A stretch of DNA of 32,000 bases from Planctopirus limnophila DSM 3776. Its GTDB lineage: Bacteria; Planctomycetota; Planctomycetia; Planctomycetales; Planctomycetaceae. The stretch covers positions 1,530,001 to 1,562,000 of the forward strand of contig NC_014148.1 of NCBI RefSeq assembly GCF_000092105.1, written 5' to 3'. Both the position numbers and the translations under genes were made by a program. Below are positions 1 to 32,000 of the stretch, in pieces. Under the pieces are notes generated by a model that saw only the letters and a program-made list of their open reading frames with translations, was not told the origin of the DNA and ran no database searches. Each line of letters begins with the position of its first letter. Positions within the stretch are counted from its first letter, which is position 1.

Positions 1-114
1 TTACCTTGCCCCACATGATCTTAATGTGAGTTCAACATGACAAACAATTGTTGACAATGTCAGTTTTCTTAAGACTGTTACCTTTGATCGAGACTTGAGT
101 TCTGAGCTTCGAGA

Positions 115-936
115 TTAATTGAAGCAAACCGAATCGCTGGTCGGCGTTGGATTTGGATTTGCTGGAAGTATTCCTTCGATAATCTGCGGGATCAAGCTGG
201 CAAACCAGGTGACGTTTAACCCGAGTCGATCATCGTACATCGGGTCTCGATTGGAAACATCTAATGTGGCGGCATGAATCCCCAACAGGCACCAGCGCTC
301 CTCAAATTGACCAGCGACCGGGGTGGGTCTGAGCAGTTTCGTCACCACAGGAGATCCACTGGTGCCGCGATGCGTCCGCGCATCGGTGACGAAGTAAGGG
401 TTCCCCTTAAAGGGCCTCGAAAAGTCGCTCGCAACCACGGCCTGCCGGACAAGTGGCAAGTTGTTTAATGTATCGTGGAATCCGAGAGGAAATCCGGTGA
501 TGAGCACTTGCTGGCCAGGTGGTAACGTTTCCTCAGGGCCCAGAATATCCGATGCTCCAAAACTGGAAATCACATAATTCTGTTTGAGCAGTTTACCAGG
601 TAAAGGGACAGCCACGACATCGATATCGTTCTCACGACGGGGATAAGTCCTCCACAGTGGCATGCCCTGCTTGTAGAGCTGGATTTCCAGAGGCCCGCTT
701 TTCGTGAGATCGTCCTGAACAGTGTGCAACTGAAGTTTAAGAGTATCGGGCCGATGCCCGGCCAGTTGATCGAAGCAAACATGTCGATTCGTGATGAGGT
801 AAAGCTCGGATTGCCATTCGAAAAAGAAACCGCTGGCATTTGTCAATAATTGGCCTTGGCCATAGGTTTCGACTTTGGCAACCCGCAAGAACAGTTCAGG
901 AACCAGCATCCAGTCTCCTTGGTAACTCATAGCCAT
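115..936 (-). CDS. trypsin-like serine peptidase, apparently cytoplasmic
   Basis: 273-aa ORF. Catalytic triad contexts are visible: LITNRHV (His), NDIDVVAV (Asp), THRGTSGSPVV (GxSGxP Ser). No N-terminal signal peptide or TM segment is apparent. Confidence 0.8.
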   Translation of the reverse strand: MAMSYQGDWMLVPELFLRVAKVETYGQGQLLTNASGFFFEWQSELYLITNRHVCFDQLAGHRPDTLKLQLHTVQDDLTKSGPLEIQLYKQGMPLWRTYPRRENDIDVVAVPLPGKLLKQNYVISSFGASDILGPEETLPPGQQVLITGFPLGFHDTLNNLPLVRQAVVASDFSRPFKGNPYFVTDARTHRGTSGSPVVTKLLRPTPVAGQFEERWCLLGIHAATLDVSNRDPMYDDRLGLNVTWFASLIPQIIEGILPANPNPTPTSDSVCFN

Positions 937-1272
937 GAGTTCGAGTGATTTTGGCCATGGTTGACTTACGAGCAGACACTCAAAGTGTGCCCATTATGCA
1001 GGTTTGATTTAGTCGGCCAGAATAGCAACTGCTATCATGCCAGATTCCGAGTGTTTTCGCACCTCAGAAGTCATCAGATGGTGCCGCCACAGAAAAGCCT
1101 GGTGACGAATCGTCGCTCAAACAGGATGGTTACTCCGCGTGTCATCCCCAGGTGTTATCAGGCTGATCGACCCCACAGGAAAATCTGCTCGGAAAACCAT
1201 CGACTTTCTCGGGGAAATCGAACAACTTCCGCAACTCTGCTTGAGTTGCATCCTTGTGGATGCCGGATCAGC

Positions 1273-1755
1273 TCAGTCTTGGTTGAAACCCCAGTCGCCG
1301 CGCACCTTCATGACAATTTTGCGAACGGGACTGGGTTCATTGACCGCCAGTCCCGGAGCATGAATATCCTGCGGAAAGAAGACAAGAAACATCCCGGCTG
1401 ATGCGACAAATCGTTGTGTTCCCGGGCCGTAAAAGACGACATCTCGCTCATCCGAATAGGGTGTGCGAATGGCAAGATTGTCGGAAGTCCGTGCGAGCCC
1501 AAACGCTTCTTCTCCACGGACGATGTACTGGACATCGACATATTTTCGATGAGATTCCCAGACAGCATCCGTCGGCTGTTTCGTCTGATACTCCTCAACA
1601 ATGGCAATCAGAGCATCCGAATCGAGCCGATGTTTTCCCGTTGGTAACTCATGGGCCGCTGGCGAGGCGAGGAATTGCAAGGCTCTGGTAATGGCCGGGT
1701 GGCAATGAGAGTAAAAGTGCTGATTCGCGAGTTCGTCGATGATCACTGTTTGCAC
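1273..1755 (-). CDS. YhcH/YjgK/YiaL (DUF386, EbgC-like) family protein
   Basis: 160-aa ORF. ESHRKYVDVQYIVRGEE and FFPQDIHAP segments resemble the DUF386 cupin-like family. Same strand as the marR-like gene upstream. Confidence 0.7.
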   Translation of the reverse strand: MQTVIIDELANQHFYSHCHPAITRALQFLASPAAHELPTGKHRLDSDALIAIVEEYQTKQPTDAVWESHRKYVDVQYIVRGEEAFGLARTSDNLAIRTPYSDERDVVFYGPGTQRFVASAGMFLVFFPQDIHAPGLAVNEPSPVRKIVMKVRGDWGFNQD

Positions 1756-1854
1756 TGGTCCCTATTTTACACTGATCCCTGAATGGGGGCCGTTAAGGCG
1801 GAAGAGATAATCCCTGTGAGAATTCGTCATTTCACGAAAGATCAAAGCCCTGCC

Positions 1855-2064
1855 TTAATCTTTCTGCTGGATACGGCTGCGCAGGGATTCTACAAACTCT
1901 TGAACTGTGCTTCGCAGAGCCGACTGCAGGCGATAGGTTTCACTGTTCCGAGTCATGCCACGATTTCTGGCGACGTCGATCAGCAGAGCACTCAAAAGCA
2001 ATGCGGCTGACAACAGAAATGTCGTGAGTATGGCTCGAACCATGGTAATCAAAAATTTCTGCAC
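1855..2064 (-). CDS. small hypothetical membrane protein
   Basis: 69-aa ORF with one hydrophobic helix (ILTTFLLSAALLLSALLI). It fits the gap between the marR-like and yhcH-like genes on the same strand. No recognisable family. Confidence 0.35.
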   Translation of the reverse strand: MQKFLITMVRAILTTFLLSAALLLSALLIDVARNRGMTRNSETYRLQSALRSTVQEFVESLRSRIQQKD

Positions 2065-2130
2065 AGATCATGAGTTGAAGATCATCGAATTCCATATGAA
2101 GTAACCAAAGGAATTGCTTCAAGAGGGCGC

Positions 2131-2592
2131 TCAGGAAACAGGCTGAACGACCTCCGGAGTTTGTGCCACGACGTTGTCGTGAAGTTTTCTCAGCCCGGCA
2201 ATCAGAGACTGAATTTCTTCGGCTGTGAAATTCTCGACAGCCATGGCGCGGACATCGAGGACACAATCCACGATCTTTTCCCAGATGGGCTCTGCCGCTG
2301 GGAGCAGTCGAATGATCTTCTTGCGGCGATCGCCATAGGCTTCTGTCCGCTCGATGAGTTTTGCCTGCTCCATTCGATCCAGAATTCGAACGAGTGTGGG
2401 AGGTTCGATCATCATCCGTTCGGCCAGTTCGGTCTGGCATAGTTCCTTATCCTTCGCCAGCCATCCAATCACATGGGACTGACGATAGGTGATGCCATAC
2501 TTCTCGAGTTCGGCATTGAGTGCTCGTTGGTAACTCTGTGTGGCTGTCCCTAACCAATACCCCACACTGCTTTCAAAATCATACTGTCTCAA
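2131..2592 (-). CDS. MarR-family transcriptional regulator
   Basis: 153-aa ORF with a winged-HTH region typical of MarR: ELCQTELAERMMIEPPTLVRILDRMEQAKLIERTEAYGDRRKKIIRL. Confidence 0.85.
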   Translation of the reverse strand: MRQYDFESSVGYWLGTATQSYQRALNAELEKYGITYRQSHVIGWLAKDKELCQTELAERMMIEPPTLVRILDRMEQAKLIERTEAYGDRRKKIIRLLPAAEPIWEKIVDCVLDVRAMAVENFTAEEIQSLIAGLRKLHDNVVAQTPEVVQPVS

Positions 2593-3210
2593 GATGGGCC
2601 CAATTTGAAAGAAGGATTTGTAAAGATGAGTGTGTCGGAAAATCAGACAAGTTGTCGGTCATTGAGCAAACGAACGATGCTCTTTGAATGGTCGTCGAAT
2701 CGACAGTTAATGATTGGACTTCGCCTGCGAACGATTCGCAAGAGCATTTAAATGTTGATAAAACTGACAAAGTTGTTATGTCAAATATTTTGACTGTATT
2801 CAGAATATCCGACTTCTGGCCCGACACAATCACTGAATTTACAGAAATTACACCGTTTTGGGCTGGTAGAAACGCAATGGTTTCTAATGTTTTTACGGCC
2901 GTTGATTGCATGTGCAAATAGTCACTGATTCAGCATCCCGTTCCATTTGGTGAAAGTTGAATTTGCCAGGGCGATTTCCTTGGAATCTCTGTGGCTAACA
3001 AGTTTTCACTCGAAATACTGCTTCCATTGGAATGATTGGCTCTGCTATTGATTTTATATTCATGAAATTGAGTGGTTGTCTGAAACCGCCCATGGGGAGT
3101 TGCTCAAATCGTGTGCCCATGGCAGGATGCTCCAACACTGGGACTTCTGCAGATTGAAGCAGTGCCTGGCATCAACGATTCTGGCGACAAGCCGTCCTGA
3201 AGGAAGAGAA

Positions 3211-4779
3211 ATGACTGGTCAGTCGACGACGACACCTCAAGCGACCGTGGTGATTTTTGGTGCCTCTGGCGACCTGACAGCACGCAAGCTGCTTCCTGCT
3301 CTGTACGATCTCTGGAACGATGGTTACCTCAGCGATACCTCACCGATTGTGGGGGTGGCCCGCCGAGAAAAATCGCATGAAGAATTTCGCAACGAGATCT
3401 TCGATGCTATCCAATCCTCTGTGCGCGACGGAAAAATTCCTGCCGAAAAATGGGCCAGTTTTTCCGCACGGCTGTATTACCGACAGACAGACATTTCAGA
3501 TGCCAACGAGTATGCGGGTCTGGATGAAGATCTGAAAGCTCTGGAGGCTCAAGCCGCTCAGGGTGCTAACAGAGTCATTTACATGGCGACATCGCCAGAT
3601 CTGTTTTTACCAGCTGTGGAGCATCTGTCATTGGCGGGAATGATCCCGGATCGTGACGACGAGCGCTGGTTGCGCGTCGTTTTTGAAAAGCCATTCGGGC
3701 ACGATCTCGAATCGGCCCAGCAACTCAGTGCCAATCTGAAGCGTTTGCTGCGTGAAGATCAGATTTACCGCATTGACCATTACCTGGGCAAAGAAACTGT
3801 CCAGAACATCCTGCTATTCCGATTTGGAAACTCGATTTTTGAACCACTCCTCAATCGCAGTCACGTGGAACATGTGCAGATTACGGTGGCAGAATCTCAA
3901 GGAATGGAACGAGGTCGTGGCGGTTACTACGACAAATCGGGTGCCTTACGCGACGTCCTGCAGAACCATGTGCTGCAACTTCTTTGCCTGATTGGCATGG
4001 AGCCTCCCGCTCGCTTTCTGGCTGCCGATCTGCACGACGAAAAGCTGAAAGTCCTGAAATGTTTGAGACCAGGCACCAAAGGGGATATTTCGTCCTGGGT
4101 TGTTCCCGGCCAATACTCCACAGGGATGGTCGATGGTCAGACCGCCATCAGTTACCTCTCAGAGGATCGCATCGCGCCGGATTCCCGCACAGAAACCTAT
4201 GTCGCCATGAAAGTGGAAATCGACAACTGGCGCTGGGCCGGTGTCCCGTTCTATTTGCGAACTGGCAAAAGGCTTCCTAAACGAGTTTCCGAGATTGCCA
4301 TTCAATTCAAACTTCCACCCCTGAATCTCTTCAGCACGGTGGAATGTGAAGGGGATATCTGTGACCTCGTGGGGGCTCGTCCGAACACATTGATCTTCCG
4401 CATTCAGCCCAGTGAATCCATTTCGCTGAGATTCTCGACCAAGCAACCCGGCATGCAGTACCAGATTCACCCCGTGAAGATGGATTTCAAGTACGAAGAG
4501 GCCTTCACTCAGGCTTTGCCAGAGGCCTACGAGCGCCTCTTGCTGGAAGTTCTCCGCGGAGATTCCACACTCTTTATGCGCAGCGACGAGCTGGAAGCCG
4601 CCTGGCAATTCGTAGATCCGGTCCTGAATTTCTGGGAGAAGAAAACCGTGGTTCCGGAACCTTATCGAGCAGGTTCATGGGGGCCGCGTGAAGCCGATGA
4701 ACTCCTGTGGGAGTCTGGCCATCGCTGGCGAACACCGGGAGAATCTGGCCCCTCGGGTGAACTGAAACCTGCGACGTAA
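3211..4779 (+). CDS. zwf: glucose-6-phosphate 1-dehydrogenase
   Basis: VIFGASGDLTARKLLPALY NADP-binding motif, RIDHYLGKE active-site motif and full-length G6PD-like sequence. I place the start at ATG 3211, preceded by aggaagaga. The tracked ORF start at TTG 3076 adds 45 non-conserved residues. Confidence 0.93.
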   Translation: MTGQSTTTPQATVVIFGASGDLTARKLLPALYDLWNDGYLSDTSPIVGVARREKSHEEFRNEIFDAIQSSVRDGKIPAEKWASFSARLYYRQTDISDANEYAGLDEDLKALEAQAAQGANRVIYMATSPDLFLPAVEHLSLAGMIPDRDDERWLRVVFEKPFGHDLESAQQLSANLKRLLREDQIYRIDHYLGKETVQNILLFRFGNSIFEPLLNRSHVEHVQITVAESQGMERGRGGYYDKSGALRDVLQNHVLQLLCLIGMEPPARFLAADLHDEKLKVLKCLRPGTKGDISSWVVPGQYSTGMVDGQTAISYLSEDRIAPDSRTETYVAMKVEIDNWRWAGVPFYLRTGKRLPKRVSEIAIQFKLPPLNLFSTVECEGDICDLVGARPNTLIFRIQPSESISLRFSTKQPGMQYQIHPVKMDFKYEEAFTQALPEAYERLLLEVLRGDSTLFMRSDELEAAWQFVDPVLNFWEKKTVVPEPYRAGSWGPREADELLWESGHRWRTPGESGPSGELKPAT

Positions 4780-4857
4780 TCCGAGCTCGATCAGGCGAGG
4801 TCACACCTCCGGGTTTGAATTCATCCCTTTGCAAATTCTCATGTCCCAGGAAATCGA

Positions 4858-5199
4858 ATGGCACCGTCCGCCTCAGTGAATCGCACACTGCTGGGGTGGC
4901 TTGCCATTGGCATTCTAGGGACGGCGATCTTTCTGATTCTGACAGATCGCGAACAGGCGGATGGCCTGGGGGGAATCTTGATCCGCATCGGGATCGTGGT
5001 GGGTGCCTTCTGGCTCCTGGGCCCGAAACAGTGGAATCTCAGTCTCCGGTCGAAATTCTCATGGTGGCTGATCGGTGGCACGACGTTGGCCATCGTCGTC
5101 ATGTCCCGCGTGCGCATTCCACTGGTTTATTTTGTTTTAGCGGCCGCTCTATTCGTGGGTTTATTGTGGTTTGCTCGACCCAAAAAGAAGGCACCCTAA
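4858..5199 (+). CDS. hypothetical small integral membrane protein
   Basis: 113-aa ORF with three or four hydrophobic helices (WLAIGILGTAIFLIL, IGIVVGAFWLLG, LIGGTTLAIVVM, LVYFVLAAALFVGLLWF). No family recognised. Confidence 0.55.
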   Translation: MAPSASVNRTLLGWLAIGILGTAIFLILTDREQADGLGGILIRIGIVVGAFWLLGPKQWNLSLRSKFSWWLIGGTTLAIVVMSRVRIPLVYFVLAAALFVGLLWFARPKKKAP

Positions 5200-5303
5200 G
5201 GTCGTTCTGCCAATCAAAAAATGCGTAGACTTCAGACCTCGTCACATTGATTGACCAGAATTGGAAGACGCATGAACTGACCGTGAGTTACCCGGATCAG
5301 AAA

Positions 5304-5921
5304 TCACTCTCCATGGATGAATGCCTTCCACGAACGATACTTAGAAGAATCCAGGTGTTGCTGCATAGTCGGGCTGCGAGATGGCTTGGAAGGAGTTGAC
5401 ATCAGCTTCATGCCGGCTTCGTGAGGAGTACGACCACCTTTGCGTACATTGCAATCCAGACACGAGCAGACAATGTTTTCCCAGGAGGTCGGCCCGCCTC
5501 GACTTTTGGGCATCACATGGTCGAGACTGAGTTTGTGCAGACTGAACTTCTTGCCGCAATATTGGCAGCGATTCTCATCTCTCAGGAAGATGTTGCGACG
5601 ATTGAATTTGACGGCATTGCGAGGCATGCGATCGTAAGACAACAGACGAATGATTTTCGGAACTTGAATTGCAAAGCTGACCGATTGCACCCAGTCCGCA
5701 TCCTCTTCGTAATCTCCCAAAGAGGCCTTGATCTGGCTGATTTCCAGCCACTGTCCAAAATCAAGGGATTGGTAGGAACCTTCTTCTACGGAAATAACTT
5801 CTGCCAATTCTTTCGCCAGCAGGCAAAAGGCACGCTTGGCGGAAATCACCTGCACGGCAGCGTAATGGCGATTCAATGCCAGGACGCTCGCATGCAGACC
5901 TGTCGTTCGACCCGCAATCAT
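5304..5921 (-). CDS. HNH endonuclease (about 200-aa McrA-like family), paralog 1
   Basis: CQYCGKK ... LSLDHVMPKSRGGPTSWENIVCSCLDCNVRKGGRTP forms a CxxC / H-N-N / CxxC beta-beta-alpha-Me finger. The N-terminal VLALNRHY..V domain is shared with the ORF at 20382-20978. Confidence 0.85.
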   Translation of the reverse strand: MIAGRTTGLHASVLALNRHYAAVQVISAKRAFCLLAKELAEVISVEEGSYQSLDFGQWLEISQIKASLGDYEEDADWVQSVSFAIQVPKIIRLLSYDRMPRNAVKFNRRNIFLRDENRCQYCGKKFSLHKLSLDHVMPKSRGGPTSWENIVCSCLDCNVRKGGRTPHEAGMKLMSTPSKPSRSPTMQQHLDSSKYRSWKAFIHGE

Positions 5922-6420
5922 CGCGACTTGATTCCTTTCCTGCTCCGGGCTGGATCATCCATCACGTTGGTGGCTCGACAAAAACACAAACTGTAAATCA
6001 AGACCCGTCACATACTAACCACAAACAATCAGTACACATTTCAGAGAGTCGTCATCCACAATTGGTTTGCGAATTGTAACCGTCAAAAAATCCTGCGGCA
6101 ATTCCCTAGTTGCGATCAGAACAATTCTGCTCCCTGTGGTCACATGAATTTCACTTCATTTTGATGTTTTCTTTGAGCTGACTGGAACTCGTCAGTCGAG
6201 CTGACCTGAACCTGCGAAAAAGACACACTTCCCCAAAGCCAACAGGTTCGAGTGAAATCTTCTTTGTTTGTGGATCCCTGCCAGAGTCTAATGCGATTTG
6301 TCAGGTTCGCAGTTCTTTCGGGAAGAGACTCACCTCATGAGGGGGAAGTCTGTGTTTGCCCGGAGATTTGCTGGTGCGTCCATCGGCAAGATGGCGTTTC
6401 GGAACAGATAGGAACATCAC

Positions 6421-7362
6421 ATGAAGGTTGGAATTGTCGGTTGTGGTATGGTCGGTTCCTCGGCTGCATTTGCCATGATCATGAGTGGTATTGGCCGGGA
6501 AATTGTTCTGGTCGATCGCAACACCGCACGAGCCGAAGCGGAAGCCGACGATCTTTTTCATGCCGTCCCTTTTGCCCATAATCTGCGGGTAAAAGCTGGT
6601 GGATATTCAGATCTGGCCAATGCGAGTGTTGTTGTTCTCACAGCAGGTGTCAGTCAGAAACCCGGGGAAACTCGTCTCGAACTCCTGGGCCGCAATAAGG
6701 CGGTCTTTGAAGAGATTGTTCCTCAGGTCCTCAAATATGCGCCGGGTGCCATGATTGTGGTGGCCTCAAATCCTGTCGATGTCATGACACACCTCACAGC
6801 GAATATCGCCATGCGTTACGGCATGTCTTCGAGTCGAGTCATTGGCTCGGGAACCATGCTGGATACCGCGCGGTTTCGTACGCTGGTGGGAGAAGCCTTA
6901 CTGGTCGATTCTCACCATGTCCATGCCTATGTGATTGGTGAGCATGGCGATTCCGAGGTTTTAACATGGTCGCTGGCCACAGTGGCCGGGCTGCACCTCG
7001 ATGAATACTGCCATTCGCTGGGAATCTGTCTGCATGAGCATCAGAAGCAGATTATCGATGACCGGGTGCGTGGTGCCGCGTATCGCATTATTCAAGGAAA
7101 AGGCTCGACTTACTATGGGATCGGTTCAGCACTGGCGCGACTGGTGAAAACCATCCTGAATGACCATCGAGCCGTGCTGACAGTCTGTGCGCGCGAAAAG
7201 CTGATTGAAGGTGTCGAGGACGTCACACTCTCGATGCCCCGGGTTGTGGGAGGTTCTGGCGTCCAATCGACGATTCCGTTGCATCTGGCTCCGGAGGAGC
7301 ATCAGGGATTGCGAAAAAGCGCTCTCGTCCTGAAAGAGGCCATCAGTTCGATTGAAAAGTGA
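6421..7362 (+). CDS. ldh: L-lactate dehydrogenase
   Basis: N-terminal Rossmann KVGIVGCGMVGSS. VSQKPGETRLEL has Gln at the substrate-specificity position, as in LDH (MDH has Arg). IGEHGDSEV motif. 313 aa. Confidence 0.88.
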   Translation: MKVGIVGCGMVGSSAAFAMIMSGIGREIVLVDRNTARAEAEADDLFHAVPFAHNLRVKAGGYSDLANASVVVLTAGVSQKPGETRLELLGRNKAVFEEIVPQVLKYAPGAMIVVASNPVDVMTHLTANIAMRYGMSSSRVIGSGTMLDTARFRTLVGEALLVDSHHVHAYVIGEHGDSEVLTWSLATVAGLHLDEYCHSLGICLHEHQKQIIDDRVRGAAYRIIQGKGSTYYGIGSALARLVKTILNDHRAVLTVCAREKLIEGVEDVTLSMPRVVGGSGVQSTIPLHLAPEEHQGLRKSALVLKEAISSIEK

Positions 7363-7625
7363 TGCGTTTACTCGCGATTTGATTTGGAGTTCGTGAGGAA
7401 GGAACCGGGCTTGAACAGGCAGAATCTGCCAAAGCCTCAGGGGATTGAGGATAATGGAGGCTTTTGAGCAGTAATTGTTCAAAAAATGGAATATCAGTGG
7501 ATTAACTTTCGTAGCTTCGCCAGTCGATATAATCGTTAATCCCGCCTTTCATTCATCTGAACTGTTCGTGCCATTTGGCACCAGTTCAGCCTGCCTGCCC
7601 CTCTTCACTGATTGAACTCCTCCCA

Positions 7626-9206
7626 ATGTTTGCTCAGCAAATATTCTTGCCAGAGGTTCAGCGAAGACGTAAGAGCCATCGTATTGGTTTGAATTCATCT
7701 GCCCGATTTCAGCGAACTTTACGTTTCACCAAAGTGATGCTTATTGCTGGGCTGGTAACGACCTGGACTTTCTGTCTAGGTGCAGACCCGGTTCTTGCCC
7801 AGCACTCTCAGGCACCGGTTCACTTTGAGCCGGAGTTACTGACACAGAGCGATCAGGATTTTCTGAAGCTTCCCGACGAGCTGCTGCCTGCCCCTGCCGC
7901 CGATGAATCGGATTCAACAAATGATCAATTGATGGAGGATCTTCGTCTCCTGAGACAACGTCTGGATCTCATTGAGAACGAGCTGGCGGAAGAAAGAGCA
8001 CAGCAGAAGAAGTCTGAATTCGCAGCCAAGGCCGCCAAGCAAAAACTTCCCTCCATCGATTGGACTGCCCAACTTCAGGTCGACACGGTCTTCTCCGATC
8101 AATCCGAGGAAAATCGTCTGGCCGTCGGCAACGCACCCAATGGTACCGATTTTCGTAGAGCCCGGCTGGGAGCCGTCGGACGATATCAGGAGTATTACGA
8201 GTACCGCATCGAAATGGATTTTGCTCTCCCCGGCAGACCCTCATTTCTGGATGTCTGGGTGGGGCATCATAATGTCAAATATTTTGGGACCATCCGTGTT
8301 GGGCATTTCTTTGAACCCTTCAGCCTCGAAAGGCTCTCGGCCAATCGGTTCAGCACTTTTATGGAGCGAGGATTGGCCGATGCGATTGCTCCGGCACGCA
8401 ACACAGGAATCGCTGTCCATAACGCCACAGAATCTCAGCGTCTGATGTGGCAATATGGCTTTTTCAAGTCAGGCAGCGACAACTACGGCGATGACACAGG
8501 AGACTCTCCTGACTGGGCTTTTTCTCACCGTATTGTGTGGGCACCGGGGCTGGATAAAGCCAACACACGCTATTTGAATCACTTTGGATTTGCTCACAGC
8601 ATCCGGCGGCCGGATGATCGTCTTTACAGCATTGCTTCGACACCAGAAATCCGTATGTCCGAATCTGGTGGGGCGAGCATTCCGAACTTTGTGAACACGG
8701 GGAACATTCCTGCCAGTACGGTCGACTTGATCAATTTTGAAATGGCCTTTGTGCGTGGGCCGCTTTCATTTCAGACCGAATACAACTATGTGCAGGTCGA
8801 TCAGATCAATGGGCCGCGTGTGAATTTCCACGGAGCTTATGCATTTGTAAGCTGGTTCGTCACTGGTGAGCATCGACCCTACGCCGTCGCCCAGAACAAA
8901 AACTCAAGGCCAATTGGCATGTTTGGGCGCCCGATTCCTTTCACTAATGTTTTGCCAGCACCGGGATCAACAGAGACACCTTCGGGGCCGGGTGCCTGGG
9001 AATTGGCTGCTCGCTGGTCCTGGCTTGATCTGAATGACCAGAACATTCAGGGAGGCAATCTCCATGACCTCACTTTTGGGGTCAACTGGTATCTGAACCC
9101 TTACACGAAGGTGCAGTTCAACTACATTCACCCGATCCTTTACAAACAAAACTTCGGTACCAGCTCGGCCAATTTTGTCGGCATGCGTGTGAACTGGGAT
9201 TTTTAA
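7626..9206 (+). CDS. phosphate-selective porin O/P (OprO/OprP-like) family outer-membrane protein
   Basis: N-terminal signal-like MLIAGLVTTWTFCLGADPVLAQ, then a short coiled coil. FRRARLG..YEYRIEMDF..FLDVWVG..IRVGHFFEPFSLE and C-terminal GVNWYLNPYTKVQFNYIH .. NWDF are typical of the Porin_O_P family. The start is uncertain (TTG 7575, ATG 7626 or ATG 7737). Confidence 0.78.
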   Translation: MFAQQIFLPEVQRRRKSHRIGLNSSARFQRTLRFTKVMLIAGLVTTWTFCLGADPVLAQHSQAPVHFEPELLTQSDQDFLKLPDELLPAPAADESDSTNDQLMEDLRLLRQRLDLIENELAEERAQQKKSEFAAKAAKQKLPSIDWTAQLQVDTVFSDQSEENRLAVGNAPNGTDFRRARLGAVGRYQEYYEYRIEMDFALPGRPSFLDVWVGHHNVKYFGTIRVGHFFEPFSLERLSANRFSTFMERGLADAIAPARNTGIAVHNATESQRLMWQYGFFKSGSDNYGDDTGDSPDWAFSHRIVWAPGLDKANTRYLNHFGFAHSIRRPDDRLYSIASTPEIRMSESGGASIPNFVNTGNIPASTVDLINFEMAFVRGPLSFQTEYNYVQVDQINGPRVNFHGAYAFVSWFVTGEHRPYAVAQNKNSRPIGMFGRPIPFTNVLPAPGSTETPSGPGAWELAARWSWLDLNDQNIQGGNLHDLTFGVNWYLNPYTKVQFNYIHPILYKQNFGTSSANFVGMRVNWDF

Positions 9207-9450
9207 GCCGGGTTCAGATTCACGTCGAACGAGCAATTTCTCGGCAAGCCGGGCTGCTATTGTTCCGGTCGGCTCAAAAGCCGAACTCGTGCGCAGTGGT
9301 ATTGGGGAACACGGGAATTTGGGAACACGGACGTCCCCGAAACTCTTCGAAATCGACAGATTGCAATCATTCGGCAAACTCCTTCGTCTCCTGTGATCAA
9401 TCAGGGACTGTCTCGTCGGCTCGGGCTGCAATTTCTGCCGATGAATCTGT

Positions 9451-12399
9451 ATGTCCAGGTTTCCAAGAATGCAGATTCATAGTTTCCAGGGGAGTCTGGC
9501 GGGCGATTCTTTCGCCGTCAGGGCCAATATGCTGAGGTTCCGCCTGAGTACCAGCTTGCGAAGGTCTTTGTTCAAGACATGGCCCGTCATCTTTCGATGC
9601 TGGTATGTCTGGGTCTATTTTATTGTTTTACACACTCAGACGCTCGCCGAAGAATCTCGACCAGCGGCACCACCCGAGAATCAGGCAGCAGGTAAACCAT
9701 CCGCCAGCGATATTCATCTGGATAACGCCCATAGTGAACCTCTCCCCTCAGGAAATCTTCCCGCCAACCAGCCGGTGATCGCTCCTCAAAAAGTTGCTGA
9801 GACTTTCCGCAAGGAACTTTCGGCGCCAAAGATCGCTCGGCATTTTTCCGGAGCCACGGTTGTTCAGGAATTTCGGTTTGATGATCAGGAGGATCTTGAT
9901 CAGGATGACCTGCCGGATGGTTGGCTTCGACGCAAAGGGGCACCTTTTCCACGCTATGTCGAATCGATGATTGATCGAAGTCCGCCGGGGCTGGATCATC
10001 ATGCACTGCGATTTCGAGTCAACGGTGGCCCGGCGGTCTTTTACAGTCCACTGGTGCGAGTCGATCCCAATTACAATCTGGCGGTGACCGGGAGTATTCA
10101 GACCTCAGGGCTGAATCATTCTGCGGGTCTCATTTCGATCTCAGTTCTCGATGCCAGAAGAGAGCGATTGGCACGCTGGTTATCACAGCCCGTCTCCGGC
10201 AGTCAGGCATGGGAAGCGGCTGTAATTGGCCCCGTTTCCCTCCCGCCTCAAGCAGCATTTGTGGTTGTCGGTTGTCACGTAGTGGATGGACTTCAAACCG
10301 ACGTCCGCGGGGATGTCTGGTTTGCAGATCTGCAGGTGGTGCGACTTCCCAATATCGACTGGGGCAGTTCGCCTCTCAATTGCTTTCAGGATAAAGACCT
10401 GAACTTCAATCTGGATATGGCATTTACCGGGCTGGAACCTACTCTTGAGTATCAACTCGATCTGACGGCGCGCGATGTGGATGGCAACTTGATTGCCCGA
10501 GATCAACGCACTTTGAAGCCTGAGCAGTCAAAGCCTGTCGATCAAAGTGCAAACGCGCAGCCCACCACTGTGGCGGAACCCAGGCGAGTGACGTGGAATC
10601 TGGATCAACTGGAGTATGGTCACTACCAGATGGAAGCCCGGCTGACACATGCTGGCGTGCTGGTCTTGCAGAAGACCAGGCCCTTCGTGCGTTTCGAAAC
10701 TCTGGAAAAACCACTGACCACAGGCGAGTTTGGCTGGTCAGTCCCTTCCGTCATGCCACAAAGAGTTTTGAATACTCTCTCGGCCATGGTCGATCAGACA
10801 GCGACTTCCTGGGTGAAGTACCCTGTCTGGGAATCAGCCGACGATCCAGCTCTGATGAGTGAAACGACAGAGTTCTTTGAAGATCTGGCCGAAAAGGGTG
10901 TCACAATTGTGGGCGTCTTTGGTGCGCCTCCCAAACCATTACAGGCCATGACCAGCCAGGAGTGGCAGGGCTCTGCCGAGATCTTTTCGCTGCCGCGAGA
11001 AATCTGGGCAGATTCGATGCATCCTGCCCTGGCCAGATATGGTTCGCATATCAGACGCTGGCAACTGGGGAGTGATCGCGATCACAGTTTTGTTGATGGC
11101 CTGAATACGGTCCTTGGCTTTCGCGTGGCCCGCAGTGAAATTCAGTCGATCAGTCGTGGCTCAATGGTGGGAACTGCCTGGACACCTCAAAGCAAAGAAC
11201 TTCCTCGCGGGATCGACTTTGTCATCAGTCCGGCAAGTCTCGAGTTGCCCAAACGGAATTCCGCGGAGACTGCTGAGCAGTGGGTGGTTCTGCAAGCATC
11301 CGATTTGAAGGGAACAACTCCCCCTCAGATTGCGGGCGAACTGGCCAAACGAATGATCGAGCAGCGCAAAGCTGGTATCGAAACCATTCTGCATGGAGAT
11401 CCGTTTCATCCACAGTCCGGAGTGTTCAGTCCAGATGGTTCGCCAGGAAACATGTTTCTCCCCTGGCGAACTCTGGCGATCTCGTTGTCGGGAAAGGAGT
11501 TTGCAGGGGCCTTCACTTTGCCTCAGCGCAGCGAAAATGCGGTCTTTATTGATGAGCATGAAGCCTGCGTGGTTCTCTGGAACCAACGGGAGACCATCGA
11601 GAAAGCGCATCTGGGAAATGAGGCCGTACTCGTCGATCTATGGGGACGCCAGCGAAAACTATTGATTGATCAAGTCACTGGACAGCAGCTTCTCCCGGTA
11701 GGCCCAGTCCCGATCATTGTTCGAAAATGTTCGCCGGCACTGGCGAAATGGCGCGTAGCCACTCATTTTGAACGGGGTCGATGCCGCAGTGAATATGGGA
11801 TGCATGAGGATGCACTGGTTGGCACGAATACGTTTCCACAAGGGGCTTCTGCCACAGTTGAGCTTTTGCTTCCTAAAGAATGGAACGCGGAGCCACGCAG
11901 CAGCAATCTTCAGTTGAGAGCTCGTGAGCCCTGGCGGATTCCTTTCCGCTTTCTATTGCCGGCCACCGCCAGTCTGGGTGATCACGAGGCCGAGATCGTC
12001 TTCAAAATCGATGCAGATCAGCACTACGAATTCCGCATGCCGTTGGTTTATCGAGTGGGGCTGGATGACATTACCATCGAAGTGATTGATCGACTCCTTC
12101 CCGATGGACGACTCGAAATCGAGCAGCGGGTGACGAATCGGACAGTTCCCGAAGAGATTGTCGATTTCCGTTGCAGCCTGTTTATCCCCAATGAACGCAG
12201 GCAACGCGTGAATATCCCTCGACTTGGCGAGGGCCTCGACAAGAAGATTTTTTATCTTCCCGACGGGGCACGTTTTGATGGTCAGACGCTCTGGTTGCGG
12301 CTTGAACAGGAAAATGGCCGACGAATTCTGAACTACCGCTGGGTCGTGAAGACCGGCCAGGATTCGCCAGCAACCGGGAACGAATTCAGTTCCAGGTAG
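9451..12399 (+). CDS. large hypothetical secreted or membrane-anchored protein
   Basis: 982-aa uninterrupted ORF. It has an N-terminal hydrophobic anchor (WPVIFRCWYVWVYFIVLHT) and no motif I can assign to a family. Confidence 0.7.
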   Translation: MSRFPRMQIHSFQGSLAGDSFAVRANMLRFRLSTSLRRSLFKTWPVIFRCWYVWVYFIVLHTQTLAEESRPAAPPENQAAGKPSASDIHLDNAHSEPLPSGNLPANQPVIAPQKVAETFRKELSAPKIARHFSGATVVQEFRFDDQEDLDQDDLPDGWLRRKGAPFPRYVESMIDRSPPGLDHHALRFRVNGGPAVFYSPLVRVDPNYNLAVTGSIQTSGLNHSAGLISISVLDARRERLARWLSQPVSGSQAWEAAVIGPVSLPPQAAFVVVGCHVVDGLQTDVRGDVWFADLQVVRLPNIDWGSSPLNCFQDKDLNFNLDMAFTGLEPTLEYQLDLTARDVDGNLIARDQRTLKPEQSKPVDQSANAQPTTVAEPRRVTWNLDQLEYGHYQMEARLTHAGVLVLQKTRPFVRFETLEKPLTTGEFGWSVPSVMPQRVLNTLSAMVDQTATSWVKYPVWESADDPALMSETTEFFEDLAEKGVTIVGVFGAPPKPLQAMTSQEWQGSAEIFSLPREIWADSMHPALARYGSHIRRWQLGSDRDHSFVDGLNTVLGFRVARSEIQSISRGSMVGTAWTPQSKELPRGIDFVISPASLELPKRNSAETAEQWVVLQASDLKGTTPPQIAGELAKRMIEQRKAGIETILHGDPFHPQSGVFSPDGSPGNMFLPWRTLAISLSGKEFAGAFTLPQRSENAVFIDEHEACVVLWNQRETIEKAHLGNEAVLVDLWGRQRKLLIDQVTGQQLLPVGPVPIIVRKCSPALAKWRVATHFERGRCRSEYGMHEDALVGTNTFPQGASATVELLLPKEWNAEPRSSNLQLRAREPWRIPFRFLLPATASLGDHEAEIVFKIDADQHYEFRMPLVYRVGLDDITIEVIDRLLPDGRLEIEQRVTNRTVPEEIVDFRCSLFIPNERRQRVNIPRLGEGLDKKIFYLPDGARFDGQTLWLRLEQENGRRILNYRWVVKTGQDSPATGNEFSSR

Positions 12400-12572
12400 C
12401 GACTGATTCTGACGCAAAATATCTCCAAAACCTGAGATTCTGGTTCGAGGTCGAGAAATCGGGAACGAATTTCCCGAGATCTGCATCAGATTCGCTGAAT
12501 AATCCCCTCTCGTTTCGGTGCTAACTTCTGGCTATACTTCGTTATGAAGTTTTTGTTCAGTCTGGCGGGAAT

Positions 12573-14219
12573 ATGTCCATGAATGATGTGACCACTCACC
12601 TGCTCGAAAAAGTTCGCCGACGGATGGCACTGGGCCAATGGGCTGAGCTTGCCATGCTCAATCTACTGGTGCTCACAGCTTCCATGACTGTACTCACCAT
12701 TGTGAATCGACTAACGGCATTTGCGCCGGAACAGATGATCATGTACGTCTGGCTGGCGATTGTCCCCGCAGCAGCACTACTGGCTGCCATTTTTCTGAAG
12801 CGGCCCACACTTTCGGAAGCGGCCCATCAGGTGGATCGTGCACTGGGCGAGAAAGATCTGTTTTTGACAGTATCTCGTCTGTCGTCATCCGTGGGAGAGT
12901 ATCAGCCTGTCGTCCTGGCTGTGGCCCATGCCAAAGCCCAATCCGTGGTGCCAGCCAAAGTGTCACCCTGGAATCCTTCACGAAGAATTCGTCCACTGCT
13001 CGGCTTAATTTTGCTGGCAGGCGGAATCCAATTCTTTCTTCCCCAGTGGGATCTCTTTGGCAATCGCGCACAGGCCGCCGTTATTGAGCAGCGTTCGGCT
13101 CAACTGAACCTCACTCGCAAGATGACAGAAGTTCGCAAGACCGAGCTCAAGCGGGCCCAGGAATCACGGGACACCACTCAAGACCAGCAGCTTGAGGAAA
13201 ATCTCAAGCTCGCATTCCAGAAAATGGAACCATCCCGCAAAGAAGAAAACCGCAAAGAATTGTTGAAGCAGCAGAAAGAGATCAGCCAGCAGTGGAAGGT
13301 CAAAGCCGCTTCGAAAAGTTCACCTTCGGCCAGTCGATCATCCCCCTCTGAAGAAGGTCAGAAATTTGGAGATGAAGAGACCGAGACCTTGAGGAAAAAG
13401 GCCAAAGAGGCGTTGCGCTCGGGCAATATGCAACCTCTCAAAGAGACGATGGAGCAAATTAAGGACGAACTGGAAAAGCTGGCCAAGACAGAAGACCCTG
13501 TCGAGCGGGCAGAGAAGCTGGAACAATTGAAAAAGCGGCTGGAAAATCTCGAAAAGCTCGCTCGGGAAGAGTTCGGTTCTGAGGAAATGGCCAAAGCCCT
13601 CGAACGAGCCCGGCAACAGGCTCAACTGGCCCAGAAAGATGGAGGAAATCCCAGCGAAGCCATGCAGGCTGCGATGGAATCGATGGAACTCTCTGAGATG
13701 GAACTCTCCCAGGCCATGGAGAATCTGAAGGACATGCAGAATCTGGAGAAAGCCCTTAAGGCAATTCAGGCTGCCAAAAAGCTCAACGAGCTTGACCCTC
13801 TCGATGGGGAAAAGTGCAAGCAGTGCCAGTCACTTTCTGATTATGAGAAGCTCTACAAGGAAATGCTGGCCAAATGCAATGGTCAAGGTGATGGACAAGG
13901 AAAAGGGAATGGTAATGGATTAGGAGGAGAAGGGATCGGCAGAGGTGGCAAAGCTCAGGAGGATGATTCGGTGGAAACATCCTTCGTTGATGAAAAGTCA
14001 CAATCTCAGGTCACTGCCGGTAAGATGCTCCTCTCGATCAAAACTCAAGGGTTGGGCGAAAAAGGTCAGGCGAGCGAAGATTATCGAAAAGCCGCCACGG
14101 CAGTGAAGCAGGGCGTTGCCGAAGCCATCCAGCAGGAGCAGATTCCCCCGGGTTATCATGAGTCGATCAAGTCCTACTTCGATCAGGTCGCTCCAGAAAA
14201 ATCGGGATCTGACAAGTAA
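12573..14219 (+). CDS. hypothetical membrane-anchored coiled-coil protein (E/K-rich)
   Basis: 548-aa ORF with three N-terminal hydrophobic segments. A long E/K/Q-rich region is predicted coiled coil by eye. A Gly-rich tract (GQGDGQGKGNGNGLGGEGIGRGG) follows, then a C-terminal IPPGYHESIKSYFDQV tail. Confidence 0.7.
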   Translation: MSMNDVTTHLLEKVRRRMALGQWAELAMLNLLVLTASMTVLTIVNRLTAFAPEQMIMYVWLAIVPAAALLAAIFLKRPTLSEAAHQVDRALGEKDLFLTVSRLSSSVGEYQPVVLAVAHAKAQSVVPAKVSPWNPSRRIRPLLGLILLAGGIQFFLPQWDLFGNRAQAAVIEQRSAQLNLTRKMTEVRKTELKRAQESRDTTQDQQLEENLKLAFQKMEPSRKEENRKELLKQQKEISQQWKVKAASKSSPSASRSSPSEEGQKFGDEETETLRKKAKEALRSGNMQPLKETMEQIKDELEKLAKTEDPVERAEKLEQLKKRLENLEKLAREEFGSEEMAKALERARQQAQLAQKDGGNPSEAMQAAMESMELSEMELSQAMENLKDMQNLEKALKAIQAAKKLNELDPLDGEKCKQCQSLSDYEKLYKEMLAKCNGQGDGQGKGNGNGLGGEGIGRGGKAQEDDSVETSFVDEKSQSQVTAGKMLLSIKTQGLGEKGQASEDYRKAATAVKQGVAEAIQQEQIPPGYHESIKSYFDQVAPEKSGSDK

Positions 14220-14273
14220 GTTCGCCAACCCGATTTGATCTCTTCTGAAGTCAGTCGGTCCCCACCGCTATTT

Positions 14274-14302
14274 TGCCATGCTTGCGGCTCGGAGCAAGCA
14301 TG
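14274..14302. repeat. 29-nt palindromic intergenic element, copy 1
   Basis: tgccatgcttgcggctcggagcaagcatg has a 9-bp perfect stem (catgcttgc/gcaagcatg) and an 8-nt loop. It matches 18061-18089 at 27/29 positions. Confidence 0.6.
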
Positions 14303-14495
14303 CTTCATTGACCTCAACTCGCCATGGATCTCTCGTTGCGAGTGACTCGTCAGGACGGCTGAGTTTCTCTCAATGGCGCTTGAATAACTCTCTTTGAATT
14401 TGGAGTATCAGCCTGAAACCACGTCGAAAAGTAACGGGGCTCAATCATTGATTGAGCCCCGAAAGCATGCATTGAGTCAATCATCTGACGTGTGA

Positions 14496-15803
14496 CTAGA
14501 TGAACTGTGTCAAGCCGGGCATGGCCACTGGTTCCACAGGAAGTGGACCCCACTCGTAAGCCTTGGGGCCCAGAACTTCCTGGCTGTTCATGGCTTGCTC
14601 CCAGGTGATTTTCTGACCGGTATAGGCCGACATGCGGCACATGATGGCAAGCATGGTGCTGTAGCACATGTATTCGCCATTGTTAATCGGCTGTCCCTTG
14701 CGAATCGAAGCGAAGAGTTCGTCATGTTCGGTTTGATACATATTGTTCTTCGGGCCTTCGTACTTCCAGATCACCTTGCCTTCGTTGTCCACAATCCGGT
14801 GCTTGAAGATATCTGCACGGCCCTTGGTTCCCAGAACGTGATCGCTGACATCGACCTGGGTGCCATCCTGCTGGCGGCTGCGGAAGAACATTTTGACGCC
14901 ATTCGCATACTCGTAAGTGGCGGCAAAGTGATCGTAGATGTTGCCAAAATCGGGGCTGACACGCACCTGACGACCACCCGTGGCACTACAAACCACTGGT
15001 GGAACATCCTTCATCGCCCAGGCCATCTTGTCGAGACTGTGGATAGCCTGCTCGTTGCCATGGTCACCCGAAAGCCACGTGAAGTAGAGCCAGTTGCGAA
15101 CCTGCCACTCCATATCACTCCACTCGGGCTTGCGGGGTTTACGCCATAAACCGCGTGTGTCGTAACTGCACTGCATGGCAACGATATCACCAATCGTTCC
15201 CTGATGAATCTGCTCGAACGTAGCTCGCATGCCGTAGTCATAGCGCCAGCAGAGGCCCGAGACAACAGCCAGGTTTCTTTCGGCCGCCTTCTTTGAAGTC
15301 TCCAGAACCGAGCGAACGCCAGGGGCATCAACCGCAATCGGTTTTTCGACAAACATGTGCACACCCGCATCAACAGCCAGCTTCATATGTTCTGGCCGGA
15401 AGTGTGGTGGCGAACAGAGAAGGATGACATCGACGCCCGCAGCCAGCATGTTCTTGCAGCCGTCGAAGCCTGTGAACTTGTGGGCGTCGTCGACGGTAAT
15501 GCGACCTGCAAAGCTGTCGTTGGACTGCAGATTTTTCAGTGAGTTTTCGATGTTATCGCCAAAGGCATCTGCCATAGCGACCAGCTTGGTGTTTTTGTCA
15601 GCCGAAAGGGCCTGTGCTGCCGCACCGGTTCCACGGCCACCACAGCCGACCAGTCCAATCCGCAGCGTATCGTCAGCAGCGGCGTAGGCCCGTGTGGCAA
15701 TTTGTGAAGCCAGTGCCACGGCAGTGGCCCCGACGGCAGAGGTCTTCAAAAAGTCTCGACGATTGGCTTGTGCTGATGGGTGTGTGGCGGGGGTGTCTGT
15801 CAT
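14496..15803 (-). CDS. Gfo/Idh/MocA-family oxidoreductase with twin-arginine (Tat) signal
   Basis: The N-terminus MTDTPATHPSAQANRRDFLKTSAVGATAVALA is a Tat signal. The Rossmann motif is LRIGLVGCGGRGTGAA. Overall the sequence is Gfo/Idh/MocA-like. I place the start at ATG 15803, preceded by gaggt; the tracked ORF starts 24 codons upstream. Confidence 0.88.
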   Translation of the reverse strand: MTDTPATHPSAQANRRDFLKTSAVGATAVALASQIATRAYAAADDTLRIGLVGCGGRGTGAAAQALSADKNTKLVAMADAFGDNIENSLKNLQSNDSFAGRITVDDAHKFTGFDGCKNMLAAGVDVILLCSPPHFRPEHMKLAVDAGVHMFVEKPIAVDAPGVRSVLETSKKAAERNLAVVSGLCWRYDYGMRATFEQIHQGTIGDIVAMQCSYDTRGLWRKPRKPEWSDMEWQVRNWLYFTWLSGDHGNEQAIHSLDKMAWAMKDVPPVVCSATGGRQVRVSPDFGNIYDHFAATYEYANGVKMFFRSRQQDGTQVDVSDHVLGTKGRADIFKHRIVDNEGKVIWKYEGPKNNMYQTEHDELFASIRKGQPINNGEYMCYSTMLAIMCRMSAYTGQKITWEQAMNSQEVLGPKAYEWGPLPVEPVAMPGLTQFI

Positions 15804-16075
15804 CAATACCTCGGCAGGATTTGAAAAGGCGTGTGTGGAAGTTACCAAGCGGATTGACTTTTCCGCCCGCAACACTGTACCAGATAGAGACTGTGAATCG
15901 CGAGAAATCTTTACGAAAATCTTGGCTTATTCGTGGGAACAGATTTTCAGCAAGATGATGATCAGACTGTCTGCAGATCTGCCATCACCCTTCGGCACAG
16001 TGTTGCCAGCCCACAGACCTGCCTTGATGGACGTATCAAACTCTGTGCCCAGCCAACCAAGAGGAAAACTGCCCC

Positions 16076-17005
16076 ATGGATCGACGAGACTTTCTGATGA
16101 CTGCCGCCAGTGCCTATGGTGCCACATCCCTCCTTGCAAACCATGGATTTGCGATGACCCAGGAACCCTCCGCCTCACAGAGTACCCCTCAACCCAAAGG
16201 GCCACTCAGGAAAGCTGTCAAATACAGCATGGTGGGTGTGAAAGGGACAATCGCCGAGAAGTTTGCAGCGGTGAAGTCCGCTGGCTTCGAGGGGATCGAC
16301 ATGGATGCCCGGGTTAAAGACAAGAATGAAGTCGTCGAGGCTGCCAAATCGACTGGCTTGCTTGTTCATGGCGTTGTGGATTACGACCATTGGTCACTGC
16401 CGCTGTCGAGCCCAGATGAAGCAGTGCGTGCCAAAGGGTTGGCAGCACTCGAAGAATCCTTGCACGACGCAAAATTCTATGGCGGTGATACCGTCCTGCT
16501 TGTTCCAGCAGTCGTCAACAAAAAGATCTCGTACGAAGACGCCTACAAACGATCACAGGCAGAGATTCGCAAGGCGTTGCCTTTAGCCAAAGAGTTGGGG
16601 ATTAAGATCCTCTTTGAAAATGTATGGAATAACTTCCTGCTCAGCCCGGTCGAATGTGCCCATTACATCGACGAGTTCGAATCGCCTCTCGTTGGCAGTT
16701 ATTTTGATGTCGGCAATATTGTCCATTATGGCTGGCCTGAACATTGGATTCGGACATTAGGCCCGCGGATTGGCAAAATCGATATCAAGGAATTCAGCCG
16801 GTCGAAAGCCAATACCCAGGGGAAGGGCGCTGGTTTTGGCGTCGAGATTGGGGAAGGCGACTGTGACTGGCCTGAAGTTCTTGCCGCACTGAAGGAAGTC
16901 GGCTTTTCGGGCTGGGCGACTGCCGAAGTGGGCGGCGGTGGTGCAGAACGCCTGACAGAGATCTCGGGGCGTATGGATAAAATCTTCGCGACCTGGCAAA
17001 GCTGA
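16076..17005 (+). CDS. sugar phosphate isomerase/epimerase (xylose isomerase-like TIM barrel) family protein with Tat signal
   Basis: The MDRRDFLMTAASAYGATSLLA Tat-type N-terminus is followed by features typical of AP-endonuclease-2/xylose-isomerase-like TIM barrels: GFEGIDM.., LLVPAV, KILFENVWN, YFDVGN. Confidence 0.82.
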   Translation: MDRRDFLMTAASAYGATSLLANHGFAMTQEPSASQSTPQPKGPLRKAVKYSMVGVKGTIAEKFAAVKSAGFEGIDMDARVKDKNEVVEAAKSTGLLVHGVVDYDHWSLPLSSPDEAVRAKGLAALEESLHDAKFYGGDTVLLVPAVVNKKISYEDAYKRSQAEIRKALPLAKELGIKILFENVWNNFLLSPVECAHYIDEFESPLVGSYFDVGNIVHYGWPEHWIRTLGPRIGKIDIKEFSRSKANTQGKGAGFGVEIGEGDCDWPEVLAALKEVGFSGWATAEVGGGGAERLTEISGRMDKIFATWQS

Positions 17006-17238
17006 CCTTGTTGCCCGTGATCAGATAAAATCTGAATTCTGGGCAAGCTGAAGGCGACAGGCACCAAATGGATGGCAGAAACATGCGGCCACTCTTGCCG
17101 ATCGGCAGGATTGGCCGCTTTTCTTTGGAACGTATTGCTACTTGTTTGATTTCCCTCTGGACATGCTTTTCGAAAGGAGCGAAACCCACGCCCATTGCCC
17201 GATTGGGCCCCATAGTTATGTTTCGGGAAGCCAAGACC

Positions 17239-17934
17239 ATGTCAAAGATTATGTGCGGTTTGAAAACATCTAAACGCTGGAATTTTTTCGCTCCACTCCT
17301 CGGATTCAGCCTTCTGGCTCCGTTTTCGACCGGTTGCAATCAGCAGCCAGCAGGTGGTGCCGTGGCTGTGGTGGATCTGGATCAGGTGGCAGAACTGACA
17401 GGCGTCACGGCAGAAATCAAAACCAAACTCGCTGCAAAAGAACAGACCCTCAATGGTGAACTGCTGACTGCTCAAGCAAAATTGAGGCAGGAACTGGCGA
17501 ACCGGAAAACAGCAGCCGGTGAATTGCCTTCTCGTGAAGAAGCCCAGAAACTGCAACAGTTCGAGGCAAGCGCGAATCGTGCTCTGGCGAGTGCTCGTAA
17601 CACCGCCAAAACTCTGCTCGACCAGGAGCGACTGAAATTGGTGGCCCAGTTCCGTGAGCAGATCAAGCCGGTCATGGCTGAAATCGCCAAAGAGAAAGGC
17701 TACTCCGTCATCATTCCCAAAAATGATGGTTTACTATTGGCGATCTCACCCGGTGTCGAAATCACTGAAGCCGTCTCGGCCAAAATTGGTCGGGGAACCA
17801 TTCATCTCGGTACTGCCGATGTCGCAGCAAAGACAGAGGCTGCCGCCAAGTCGATGGCTCCCGCTTTGCCTTCAGAACATGAGGCCACAACTCCTGCCAA
17901 TACGACACCAGCGCCGGAACTTCCCAACGAATAA
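17239..17934 (+). CDS. OmpH/Skp-like periplasmic chaperone, probable lipoprotein
   Basis: Start at ATG 17239 gives MSKIMCGLKTSKRWNFFAPLLGFSLLAPFSTGC, a lipobox-like signal. Then AVVDLDQV followed by long helical K/Q/E-rich arms and KEKGYSVII, as in OmpH/Skp. The tracked ORF begins at 17068, which I consider too far upstream. Confidence 0.78.
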   Translation: MSKIMCGLKTSKRWNFFAPLLGFSLLAPFSTGCNQQPAGGAVAVVDLDQVAELTGVTAEIKTKLAAKEQTLNGELLTAQAKLRQELANRKTAAGELPSREEAQKLQQFEASANRALASARNTAKTLLDQERLKLVAQFREQIKPVMAEIAKEKGYSVIIPKNDGLLLAISPGVEITEAVSAKIGRGTIHLGTADVAAKTEAAAKSMAPALPSEHEATTPANTTPAPELPNE

Positions 17935-17959
17935 GCCCCCCCTAAGTTCCAGTTCCTTT

Positions 17960-18007
17960 CAGCCAGAGGTTCGCCCGAGAGATGGCAACCTCTGGCTGTT
18001 TTTTTTT
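17960..18007 (+). terminator. rho-independent terminator after the skp-like gene
   Basis: 12-bp perfect stem cagccagaggtt / aacctctggctg with a 15-nt loop, immediately followed by nine T residues (17999-18007). Confidence 0.85.
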
Positions 18008-18060
18008 GCTGCAGATCAATAGGTTTTAATACTGATTCGAGGATTCAACAGCCCTTATCG

Positions 18061-18089
18061 TGCCATGCTGGCGGCTCTGAGCAAGCATG
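18061..18089. repeat. 29-nt palindromic intergenic element, copy 2
   Basis: tgccatgctggcggctctgagcaagcatg matches 14274-14302 at 27/29 positions, with the same hairpin geometry (8 of 9 stem pairs). Confidence 0.6.
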
Positions 18090-18360
18090 TTTAACAGCCT
18101 CTCCACACGCCATTGTTCGCTGGGGTGCGAACAATTAGAGAGTTGGATTTCGATCTCTGCAATCTCATCATCTCCTTCAATTCTTCACAAACATCTGGAA
18201 CCTTGAGAAAAATCGTTACAGTCACTCTATTCGAATCAATCCGCAGTTCTATTTGCGCCGATACGAGATGATGGATGGATCCGGAGATAAGCCCCTCCGG
18301 AATGACGAGGCAAATTGCGGCGAAAATCGCCGTTGACCGGCTCATGGAAGGAGCGTTTCG

Positions 18361-20214
18361 ATGCCTAGAAGAGTGTGGGTTCTCGCTATGTCTGCAGCGG
18401 CTGCACTCGCTCCCAGCCTGTGCCCGGCTGCTGAAACTTCAACAACCAAGCCAGCCGGACGGATTGCTGCGACACCATCGGCCGATGTGCCGACGAAGTA
18501 CTCGCGAACTCAGCCTGCACAGGCCGGGGCTGGTACTAGCAGCACCAGTTCTAGCAAATATAGTGAGCTATTTGGTGAAGCTCCCAAGGCGACGCCTGTT
18601 AAAGATAGTAAAGTCACTGGAGCTTCAGCCAAATCCGCAGCACCTGATAAAACCGGTGCGATGCGTGCCGGTGGAGAGCGAACCGCTGCCTGGAGCAGTG
18701 AGACCGATAACGACGCTCCATTAGGTACAGCGGCCTTCAAGAAGGCCGAAGGGAATAACAGTTTTATTCAGCCTGTGCGTCATACAGAAGAACGAGCCGC
18801 GAGCAGCACTCCTAAAGCGAACAGCACCTCTCGCGTCGATCTTGCTCCACAGATTCCTTCACTGAATGTGGAGTGGGTCCGCAGATCCGATATCAACGTC
18901 GGTCAAGAATGCACGGTCGATCTGATTGTTCGCAACACGGGGACAACGACAGCGTCAAAAGTTTCGGTTGATGGCTTTTTCCCGACAACCGTTCGCTTGA
19001 CCAGTGCTGTGCCAAAACCAGCGACCATTACCGATCATCTCACTTGGAACATCGAAGCGATTCCTGCCGGTAGTGAGTACAAAGTTACCATCAAGATGAT
19101 TCCCAGCCGTCGTGGCGAGCTCGCAACGAACGCCACTGTCCGCCTGACAGGTTCGGCTTCCGCTGCCTTCCGCGTGGAAGAGCCTTTGCTCAAGGTCGCA
19201 CTCAAGGGGCCATCAGACATCATGGTCGGTGATCCTGCATCACAGACAGTGGTGATTTCTAACCCTGGCAGCGGTATTGCTCACGATGTCAAGCTCGACG
19301 TCACGTTGAGCGAAGGGCTCGAATGCAGCAAGGGTAGTCAGTTTGTCATGGATGTGGGTTCGATCAATGCGGGTGAATCTCAGACGATTCGACTCCCTGT
19401 GGCTGCTGTCAAAGGTGGCCGTCAAACTGTGACGGTCGTTGCCACCAGCACCTCGGATGCAGGTCATACCGCATCGTCTGTCATCAATGTTCTCGCACCT
19501 GCACTTCAGGTCGCCATCGAGGGGCCTGGCTTGCGATACAAAGGTCGTAATGCCAAGTATGTCGTGACAGTCAAGAACGACGGAAGTGTCCCGACCACCA
19601 ATGTACGTGTCACTCAGAATGTGGCTGAAGGCTTTGAATTTGTATCGGCAGATAAGGGTGGAAAGTTCGATTCCAGCCGCAATCAGGTTTCCTGGCTCGT
19701 GAGTCGGATTGAGCCGAATCAATCTGTCAATCTGATCTGCGAATTGACTGCCAATGCTCTGGGTTCGTTTGCCATTACCGCTCAGGCTGCCAACGACACC
19801 GCCTCCATGGTGGAAGCCTCAACAACAACGAACGTCGAAGGTTCTTCAGCACTCTCGATGAAGGTGATCGATCTGGATGATCCTGTCGAAGTGGGTGGCG
19901 AAACAGCCTACGAAATTCGAGTTTCCAACGAAGGGACCAAGGCCGCGACAGGTGTCACTGTCACTTGTGATCTGCCCGCCGGTCTGGAATTGATCAATGC
20001 CCGGGGTGCGACAGAAGGCATCAGCGATGGTCGCATCGTCGGCTTCAAACCACTGGCCAGTCTGGCTCCAGGAACCGAAGCGATCTTCCGAGTTCATGTT
20101 CGCAGCACACAGGAAGGGAATCTCCGCTTCCGGGCCCGCGTCACCAGCAACTCGATCGAAGAACCACTGCTGATCGAAGAACAAACCAAGTTCTACTCAG
20201 ACGTTCGTCGCTAA
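18361..20214 (+). CDS. DUF11 (conserved repeat domain) envelope protein with four tandem Ig-like repeats
   Basis: ggaaggag RBS before the ATG. Signal peptide MPRRVWVLAMSAAAALAPSLCPAA, then a low-complexity S/T/A/P linker. Four repeats of about 110 aa follow the pattern VG(x)xxxYxIxVxNxGxxxAxxVxV...P.G.., typical of DUF11/TIGR01451 repeats. Confidence 0.82.
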   Translation: MPRRVWVLAMSAAAALAPSLCPAAETSTTKPAGRIAATPSADVPTKYSRTQPAQAGAGTSSTSSSKYSELFGEAPKATPVKDSKVTGASAKSAAPDKTGAMRAGGERTAAWSSETDNDAPLGTAAFKKAEGNNSFIQPVRHTEERAASSTPKANSTSRVDLAPQIPSLNVEWVRRSDINVGQECTVDLIVRNTGTTTASKVSVDGFFPTTVRLTSAVPKPATITDHLTWNIEAIPAGSEYKVTIKMIPSRRGELATNATVRLTGSASAAFRVEEPLLKVALKGPSDIMVGDPASQTVVISNPGSGIAHDVKLDVTLSEGLECSKGSQFVMDVGSINAGESQTIRLPVAAVKGGRQTVTVVATSTSDAGHTASSVINVLAPALQVAIEGPGLRYKGRNAKYVVTVKNDGSVPTTNVRVTQNVAEGFEFVSADKGGKFDSSRNQVSWLVSRIEPNQSVNLICELTANALGSFAITAQAANDTASMVEASTTTNVEGSSALSMKVIDLDDPVEVGGETAYEIRVSNEGTKAATGVTVTCDLPAGLELINARGATEGISDGRIVGFKPLASLAPGTEAIFRVHVRSTQEGNLRFRARVTSNSIEEPLLIEEQTKFYSDVRR

Positions 20215-20281
20215 CAGGTGTTGGTTCATCGACGAGCCATGCGTGCCATCGATCGCACCATTTGAAGTTGCCTGAAGACTT

Positions 20282-20325
20282 AAAGCTGGCGGTTAGAGAA
20301 GATTCTCTAACCGCCAGCTTTTTTT
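20282..20325. terminator. strong hairpin terminator between convergent genes
   Basis: 18-bp perfect stem aaagctggcggttagaga / tctctaaccgccagcttt with a 4-nt loop. It is followed on the + strand by a T-run (the run of eight T at 20319-20326 includes the last three stem bases). It lies between the DUF11 gene (+) and HNH paralog 2 (-). Confidence 0.85.
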
Positions 20326-20381
20326 GATGCCTATGCAGCATCATTCGTTTCCGCGTTCGTCGGCTGGTTGGTTGCAATGAG

Positions 20382-20978
20382 TTACGAACCATCCAGTTCG
20401 ACTGTCCAGTAGGCTTCACTCAGGAACTTTCTCCAGCTTTGAATCTTCAGATTGTGCCGGGAGTAGAGTGGCTGCCATGTGGGGCGAATTGGCATTTTCC
20501 GCAGGGGCATATGGGCTTCCTGAGGCGTGCGGTTCGCTTTTTTGTTGTTACAGGCAATACACGCCAGTACACAATTCTCCCAGGTGCTGGTTCCTCCACG
20601 CGACCGCGGTTGAACATGGTCGATCGTCAGTTCTTCTGAACCAGGTTTTGCGTCACAATACTGACAGGTATACTGGTCCCGTTTGTAGAGATTCAGCCGA
20701 CTGAATGTCACCACTTGGCGGGGAACTCGATCATACCCGGTTAATGTGATCACCTCAGGGACGCGCAGGCGGAATGTGACCGATTGTACGAAGGGCTTAT
20801 CCTGCTGAGGGATGAGTCTCGACCAGTCTTGCCAGGTATAGAGTTGATAATCAGCAGGGTCAACAATGCGCGCTCTGCCACTGGCAACTAGAGATAATGA
20901 GCGTGCGACCGAAGCGACACCGACCGGCTGCCAGTTTCGATTGAGCACCAGAGTGGGTCTTGTCAACATGGCAACCAC
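20382..20978 (-). CDS. HNH endonuclease (about 200-aa McrA-like family), paralog 2
   Basis: CQYCDAK ... LTIDHVQPRSRGGTSTWENCVLACIACNNKKANRTP. Same architecture as 5304-5921, including the N-terminal LVLNRNWQPV domain. GTG start with aaggaaaggag upstream. Confidence 0.85.
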   Translation of the reverse strand: MVAMLTRPTLVLNRNWQPVGVASVARSLSLVASGRARIVDPADYQLYTWQDWSRLIPQQDKPFVQSVTFRLRVPEVITLTGYDRVPRQVVTFSRLNLYKRDQYTCQYCDAKPGSEELTIDHVQPRSRGGTSTWENCVLACIACNNKKANRTPQEAHMPLRKMPIRPTWQPLYSRHNLKIQSWRKFLSEAYWTVELDGS

Positions 20979-21011
20979 AATGTCTGCTCCTTTCCTTGAA
21001 GAAGTCGTCGA

Positions 21012-21037
21012 ATCGAAAGTTCTAAAATACTTTCGAT
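21012..21037 (-). promoter_or_regulatory. 9-bp inverted repeat between the tRNA array and HNH paralog 2
   Basis: atcgaaagt tctaaaat actttcgat has a perfect 9-bp stem and an 8-nt loop, with no T-run after it on the minus strand. It could be a processing or attenuation hairpin or an operator. Function is unknown. Confidence 0.3.
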
Positions 21038-21171
21038 AGTTATTAGTGCGAAATGCTGACTCTCCGGCCCTCGCCTGTGGTCGATCTCGTCATCATCGCC
21101 AATAGGTAGGTACCTTTTTCTTCAGCAGGTTGGGCTGGAGTCTTTCGAAGAGGCGAAGGGCGCAGCGCCAT

Positions 21172-21247
21172 TGATCAGAGTGGGAGTTGAACCCACAAAC
21201 TCACCACGTTCTCGACATGGCCGCTTTTCCAGTTTGCGTATCTGATC
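21172..21247 (-). tRNA. aberrant tRNA-Leu(GAG)-like gene lacking the long variable arm (possible pseudogene)
   Basis: Minus-strand fold: GATCAGA TA CGC AAACTGGAAAA GCG G CCATG TCGAGAA CGTGG TGAGTTT GTGGG TTCAACT CCCAC TCTGATC A. Acceptor is 7/7. The 3-bp D stem and 11-nt D loop match the neighbouring Leu(CAA). It has C33, C10 and only a 7-nt variable region. Confidence 0.4.
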
Positions 21248-21273
21248 GTCTCCGCGAATCGATTCTCGATAAT

Positions 21274-21358
21274 TGATCAAGGGGAGAGTCGAACTCCCAA
21301 GCCCGAATCGGGCACGACGTTTTGAGCGTCGCGTGTCTACCAGTTGCACCACTTGATC
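21274..21358 (-). tRNA. tRNA-Leu(CAA), class II
   Basis: GATCAAG TG GTG CAACTGGTAGA CAC G CGACG CTCAAAA CGTCG TGCCCGATTCGGGCTT GGGAG TTCGACT CTCCC CTTGATC A. All stems are perfect and the long variable arm is GCCCG/CGGGC. No CCA is encoded. Confidence 0.9.
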
Positions 21359-21473
21359 GTGTAATTCGGCTCATTGAAGGTTGGTCATCGAACTTCCTGT
21401 TCAACCCATTTCTGAAAATCGTCCGGAATGCGTGACGAGTGAGTTCTATTTCATATAGAGCCGCTTCTATGAT

Positions 21474-21555
21474 TGCGTCGGGACGGATTCGAACCATCAA
21501 TGCCCGCAGGCGGGTGCGTTACAGCCACTTGAGTACGCCCATACTCAGCCGACGC
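21474..21555 (-). tRNA. tRNA-Tyr(GTA)-like, class II, with weak anticodon stem
   Basis: GCGTCGG CT GAG TATGGGCGTA CTC A AGTGG CTGTAAC GCACC CGCCTGCGGGCATT GATGG TTCGAAT CCGTC CCGACGC A. Acceptor is 7/7 and the layout parallels bacterial tRNA-Tyr. It has C8 and only three Watson-Crick pairs in the anticodon stem (A.C and G.G at the ends). Confidence 0.6.
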
Positions 21556-21569
21556 TTGAAATCATGCAC

Positions 21570-21640
21570 TGCACTCAGCGGAATTTGAACCAGCTCTTCC
21601 GTCATGGCAAGACGGGTTATTGGTGCTACATCATGAGTGC
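21570..21640 (-). tRNA. tRNA-Gly(GCC)-like with degenerate D-arm
   Basis: GCACTCA TG ATGTAGCACCAATAAC CCGTC TTGCCAT GACGG AAGA GCTGG TTCAAAT TCCGC TGAGTGC A. The acceptor (7/7) and anticodon stem are perfect. The 16-nt D region has no pairable stem and no GG. The T stem has a C.U mismatch and G53.U61. Confidence 0.55.
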
Positions 21641-21718
21641 GTAGTTTGTGTGGATGAGGTCGATCTCTCGTAAATTCGAAGATATCTGTTCTCAGGATTC
21701 AGACCCTGAGATGCTGGA

Positions 21719-21790
21719 TGGGGTTGGAGGGATTCGAACCCCCACGGAACGAGTTAAAAGCTCGATGTGCTACCATTACACCACAACCCC
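21719..21790 (-). tRNA. tRNA-Lys(TTT)
   Basis: GGGGTTG TG GTGT AATGGTA GCAC A TCGAG CTTTTAA CTCGT TCCGT GGGGG TTCGAAT CCCTC CAACCCC A. Canonical invariants are present (U8, G10, G18G19, G53-C61, U33). The only mismatch is U.U at 27:43. Confidence 0.9.
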
Positions 21791-21894
21791 AATAGGGAGG
21801 GGCGGGGCGTTTATCGGGATTATCGATAGTCATCAGGGAGTCTTTACTATTGAATCAAGATGAATTGGTTGCGGAACAAATCTGAACGAAAGAG

Positions 21895-21966
21895 TCGGGA
21901 AGGTCAGAATCGAACTGACTTCGTCGTGTGCCCAAGACACGCGGGCGGCCGGTGCCCTTCATCCCG
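21895..21966 (-). tRNA. tRNA-Pro(TGG)-like
   Basis: CGGGATG AA GGGC ACCGGCC GCCC G CGTGT CTTGGGC ACACG ACGAA GTCAG TTCGATT CTGAC CTTCCCG A. C1-G72 is typical of bacterial tRNA-Pro, and the D, anticodon and T stems are perfect. It has A8 instead of U8 and a U.U mismatch at 6:67. Confidence 0.72.
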
Positions 21967-21976
21967 AATGATTCAT

Positions 21977-22049
21977 TAGCTCGTGTGGGATTCGAACCCA
22001 ACCTGCCCAGCGTGAAAGGCTGGTAACCTCACCAGAAGTCGAACGAGCC
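21977..22049 (-). tRNA. tRNA-Glu(TTC)
   Basis: GGCTCGT TC GACT TCTGGTGA GGTT A CCAGC CTTTCAC GCTGG GCAGG TTGGG TTCGAAT CCCAC ACGAGCT A. The anticodon loop CTTTCAC is identical to E. coli tRNA-Glu. It has G1.U72 and a 49:65 mismatch only. Confidence 0.85.
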
Positions 22050-22097
22050 AGATTGTCTTTTCGTGAATTGTGATTCAGTTCTGAACTGGAAATGAAT

Positions 22098-22169
22098 TGG
22101 GCTGGAAGGCGCTCGAATCCTTGTCTTCTGGTCTTCAGCCAGACGCTACACCATCTCAGCTACCAGCCC
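22098..22169 (-). tRNA. tRNA-Phe(GAA)-like
   Basis: GGGCTGG TA GCTG AGATGGTG TAGC G TCTGG CTGAAGA CCAGA AGAC AAGGA TTCGAGC GCCTT CCAGCCC A. Acceptor is 7/7 and the anticodon stem is perfect. The T stem closes with A53.G61 instead of the near-invariant G53-C61. Confidence 0.72.
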
Positions 22170-22203
22170 TTAATTCGTTGCATAGAGCTTCAATATCAAC
22201 AGC

Positions 22204-22247
22204 AAGCCCGGCATCACACTGGCTGTTCAGCAGGTGATGCCGGGCTT
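22204..22247 (-). terminator. long hairpin between the sulfatase gene and the tRNA array (possible terminator or processing site)
   Basis: 14-bp perfect stem aagcccggcatcac / gtgatgccgggctt with a 16-nt loop. Only a weak T-containing tail follows on the minus strand, so the terminator call is tentative. Confidence 0.35.
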
Positions 22248-22630
22248 GATCAGCCGGGCGAACATCCCGCAGTTGTCACCTGAGTCGATAGAGCTCACTG
22301 GATAACTCGGATTCTGCATTAGCCGGATACTTTTCACGGATCAAAACGATCAAGCCTGAAAAATGCGGTACTTGGCTGTCGACTTGATGAAAACATGCCA
22401 CGGGGCTGTGTTTCCTCTGGGCATCTACCAGTTGTATGGCTTGAGATCCGCTCTGTTGGGACATGATGAAACTCTGCTACTCTCGATGCTCAGTGAATCA
22501 ATTGGAGGAATCACGCGATGCCTACAATTGCCGCCAGGAATGACAGAGGTTCACACACAGAAGTTCGCCCAAAAATGTAAAAAAGTCGAGGATATAGTTC
22601 AGACGGGTTTCTCGAACAGATCGTGGTCGG

Positions 22631-24094
22631 TTATTGACTTTCGCCACTCGTCGACTGTTTGGCTCTTTTTTCTGACTTCTCAAATTTTTGAGACGCTTTT
22701 CCCGATTGGCCAGAGCGGGGCTCGCCATCGCTTGCGACCTTGTTGCCACCACCCCAAAGTGGGGGCATGTTCTGTTGATTCCAGCGATCCCATTGCGCTT
22801 GCAGTTCGGCGACTTTTTCGGGCATGGAAGCCGCAAGATCTCTGGTTTCTCCCAGATCTTCTTTGAGGTCATAGAGCCTGGCAGCGGTCACGGGCTGTTT
22901 CCCTTTGCCTGTCAGCGTGTCAGCATTGGAATCGTAACGGACAAGTTTGTAATCGCCGGCACGGACAGCCATCTGCTCCCCAAATCGCCAGAAGAGTGCG
23001 GCGTGTGGAACTTCGCTTTGCTTTCCTTGAAGATAAGGAAGCAGATTAACGCCATCCGATTTAACATCTTTTTCTACACCTGCCACTGCGAGCGCAGTCG
23101 CTGTGAGATCCAACTGAATAACCGGTGAATCGAAGACCGCCGGTGCAATCTTGCCGGGCCATGAGACGACGAATGGAACTCTGATCCCACCTTCCAGAGT
23201 AGTACGTTTGGAGCCCCTTAAAGGGGTGTTGATTGAGCCATTAATGGTGACGCCGGGCATTGTCGGGCCGCCGTTATCACTGATGAACATGACCAGCGTT
23301 TTTTGCTTCTGCCCGGTGGTTTCCAGTTGCGTGAGGACTTTGCCAATCGCTTCATCCATCGCCAGCATCATGGCCGCATAAGTGCGGCGTTCTTGATCAG
23401 AGATGCTGGCCAACTTCGCCATGCGATCCTCCGTGGCATGCATGGGAGTATGGACGGCATTAAACGAAAGGTACAAAAACCATGGTTTGTCCCGATGTTT
23501 TTCAATAAATGAAACGGCTTCTCGACCAAAGAGATCCGTGGTGTAATCGATGGTTTTGACGGGCTCGTGACCGCGCAAAATTCCCTGGGCGTCGAAGAAG
23601 CTGTGTGCCCCTCCCAGAAAGCCGATGAATTCTTCAAACCCACGTTCTTGTGGGTGCATAGCGGGTTGCGAACCCAGATGCCACTTCCCTACCAGGCCCG
23701 TTGTATAACCGACCTGTTTCAATCGGTCGGCAATCGTCACTTCAGTTAATGGAAGACCGGTATTGGCACCTGACGGGTTGAACTCGTGTCCGAATCGCTG
23801 CTGATAACGCCCCGTGAGTAAACCGGCCCGGGTGGGTGAGCAGTAAGGGCCAGTGACATATCCGCTGGTAAATTGAACTCCCGATTTTGCCAAGGCATCG
23901 AGGTTGGGAGTCGGGATGTCTTTGCAGCCATGGAAGCCTACGTCTGCATATCCCATATCATCCCCGACGATCAGTAGGATATTGGGGCGATCTGCTGCAA
24001 TCACTGGGGTGATCACCAGAGCCAGCATGCAGAAAGCGAATGCAGAGATCTGTGAACAGCCTGCTTCCAATTGCCCGTACAACCATTGTCTCAT
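22631..24094 (-). CDS. arylsulfatase-family (formylglycine-dependent) sulfatase, secreted
   Basis: Signal-like N-terminus ending VIAADRPN. Then LLIVGDDMGYADVG metal-binding motif and the CSPTRAGLLTGR formylglycine signature. 487 aa. Confidence 0.9.
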   Translation of the reverse strand: MRQWLYGQLEAGCSQISAFAFCMLALVITPVIAADRPNILLIVGDDMGYADVGFHGCKDIPTPNLDALAKSGVQFTSGYVTGPYCSPTRAGLLTGRYQQRFGHEFNPSGANTGLPLTEVTIADRLKQVGYTTGLVGKWHLGSQPAMHPQERGFEEFIGFLGGAHSFFDAQGILRGHEPVKTIDYTTDLFGREAVSFIEKHRDKPWFLYLSFNAVHTPMHATEDRMAKLASISDQERRTYAAMMLAMDEAIGKVLTQLETTGQKQKTLVMFISDNGGPTMPGVTINGSINTPLRGSKRTTLEGGIRVPFVVSWPGKIAPAVFDSPVIQLDLTATALAVAGVEKDVKSDGVNLLPYLQGKQSEVPHAALFWRFGEQMAVRAGDYKLVRYDSNADTLTGKGKQPVTAARLYDLKEDLGETRDLAASMPEKVAELQAQWDRWNQQNMPPLWGGGNKVASDGEPRSGQSGKASQKFEKSEKRAKQSTSGESQ

Positions 24095-24100
24095 GACTCA

Positions 24101-24334
24101 TCATCTCCGGTGCTCTGAGAAATTCGCTGCTCTGTATCGCATGCAAGTTAGCAAAGAGAGCCTATCAAATTTCGACTCATGGTTGGTCATCATTCTGGAG
24201 TCACTCTTAATCGATGATATTTGGGACTCGCGAAGATATTGCAACAGTTGAAAAGATGTCAGATCAGCGGGGGACATGTCCTGTGGCTCCGTGACTGAGT
24301 CGGTTGGCGGCTTCCCGCAGAACCTGTTCTTCAC
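24101..24334 (-). pseudogene. 5' stub of a nucleotidyltransferase gene (paralog of 29053-29640), truncated after about 32 codons
   Basis: The first 32 residues, MKNRFCGKPPTDSVTEPQDMSPADLTSFQLLQ, match MKNRFCGKLPTDSVTEPLNVSPADLTPFQLLQ of the intact gene. DNA homology stops at 24240. The rest of the 77-aa ORF is unrelated and runs up to the sulfatase start. Confidence 0.6.
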
Positions 24335-24497
24335 TCCAATCGGGATGTTGTTGGCGTATGGTGCCCCGAATCATCTCCCGGGCGGTTTCCCACATACGCA
24401 ATGCCTGAGCCAACCGTTCGGCAGAGGTCTTCTGACGAAGAATCTCCACCATTTCGGGTTCCAGAATTTCAATCACTGGTTGGCGAGGGGAAGCCAT
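24240..24497 (-). repeat. 258-bp direct repeat, copy A (partner 29603-29860)
   Basis: A hand alignment to 29603-29860 shows no indels and about 30 mismatches over 258 positions (about 88% identity). It covers the whole small gene plus the NTase 5' end. Confidence 0.85.
24264..24497 (-). CDS. 77-aa hypothetical protein, orphan paralog of the R-M-embedded small gene (putative antitoxin-like partner)
   Basis: MASPRQPVIEILEPEMVEILRQKTSAERLAQALRMWETAREMIRGTIRQQHPDWSEEQVLREAANRLSHGATGHVPR matches the 29627-29860 product at 69/77 residues. The reading frame is intact. Confidence 0.6.
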   Translation of the reverse strand: MASPRQPVIEILEPEMVEILRQKTSAERLAQALRMWETAREMIRGTIRQQHPDWSEEQVLREAANRLSHGATGHVPR

Positions 24498-24648
24498 GGT
24501 TTTGAATTCGACGTGCTGACAATTCCTGCATTGAGTTCAACACAGAACAAATTCAATCTCAAGCTCTGAAGCCTGTGACGCCAACCTGGAAGCTGAGAAC
24601 ATCCAGCCAGGAACGCCTTTATCCATCGAACGGCAACCTGCGGCAGAG

Positions 24649-25038
24649 GTGTTAACGGAAGGGAGCAAAACAGTGCGTCAGGTTGCGGCTGTGTGCCAGA
24701 AGGCTGGTCAGGCAGCACGTGGCGACAGTCCGCATAACTCATTGCCAGAGAACGAATTATGCGAACCAGTGCGAGCCGTTGCTGTGAGAAACGAAACTAC
24801 GCCCATGTGGATTGGAACCACAGACCGTCGGATTAGAAATCCGATGCTTTCTGCGGAAAACCAGTTAGAAAACGAAGGTTTTTCGGAAACTACAGCATGG
24901 TTGCCGATTAATCCACAATCACTGCCAATTGACGACGCTTCACTTCTATACATACTTTCTGAATGGCCGCACCTGCCTGAGTTTCTGCGGAAATCACTGG
25001 CGCTCACAGTAGCCAGTTTCCGCCAGAATTCACAGTAA
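24649..25038 (+). CDS. hypothetical protein (weak call)
   Basis: 129-aa ORF with a GTG start and no recognisable motif. It is co-directional with the GYF_2 gene downstream and may be non-coding. Confidence 0.3.
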   Translation: MLTEGSKTVRQVAAVCQKAGQAARGDSPHNSLPENELCEPVRAVAVRNETTPMWIGTTDRRIRNPMLSAENQLENEGFSETTAWLPINPQSLPIDDASLLYILSEWPHLPEFLRKSLALTVASFRQNSQ

Positions 25039-25166
25039 TAGGCTGCTCATCAATCGATCAGCTTCACTGATCTGGTAGCTCTTAAAAGTGGTCAGGTGTT
25101 TTGGCCAAAGCGCATTCATTCGTGGTAACGCGTTTGGCAATAGATGAGAGAATCAAAGGGGCCAAA

Positions 25167-25841
25167 ATGTCGAATCAGTGGTTTGTCAAAATAGATGGAA
25201 AAGCTCAAGGGCCACTCAACGAATTGCAGATTCGTAAACTCATGAAGATGGGACGAATTGAACCTGATACTGAAGTGCGTCCAGAAAGTGGTGGTGCCTG
25301 GATGACTGCTGCTGAAGCAATCCAGATTCTGGATCAGGGAACCAATACCATTGATCCCATAGAAGCCTTGATTGACAACGTCCTGGGGACATCAACGCCA
25401 ACTCCGCCGACAACATTGTCGGATCAGGATTTCTCCCAGAACTCTCCCTCAGACTCGGAGACTCCTGCGAAGAAAGCTTCAGTCACTCCACCAATTCCAC
25501 AGGTTCCAACAGCATCTGTTCCACAACCAGTAAGAAATCAACTCCCAAAGTGGTCAGGGATTGCAAAAGATGACGTTCCCAAATACGGAGAACTGGAAAC
25601 CTACGGCTGGCTATCAGCAATCCTGGGAGTGTTGATCATGGTGAGTTCGATCATGATCAGCTTTGCAGAGGCTAACAACGAGCGTGCAACGCAAGGTTCA
25701 GTGTTTGTCATACTTCTGTTTGGGTTCCTCCAGGCTGTCGCATTCCTCACTGCTTCAGCACTGATCCGAGGATTTCGTCATGGTTTGCAGGATCTTCGCA
25801 AAATCACCATTTGCGCCGAACACACTGCCAAGCGTGCCTGA
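25167..25841 (+). CDS. GYF_2 (DUF4339) domain protein with C-terminal two-helix membrane anchor
   Basis: ATG 25167 is preceded by aaagggg. The N-terminus MSNQWFVKIDGKAQGPLNELQIRKLMKMGRIEPDTEVRPESGGAWMTAAE is typical of GYF_2. A P/T/S-rich linker follows, then two TM helices (WLSAILGVLIMVSSIMISFA, VFVILLFGFLQAVAFLTASALI). Confidence 0.72.
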   Translation: MSNQWFVKIDGKAQGPLNELQIRKLMKMGRIEPDTEVRPESGGAWMTAAEAIQILDQGTNTIDPIEALIDNVLGTSTPTPPTTLSDQDFSQNSPSDSETPAKKASVTPPIPQVPTASVPQPVRNQLPKWSGIAKDDVPKYGELETYGWLSAILGVLIMVSSIMISFAEANNERATQGSVFVILLFGFLQAVAFLTASALIRGFRHGLQDLRKITICAEHTAKRA

Positions 25842-25858
25842 AAATCCTGCCGTACATT

Positions 25859-28800
25859 TCAAAGTGTCGAATACAGGCTCAATCCTTCTCCCTGATAGCT
25901 GTCATAAACATGCTGGTAGACATTGTCACACTTCTGGCTGTAAAGCTCTGGTGTGAATGGCCTCGGAAGATCATCCAGCACTTCCTTTACAGTGGAGTAC
26001 ACGTCGGCTCGCGTTCTCTGCTTCTTTCGCCAATCCAGAACCAACTTGGCTTGCTTTAGAGATTGCAGTACCCGACGCGCCACCTGCTTTACTTGCTTCC
26101 GCTCGGCTGGTGTCAGGTCTAACTCGGGCCGCATGAGGATATCAAAAATGGCCAGTTCTTCCTCAGTCAGTTGCTCGGATACACCCCGCTTATCCTCTTC
26201 CTTTAAGTCTTTGGCAAACGCCATCAGCTTGGCAAAGAAAGCTTCAACATCCATTCCTTTGTTGTACTCTTCAATCAGCGTCTTGAACTTATCCAACAGC
26301 TCAATGCGGGATTTGTTGAGTTGAACCATTCTGGTGAGTTTCTGGCTCACCAATGCTTTCAGCTTTTCTGCTTCCGTATGTTTCCGGCCTTTACTGAAAT
26401 GAGCCTTCAACGCCTCAAAATCAACTTCGCTCAAATCAATCAATGAAGTCTCTTCTGTGGCATGGATCACATAGCCAACAGTGGAAATAGATTCATCCAG
26501 CAGTTCTCCCACTTGATCCAGCAAATCATCAATGTTGGCTTTGTCGGTCAGATTGCGGATTTTCTCTGCCAGAACCACCAGACACGTTTTGATTGCCGCA
26601 AACTCGTTGGCTCTGGGGTCAGGCAATATGGCTTTGTAAAGCTTCACCACCTGGGCCACATGAAACAAAAACTGCTTCTTCAGGTCATCATTGAGGATGA
26701 TTTTTTCAACAGCATCATCCACGGCTTCCACCACTTCGGCTTCCACCAGCAAATGAGCGGCCTGGGCCAGTTCCGCAGCTTTGTGAAAACTCTCCGGGTT
26801 GGCGTCAATCACTCTTTCCAAGCTCACGCCGCGTGAATCACAAAACGCTCTGGCTTCCGCAATGGCTTCGTGGAGAGCTTCCACCAGCATCGTCTTTTTC
26901 TCAATCGGGCATTCACCCTCCTGGGCCTGCCCTGATGCTGCTGTACCGAAAATGGCCAATGCTTTTTGCAGGTCACGAAAAACGCCCACATAATCCACAA
27001 TCAGACCGTTGGTTTTTTCTCCAAACACCCGATTGGCTCGGGCAATCGTCTGCATGAGTGTGTGATTCTTCATCGGCTTATCCAGGTAAACCGTAGAGAC
27101 ACACGGAGCATCAAAGCCCGTCAGCCACATGGCACAGACAAAAACCAGACGGAAAGGGTCTTTGGGTTCCCGGAACTTCTTTTCCAGATCCTCATTCACC
27201 ATGCGTGCCCGATGCACGGTGATATCAAAGCCTTTCTCCTGGAAGTATTGAATTTCGTTCTGCTGCTGAGAAATCACCACGGCCATATCCGTGGATTCCA
27301 TGTAAGCAATTTTCTCTTGTAATACAGGCTGACGGATTGAATCGGCCACCAGCAATTGAGACTTCAGATCTGCCAGAAACGCACCCCAGTATTTCTGGAC
27401 TTTCTCATACATCTTCACTGCGGTGAGCTTATCGACACAGATCACCATTCCCTTGCCGCCACCCTCACGTCCCAGAAAATGGGCCACAATGTCTTCCGCC
27501 ACTTTTTCCAGGCGGTCGTCTCGGGTAATCAGGTGATATTCACGGGCAAATTCCCGTTCCAGCAAATCTTCCTGCTCTTCATTGAGTTCAGCCGATTCAA
27601 TCAGAGCGTCCAGATCGTCCTGGAAGTTTTCATTGGCCAGTTGCAGTTCGGGAATCCGGTTTTCGTAAAACAACCGGACAGTGGCACCATCCTCCACGGA
27701 CTGGCGGAAGTTATAGATGGAAACATAATCCCCAAAGACTTCTTTGGTCTTCTCCTCACCAGCCATCAGCGGAGTTCCGGTGAACCCGATAAACGCCGCA
27801 TTCGGCAAGGCGTTCCGCATATTCAAAGCCAACGTGTCATATTGGGAGCGGTGAGCCTCATCAGTCATGACGATGATGTTGCTGCGGTCGGAAAGTTTCG
27901 GGTACGTCTGACCTTTCTTGGTGCCGAACTTTTGAATCAGGGTGAAGATAAACCGGTGATCTTCCTGAAGAAGTTGCTTCAGATGTTCTCCACTCTGGGC
28001 CTGACACTCTTCAGTGGCCACTCCCGTATTGCGGAAGTTGCGGTAAATCTGGCCATCCAGTTCCGTGCGGTCGGTAATGACCAGAAACGTCCAGTTGCCG
28101 GGAACTTTCCGAAGGACTTTCTGCGCAAAGAAAGCCATGGAATACGATTTGCCGCTTCCCTGAGTGTGCCAGAAAACCCCTAACCGTCCTTGATTGGATT
28201 GAATCTGGTTGAGAGCTGATGTGGCATTATTCACTCCCAGAAACTGATGATTCTTGGCAGTAATCTTATAGAGCTGACCTTTCGACTCATCAAAGAGGGT
28301 GAAGTTCTCCACGAGATCCAGAAACTTCGTTTTCTCACACGTTCCCCGAATCAATGTTTCCAGAGAGATAATCCCTTTCTCTCCTTCACTGTTGATCCTT
28401 TTCCAATCGGCAAAATGCTCCAACCCTGCCGTCAGACTGCCAATCTTGGCTTCACTCCCGTTGGAGAGGATCACCAGAGCGTTGTACCAGAAGAGCTGAG
28501 GAATGGTGGTTTTGTAGTCTTGAAGGTTGCCTGAAAAGGCCTGCTCCAGCCTGCCGTGAGTCTTCTTTAACTCAATGAAAAGTAGTGGCAGGCCATTCAC
28601 AAAGCCGATCAGGTCTGTCCGTCGTTTGTAAACTGTTCCCGAAATCCAGAACTGAGAGACCAGCAGAAAATCGTTGTTGGCGGGCTGATTCCAATCGATC
28701 ACCCGCACGGTTTCATCCACATCGTCTCCATTCTCATCGGCATAAGAGACTTTCACGCCCTCCTTGAGGAGTTTGTAAACGTCTCGGTTGGCCTGAGCAG

Positions 28801-29056
28801 GAGCGGCGGCACTGCGGTCTTTTCCCAGTTCCTCAATAGCCAGTTGAACGGCATCATCCGGCAGGCTGGGATTCAGTTTCTCTAATGCAGATTTCAGCCG
28901 GGGCCAGAGAATCACATCACTGGTGGTTTCCCGTCCCAGCGTGGCGTTGGCTCCCACTTTCTCGGCAAAGCCATTCACCGTGGCATAACCCAGTTCCTGA
29001 AACAGGGCTATCGTGGGCTGTTCAACCAGTGCATCTTCAGTGTAAGGATTGATCAT
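25859..29056 (-). CDS. hsdR: Type I restriction endonuclease subunit R
   Basis: 1065 aa. N-terminal HsdR_N-like region, helicase motif I WHTQGSGKSYS, motif II IVMTDEAHRSQ, later SF2 motifs (FTGTP, QTIARANR). The C-terminal DUF3387-like tail has LTEEELAIFDIL. The ATG overlaps the upstream stop (ATGA). Confidence 0.95.
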   Translation of the reverse strand: MINPYTEDALVEQPTIALFQELGYATVNGFAEKVGANATLGRETTSDVILWPRLKSALEKLNPSLPDDAVQLAIEELGKDRSAAAPAQANRDVYKLLKEGVKVSYADENGDDVDETVRVIDWNQPANNDFLLVSQFWISGTVYKRRTDLIGFVNGLPLLFIELKKTHGRLEQAFSGNLQDYKTTIPQLFWYNALVILSNGSEAKIGSLTAGLEHFADWKRINSEGEKGIISLETLIRGTCEKTKFLDLVENFTLFDESKGQLYKITAKNHQFLGVNNATSALNQIQSNQGRLGVFWHTQGSGKSYSMAFFAQKVLRKVPGNWTFLVITDRTELDGQIYRNFRNTGVATEECQAQSGEHLKQLLQEDHRFIFTLIQKFGTKKGQTYPKLSDRSNIIVMTDEAHRSQYDTLALNMRNALPNAAFIGFTGTPLMAGEEKTKEVFGDYVSIYNFRQSVEDGATVRLFYENRIPELQLANENFQDDLDALIESAELNEEQEDLLEREFAREYHLITRDDRLEKVAEDIVAHFLGREGGGKGMVICVDKLTAVKMYEKVQKYWGAFLADLKSQLLVADSIRQPVLQEKIAYMESTDMAVVISQQQNEIQYFQEKGFDITVHRARMVNEDLEKKFREPKDPFRLVFVCAMWLTGFDAPCVSTVYLDKPMKNHTLMQTIARANRVFGEKTNGLIVDYVGVFRDLQKALAIFGTAASGQAQEGECPIEKKTMLVEALHEAIAEARAFCDSRGVSLERVIDANPESFHKAAELAQAAHLLVEAEVVEAVDDAVEKIILNDDLKKQFLFHVAQVVKLYKAILPDPRANEFAAIKTCLVVLAEKIRNLTDKANIDDLLDQVGELLDESISTVGYVIHATEETSLIDLSEVDFEALKAHFSKGRKHTEAEKLKALVSQKLTRMVQLNKSRIELLDKFKTLIEEYNKGMDVEAFFAKLMAFAKDLKEEDKRGVSEQLTEEELAIFDILMRPELDLTPAERKQVKQVARRVLQSLKQAKLVLDWRKKQRTRADVYSTVKEVLDDLPRPFTPELYSQKCDNVYQHVYDSYQGEGLSLYSTL

Positions 29057-29640
29057 GGGGCTGCCTCATGGATTCTTTGAAGCACCAGTTTCCATTCTGT
29101 GGTCACTCCCAGAGTTTCAGCCCATTGTGTGAGATAATCCCGGTCAATGGCGTCTTTCTGGATCAGCAGGATGCTGGCAATATCCCGCAGATGTTTTTCG
29201 GAACCCCCCTCCTGGTAGTACCGCAACTTCATCAGGATGATATTTTCCGGAGAACCGAACCAGGCATCATAAAAGCCGGGATTGGACAGCCTTTGTCCCA
29301 GGCTGATGTCCAACTGGCTGAAAGGCGTCTCTTTCCGCTGGATAATATCCAGTTTGAGGCCTGACGGAACATGAATGATGTTGAACTGGTGGCGGGTACG
29401 AATGGCTTCTGCCACAGCCGTGGTCGAAAGATAGAAATCTGGAGACGGAAATTCCTGATCCAGTTCAGCAATGTGGCTTTCTTGCAGATCCACCAGAAAA
29501 TCAATGTCGTTCGTAAAGCGGGCCTCACTGTAAGCCATGCTGGCCATGGAACCGACGACCCGGTACGGCACTCCCAGCCGTTCAAAGCAGTTGGCAGTCT
29601 TCTGCAACAGTTGAAAAGGTGTCAGGTCAGCGGGGGACAC
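29053..29640 (-). CDS. Pol-beta-fold nucleotidyltransferase (NTase) embedded in the Type I R-M operon
   Basis: VVGSMASMAYSEARFTNDIDFLV fits hG[GS]-x13-DxD, with a third acidic residue in GLKLDII. The C-terminal helical region is ENIILMKLRYYQEGGSEKHLRDIASILL. I prefer GTG 29640 as the start because the paralogous stub has ATG at the same codon. The longest ORF starts at 29697. The stop overlaps the hsdR ATG. Confidence 0.72.
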   Translation of the reverse strand: MSPADLTPFQLLQKTANCFERLGVPYRVVGSMASMAYSEARFTNDIDFLVDLQESHIAELDQEFPSPDFYLSTTAVAEAIRTRHQFNIIHVPSGLKLDIIQRKETPFSQLDISLGQRLSNPGFYDAWFGSPENIILMKLRYYQEGGSEKHLRDIASILLIQKDAIDRDYLTQWAETLGVTTEWKLVLQRIHEAAP

Positions 29641-29860
29641 GTTCAGTGGCTCCGTGACTGAGTCGGTTGGCAGCTTCCCGCAGAACCTGTTCTTCACTCC
29701 AATCCGGATGTTGCTGACGTATCGTCCCCCGGATCATTTCCCGGGCGGTTTCCCACATCCGAAATGCCTGAGTCAACCGTTCGGCGGGAGTCTTCTGACG
29801 AAGAATCTCCACCATCACAGGTTCCAGAATTTCAATAACGGGTTGGCGTGGTGGCTGCAT
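29603..29860 (-). repeat. 258-bp direct repeat, copy B (partner 24240-24497)
   Basis: See copy A. It spans the small gene and the first codons of the NTase gene. Confidence 0.85.
29627..29860 (-). CDS. 77-aa hypothetical protein upstream of the NTase (putative antitoxin-like or regulatory partner)
   Basis: ATG 29860 lies 2 nt after the hsdS TAG stop and gives MQPPRQPVIEILEP..., colinear with the 24264-24497 paralog. The tracked ORF start at 29890 would overlap hsdS. The 3' end overlaps the NTase start by 14 nt. Confidence 0.65.
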   Translation of the reverse strand: MQPPRQPVIEILEPVMVEILRQKTPAERLTQAFRMWETAREMIRGTIRQQHPDWSEEQVLREAANRLSHGATERVPR

Positions 29861-29862
29861 AC

Positions 29863-31725
29863 CTACGATCCTGCCTGCAACGTGAACCACTTCTGACGCA
29901 CCATCTTTGAAATCGTGTCGTCCACATTCTCAACAGAGAAATTGTTTTTGTCTCGCTTCCCGGGCCAGTTGTCGATTCCAGTTTGGATATTCTGCCGCGT
30001 GATGGGTTGGCCAGCGTCGTGAAGATCACAGACGACCTTAAAAATGGTCATCCATTTCCCCAGGCCACTCTTCCCGAATTTGGAGAGATCCTGCACGAAC
30101 TCCGTCACAAGGGCTGCTTTCTCTCCCAGAAGAGATTTTGCGTATTCAACACCTTTTGTGAATTTCCGACCGGGAAGCAGAATTTTCCCCTGATTATCAA
30201 ATCGCAACCAATCAAAGCCAGCGGCGGCAAAGACCGCTTTATGGCGAAGTTCCTGTGACCAGGGGCCAGCCTTCTGGGCGACAAATTTTGAATTGATGGC
30301 ATGCCTGCGGAGATGTTTCAGGCCGAACATGTGCTTCTGAATGACAAACTCGTTGTTTGGTCTATCTGGTGCCAGATGAAGAAGCTCTTGCAGTAACAAG
30401 CACAGAATCGCCGCATCGTCTTTGTAAGGTGTACCTGTTTCGGCAGTCGGAGATGAAACAATTTGCGGCTTTGGCGGTTGGATAACTTTTTCTACTTCCG
30501 GCTGTTGAAAGGTCGGTTCATCAAAATCGATTTCCAGAGACTCAACATCCAGTTCACCGCTGATGAGTTTGGGAAGTAAGAGGTCACGGGTTTTGCGAAG
30601 GATTTTGTTTTTTCTAAGGATATTTTCAATGTGCTTTACTACGGGGGTTGTAAGAACGTCAAACTTCTGAATTAAAAATGGTTGCGGAAGAATAATTTCA
30701 AGATCCGCTATCAATTTTGTTGTCAGACTTCCACGAGAGCTACCGTCAGAGATCTGCCGGAACTGGTCATACCTTTGCACTAAATCAAAAAATAAAAAAC
30801 TATCAGTAGTTTGCTTACCATCAGCCGTTACAGCAATTGTTGACTGATTGATGTAGCAATCTAGGCAAAGCATCGACGTTTGGCCACGAGTCTTGCCTTG
30901 GCCCGCACTTGCAATAACAGTGCAGCCAGATCGTGCAAAACGGGTACTTGAATTAGTCACGCCCTCCTGTGTGATTTTCTTTTCAGTCTCTGTAATAAAG
31001 GTGTTTCCGGTTTCGCCGGATGATAGCCACGGAATATCACCATCCCAGTATTCATTGACATTAGTTCTTGGTGTCCCTCCGCTAGTAATTCTTTCGCAAA
31101 TTGAATCCAATCGTTTAACCTGCCAACCCTCAGGGATTTTGCCGAGTGGGGAATCGACGAGCAGGGTGTTTTCGTGGCCTGGGAAGCGGAAGTGGACGAA
31201 CCATTCCCGGTAAATGGCCTGGGCCATCTCTTCCAGAATGGCAATTCGCCGGGTGTTGTTCTCAATCAGATCATCATACGCCGAAAGAATCCCCGCAATT
31301 TTGCGTTGGACTGGCTCGGATGGAAATGTCAACTGTAAACCGTTCAAAATTGTTAAAGTCAAGAACTTGGTTGCGGCACCTGTGGATATACTTTGCAAAT
31401 GTTCAAGCAAGGGCCACATAGAGTAGTAAAGGAAACGCGTGTTGAGTCGCGTGCAATCTTGTGGCGTAACAACATACGTGCGTTGATACGCGTCAAATCG
31501 TCCGTGAAAATACTTTAGTGGATATATGCCGTTGGCATTGTTTCCGGCGAGTAACACACATTCTGTATCGAAGGCAAAAGTGTTTGTGCGAAGCGTCTCT
31601 TGCGAGCATGTAAAAAAGGGATATGCACCGTTTGATACAGCAGCATTTGAATTCAGCTTGCCCGTCTTGAAAGTCACTAGATTGCTAAGGGCGTCTGTCG
31701 TCCAGCCATTTGGAGGCATATTCAT
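29863..31725 (-). CDS. hsdS: Type I R-M specificity subunit with an extra C-terminal domain of about 220 aa
   Basis: Residues 1-400 form two target-recognition domains separated by the conserved helix [36 protein letters not shown], ending with the second helix [18 protein letters not shown]. Residues 401-620 are additional (see findings). The ATG overlaps the hsdM stop (ATGA). Confidence 0.9.
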
Positions 31726-32000
31726 AATGCTGCCTCCAACAATTTGACGACGTTAACGGCAATTCGTTCTTCCAACTCACGGGCTTCACTGTTGAGAACT
31801 TCCAGTTCTTCACTCAGTTCTTCCAGCCGTTCGGCAAACACAAAATCGTCCGGGGCTTTGTCGGCAACTCCCACATACCGGCCTGGGTTCAAACTCCAGC
31901 CCTGGGCTTCAATTTCCTGGAGTGTGGCGATTTTGCAGAGTCCAGCCACATCCGCATACTTCAGCTTCGGGAAGGTGGCTTTCAGGTCTGGTTCGACTCC
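31722..32000 (-). CDS. hsdM: Type I R-M DNA methyltransferase subunit, 3' end only (continues beyond the window)
   Basis: The C-terminal sequence ...[24 protein letters not shown]...[16 protein letters not shown] is typical of an HsdM C-terminus. The frame stays open to position 32000. Confidence 0.85.

Follow-up and report, generated by a model that had tools for sequence, protein, structure and literature searches.

Eight tRNA-like genes of Planctopirus limnophila as a probable remnant of a long accessory tRNA array with its own HNH endonuclease gene

The eight tRNA-like genes in the analysed window, a 32,000-nucleotide stretch of the Planctopirus limnophila genome, are most probably what is left of a long accessory tRNA array (L-array, or tRNA array unit) of roughly 40 genes with its own HNH endonuclease gene, in which seven tRNAs are kept by selection and the Gly gene has become a pseudogene. 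The genes are co-oriented on the minus strand at 21172-22169 (998 bp) and are separated by spacers of 10-115 nt. The features of the array and its 3' side are given here in transcription order, with scores from an RF00005 search using sensitive filters, for which the gathering score is 29 bits.

22098..22169, minus strand: tRNA-Phe(GAA), array type, with A53.G61 and G37 (ARAGORN; 57.3 bits)
21977..22049, minus strand: tRNA-Glu(UUC), array type (ARAGORN, 21976-22050; 41.3 bits)
21895..21966, minus strand: tRNA-Pro(UGG), array type, with A8 and U6.U67 (ARAGORN, 21894-21966; no RF00005 match)
21719..21790, minus strand: tRNA-Lys(UUU), the most canonical member (ARAGORN, 21715-21791; 65.5 bits)
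21570..21640, minus strand: Gly(GCC) pseudogene (26.5 bits; identity to the Gly(GCC) of relatives)
21474..21555, minus strand: array-type tRNA-Tyr(GUA) that has C8 and A27.C43 besides its long variable arm (15.5 bits; identity to the Tyr gene of L017)
21274..21358, minus strand: tRNA-Leu(CAA), with a long variable arm (ARAGORN; 48.7 bits)
21172..21247, minus strand: Leu(GAG)-type tRNA, a conserved non-canonical member with a 7-nt variable loop and C33 (ARAGORN; 45.3 bits)
21095..21142, minus strand: possible Val(GAC) relic, marginal (local alignment; position fitting the full-array order)
20382..20978, minus strand: HNH endonuclease gene, a conserved protein-coding part of the array unit (Pfam HNH, E = 1.5e-15)
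20282..20321, no strand assigned: hairpin of 18 bp in the gap separating the convergent HNH and DUF11 genes, probably marking the 3' end of the unit (terminator scan; T-run on the plus strand)

All eight minus-strand genes of the original prediction were recovered at their predicted positions by ARAGORN, RF00005 or orthologue identity, as was the co-oriented HNH gene downstream of them. Of the tRNA scans that it had called for, ARAGORN gave six calls (Phe GAA, Glu TTC, Pro TGG, Lys TTT, Leu CAA and Leu GAG), and RF00005 gave five genes with at least 29 bits. The three genes that failed the gathering threshold were Gly, just under it, Tyr, with a partial match, and Pro, which was absent from the RF00005 matches although ARAGORN accepts it. 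The Gly and Tyr genes are tRNA-derived, since they match genes that ARAGORN calls as Gly(GCC) and Tyr(GTA) in related arrays, at 74% and 88% identity, respectively. An Rfam search of the leader and the array revealed no known RNA besides tRNA. The GC content of the array region was 0.507, compared with 0.46-0.55 in the remaining window. With eight genes in 998 bp, the array exceeds the density of at least two tRNA genes per kb used to define tRNA array units, but it falls short of the size of at least 20 genes in the same definition (Tran et al. 2016, PMC4758250). As described for L-arrays (PMC8421152), all eight genes share one orientation and a spacing that would allow co-transcription, and an HNH gene is linked to them, its ORF lying 193 nt downstream.

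We fetched 80 genomic loci by means of the HNH protein (63-98% identity; loci are cited by L numbers). These HNH loci span from 39 tRNA genes to none, with at least 10 co-oriented tRNA genes in 26 of them and at least 30 in 11; the orthologous units of relatives hold 32-39 tRNA genes. The gene order of the full arrays is fixed, running Phe-Glu-Pro-Ile-Lys...His-[HNH]-Trp...Cys, so that His and Trp flank the HNH gene. The window genes keep this order, and their best matches are the counterparts with the same anticodon and slot, at 74-97% identity. The synteny check suggested earlier thus found the same tRNA order and HNH gene in the arrays of relatives, and these long HNH-bearing arrays support the earlier view of the locus as an accessory-type array of divergent tRNAs with a linked HNH gene. 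The flanking genes have no synteny beyond Planctopirus.

In related Planctomycetaceae, the complete unit consists, from 5' to 3', of a conserved promoter-like box, a small leader ORF, a strong terminator hairpin, about 32-35 tRNA genes in fixed order, the HNH gene and 4-7 more tRNA genes. About 30 tRNA genes would then have been deleted in Planctopirus; the eight that are left retain their ancestral order and immediately precede the HNH gene. The spacers contain no relics of the lost Ile, Lys(CTT), Thr, Glu(CTC), His or Trp genes and only the marginal one of Val(GAC), which is the gene after Leu(GAG) in full arrays. The Val(GAC)-like stretch has an alignment score of 35, compared with a mean of 24.1 for shuffled sequences (sd 3.6, maximum 35), and a blastn E value of 0.39. 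A single transcript driven by the upstream box would run through the hairpin and comprise the tRNAs and the HNH gene; RNase P and RNase Z would process it, with CCA added later. The array tRNAs would serve as a supplementary tRNA pool, although for some of the seven anticodons the array may by now hold the sole copy. Three off-array tRNAs found in the flanks of the loci scored 69-72 bits, whereas nearly all array genes scored 30-65 bits (one Lys gene, 69.6 bits). In L077, an off-array Val(GAC) gene of 70.1 bits coexists with an array copy of 52.4 bits, the two being identical at 44 of 73 positions.

The structural deviations listed in the original prediction all hold, i.e., A53.G61 in Phe, A8 and U6.U67 in Pro, C8, A27.C43 and G31.G39 in Tyr, the missing G18G19 and D stem in Gly, and the 7-nt variable loop and C33 in the last gene. 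Its counts also hold: the discriminator is A in all eight genes, none encodes CCA, and the spacers have the predicted range of lengths. Near-universal tRNA positions (U8, G18G19, U33 and G53-C61) are therefore violated in Pro, Tyr, Phe, Leu(GAG) and Gly. Except for those of Gly, however, the deviations recur in the orthologues of related arrays. The Phe gene has 96% identity to the Phe genes of L008 and L011; 95% of the cells in the family alignment are paired, nine pairs have compensatory changes, and 53:61 is unpaired in all 11 sequences. For comparison, control alignments that had been slid gave 30-50% paired cells. The Leu(GAG) gene has 90% identity to those of L005 and L017, and its C33 is present in most orthologues; among 16 orthologues, 99.7% of cells are paired and 10 pairs have compensatory changes. 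In the Tyr family (96% of cells paired, six pairs with compensatory changes), C8 and A27.C43 are common to most orthologues, whereas the C to G change at position 39, which breaks the 31:39 pair, was found only in the window and in L001 and L002. The Pro gene has 89% identity to the Pro(TGG) gene of L008, which also has A8; this base is present in only some orthologues. Across the Pro orthologues, the cloverleaf is 98% paired, with double changes in three pairs.

Among the remaining members, Glu has 97% identity to the Glu gene of L017, and Lys has 86-89% identity to those of L009 and L079. Leu(CAA) has 93-94% identity to the Leu(CAG) genes of L008, L018, L012 and L010; a change at position 36 gives this long-arm Leu the anticodon CAA in the window, compared with CAG in P. 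hydrillae and in the orthologues of other arrays. The Gly gene has lost its D stem and G18G19 and has a degraded T stem, whereas its L008 orthologue scores 51.6 bits. Because the orthologues share them and have compensatory changes, we read the Phe A53.G61, the Tyr C8 and A27.C43, and the short-arm Leu with C33 as family traits. The array-type isoacceptors carry their non-canonical features as an inheritance rather than as the product of random damage, and for most of the deviations the covariation does not support the earlier reading of them as marks of decay in individual genes. Conserved, covarying oddities such as the Phe A53.G61 and the short-arm C33 Leu bear on how the array tRNAs are charged and used.

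A comparison with P. hydrillae revealed 10 substitutions at 532 positions (1.9%) in the seven tRNA genes other than Gly, but 139 at 676 positions (20.6%) in the spacers (Fisher P = 1e-26). Nine of the 10 substitutions lie in loops or preserve pairing. Glu and Pro have none, Tyr has one, Phe has two, and Lys has three, each in a loop or changing G-C to G.U. The Gly gene differs from that of P. hydrillae, where it is mostly deleted, by 35% divergence and a 54-nt deletion, and it diverges from that of L003 at the spacer rate (4.2%). This substitution pattern indicates that purifying selection maintains the Phe, Glu, Pro, Lys, Tyr, Leu(CAA) and Leu(GAG) genes as foldable tRNAs. The earlier suggestion of a decaying array is thus right for the Gly pseudogene, the loss of about 30 genes and the private stem-breaking change in Tyr, but not for the seven genes that are selected intact. 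The locus amounts to a natural experiment, in which about 30 genes were lost and seven are under tenfold constraint, either as useful extras or as replacements of housekeeping genes.

Upstream of the array, three elements correspond to a module found in front of the arrays of relatives.

22531..22585, minus strand: conserved upstream box (TTTTTGGGCGAACTT...TCTGTCATTCC), candidate promoter of low confidence (conservation)
22276..22464, minus strand: 62-codon ORF in the leader-ORF position, with its TGA inside a conserved GTGACA motif (comparison with full arrays)
22204..22247, minus strand: GC-rich hairpin (AAGCCCGGCATCAC...GTGATGCCGGGCTT), homologue of a terminator or attenuator, with a degenerate U-tract (conservation and folding)

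The box resembles the ECF-type arrangement GAAC-N17-CRTCT. About 3 of its 54 positions differ from P. hydrillae, compared with about 20% in the adjacent non-coding DNA, and it aligns with a CGCGAAC...GCGCATCT box located 290-400 nt upstream of Phe in full arrays, which is also present in the reduced units L041 and L049. A sigma-70 promoter scan of 20200-22700 gave no sites. In relatives, an ORF of 32-70 amino acids ends in a GTGACA-type motif 33-40 nt before the hairpin, and the leader peptides of L008 and L041 are similar (40% identity, E = 1e-11). The 62-codon ORF of the window, however, has no similarity to the L008 peptide (E = 3.5), and its dN/dS relative to P. hydrillae is 0.74, with substitutions spread evenly over the codon positions; we therefore rejected it as a conserved protein gene. 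The window hairpin has a minimum free energy of -34.7 kcal/mol (z = -6.3), and its stem carries paired changes (UG...CA to CA...UG). A homologous hairpin with a U-run precedes the first tRNA gene in 12 other arrays. In the window the U-run is interrupted (CUUGCUGUUG), and the terminator scan makes no call because the T-run fails its criterion. A metagenome scan with the hairpin pattern returned 80 loci, of which four were arrays and the others unrelated terminators. The module of box, leader ORF and terminator is conserved before arrays, and also before the HNH gene where all tRNA genes are gone.

In 10 of the 13 motif-bearing arrays, the stop motif is the best partner of the 5' arm of the hairpin within 200 nt (-11.5 to -18.5 kcal/mol). 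The corresponding pairing is -10.0 kcal/mol in the window, where 12 other upstream windows pair better, and -4.4 kcal/mol in L004; a mutually exclusive antiterminator pairing was thus not found in the window. These observations allow the tentative suggestion, which we consider possible but hardly probable, that planctomycete arrays and their HNH genes are gated by a leader-peptide transcription attenuator that senses translation, and that this gate has decayed in Planctopirus. A ribosome reaching the leader stop codon would mask the GTGACAYCGG antiterminator, and the terminator would form; a slowed or stalled ribosome would free the antiterminator and allow read-through into the tRNA genes. 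In Planctopirus, the weak U-tract, the lost antiterminator and the unconstrained leader ORF would reflect decay of the gate, and through this loss the seven surviving non-canonical tRNAs may have come to be expressed constitutively, as selected components of the translation machinery. As in known leader-peptide attenuators (trp-type operons; antibiotic-sensing leaders such as those of ermC and cat), a short ORF lies 33-40 nt before an intrinsic terminator in full planctomycete arrays, and the predicted best pairing partner of the terminator 5' arm is the stop-codon motif. Unlike these attenuators, the planctomycete leader ORFs have no regulatory codon run, and the window shows degeneration of both the U-tract and the antiterminator pairing, along with an unconserved ORF. 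If the suggestion is true, the attenuator would be a direct cis-acting reason why such arrays are "cryptic but inducible by translational stress". The module of promoter box, leader ORF and terminator thus offers a testable hypothesis for how arrays are switched on, and P. limnophila is culturable and genetically tractable.

A dead array, i.e., functionless pseudogenes left after an old insertion, is highly improbable. The Gly pseudogene, the fresh Tyr stem mismatch, the low model scores of Pro and Tyr and the loss of most of the ancestral array would fit it, as would decayed members in the arrays of relatives, such as Arg genes whose anticodon has changed to TCA. However, the substitution rate of the seven genes is tenfold below that of the spacers, with Gly at the spacer rate as an internal control, and the substitutions keep pairing, with covariation over deeper divergence. 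Such strong purifying selection would also be expected of an ordinary housekeeping operon, or of an array that has become one, in which some or even all of the seven anticodons have no other gene and the oddities are the norm of the lineage. The bases that we take to be class identity elements are present (A73 throughout, G1-C72 and the long arm in Tyr, C1-G72 in Pro), and the degenerate U-tract and antiterminator partner in Planctopirus fit constitutive expression. We nevertheless consider a housekeeping operon unlikely. Because Gly(GCC) is decayed or deleted in the array, that isoacceptor must be encoded elsewhere; moreover, the Leu anticodon switches between CAG and CAA in sister species, about 30 array genes were lost without replacement, and relatives have canonical off-array tRNAs of about 70 bits beside their arrays. 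The P. limnophilus genome is reported to contain 66 RNA genes (PMC3035269), a number large enough to accommodate a complete set in addition to the eight.

A comparably low probability applies to the backup or decoy role raised in the original prediction, in which the array is selected to supply tRNAs that resist tRNA-cleaving or -modifying toxins (anticodon nucleases, VapC, MenT/AbiEii-type), perhaps including those of the neighbouring Type I R-M/AbiEii locus. Resistance of this kind has been proposed in the literature for the arrays of phages and mycobacteria (PMC10264068, PMC12803027), VapC induction with cleavage of some array tRNAs was described in Anabaena (PMC8421152), and the conserved deviations in the anticodon loop or arm (Phe G37, Leu(GAG) C33, Tyr A27.C43) would agree with it. 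However, the anticodon loops of Lys, Glu, Pro and Leu(CAA) are ordinary, and the conserved unit contains no toxin gene. The original prediction had pointed to a nearby Type I R-M operon carrying an NTase. Type I R-M genes are indeed present at 25859-31725, but the supposed NTase, the ORF at 29053-29697 inside this locus, has an AbiEii match of only 19.9 bits, under the Pfam cut-off of 22.5, and no NCBIfam match. A PrrC-like arrangement, in which the gene for a tRNA-targeting enzyme lies inside the hsd operon and is tied to tRNAs, was not found. Outside Planctopirus, the 6 kb around each array contained no HsdR, HsdS or AbiEii homologue. Even among Planctopirus species the R-M region differs, being rearranged in P. 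hydrillae. The proposed functional link between the array and the Type I R-M/AbiEii locus was therefore rejected, and the reduced accessory array remains the reading that we prefer.

As a reduced accessory array, the locus does not belong to a new class but is an already-catalogued kind of element in late reduction. The earlier statement that no well-described example was known in this gene context does not stand, since HNH-linked long tRNA arrays have been described in cyanobacteria (PMC8421152) and, for Mycobacterium, on plasmids, in phages and on chromosomes (PMC5966550, PMC12803027); Planctomycetes, too, appear in surveys of such arrays (PMC8421152, PMC4758250). Redundant, structurally deviant tRNAs have been described in HNH-linked arrays (PMC8421152, PMC5966550, PMC12803027). 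The sole array studied experimentally, that of Anabaena, is silent until translation is impaired (PMC8421152). Like the trn operon of Anabaena sp. PCC 7120 (Santamaria-Gomez et al. 2021, PMC8421152), the planctomycete units have co-oriented, tightly spaced tRNA genes, which in the relatives cover most amino acids. The planctomycete units may share the patchy distribution of Anabaena-type L-arrays, which likewise include some pseudogene members. The HNH genes linked to the two kinds of array belong to one family, with 40-52% identity in the C-terminal two thirds, and a Nostoc plasmid array, too, contains Leu genes with a short variable arm. Unlike cyanobacterial L-arrays, the window array has only eight genes, is chromosomal and has an unrelated gene order. 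The HNH gene is upstream in cyanobacterial L-arrays but embedded or downstream in planctomycete units, and the control region here consists of a leader ORF and terminator hairpin, compared with 9-nt repeats over the -10 box in Anabaena.

Mycobacterial units (Morgado and Vicente 2018, PMC5966550; Yano et al. 2026, PMC12803027) likewise have a single embedded HNH gene, as in the M. intracellulare plasmid locus L085, where 10 tRNA genes lie upstream and 18 downstream of it. The anticodons of these arrays duplicate chromosomal ones, and their tRNAs differ from the housekeeping ones in the D, anticodon and variable arms (PMC12803027); in planctomycetes, such a duplicate anticodon was seen only for Val(GAC) in L077. 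Mycobacterial units are carried by plasmids or phages and have 26-27 genes, whereas the window array is chromosomal, has eight genes and belongs to another phylum, with a different gene order and different tRNA sequences. Only Phe has tRNA homology to the Nostoc and Mycobacterium arrays (84% over 43 nt), the other matches being generic T-arm matches. Because tRNA similarity is weak and gene order differs, common descent of the arrays across phyla is unsupported. Phage tRNA clusters (T4 with SegB; mycobacteriophages) are likewise linked to a nuclease gene, although SegB is a GIY-YIG enzyme, not HNH, and, in contrast to these clusters, no phage genes flank the window locus.

The HNH gene is under strong constraint (dN/dS of 0.057 relative to P. 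hydrillae) and persists in loci of relatives with few or no tRNA genes. A search of the PDB with its predicted structure matched only the HNH domain (Cas9, Gme HNH) and left the N-terminal domain unmatched. Across Planctomycetaceae and Pirellulales the protein is conserved, with 63-79% identity, and it matches phrog_16726 over its full length. One plasmid each of Mycobacterium and Nostoc carries an array of 28-29 tRNA genes with a homologue of this protein inside or next to it. A tblastn search with it matched 404 phage records, of which 268 were mycobacteriophages.

Eight tRNA-like genes had been proposed on the minus strand at 21172-22169, and this observation was confirmed. In this interval, ARAGORN called six minus-strand tRNAs (Phe GAA, Glu TTC, Pro TGG, Lys TTT, Leu CAA and Leu GAG). 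The Rfam tRNA model (gathering score 29) was run on the window with sensitive filters; it also matched Gly GCC, below the gathering score, and, partially, Tyr GTA, and gave no match for Pro. The irregularities described in the original prediction are present in the sequence: A53.G61 in Phe; A8 and U6.U67 in Pro; C8 and two non-Watson-Crick anticodon-stem pairs in Tyr; absence of the D arm and G18G19 in Gly; and a Leu anticodon with a 7-nt variable loop and C33 in the last gene. All eight genes have A73 and none encodes CCA.

Table. The eight genes of the array (21172-22169, minus strand): Rfam tRNA model score in the window, score of the orthologue, and identity to the full-array counterpart.
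Phe GAA: 57.3 bits; orthologue 53; 96%
Glu TTC: 41.3 bits; orthologue 42; 97%
Pro TGG: no match; 89%
Lys TTT: 65.5 bits; orthologue 64; 89%
Gly GCC (21570-21640): 26.5 bits; orthologue 51.6; 74%
Tyr GTA: 15.5 bits, partial match; 88%
Leu CAA (long-arm): 48.7 bits; orthologue 48.5; 93-94% (several counterparts)
Leu GAG: 45.3 bits; orthologue 40; 90%

The protein of the HNH gene downstream of the array (20382-20978, minus strand) is 63-79% identical across Planctomycetaceae and Pirellulales. In 26 of the 80 loci fetched with this protein (L-numbers denote loci of other genomes, MAGs or plasmids), ten or more tRNA genes in one orientation surround the HNH gene; 11 loci have 30 or more, and the maximum is 39. 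The recurring order is Phe-Glu-Pro-Ile-Lys-Lys-Thr-Gly-Pro-Asn-Ser-Gly-Asn-Gln-Gln-Ala-Val-Leu-Leu-Asp-Leu-Tyr-Glu-Leu(CAG)-Met-Leu(GAG)-Val-Thr-Ala-Ala-Ser-Arg-Ser-Arg-His-[HNH]-Trp-Thr-Arg-Arg-Arg-Cys. The eight window genes keep exactly the relative order of these full arrays, and the best matches of each are the genes in the same slot of related arrays. Independent reductions have left Phe-Pro-Ile-Ser-[HNH] in L016, Phe-Ser-Ser-Ser-[HNH]-Cys-Gly in L021 and His-[HNH]-Arg in L041, and the HNH gene stands alone at many loci. On this evidence, the Planctopirus locus is a reduced array. A marginal Val(GAC)-like relic was found where Val succeeds Leu(GAG) in full arrays. The Gly gene has degenerated in the window, and most of it is gone from Planctopirus hydrillae, so array loss in Planctopirus is directly visible as a continuing process. 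The original reading was right in part; its option of a decaying array fits the lost genes and the degraded Gly gene, and the seven other genes are conserved.

In several MAGs the HNH locus is present two or three times (L005/L013, L007/L010, L018/L029, L056/L081, L057/L070 and L062/L064/L077), and array completeness differs between the copies of one MAG. The pattern points to duplication, mobility or a mixture of strains.

The locus is not a new class of element: it belongs to a known one, in decayed form. Supernumerary tRNA operons called L-arrays are described as spreading horizontally; they occur in some Planctomycetes and frequently include an HNH "homing endonuclease" gene; the Anabaena array is silent, is induced under impaired translation, yields 23 aminoacylated tRNAs from 26 genes and helps survival (PMC8421152). 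Mycobacterial tRNA array units embed one HNH gene, and their tRNAs are redundant in anticodon and depart from housekeeping tRNAs in three arms (D, anticodon and variable); a possible role as anti-defence devices has been discussed (PMC5966550, PMC12803027, PMC10264068). Homologues of the window HNH protein adjoin or sit within long tRNA arrays, including one on a Nostoc plasmid with 29 tRNA genes and one embedded among 28 tRNA genes on an M. intracellulare plasmid. The window HNH also matched 404 phage records by tblastn. By sequence and fold match, the array-linked protein is a generic HNH nuclease, and its N-terminal domain gave no match. The gene is under strong purifying selection (dN/dS 0.057). 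A second HNH endonuclease paralogue of 205 aa lies between G6PD and MDH (5304-5921, minus strand); it is 38% identical to the array-linked protein with the same two-domain layout, and no tRNA genes were found near it. With this paralogue and the array-linked gene, Planctopirus therefore has at least two members of this HNH family.

The unusual features recur in the orthologues. In all 11 Phe orthologues, positions 53 and 61 are two purines that do not pair; C8 is found in 12 of 13 Tyr sequences and A27.C43 in 10 of 13; every Leu(GAG) orthologue has a short variable loop and most have C33; and A8 in Pro is shared by the window, L008 and L077. Genes that combine a short arm with a Leu anticodon (UAA, UAG, CAA, GAG; 73-79 nt) are standard in planctomycete arrays and also occur in the examined Nostoc and Mycobacterium arrays. 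Array tRNAs overall fall between 30 and 65 bits, apart from one Lys at 69.6, while three off-array tRNAs in the flanks of relatives' loci score 69.4, 70.1 and 71.9 bits. The off-array and array copies of Val(GAC) in L077 are identical at only 44 of 73 positions. Of the six window genes compared by score, Gly alone differs from its orthologue. Across the compared sequences, most of the supposed violations in array tRNAs are family traits. Stop-codon anticodons also occur inside arrays, at L009 6978-7049, L017 5656-5728 and L086 (Nostoc plasmid) 6163-6234. Two Arg-type genes of planctomycete arrays have mutated to TCA, and the Nostoc plasmid array has a CTA-anticodon gene that ARAGORN names "Pyl". 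These genes may be decayed or potential suppressors.

Compared with P. hydrillae, the seven non-Gly tRNA genes differ by 10 substitutions in 532 nt (1.9%), whereas the spacers differ at 139 of 676 nt (20.6%; Fisher P = 1e-26); Glu and Pro show no difference. Adjacent genes diverge at synonymous sites by 0.28-0.49. Between the window and L003, a Planctomyces sp. MAG, divergence is 4.2% in Gly, 3.3% in the spacers and 0.6% in the other tRNA genes, and the Gly gene serves as an internal neutral control. Nine of the ten substitutions against P. hydrillae fall in loops or change G-C or A-U to G.U; the tenth, Tyr C39 to G, is private to the window lineage and disrupts the 31:39 pair. Over deeper divergence, the cloverleaves are supported by compensatory changes: 95% of cells are paired in the Phe family (9 pairs with double changes), 99.7% in Leu(GAG) (10 pairs), 96% in Tyr (6 pairs) and 98% in Pro (3 pairs), compared with 30-50% in slid controls. 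The demonstration of array-type oddities as selected traits is one value of this locus.

Five indirect observations favour an accessory role for the array. Gly(GCC) codons normally require a dedicated tRNA, and the Gly(GCC) gene is dead in the window or deleted in P. hydrillae. The long-arm Leu is CAA in the window and L003 and CAG in P. hydrillae and the long-arm orthologues of other arrays. About 30 array genes have been lost, and anticodon changes to TCA are tolerated in relatives' arrays. The published P. limnophilus genome is reported to have 66 RNA genes (PMC3035269). Some of the seven retained genes may now be sole copies. The puzzling retention of the seven is another value of the locus.

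A sequence-conserved, GC-rich hairpin lies 5' of the first tRNA in every array with a recovered 5' end (14 genomic and 4 metagenomic), followed in most by a U-run. In L008, L011 and L079 it ends only 14-15 nt before Phe, leaving no space for a separate promoter; the tRNAs must therefore be transcribed through the hairpin. A small ORF of 32-70 aa stops 33-40 nt 5' of the hairpin, its end lying within a conserved GTGACA motif. Insertions and deletions in it between arrays come in multiples of three, and the L008 peptide is 40% identical to that of L041 (E = 1e-11). In 10 of 13 arrays with the stop-codon motif, this motif is the best partner within 200 nt of the 5' arm of the terminator, with duplexes of -11.5 to -18.5 kcal/mol where the background is about -7 +/- 3; the predicted antiterminator partners are GTGACAYCGG/CCGGUGUCAC. 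In sequence, the small ORF, stop motif and terminator have the layout of a putative leader-peptide attenuator. This hypothesis, which emerges from the relatives, is a further value of the locus. Another conserved box (GAAC-N17-CRTCT-like) lies 290-400 nt 5' of Phe. The control module directly precedes the HNH gene in L049, where all tRNAs are gone, and His-[HNH] in L041.

The window still has this module, in eroded form:
22531-22585: the box, kept between the window and P. hydrillae; the transcript start is predicted at about 22530-22540
22204-22247: the strong hairpin (-34.7 kcal/mol, z = -6.3), with paired stem changes and an interrupted U-run
The antiterminator pairing is weak, and the 62-codon ORF is unconstrained (dN/dS 0.74). 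The 5' half of this ORF (22400-22464) differs by about 13% from L003, against 0-4% for the rest of the locus. This stretch is locally hypervariable or recombined.

Examples of the small ORF with terminator are L008 1658-1834 and L041 5404-5613, with equivalents in L011, L017, L018, L079, L077, L080 and L073; the peptides often start with MM and end in PLR[TLS]*. With the HNH gene, they form a module that outlasts the loss of all tRNAs (L049). Two sub-threshold YrlA (Y RNA-like) matches (39-41 bits; gathering score 69) sit just 3' of the full array in L018, at 5244-5318 and 5957-6018, and may reflect only tRNA-like modules.

The flanking genes (sulfatase, TAT-signal GFO/IDH/MocA oxidoreductase, xylose-isomerase-like TIM-barrel protein, OmpH, DUF11 protein, G6PD and MDH) are typical of a planctomycete chromosome. 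By HNH identity, the nearest genomes are L003 (98%) and P. hydrillae JC280 (L004; 97%), and both share the order sulfatase-array-HNH-DUF11-OmpH with the window. A strong compositional anomaly at 13001-14000 (AT skew 0.30, GC skew 0.11) falls within a 548-aa ORF (12573-14219) without a Pfam match; the adjoining 982-aa ORF (9451-12399) likewise has no match.

A link between the array and a Type I R-M/NTase locus had also been suggested. HsdR, the AbiEii-like ORF and HsdS lie 3.7-9.6 kb from the array. Three results argue against the link: the AbiEii match falls under the Pfam threshold, P. hydrillae has a different arrangement of the region, and no homologues of the three genes were found within 6 kb of any array outside Planctopirus. 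Their proximity looks coincidental. The R-M locus (25859-31725) comprises HsdR, the AbiEii-like ORF, which shares 4 nt with the end of HsdR, and an HsdS that has two specificity domains. HsdR was not found within the 12.6-kb P. hydrillae locus (L004), and the R-M region looks like a variable island. In P. hydrillae, a 96% identical AbiEii-like gene lies directly beside the sulfatase gene (L004 1400-2600), and a canonical tRNA-Arg(TCT) adjoins this region.

Follow-up and report, generated by a model that had tools for sequence, protein, structure and literature searches.

A MenAT1-like toxin-antitoxin pair as probable passenger cargo between hsdS and hsdR of a Type I restriction-modification operon in Planctopirus limnophila

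Organization of the locus

The window analyzed here is a stretch of 32,000 nucleotides from Planctopirus limnophila DSM 3776 (contig NC_014148.1, positions 1,530,001 to 1,562,000), and all positions given below are counted from its first letter. Its last part carries a single compact minus-strand operon in the order hsdM-hsdS-(77-aa gene)-(195-aa nucleotidyltransferase gene)-hsdR. This is a Type I restriction-modification (RM) operon with foreign genes on the same strand between hsdS and hsdR, in which hsdM is seen through its C-terminal 92 aa. The features are the following.

>32000..31722, minus strand: 3' end of hsdM, with a frame open to the window edge, which cuts the gene and leaves the C-terminal part visible
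31725..29863, minus strand: hsdS, specificity subunit, 620 aa, two TRDs and a C-terminal extension
~29866-30440, minus strand: C-terminal extension of HsdS, ~190 aa, outside the Specificity_I match
29860..29627, minus strand: menA1-like antitoxin gene, copy A, 77 aa, Plim_1219, PF18993
29640..29053, minus strand: menT1-like nucleotidyltransferase (NTase) toxin gene, copy A, 195 aa, with fold and profile matches to MenT1
29056..25859, minus strand: hsdR, restriction subunit, 1065 aa, in which all Type I HsdR domains were found

The hsdM fragment shares 72% identity with the sequence that directly precedes hsdS in an operon of the hsdM-hsdS-hsdR type (locus L034). HsdR matched the Pfam families HSDR_N, SWI2_SNF2, ResIII, T1R_D3-like and T1RH-like_C, as well as TIGR00348 hsdR (E = 2.4e-150) and the PADLOC model REase_I (E = 1e-177), and HsdS matched Pfam Methylase_S (E = 2.2e-27) and PADLOC Specificity_I (E = 4e-77), the latter spanning residues 13-394 only.

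An earlier note on this DNA had described two extra genes between hsdS and hsdR, at the prrC position and with tight junctions, and the sequence reads exactly so. The hsdM stop and the hsdS start overlap by 4 nt (31722-31725), the hsdS TAG stop (29865-29863) is followed by 2 nt and then by the antitoxin ATG (29860), the antitoxin TGA (29629-29627) lies inside the NTase ORF with a 14-nt overlap when the latter begins at GTG 29640, and the NTase TGA and the hsdR ATG share an ATGA overlap of 4 nt (29056-29053). The NTase ORF is open further back, to GTG 29697. The start at GTG 29640 is backed by the homologues, which are ~195 aa long and most of which, among those aligned, share an MSPADL-type N-terminus, and by a paralogous copy in the window that has an ATG at the exact same codon. 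The GC content of the cassette is 52.8%, compared to 52.2% in the core part of the window, 46.6% in hsdS and 49.8% in hsdR. A promoter and terminator scan of 23900-32000 gave only background level, such a scan being uninformative for a planctomycete. Because the genes leave no room between them for a separate promoter, expression of the cassette is tied to the RM operon, which is as compatible with functional wiring as with hitch-hiking.

No Pfam family matched the C-terminal tail of HsdS, whose AF2 model (pLDDT 89.5) had matches only to chains B and D of 7yk3, a DarTG complex (E = 2e-4). A word-indexed homologue search with the tail returned nothing, an exhaustive one returned 39 representatives, and the tail is also present in an operon without cargo. 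A Panacea/DUF4065-like tail, considered because of a 'GPW' motif, was rejected: Pfam gave this assignment no support and the fold search gave the DarTG-complex chains instead.

Identity of the antitoxin and of the toxin

The 77-aa protein, 100% identical to P. limnophila Plim_1219, belongs to Pfam PF18993, 'Rv0078B-related antitoxin' (E = 2.1e-19, 69.7 bits vs. a gathering cut-off of 27.1), and the same family is annotated on 56/56 of its homologues. In each of the 77 testable loci, i.e., those where upstream DNA exists, the toxin gene is directly preceded by a homologue of the antitoxin. PADLOC gave no match for the antitoxin, a single-sequence PDB search with it was empty, and no HEPN match was found for it in Pfam, PADLOC or NCBIfam.

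The 195-aa protein presents the GS-x13-DID signature (G30, S31, D45, I, D47 in its own numbering) and a third acidic residue, D98, which is invariant across the family alignment. Its AF2 model (pLDDT 93.2) shows a beta-sheet lobe and a four-helix bundle as C-terminal half, so that the Pol-beta NTase signature, the third Asp and the helical C-terminal half read earlier from the letters were all recovered. The same combination, a beta-sheet lobe plus a four-helix bundle, is how MenT1 is described in the MenAT1 papers (PMC10435456; PMC11375011). The top five Foldseek matches in the PDB were all MenT1/Rv0078A (8an5, 8an4, 8rr5; E from 1.7e-8 to 1.6e-6), with structural alignments at TM ~0.63 over ~200 aligned columns and 14-19% identity, and MenT3 was also among the fold matches (E ~3e-3). 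As the single-sequence search against PDB sequences was marginal (8an4, E = 0.2), a family profile was needed for a match, and this profile reached 8an4 at E = 5.8e-6. In the HMMER alignments, RFTNDID of the toxin aligned with RFTRDVD of MenT1, which equates T43/D45/D47 with T39/D41/D43. According to the same papers, the conserved catalytic residues of MenT1 are T39, D41, K137 and D152, and D43 aids D41 in holding the metal ions (PMC10435456; PMC11375011). K138 and D153 are invariant in the toxin family, with the 15-residue spacing of MenT1 K137/D152; since a profile of the C-terminal half matched no PDB entry, their equivalence to the MenT1 residues rests on spacing and fold. The sequence similarity to MenT1 is confined to the N-terminal lobe.

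Other families fitted the toxin less closely. AbiEii (PF08843) scored E = 8e-4 and 19.9 bits, under its gathering cut-off of 22.5, and no PADLOC AbiE model matched at E <= 1. No ABC ATPase or HEPN family was found for the toxin in Pfam, PADLOC or NCBIfam, and PADLOC and NCBIfam held no significant family for either protein. Weak PDC-S09 matches (E = 0.005 and 0.039) were set aside, 0.005 being also the best PADLOC E-value of the toxin. The earlier note could not place the pair in a described family, which is now possible, with the antitoxin in PF18993 (Rv0078B/MenA1) and the toxin closest to the MenT1 structures. Its proposal of a toxin-antitoxin (TA) type module with an NTase was sound, and 'AbiEii/MenT' was the right neighbourhood, as seen from the MenT1 fold and PF18993. 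The MNT/HEPN type that it also named has to be abandoned, since the partner has no HEPN match and the NTase fold is of the toxin type.

The family is large. At E <= 1e-3 we found 2058 NTase homologues, and relatives are encoded at 303 genome loci. These >2000 toxin homologues and 303 loci compare with the 21 menA1 genes counted in the MenAT1 paper, and they widen the MenAT1 family from a small mycobacteria-centred set to a large clade, mainly of Planctomycetota and Acidobacteriota.

A second antitoxin copy in the window

A copy of the antitoxin gene with a toxin stump lies 5.4 kb downstream of the cassette, as follows.

24264..24497, minus strand: orphan menA1-like antitoxin gene, copy B, 77 aa, Plim_1214, PF18993 at E = 1.3e-21
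24101..24277, minus strand: toxin stump of copy B, an ATG and 13 codons homologous to menT (MSPADLTSFQLLQ) and then unrelated sequence, the NTase domain being deleted
24240..24488 with 29603-29851: direct repeat of 249 nt, 90% identical, found by repeat search and pairwise alignment, which holds the duplicated antitoxin and toxin 5' end

The antitoxins of copies B and A are identical at 70/77 aa (dN/dS 0.13), and copy B sits where the sister species P. hydrillae has an intact stand-alone pair. A tblastn search with toxin residues 1-13 matched at 24277-24239 only. In the alignments, the homology of copy B to menT stops after ...CAACTGTTGCA, and ~720 bp of the P. hydrillae sequence is missing. 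Contigs that matched hsdR were all short and broken at the repeat. Also, the embedded and the stand-alone copies have a recombination tract in common.

Both ORFs of the cassette itself are real genes and not chance ORFs, as shown by the 2058 NTase homologues, the 303 loci and the PF18993 score of the small gene. Both are intact and retain all the family-invariant residues, and comparison with P. hydrillae gives dN/dS values of 0.16 (toxin) and 0.21 (antitoxin). It could be argued that recombination dropped an inert hitch-hiker into the junction, a pair no longer active as a TA system, as TA loci often decay, as the neighbouring copy B has lost its toxin and as the cassette lacks a separate promoter region. 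However, the intact ORFs, their conserved residues and the low dN/dS values speak against such decay, as do the junctions, which keep their translational coupling, and we consider this explanation the least probable of all.

Genomic context of the family

The position of the cassette had suggested an effector guarded by the RM complex, in which HsdMSR would hold the NTase latent, as EcoprrI does with PrrC, until phage anti-restriction lets it fire. In favor of this proposal, the operon position is that of prrC, every junction is translationally coupled, the same overlap with hsdR exists in another locus with a divergent toxin, and the unusual domain at the C-terminus of HsdS has a fold similar to that of chains in the DarTG complex. 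Against it, the toxin has a dedicated antitoxin in all 77 testable loci while PrrC has none, its NTase fold is unrelated to the ABC ATPase domain of PrrC, and the HsdS tail also occurs where there is no cargo.

The survey of the family weighs in the same direction. The neighbours of the pair are heterogeneous across loci, many of them being housekeeping genes, and the matches to defence models (PADLOC) are singletons. hsdR adjoins the pair in only 2/77 other loci, and one further RM operon lies 5 kb away. In these two loci, L025 and L026, the pair is intact amid hsdS/hsdR debris, the RM genes being pseudogenised. That the pair outlasted the RM genes at both hsdR-adjoining loci argues against a latency of the toxin that depends on RM. 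In P. hydrillae, the pair stands alone, with no RM within 10 kb. The recurrent linkage to R-M or defence loci expected by the earlier note was thus essentially not observed, and its guarded, PrrC-like effector finds no support in a toxin that has its own antitoxin, heterogeneous neighbours and an existence outside RM operons, and that has outlived them in two loci. Nothing in this sequence analysis calls for a physical link between the toxin and the RM complex. No relative of the toxin was found in the phage genome collection, and plasmids held distant relatives only.

The overlap of the menT stop with the hsdR start is also seen in two other loci with a divergent toxin (~49% identical), L025 among them. 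Since it is common to two loci with divergent toxins, the embedded arrangement may have a longer history, or be more favoured, than a single chance event would imply. A common origin of the composite operon, considered from the L025 overlap, was dropped as the same type of overlap exists in many unrelated cargo genes.

The hsdS-hsdR junction as a cargo site

Of the 61 operons surveyed whose HsdR falls in the same clade, 42 (69%) carry cargo between hsdS and hsdR, varied in nature and 0.27-4 kb in length. The types include Fic, HEPN with Polbeta NTase, GmrSD, KwaB (Kiwa), Abi_C, AAA_13 and DUF3800. About a dozen cargo ORFs overlap the hsdR start or end within a few nt of it, this start being estimated. 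Thus, the hsdS-hsdR junction is a general cargo hotspot, whose variability is quantified here within one HsdR clade. Type I RM operons often contain embedded genes, and for other systems the principle of 'guilt by embedding' has proved valid (Payne et al. preprint). Our data call for caution in applying it, as the tight translational coupling at this junction is generic and is no proof of functional partnership. The same holds for the RM-guarded effector: the overlap with hsdR counted in its favor is common to many unrelated cargo genes of the clade, and we regard this proposal as very improbable. A variant of it, in which a MenT-type NTase would be wired to RM as an analogue of PrrC and released when a phage disables the RM operon or complex, possibly with help from the HsdS tail and with the orphan antitoxin setting the threshold, appears hardly more credible.

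Another explanation is that the pair is a dedicated abortive-infection cargo, retained in the RM operon as a second layer of phage defence that acts at the level of the population. Once a phage that has evaded restriction halts host expression, the labile antitoxin would decay and the MenT toxin would block translation. In the literature, AbiE, a related DUF1814 NTase system, counts as an abortive-infection/phage-resistance system, a TA pair at the same site in EPEC lies in a phage-active island (PMC12255303), the other cargo of the junction is enriched in known defence families, and embedding has predicted function elsewhere (Payne et al. preprint). However, the family overall is not associated with defence islands, as shown by its housekeeping neighbours and singleton PADLOC matches; in PADLOC itself the toxin has no significant match and the antitoxin none; relatives are absent from phage genomes and only distant on plasmids; and the portions of the MenAT1 literature used here mention no defence phenotype of MenAT1. 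We therefore hold this explanation as possible but clearly not the favored one, its mechanism overlapping with that of the explanation preferred below and differing on why the module is there.

Proposed function of the cassette

From its family membership, the anatomy of its genes, the hotspot nature of the site and the fact that the family is rarely linked to RM, we conclude that the cassette is probably an autonomous TA module of the MenAT1 type, a passenger cargo at a variable hsdS-hsdR junction that is independent of the RM complex. MenT1 adds mainly cytidines to the 3' ends of tRNAs, and in the neutralisation of MenAT1 one antitoxin lies across two toxins and MenA1 induces auto-phosphorylation of the toxin, according to the two MenAT1 papers (PMC10435456; PMC11375011). 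By homology with MenT1, the 195-aa protein would add nucleotides to the 3' acceptor ends of tRNAs. The extended tRNAs would no longer be chargeable and translation would halt. The 77-aa MenA1-like antitoxin would neutralise the toxin through direct binding, and it may also induce auto-phosphorylation of the threonine in the active site, which is conserved in this toxin (T43). The cassette would be co-transcribed and translationally coupled with the RM genes, on a strain-specific island. The most likely consequence would be a selfish one, the module being kept by its own addiction and stabilising the island, with a possible abortive-infection benefit upon collapse of host expression. The two roles, addiction and defence, are inseparable in silico.

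A TA pair with a predicted tRNA-NTase activity joins the modules known between hsdS and hsdR, an arrangement that is real but fairly ordinary, and the current understanding of TA or RM biology is unchanged.

Comparison with known systems

The closest known system is MenAT1 of M. tuberculosis (Rv0078B/Rv0078A; 8AN4, 8AN5, 8RR5). In both cases a PF18993 antitoxin is encoded upstream of an NTase toxin of ~195 aa with a bilobed fold and an aligned T-x-D-x-D motif, and MenT1 is the best structural match. The cassette differs by its planctomycete host, by its embedding in a Type I RM operon, by the extra orphan antitoxin copy nearby, and by having no regulator or promoter region of its own, whereas in M. 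tuberculosis the neighbour Rv0078 is a known repressor of the system.

AbiE (AbiEi/AbiEii), MenAT3 and MenAT4, which are DUF1814 NTase toxin systems, share the NTase toxin superfamily with the cassette, whose toxin is far shorter (195 aa vs. ~290). Also, the antitoxin of the cassette is neither of the AbiEi winged-helix type nor of the MenA3 type. In MNT/HEPN systems, the NTase is the antitoxin and the HEPN RNase is the toxin, whereas the NTase of the cassette has a toxin-type, MenT1-like fold.

PrrC of the E. coli prr locus (EcoprrI) shares with the cassette the hsdS-hsdR position and a tRNA target, which is only predicted for the cassette. According to Payne et al. (preprint), PrrC contains an ABC ATPase domain, acts as a tRNA anticodon nuclease, lacks a dedicated antitoxin and is kept inactive by RM, and its genes are almost never found outside RM operons. 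In contrast, the effector of the cassette is a Pol-beta-type NTase with a dedicated antitoxin, and embedding in RM is rare in its family. By position, the DarT-containing TA pair of EPEC offers a parallel: its two genes lie between hsdS and hsdR of a Type I RM operon, with which they are transcribed, and the island that carries them acts against phages (PMC12255303). DarT ADP-ribosylates DNA, whereas the toxin of the cassette is a predicted tRNA nucleotidyltransferase, and a dedicated repressor, RptR, is encoded upstream in the EPEC island, whereas the start of the operon described here lies outside the window.

Identity of the Cassette

The two genes lodged between hsdS and hsdR (29053-29860, copy A) form a MenA1/MenT1-type toxin-antitoxin module, because an antitoxin of family PF18993 is combined with an NTase whose sequence profile, fold and motif are MenT1-like. 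The 77-aa protein matched the Pfam family "Rv0078B-related antitoxin" (PF18993, E = 2.1e-19) well over the gathering score. In M. tuberculosis, Rv0078B, or MenA1, acts as antitoxin in the MenAT1 pair (PMC10435456). The NTase matched AbiEii/DUF1814 just under threshold (E = 8e-4), and a profile built from 23 of its homologues matched the MenT1 sequence (PDB 8AN4, E = 5.8e-6). An AlphaFold model based on the alignment of these 23 homologues (pLDDT 93.2) showed the architecture published for MenT1, a beta-sheet lobe and a four-helix bundle. Its best five matches among solved structures were all MenT1 chains (8AN5, 8AN4, 8RR5; E = 1.7e-8 to 1.6e-6, TM about 0.63). Next came other NTases, and after them MenT3/TglT (E about 3e-3 or higher). 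The antitoxin family and the top fold matches place a pair that the earlier note could not assign to a described family. The NTase features reported there (GS-x13-DID, a third acidic residue and a helical C-terminal half) were all found, the third acidic residue being D98.

HMMER alignments placed RFT43-N-D45-I-D47 of the NTase on RFT39-R-D41-V-D43 of MenT1. The conserved catalytic residues of MenT1 are T39, D41, K137 and D152, and the divalent metal ions to which the nucleotide triphosphate is bound are supported by D41 and D43 (PMC10435456); T39 is auto-phosphorylated upon MenA1 binding (PMC11375011). In the C-terminal lobe, which gave no residue-level alignment with MenT1, the family invariably has K138 and D153, separated by 15 residues like K137 and D152 of MenT1; from this spacing and the fold we infer that the two sets of residues are equivalent. 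That the cassette is an inert remnant is unlikely, since both ORFs are intact, the family-invariant residues are fully conserved, and dN/dS vs. P. hydrillae is 0.16 for the toxin and 0.21 for the antitoxin.

By homology to MenT1, which adds mainly cytidines, the toxin would extend the 3' acceptor ends of tRNAs, and this extension would block translation. The antitoxin, like MenA1, would neutralize the toxin in two ways, through asymmetric binding to a pair of toxin protomers and through induction of its auto-phosphorylation.

Operon Organization

The flanking hsdS and hsdR carry the full Type I domain complement, and the genes are arranged as follows.

Genes of the restriction-modification (RM) operon in the window
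>32000..31722, minus strand: hsdM, 3' end only (last 92 codons in the window)
31725..29863, minus strand: hsdS, 620 aa, Type I domains, PADLOC Type I model E = 4e-77
29860..29627, minus strand: antitoxin gene of copy A, 77 aa, 100% identical to Plim_1219 of Planctopirus limnophila DSM 3776, PF18993
29640..29053, minus strand: NTase toxin gene of copy A, MenT1-like, start GTG 29640
29056..25859, minus strand: hsdR, 1065 aa, Type I domains, PADLOC Type I model E = 1e-177

The junctions, read from the sequence, are as tight as had been claimed: the hsdM stop and hsdS start overlap by 4 nt, the hsdS TAG is followed after 2 nt by the ATG of the small gene, this gene overlaps the NTase by 14 nt with the GTG 29640 start, and the NTase stop and hsdR start share an ATGA. 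GTG 29640 is the likely start of the NTase, because its homologues measure about 195 aa, most of the aligned ones share an MSPADL-type N-terminus, and the second copy described below has an ATG at the equivalent codon. Since no intergenic space is left around the cassette for a promoter of its own, it presumably shares a transcript with the RM genes and is translationally coupled to them. Directly after hsdR, a convergent gene on the plus strand (25101-25841) encodes a 246-aa GYF_2-domain protein.

Distribution of the Pair and Linkage to Restriction-Modification

Scanning one genome per species yielded 303 loci encoding toxin relatives, of which the best 80 were examined; most of these are from Planctomycetota, and some from Acidobacteriota/Aminicenantes and Phycisphaerae. 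In 77 of the 80, the gene immediately upstream of the toxin encodes an antitoxin homologue, the remaining three being cut by a contig end, and the pair is therefore a conserved, self-contained unit. Its neighbors in these loci are heterogeneous (ribosomal protein S15, a DNA polymerase III delta-type subunit, sulfatases, methyltransferases and many more), no recurrent gene family flanks it, and PADLOC models match the neighbors as singletons only. Contexts with so many housekeeping genes point to no dedicated defense role. A contribution of the cassette to abortive infection when host expression collapses, for which AbiE and DarTG are the precedents, is a plausible but tentative proposal, compatible with the cassette being cargo.

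The survey of RM linkage suggested in the earlier note, by tblastn with the HsdR, HsdS and HsdM of the window, found this RM family near the pair in only three of the best 80 of 303 loci. In the first (L034), an intact, uninterrupted RM operon begins about 5 kb downstream of the pair. The other two (L025 and L026) are Pirellulaceae MAGs with toxins about 49% identical to the query, where hsdS and hsdR fragments flank the pair; the RM genes are debris and both cassette genes are intact ORFs.

Positions in the two MAGs
L025: 2729-2977 and 3564-3788
L026: 9614-10948

A second antitoxin-like ORF upstream of the pair in L025 is another orphan-antitoxin duplication. In both MAGs the pair outlives the RM system, contrary to what a latent RM-dependent effector implies. 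The proposal of a PrrC-like NTase effector, guarded by the RM complex and firing upon its inhibition, is therefore not supported and very improbable: the fold differs from that of PrrC, the NTase has its own antitoxin, the family is seldom RM-linked, and the pair survives RM decay.

The hsdS-hsdR Junction

The HsdR N-terminus served to gather 80 metagenomic operons belonging to the same clade (57-72% identical). The conserved hsdS end and hsdR start could both be placed in 61 of them: the two genes abut (15-58 nt) in 19, and 0.27-4 kb, mostly same-strand genes, separates them in 42 (69%). This cargo is very diverse, including DUF3800, a dual-specificity phosphatase domain, DUF429, Fic/DOC, DUF2283, GmrSD, KwaB (Kiwa), Schlafen AlbA_2, HEPN with Polbeta NTase, Abi_C and AAA_13-type ATPases; no menAT pair occurs as hsdS-hsdR cargo in the collected operons. 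The site is a cargo hotspot, in agreement with the literature: a Phd-Doc pair lies within the pneumococcal tvr Type I locus (PMC6265443), and Type I RM systems often contain embedded genes, with PrrC singled out as a case found almost only within RM systems (Payne et al., bioRxiv 10.1101/2024.01.29.577857). As about a dozen cargo ORFs overlap the estimated hsdR start or end a few nt from it, the ATGA coupling in the window and the TTGA overlap between toxin stop and hsdR start in L025 are generic to the site and no sign of a special partnership.

Also, HsdS is about 200 aa longer than usual, with a C-terminal extension of about 190 aa (about 29866-30440) that has no Pfam family. Only 39 cluster representatives contain this extension: it is fused to HsdS in most of them (580-650 aa), stands alone in some (220-310 aa) and is joined to an HTH domain in one. 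The sole fold matches to its AF2 model (pLDDT 89.5) were the B and D chains of the DarTG complex from M. tuberculosis, PDB 7YK3 (E = 2e-4, TM 0.58/0.67), and HsdS residues 410-496 weakly match the post-macrodomain part of DarG in NCBIfam (E = 0.15). Chains B and D presumably represent the C-terminal domain of DarG, for which ssDNA mimicry has been reported (Deep et al. 2023, via PMC12170906). An operon without cargo, with hsdR directly downstream (L161), also has the extension, which is therefore not specific to MenT.

A Second Copy and the P. hydrillae Locus

A partial copy of the pair (copy B) lies 5.4 kb downstream of copy A and was detected as a 249-nt direct repeat (24240-24488 vs. 29603-29851) with 90% identity.

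Features of copy B
24101-24497, minus strand: antitoxin and toxin stump (first 13 toxin codons only)
24497..24264, minus strand: orphan antitoxin Plim_1214, 77 aa, intact, PF18993 E = 1.3e-21, 70/77 aa identical to copy A

Copy B holds the position of an intact pair in the sister species P. hydrillae, whose toxin is 96% identical to that of copy A; about 720 bp of the P. hydrillae sequence are deleted at copy B. Neither hsdR nor hsdS occurs in the 10 kb to each side of the P. hydrillae pair, and its flanks are syntenic with the sulfatase gene at 22631-24094 on one side and with 24498-24848 on the other. With dN/dS of 0.13 vs. copy A and 0.11 vs. P. hydrillae, the orphan antitoxin has evolved under purifying selection, and it may remain functional, perhaps against toxin A. 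A six-gene tRNA cluster (Leu-GAG, Leu-CAA, Lys-UUU, Pro-UGG, Glu-UUC, Phe-GAA; 21172-22169, minus strand) lies 2-3 kb from this locus and adjoins a gene for a 198-aa HNH endonuclease (20382-20978, minus strand, PF01844 E = 1.5e-15).

Nothing in the P. hydrillae locus corresponds to the window sequence from about 24848 to at least 32000; this stretch, which includes the gene for the GYF-domain protein and the entire RM operon, behaves as a strain-specific island. Copy A and the P. hydrillae pair (L001 9781-10588) show mosaic identity along their length: 80% over the first 60 nt, about 98% over nt 61-780 and 61% over the last 28 nt. Such a core between diverged ends, with syntenic flanks only 86-92% identical, indicates a recent recombination or gene-conversion tract between the RM-embedded and the stand-alone copy. 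The GC content of the cassette (52.8%) resembles that of the window core (52.2%), not that of hsdS (46.6%) or hsdR (49.8%).

Most likely, the cassette is an autonomous module of the MenAT1 type, carried as cargo between hsdS and hsdR. It would be co-transferred with the island and might stabilize it through addiction. The observations of the earlier note thus hold and its interpretation does so in part, without the PrrC-like guarding: the pair is a planctomycete, RM-embedded addition to a family already described, and the kind of site that it occupies is known as well.

Follow-up and report, generated by a model that had tools for sequence, protein, structure and literature searches.

A domain homologous to the DarT-sequestering domain of the antitoxin DarG forms the C-terminus of a type I specificity subunit in Planctopirus limnophila

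The window, a stretch of 32,000 nucleotides from the genome of Planctopirus limnophila DSM 3776, contains a type I restriction-modification (R-M) operon, in which hsdS is preceded by hsdM and followed by two small genes and hsdR (Table 1). The full-length HsdM, which is found on contig L003 together with an identical hsdS, consists of 571 amino acids and contains the HsdM_N and N6_Mtase domains. The 3' end of hsdS encodes ...QAGS followed by the stop codon, and the gene for an antitoxin of the Rv0078B family starts only 2 nt further on. This tight coupling agrees with the sequence-only reading, which had placed the C-terminal extension of HsdS directly upstream of a putative toxin cassette. 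The gene for the putative toxin, a nucleotidyltransferase (NTase), overlaps both the end of the antitoxin gene and the start of hsdR. The two genes resemble the MenAT1 pair (Rv0078B/Rv0078A), although the AbiEii match of the NTase falls just below the Pfam cut-off; the match to DUF6036 has an E-value of 0.021, and the top match in PDB, the AbiEii/AbiGii-family toxin 8an4, is weak (E 0.2). Unlike the extension, the pair is a neighbour of HsdS and not a part of it. A second copy of the antitoxin gene, with an intact 77-aa ORF at 24264-24497 and a truncated toxin gene, forms one arm of a direct repeat (D1, 249 nt, spacing 5363), and the two antitoxins are identical at 70 of 77 positions.

Table 1. 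Features of the type I R-M operon in the P. limnophila window (positions counted from the first nucleotide of the window).
Feature	Position	Strand	Remarks
hsdM, 3' end	31722-32000	-	75-aa ORF fragment; overlaps the hsdS start and runs off the window
hsdS	29863-31725	-	620-aa HsdS; no internal stops
Canonical HsdS, residues 1-400	30526-31725	-	Two TRDs plus central and C-terminal conserved helices
P/Q-rich linker, residues 401-432	30430-30525	-	Read from sequence; low pLDDT
DarG-CTD-like/Panacea-superfamily domain, residues 433-620	29866-30429	-	hhalign, Foldseek, PADLOC
QK motif of domain	30334-30339	-	Conserved
GPW motif of domain	30259-30267	-	Conserved
T560 of domain	30046-30048	-	Conserved
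WPGK motif of domain	29956-29967	-	Conserved
F596 of domain	29938-29940	-	Conserved
hsdS stop codon, TAG	29863-29865	-	Antitoxin gene ATG follows after 2 nt
Rv0078B (MenA1)-family antitoxin, 77 aa	29627-29860	-	Pfam PF18993, E 2.9e-19, above cut-off
NTase, 214 aa, putative MenT/AbiEii-type toxin	29053-29697	-	Pfam AbiEii, E 7.9e-4
hsdR, 1065 aa	25859-29056	-	Identical protein named type I restriction endonuclease subunit R, P. limnophila
Second antitoxin copy and first ~32 NTase codons	24240-24488	-	90% identical; downstream of hsdR

As expected for a type I specificity subunit, HsdS contains two Methylase_S TRDs separated by conserved helices, and the two stretches that match the Pfam family PF01420 (E 2.2e-27) are confined to its N-terminal part. 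In an alignment with the solved HsdS structure from M. jannaschii (1yf2, 425 aa), which covers residues 86-394 of the P. limnophila protein, the C-terminus of the 1yf2 chain (residue 423) is reached at “...LISGELDV” (query residue 394). The canonical S subunit is thus complete by about residue 400, as had been proposed from the sequence. The ORF continues past this point without a stop, and the peptide strings quoted in the earlier reading are all present in the translation. That reading had also asked for a check of position 30525 for a frameshift or stop, since an error there could have merged a normal hsdS with an independent ORF downstream of it, and in some metagenomic relatives (L033/34) the domain is indeed encoded by a separate ORF that overlaps the end of hsdS. 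However, an identical 620-aa protein (ADG67055.1 / WP_013109486.1) is encoded by the finished genome of P. limnophila DSM 3776 and also turns up on Logan contigs that were assembled independently from two or more sequencing runs, and numerous full-length fusions occur in unrelated organisms. A sequencing or annotation artefact was therefore rejected for the P. limnophila window, and we give it a negligible probability.

The linker, which is flexible, and the folded domain of about 190 residues that follows it take up the last 660 nt of hsdS, and the domain proper spans approximately residues 433-617. The structure of the domain was predicted by AlphaFold (AF2) with high confidence from the family alignment (pLDDT 94.3), while the single-sequence prediction was uninformative (pLDDT 43). 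In the model, the QK helix is followed by two strands (residues 55-57 and 60-62), the second of which holds the GPW motif, and then by helices. The model and the recurrence of the domain in relatives confirm that a globular region of about 190 amino acids follows the P/Q-rich linker. The linkers of the relatives differ in length and composition at the equivalent place, and the linker in P0001 is, for example, rich in K, T, and S. No usable family for the extension was found in Pfam, PHROGs, or NCBIfam, and no match was obtained in a phmmer search against the PDB sequences. A word-indexed search with the extension alone also gave no match, although an exhaustive HMMER scan recovered the family.

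The HMMER scan covered 1.84 billion representatives and identified 39 relatives, counted as clusters at 50% identity, 17 of which had E-values of 1e-30 or below. In most of the 39, the domain is located at the extreme C-terminus of an HsdS protein of 584-726 amino acids that carries unrelated TRDs. The presence of the same domain behind unrelated TRDs argues that the extension is not a chance read-through. Other architectures include fused HsdM-HsdS proteins (HsdM_N, N6_Mtase, and two Methylase_S domains followed by the domain), proteins in which the domain follows an MmeI_TRD, in DISARM-like methylases, and a separate ORF between an MTase gene or hsdS and a helicase gene or hsdR. The invariant residues are kept across the 39 clusters and at least four architectures. 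These homologs represent an unnamed, rare but recurrent family that serves as an accessory module of the DNA-recognition and modification component in ATP-dependent restriction-type systems. The fusion of this domain to HsdS or to other parts of restriction systems seems not to have been described before. The PADLOC models Specificity_I and MTase_I (649-792 positions) include the domain at their C-terminal ends without naming it, and a separate model would improve the annotation of defence systems.

The nearest known relative of the domain is the C-terminal domain of the antitoxin DarG (DarG-CTD), not Panacea. The DarG-CTD binds and neutralises DarT (PMC7003065). An hhalign comparison of the family profile with the DarG-CTD yielded a probability of 97.3% (E 1.7e-11) over 169 columns and a score of 70.3, as compared to 12.9 +/- 2.1 for column-shuffled controls. 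In a Foldseek search with the AF2 model, the sole significant matches in PDB were 7yk3_B and 7yk3_D (E 3e-4, TM 0.65, 190 columns), which represent the DarG-CTD of DarTG2 from M. tuberculosis, and the similarity covers the whole fold of about 190 residues. The family profile reached the same structure at an E-value of 0.042 in a search against the PDB sequences. The PADLOC model for DarG matched the P. limnophila domain at profile positions 133-326 of 329 (E 2.4e-6) and 15 of 26 family members, with a best E-value of 6e-12, and the NCBIfam model for DarG was matched by 17 of the 26 (best 1e-10). Shared with the DarG-CTD are the QK..Y helix, the GP[YW]S strand, and the L...T(H) and W..KRK...[FY] motifs. 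Both domains are preceded by a flexible linker that follows another domain, and DarG is likewise found in the neighbourhood of type I R-M operons. The homology extends over the full length of the DarT-binding domain.

The domain nevertheless differs from DarG in several respects. In sequence, it is no more than 15-17% identical to DarG, and the scores against the NCBIfam equivalog model for DarG (NF048014) are 11.3-13.8 bits, far below the curated cut-off of 250 bits. The N-terminal partner of the domain is HsdS or an MTase/TRD, whereas that of DarG is a macrodomain; the Pfam scan of HsdS gave no match to Macro, and the N-terminal part is instead HsdS itself. Furthermore, no darT gene (DUF4433) was found in the hsdS operon or among the annotated or scanned neighbours at the related loci. 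With neither a macrodomain nor DarT, the protein was rejected as an orthologue of DarG. A DarT fragment, P0097, was chimeric and useless as a probe.

Insertions are frequent at the hot spot between hsdS and hsdR, and DarTG2 has been found in exactly this slot, in the order hsdS-darT-darG-hsdR (PMC12255303). The part of DarG to which the extension aligns runs from the inter-domain linker to the C-terminus, as would be expected if a darT-darG cassette had been inserted between hsdS and hsdR and a deletion had then joined the 3' half of darG to hsdS in the same frame, leaving a functionless relic. We consider a relic very improbable, since the 39 clusters have retained the invariant residues in at least four architectures, including the MmeI-type insertion and the free-standing gene, the fold is predicted at high confidence, and the domain has diverged strongly from DarG in sequence and is opposite to it in net charge. 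How the family arose in ancient times may be explained by such a deletion, whereas its present state is not.

From a resemblance detected by eye, the sequence-only reading had suggested that the extension is an antitoxin-type domain similar to Panacea/DUF4065. The profile homology to both the DarG-CTD and Panacea bears out the first part of this suggestion. The second part holds at the level of the superfamily, while the domain is not a member of the Pfam family and is closer to the DarG-CTD. The Panacea alignment was built from 10 phage PanA/GepA/DUF4065 proteins (orf149 of phage Emek and its tblastn relatives), and the hhalign comparison with the family profile gave a probability of 90.2% (E 1.5e-6) over 136 columns, with the QK..Y and GP[VW] motifs in register. 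The score of 44.4 can be compared to 12.6 +/- 2.6 for the column-shuffled controls (max 20.6). However, neither the window domain nor any of the 26 family members matched the Pfam family PF13274/DUF4065 at E<=1, and strict membership in this family was therefore rejected. None of the 26 matched the NCBIfam family SocA_antitoxin. These comparisons show that the domain is remotely homologous to Panacea/DUF4065 and more distant from it than from the DarG-CTD.

The Panacea fold consists of a central helix with surrounding helices and a small sheet, with the GPV motif in the second β-strand (PMC8832971). The GPW motif is also placed in the second strand after the QK helix in the AF2 model, but PDB contained no Panacea structure for superposition. 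A search against BFVD with the domain model gave no significant match. The domain shares the QKLLY-type helix, the GP[VW] in the second strand, and the L...TH motif with the Panacea proteins PanA, SocA, and GepA. It is, however, about 40 residues longer, with an additional C-terminal W..K....F element, and the spacing between QK and GP is five residues shorter. Moreover, the family is joined to R-M subunits, whereas Panacea proteins are free-standing beside a toxin, and the Panacea superfamily is known to pair with many unrelated partners. By profile, and probably also by fold, the DarG-CTD and Panacea are themselves related. This relationship was not found stated in the literature searched, but it is hinted at by the NCBI product name of P0073, a protein that consists of the DarG-CTD only and is called “Panacea domain-containing protein”. 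With the homologs described here, the Panacea/DarG-CTD antitoxin superfamily gains a third branch, which is associated with R-M systems.

The family is basic, with a median pI of 9.2 and a net charge of +4 (+8 for the window domain), while the DarG-CTD and the Panacea domains are acidic (pI ~5.5). Because of this difference, the mimicry of ssDNA that has been reported for DarG is probably not shared by this family. The charge also makes nucleic-acid binding a serious alternative to regulation of the motor-nuclease, which is the reading preferred below. The domain could have kept the DarG/Panacea fold but lost the antitoxin function, and a winged-helix-like C-terminal half could supply the TRD with additional DNA affinity or a further read-out. 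The domain is always placed beside a TRD, the WPGKRxK motif is both conserved and basic, and there are sub-threshold matches to MCM5_C, WH_Rok, LexA_DNA_bind, TFIIE_beta, and linker histone, as well as weak structural matches to the winged helices of MUS81 and KAT6A, to F93, and to MarR. However, all matches to winged-helix proteins are non-significant, and the acidic DarG also carries the basic W..KRK motif. The characterised homologs are all protein binders, and partner binding is also suggested by the forms that stand alone beside a sigma-like factor or are joined to an XRE HTH, so we regard a role in nucleic-acid binding as rather unlikely.

The sequence-only reading had further proposed that the fused domain controls the adjacent NTase. 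A comparison of the loci did not support this proposal, in that the NTase has an antitoxin of its own, of the Rv0078B family, and relatives with domains that are 45-54% identical lack the Rv0078B/NTase cassette. Downstream of these relatives are instead purF, a DISARM-type helicase, TIR, a nuclease, or a 195-aa protein of unknown type. The domain gene is followed by purF at L002, L013, and L014, short Pirellulales loci in which no hsdR was found in the flanks, which are too short to tell, and directly by a helicase gene at L007 and L032. ThsB-TIR and PDC-M50A are located directly after the domain gene at L012, a pP_pnuc nuclease at L033/34, Schlafen/AlbA_2 at L028, and the 195-aa protein at L035-L040, for which no match was found in Pfam, PADLOC, or PDB. 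A conserved adjacent toxin was not found across the family loci examined.

PrrC is an anticodon nuclease that is kept latent by the type Ic R-M complex EcoprrI. This toxin, which acts on tRNA and is encoded between hsdS and hsdR, provides a precedent for an R-M complex in the role of antitoxin, although EcoprrI is not known to have a dedicated fused domain and the P. limnophila NTase has its own antitoxin. In a similar manner, the fused domain could keep an effector embedded in the operon, here the MenT/AbiEii-like NTase, inactive on the R-M complex until a phage disables the complex and releases it. Both known relatives neutralise an adjacent toxin by direct binding (PMC7003065, PMC8832971), the toxin cassette begins immediately after hsdS, the lineage-specific toxin-like genes right after the domain gene echo the partner promiscuity of Panacea, and DarTG2 occupies the same slot (PMC12255303). 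We nevertheless find a guard of this kind unlikely. A second antitoxin copy is present 5.4 kb away in addition to the one that accompanies the NTase, closely related domains are followed by purF or a helicase, and the hsdS-hsdR junction attracts insertions regardless of the domain (PMC12255303). The domain is also well conserved despite its unrelated neighbours, contrary to what is predicted for a toxin-specific interface. A broader version, in which the built-in domain docks and silences any embedded effector (the MenT-like NTase, TIR, the nuclease, or the Schlafen-like protein) until the R-M core is put out of action or dislodged by an anti-restriction factor from a phage, seems to us more doubtful still. 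If true, it would generalise the single example of PrrC/EcoprrI to a modular guard with R-M as the antitoxin, and account for the frequent insertion of toxin cassettes, including DarTG, at the hot spot between hsdS and hsdR.

Our preferred, albeit tentative, reading by analogy with the antitoxin relatives is that the fused domain, tethered and able to bind a partner, regulates the motor-nuclease of its own system. The domain would act as a protein-binding module, as in these relatives, and be tethered to the methylase/specificity core by a leash of about 30 residues, from where it could capture and restrain a toxic partner. This partner may be the motor-nuclease, HsdR in P. limnophila and the DEAD/MZB helicase in the DISARM-like loci, because most loci show no other toxic partner and none would be expected there. 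Restriction would then be permitted only in association with the modification complex, and the Rv0078B/NTase pair would be an independent passenger of the known insertion hot spot between hsdS and hsdR. The presence of different toxin-like genes downstream of the domain in several lineages also fits a Panacea-like reading with many toxins, contrary to the motor-nuclease model. In type I and DISARM-like systems, the subunits for specificity and modification have repeatedly gained a domain with a predicted antitoxin-type, partner-binding function, which suggests that motor-nucleases or embedded abortive-infection effectors are controlled at a level not recognised so far. Since P. limnophila DSM 3776 is cultivable, direct tests are feasible in this species, or with the five-gene operon in E. 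coli.

A single-protein search for related loci identified no genome locus, and no plasmid match to the close subfamily was obtained by tblastn. Two genome loci and 10 metagenome loci were retrieved with a degenerate DNA pattern (GLERW.T-26 codons-WP.K), which matched none of the viral contigs. In a few cases, family members have partners other than R-M proteins, such as P0029, which is fused to an XRE-HTH, and the homolog at L041, which has an ECF-sigma-like neighbour.

The hsdS gene in the window is an uninterrupted reading frame of 620 codons that ends in QAGS-TAG. Aligned with the M. jannaschii HsdS crystal structure (1yf2, 425 aa), residues 86-394 of the protein take up that chain as far as the latter's residue 423, at '...[10 protein letters not shown]', which indicates that the standard S subunit is complete by about residue 400, as the sequence-only reading had placed it. 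Only two Methylase_S stretches were found by Pfam, both in the N-terminal two thirds of the protein. The remainder consists of a linker and an extra region, here called the domain (see table). A missed stop codon or frameshift, considered earlier as a source of the extra length, was excluded, since the identical protein (ADG67055.1 / WP_013109486.1) is present in the finished 5.4-Mb genome of P. limnophila DSM 3776 and the same 620-aa HsdS is found on independent Logan contigs from at least two runs; the extension is real.

Coordinates of features in the window and in related loci (L numbers)
Feature	Locus	Position	Strand	Description
hsdS reading frame	window	29863-31725	-	
P/Q-rich linker	window	30430-30525	-	HsdS residues 401-432
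Extra region (the domain)	window	29866-30429	-	HsdS residues 433-620
Rv0078B (MenA1)-family antitoxin	window			77 aa; starts 2 nt after the hsdS stop; E 2.9e-19
Nucleotidyltransferase (NTase)	window			214 aa; after the antitoxin, before hsdR; sub-threshold AbiEii/MenT similarity
Direct repeat	window	24240-24488 and 29603-29851		249 nt, 90% identity; flanks hsdR
Antitoxin gene in second repeat copy	window	24264-24497		intact, Rv0078B type, 77 aa, 70/77 identical
Coiled-coil protein	window	12573-14219	+	548 aa, K/E/Q-rich; N-terminal membrane helices
GYF_2 protein	window	25101-25841	+	246 aa; N-terminal GYF_2, C-terminal membrane helices; just downstream of hsdR, opposite strand
Conserved ~195-aa protein	L035; L037; L040	1254-1841; 5828-6418; 3213-3794		lies between hsdS~domain and hsdR, with translational coupling
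ThsB-type TIR gene and PDC-M50A membrane protein	L012	6438-7388		insert
341-aa protein	L001	5545-6570		insert; faint DUF3800 match only
GmrSD (type IV restriction) gene, pP_pnuc_1 nuclease and AAA ATPases	L033/L034	3980-5800 and 7919-9055		GmrSD inserted between hsdM and hsdS; nuclease and ATPases after the domain gene
Free-standing family member and ECF-sigma-like protein before it	L041	6094-7540		268 aa (family member) and 203 aa (ECF-sigma-like), the two adjoining directly; Tunicatimonas pelagia plasmid NZ_CP120684.1

Searches of Pfam, PHROGs and PDB sequences gave no hit for the domain. When 1.84 billion representative proteins were scanned exhaustively with HMMER, 39 relatives were identified (17 at E<=1e-30). 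Most of them are proteins of 584-726 aa in which an HsdS with TRDs unrelated to those in the window ends in the domain; the extension noticed in one protein is a recurrent one. In an alignment of 26 family members, the invariant residues are K37 in the QK..[FY] helix, G60-P61 in the AGPWS strand, L128 and T133 in LERW.T, and W160, K163 and F169 in WPGKR.K..F. The AlphaFold2 model based on this alignment reached a pLDDT of 94.3 and a pTM of 0.90, while the pLDDT from the single sequence was 43. The domain is a real, conserved and well-folded member of a superfamily in which those members that have been characterised bind toxic proteins and neutralise them.

[quoted passage not shown] The PADLOC DarG model matched the extension (E 2.4e-6) over profile positions 133-326 of 329, corresponding exactly to the half outside the macrodomain, and DarG models matched 15 (PADLOC, best 6e-12) and 17 (NCBIfam, best 1e-10) of the 26 family members. 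The best PDB sequence for the family profile, with a collinear alignment, was the M. tuberculosis DarG C-terminal domain (7yk3_B), and Foldseek gave significant hits to 7yk3_B/D only (E 3e-4, TM 0.65, 190 columns; all others E > 1). The family alignment matched an alignment of ten DarG C-terminal domains at 97.3% (hhalign, E 1.7e-11, 169 columns). Because hhalign E-values are pairwise, column-shuffled controls were run, and these scored 12.9 +/- 2.1 against a real score of 70.3. A deleted darTG cassette could be the ancient origin of the family, but that the domain is at present a functionless relic of one is highly improbable.

The sequence-only reading had pointed, by eye, to a resemblance to Panacea/DUF4065. 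As a remote homology this stands, but membership of DUF4065 does not: none of the 26 members matched PF13274 at E<=1 or NCBIfam SocA. The DarG C-terminal domains likewise lacked a PF13274 match, and one of them (P0074) matched SocA weakly (E 0.064). We compared the family with ten phage Panacea proteins, namely the Panacea seed, orf149 of Salmonella phage Emek (signature LKLQKLVYYAQ...HGPVVPELY; the phage appears in the plasmid table of the PanAT paper), and nine diverse relatives annotated as GepA or DUF4065. The match (hhalign 90.2%, E 1.5e-6) spanned 136 columns, nearly the entire Panacea domain, kept both QK..Y and GP[VW] in register and scored 44.4 compared to at most 20.6 for shuffled and 12 for reversed controls; the DarG C-terminal domains matched at 76.7% (E 2e-5). 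In the AlphaFold2 model, GPW lies in strand two of a small sheet, directly after the QK helix, as is GPV in Panacea (PMC8832971). By these profile matches the domain belongs to the Panacea superfamily but not to the DUF4065 family proper; it is about 40 residues longer than Panacea, has an additional W..K....F element and is closer to DarG. The earlier suggestion of an antitoxin-type domain agrees with both homologies. A 224-aa Nocardia protein (P0073), named 'Panacea domain-containing protein' by NCBI and not matched by the current Pfam DUF4065 model, consists essentially of the DarG C-terminal domain and lacks the macrodomain, so free-standing proteins of this type exist.

Many instances of the domain follow two TRDs in HsdS, but it is also found in single chains of ~1030 aa with HsdM_N, N6_Mtase and two Methylase_S (L009, L017) and between an MmeI_TRD and an MmeI-type tail (L001, L012). 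As a free-standing gene of 160-340 aa it lies directly after hsdS (L033/34) or, in DISARM-like loci with an upstream SNF2 gene (L006, L007, L030-L032), between an Eco57I/MmeI-type methylase and a 1700-aa DEAD/MZB helicase. A plasmid/ICE lineage (L035-L040) has the order hsdM, half-S, half-S~domain, a 195-aa unknown and hsdR. Rare forms are an XRE-HTH fusion (P0029) and a gene beside an ECF-sigma-like gene on a Tunicatimonas plasmid (L041). In a survey of about 15 independent loci, of which many are short, the near-constant is a position attached to or beside the DNA-recognition or modification module of an ATP-dependent restriction system, with P0029, L028 and L041 as rare exceptions. Two PADLOC Specificity_I models (649 and 792 positions) and an MTase_I model (708 positions) hold the domain at their C-termini, so the fusions are present in databases without annotation as an extra domain; a full-text literature search found no paper describing the HsdS-domain fusion.

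We infer that the domain may act as a tethered, partner-binding regulator. Its most parsimonious partner would be the motor-nuclease (HsdR or the DEAD/MZB helicase), as the toxic component that most loci are expected to contain, a reading that we hold tentatively. The sequence-only reading had instead proposed control of the adjacent NTase. In favour of such a model, the genes immediately downstream of the domain include a variety of toxin-like ones: at other loci these are ThsB-TIR with PDC-M50A, a pP_pnuc nuclease and a Schlafen/AlbA_2 protein, and further loci have unknown genes there. The hsdS-hsdR junction is a documented hot spot at which systems, DarTG2 among them, become embedded (PMC12255303). 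However, in the Pirellulales loci L002, L013 and L014 purF follows hsdS~domain, and in L007 and L032 the helicase follows directly, in both cases without a cassette. In the window, the Rv0078B-family gene that precedes the NTase provides it with its own cognate-type antitoxin. The comparative data do not support the NTase link, and control of an embedded effector in the manner of PrrC appears unlikely. With a median pI of 9.2 and a net charge of +4 (+8 for the domain in the window), the family is basic, in contrast to the acidic DarG C-terminal domains and Panacea proteins (pI ~5.5). This unexpected result complicates both the motor-nuclease and the embedded-effector models. Together with weak winged-helix-like matches in the C-terminal half, it leaves a role in nucleic-acid binding as a further reading of low probability.

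In the second copy of the direct repeat, no more than the initial ~32 codons of the NTase gene remain after the antitoxin gene, which is an orphan antitoxin with a truncated toxin. The repeats could mediate deletion of hsdR together with most of the NTase gene, and they are probably the cause of short-read contigs breaking just after hsdS. The ~195-aa protein, from the plasmid/ICE lineage that is carried on TraD/MobA elements, had no Pfam, PADLOC or PDB match and is a candidate effector or partner of the domain. In the DISARM-like loci, the inserts between the methylase~domain gene and the helicase vary. L033/L034 are dense composite defence islands: downstream of the domain gene lie a pPIWI-associated-type nuclease (pP_pnuc_1) and AAA ATPases. 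The pair in L041 adjoins a multiubiquitin/ThiF/DUF6527 system and a helicase-methylase pair, a hint that the partners of the domain may extend beyond R-M proteins. Elsewhere in the window, the coiled-coil protein is the source of the strong AT skew of 0.30 in the 13-14 kb bin and bears no relation to the HsdS domain.
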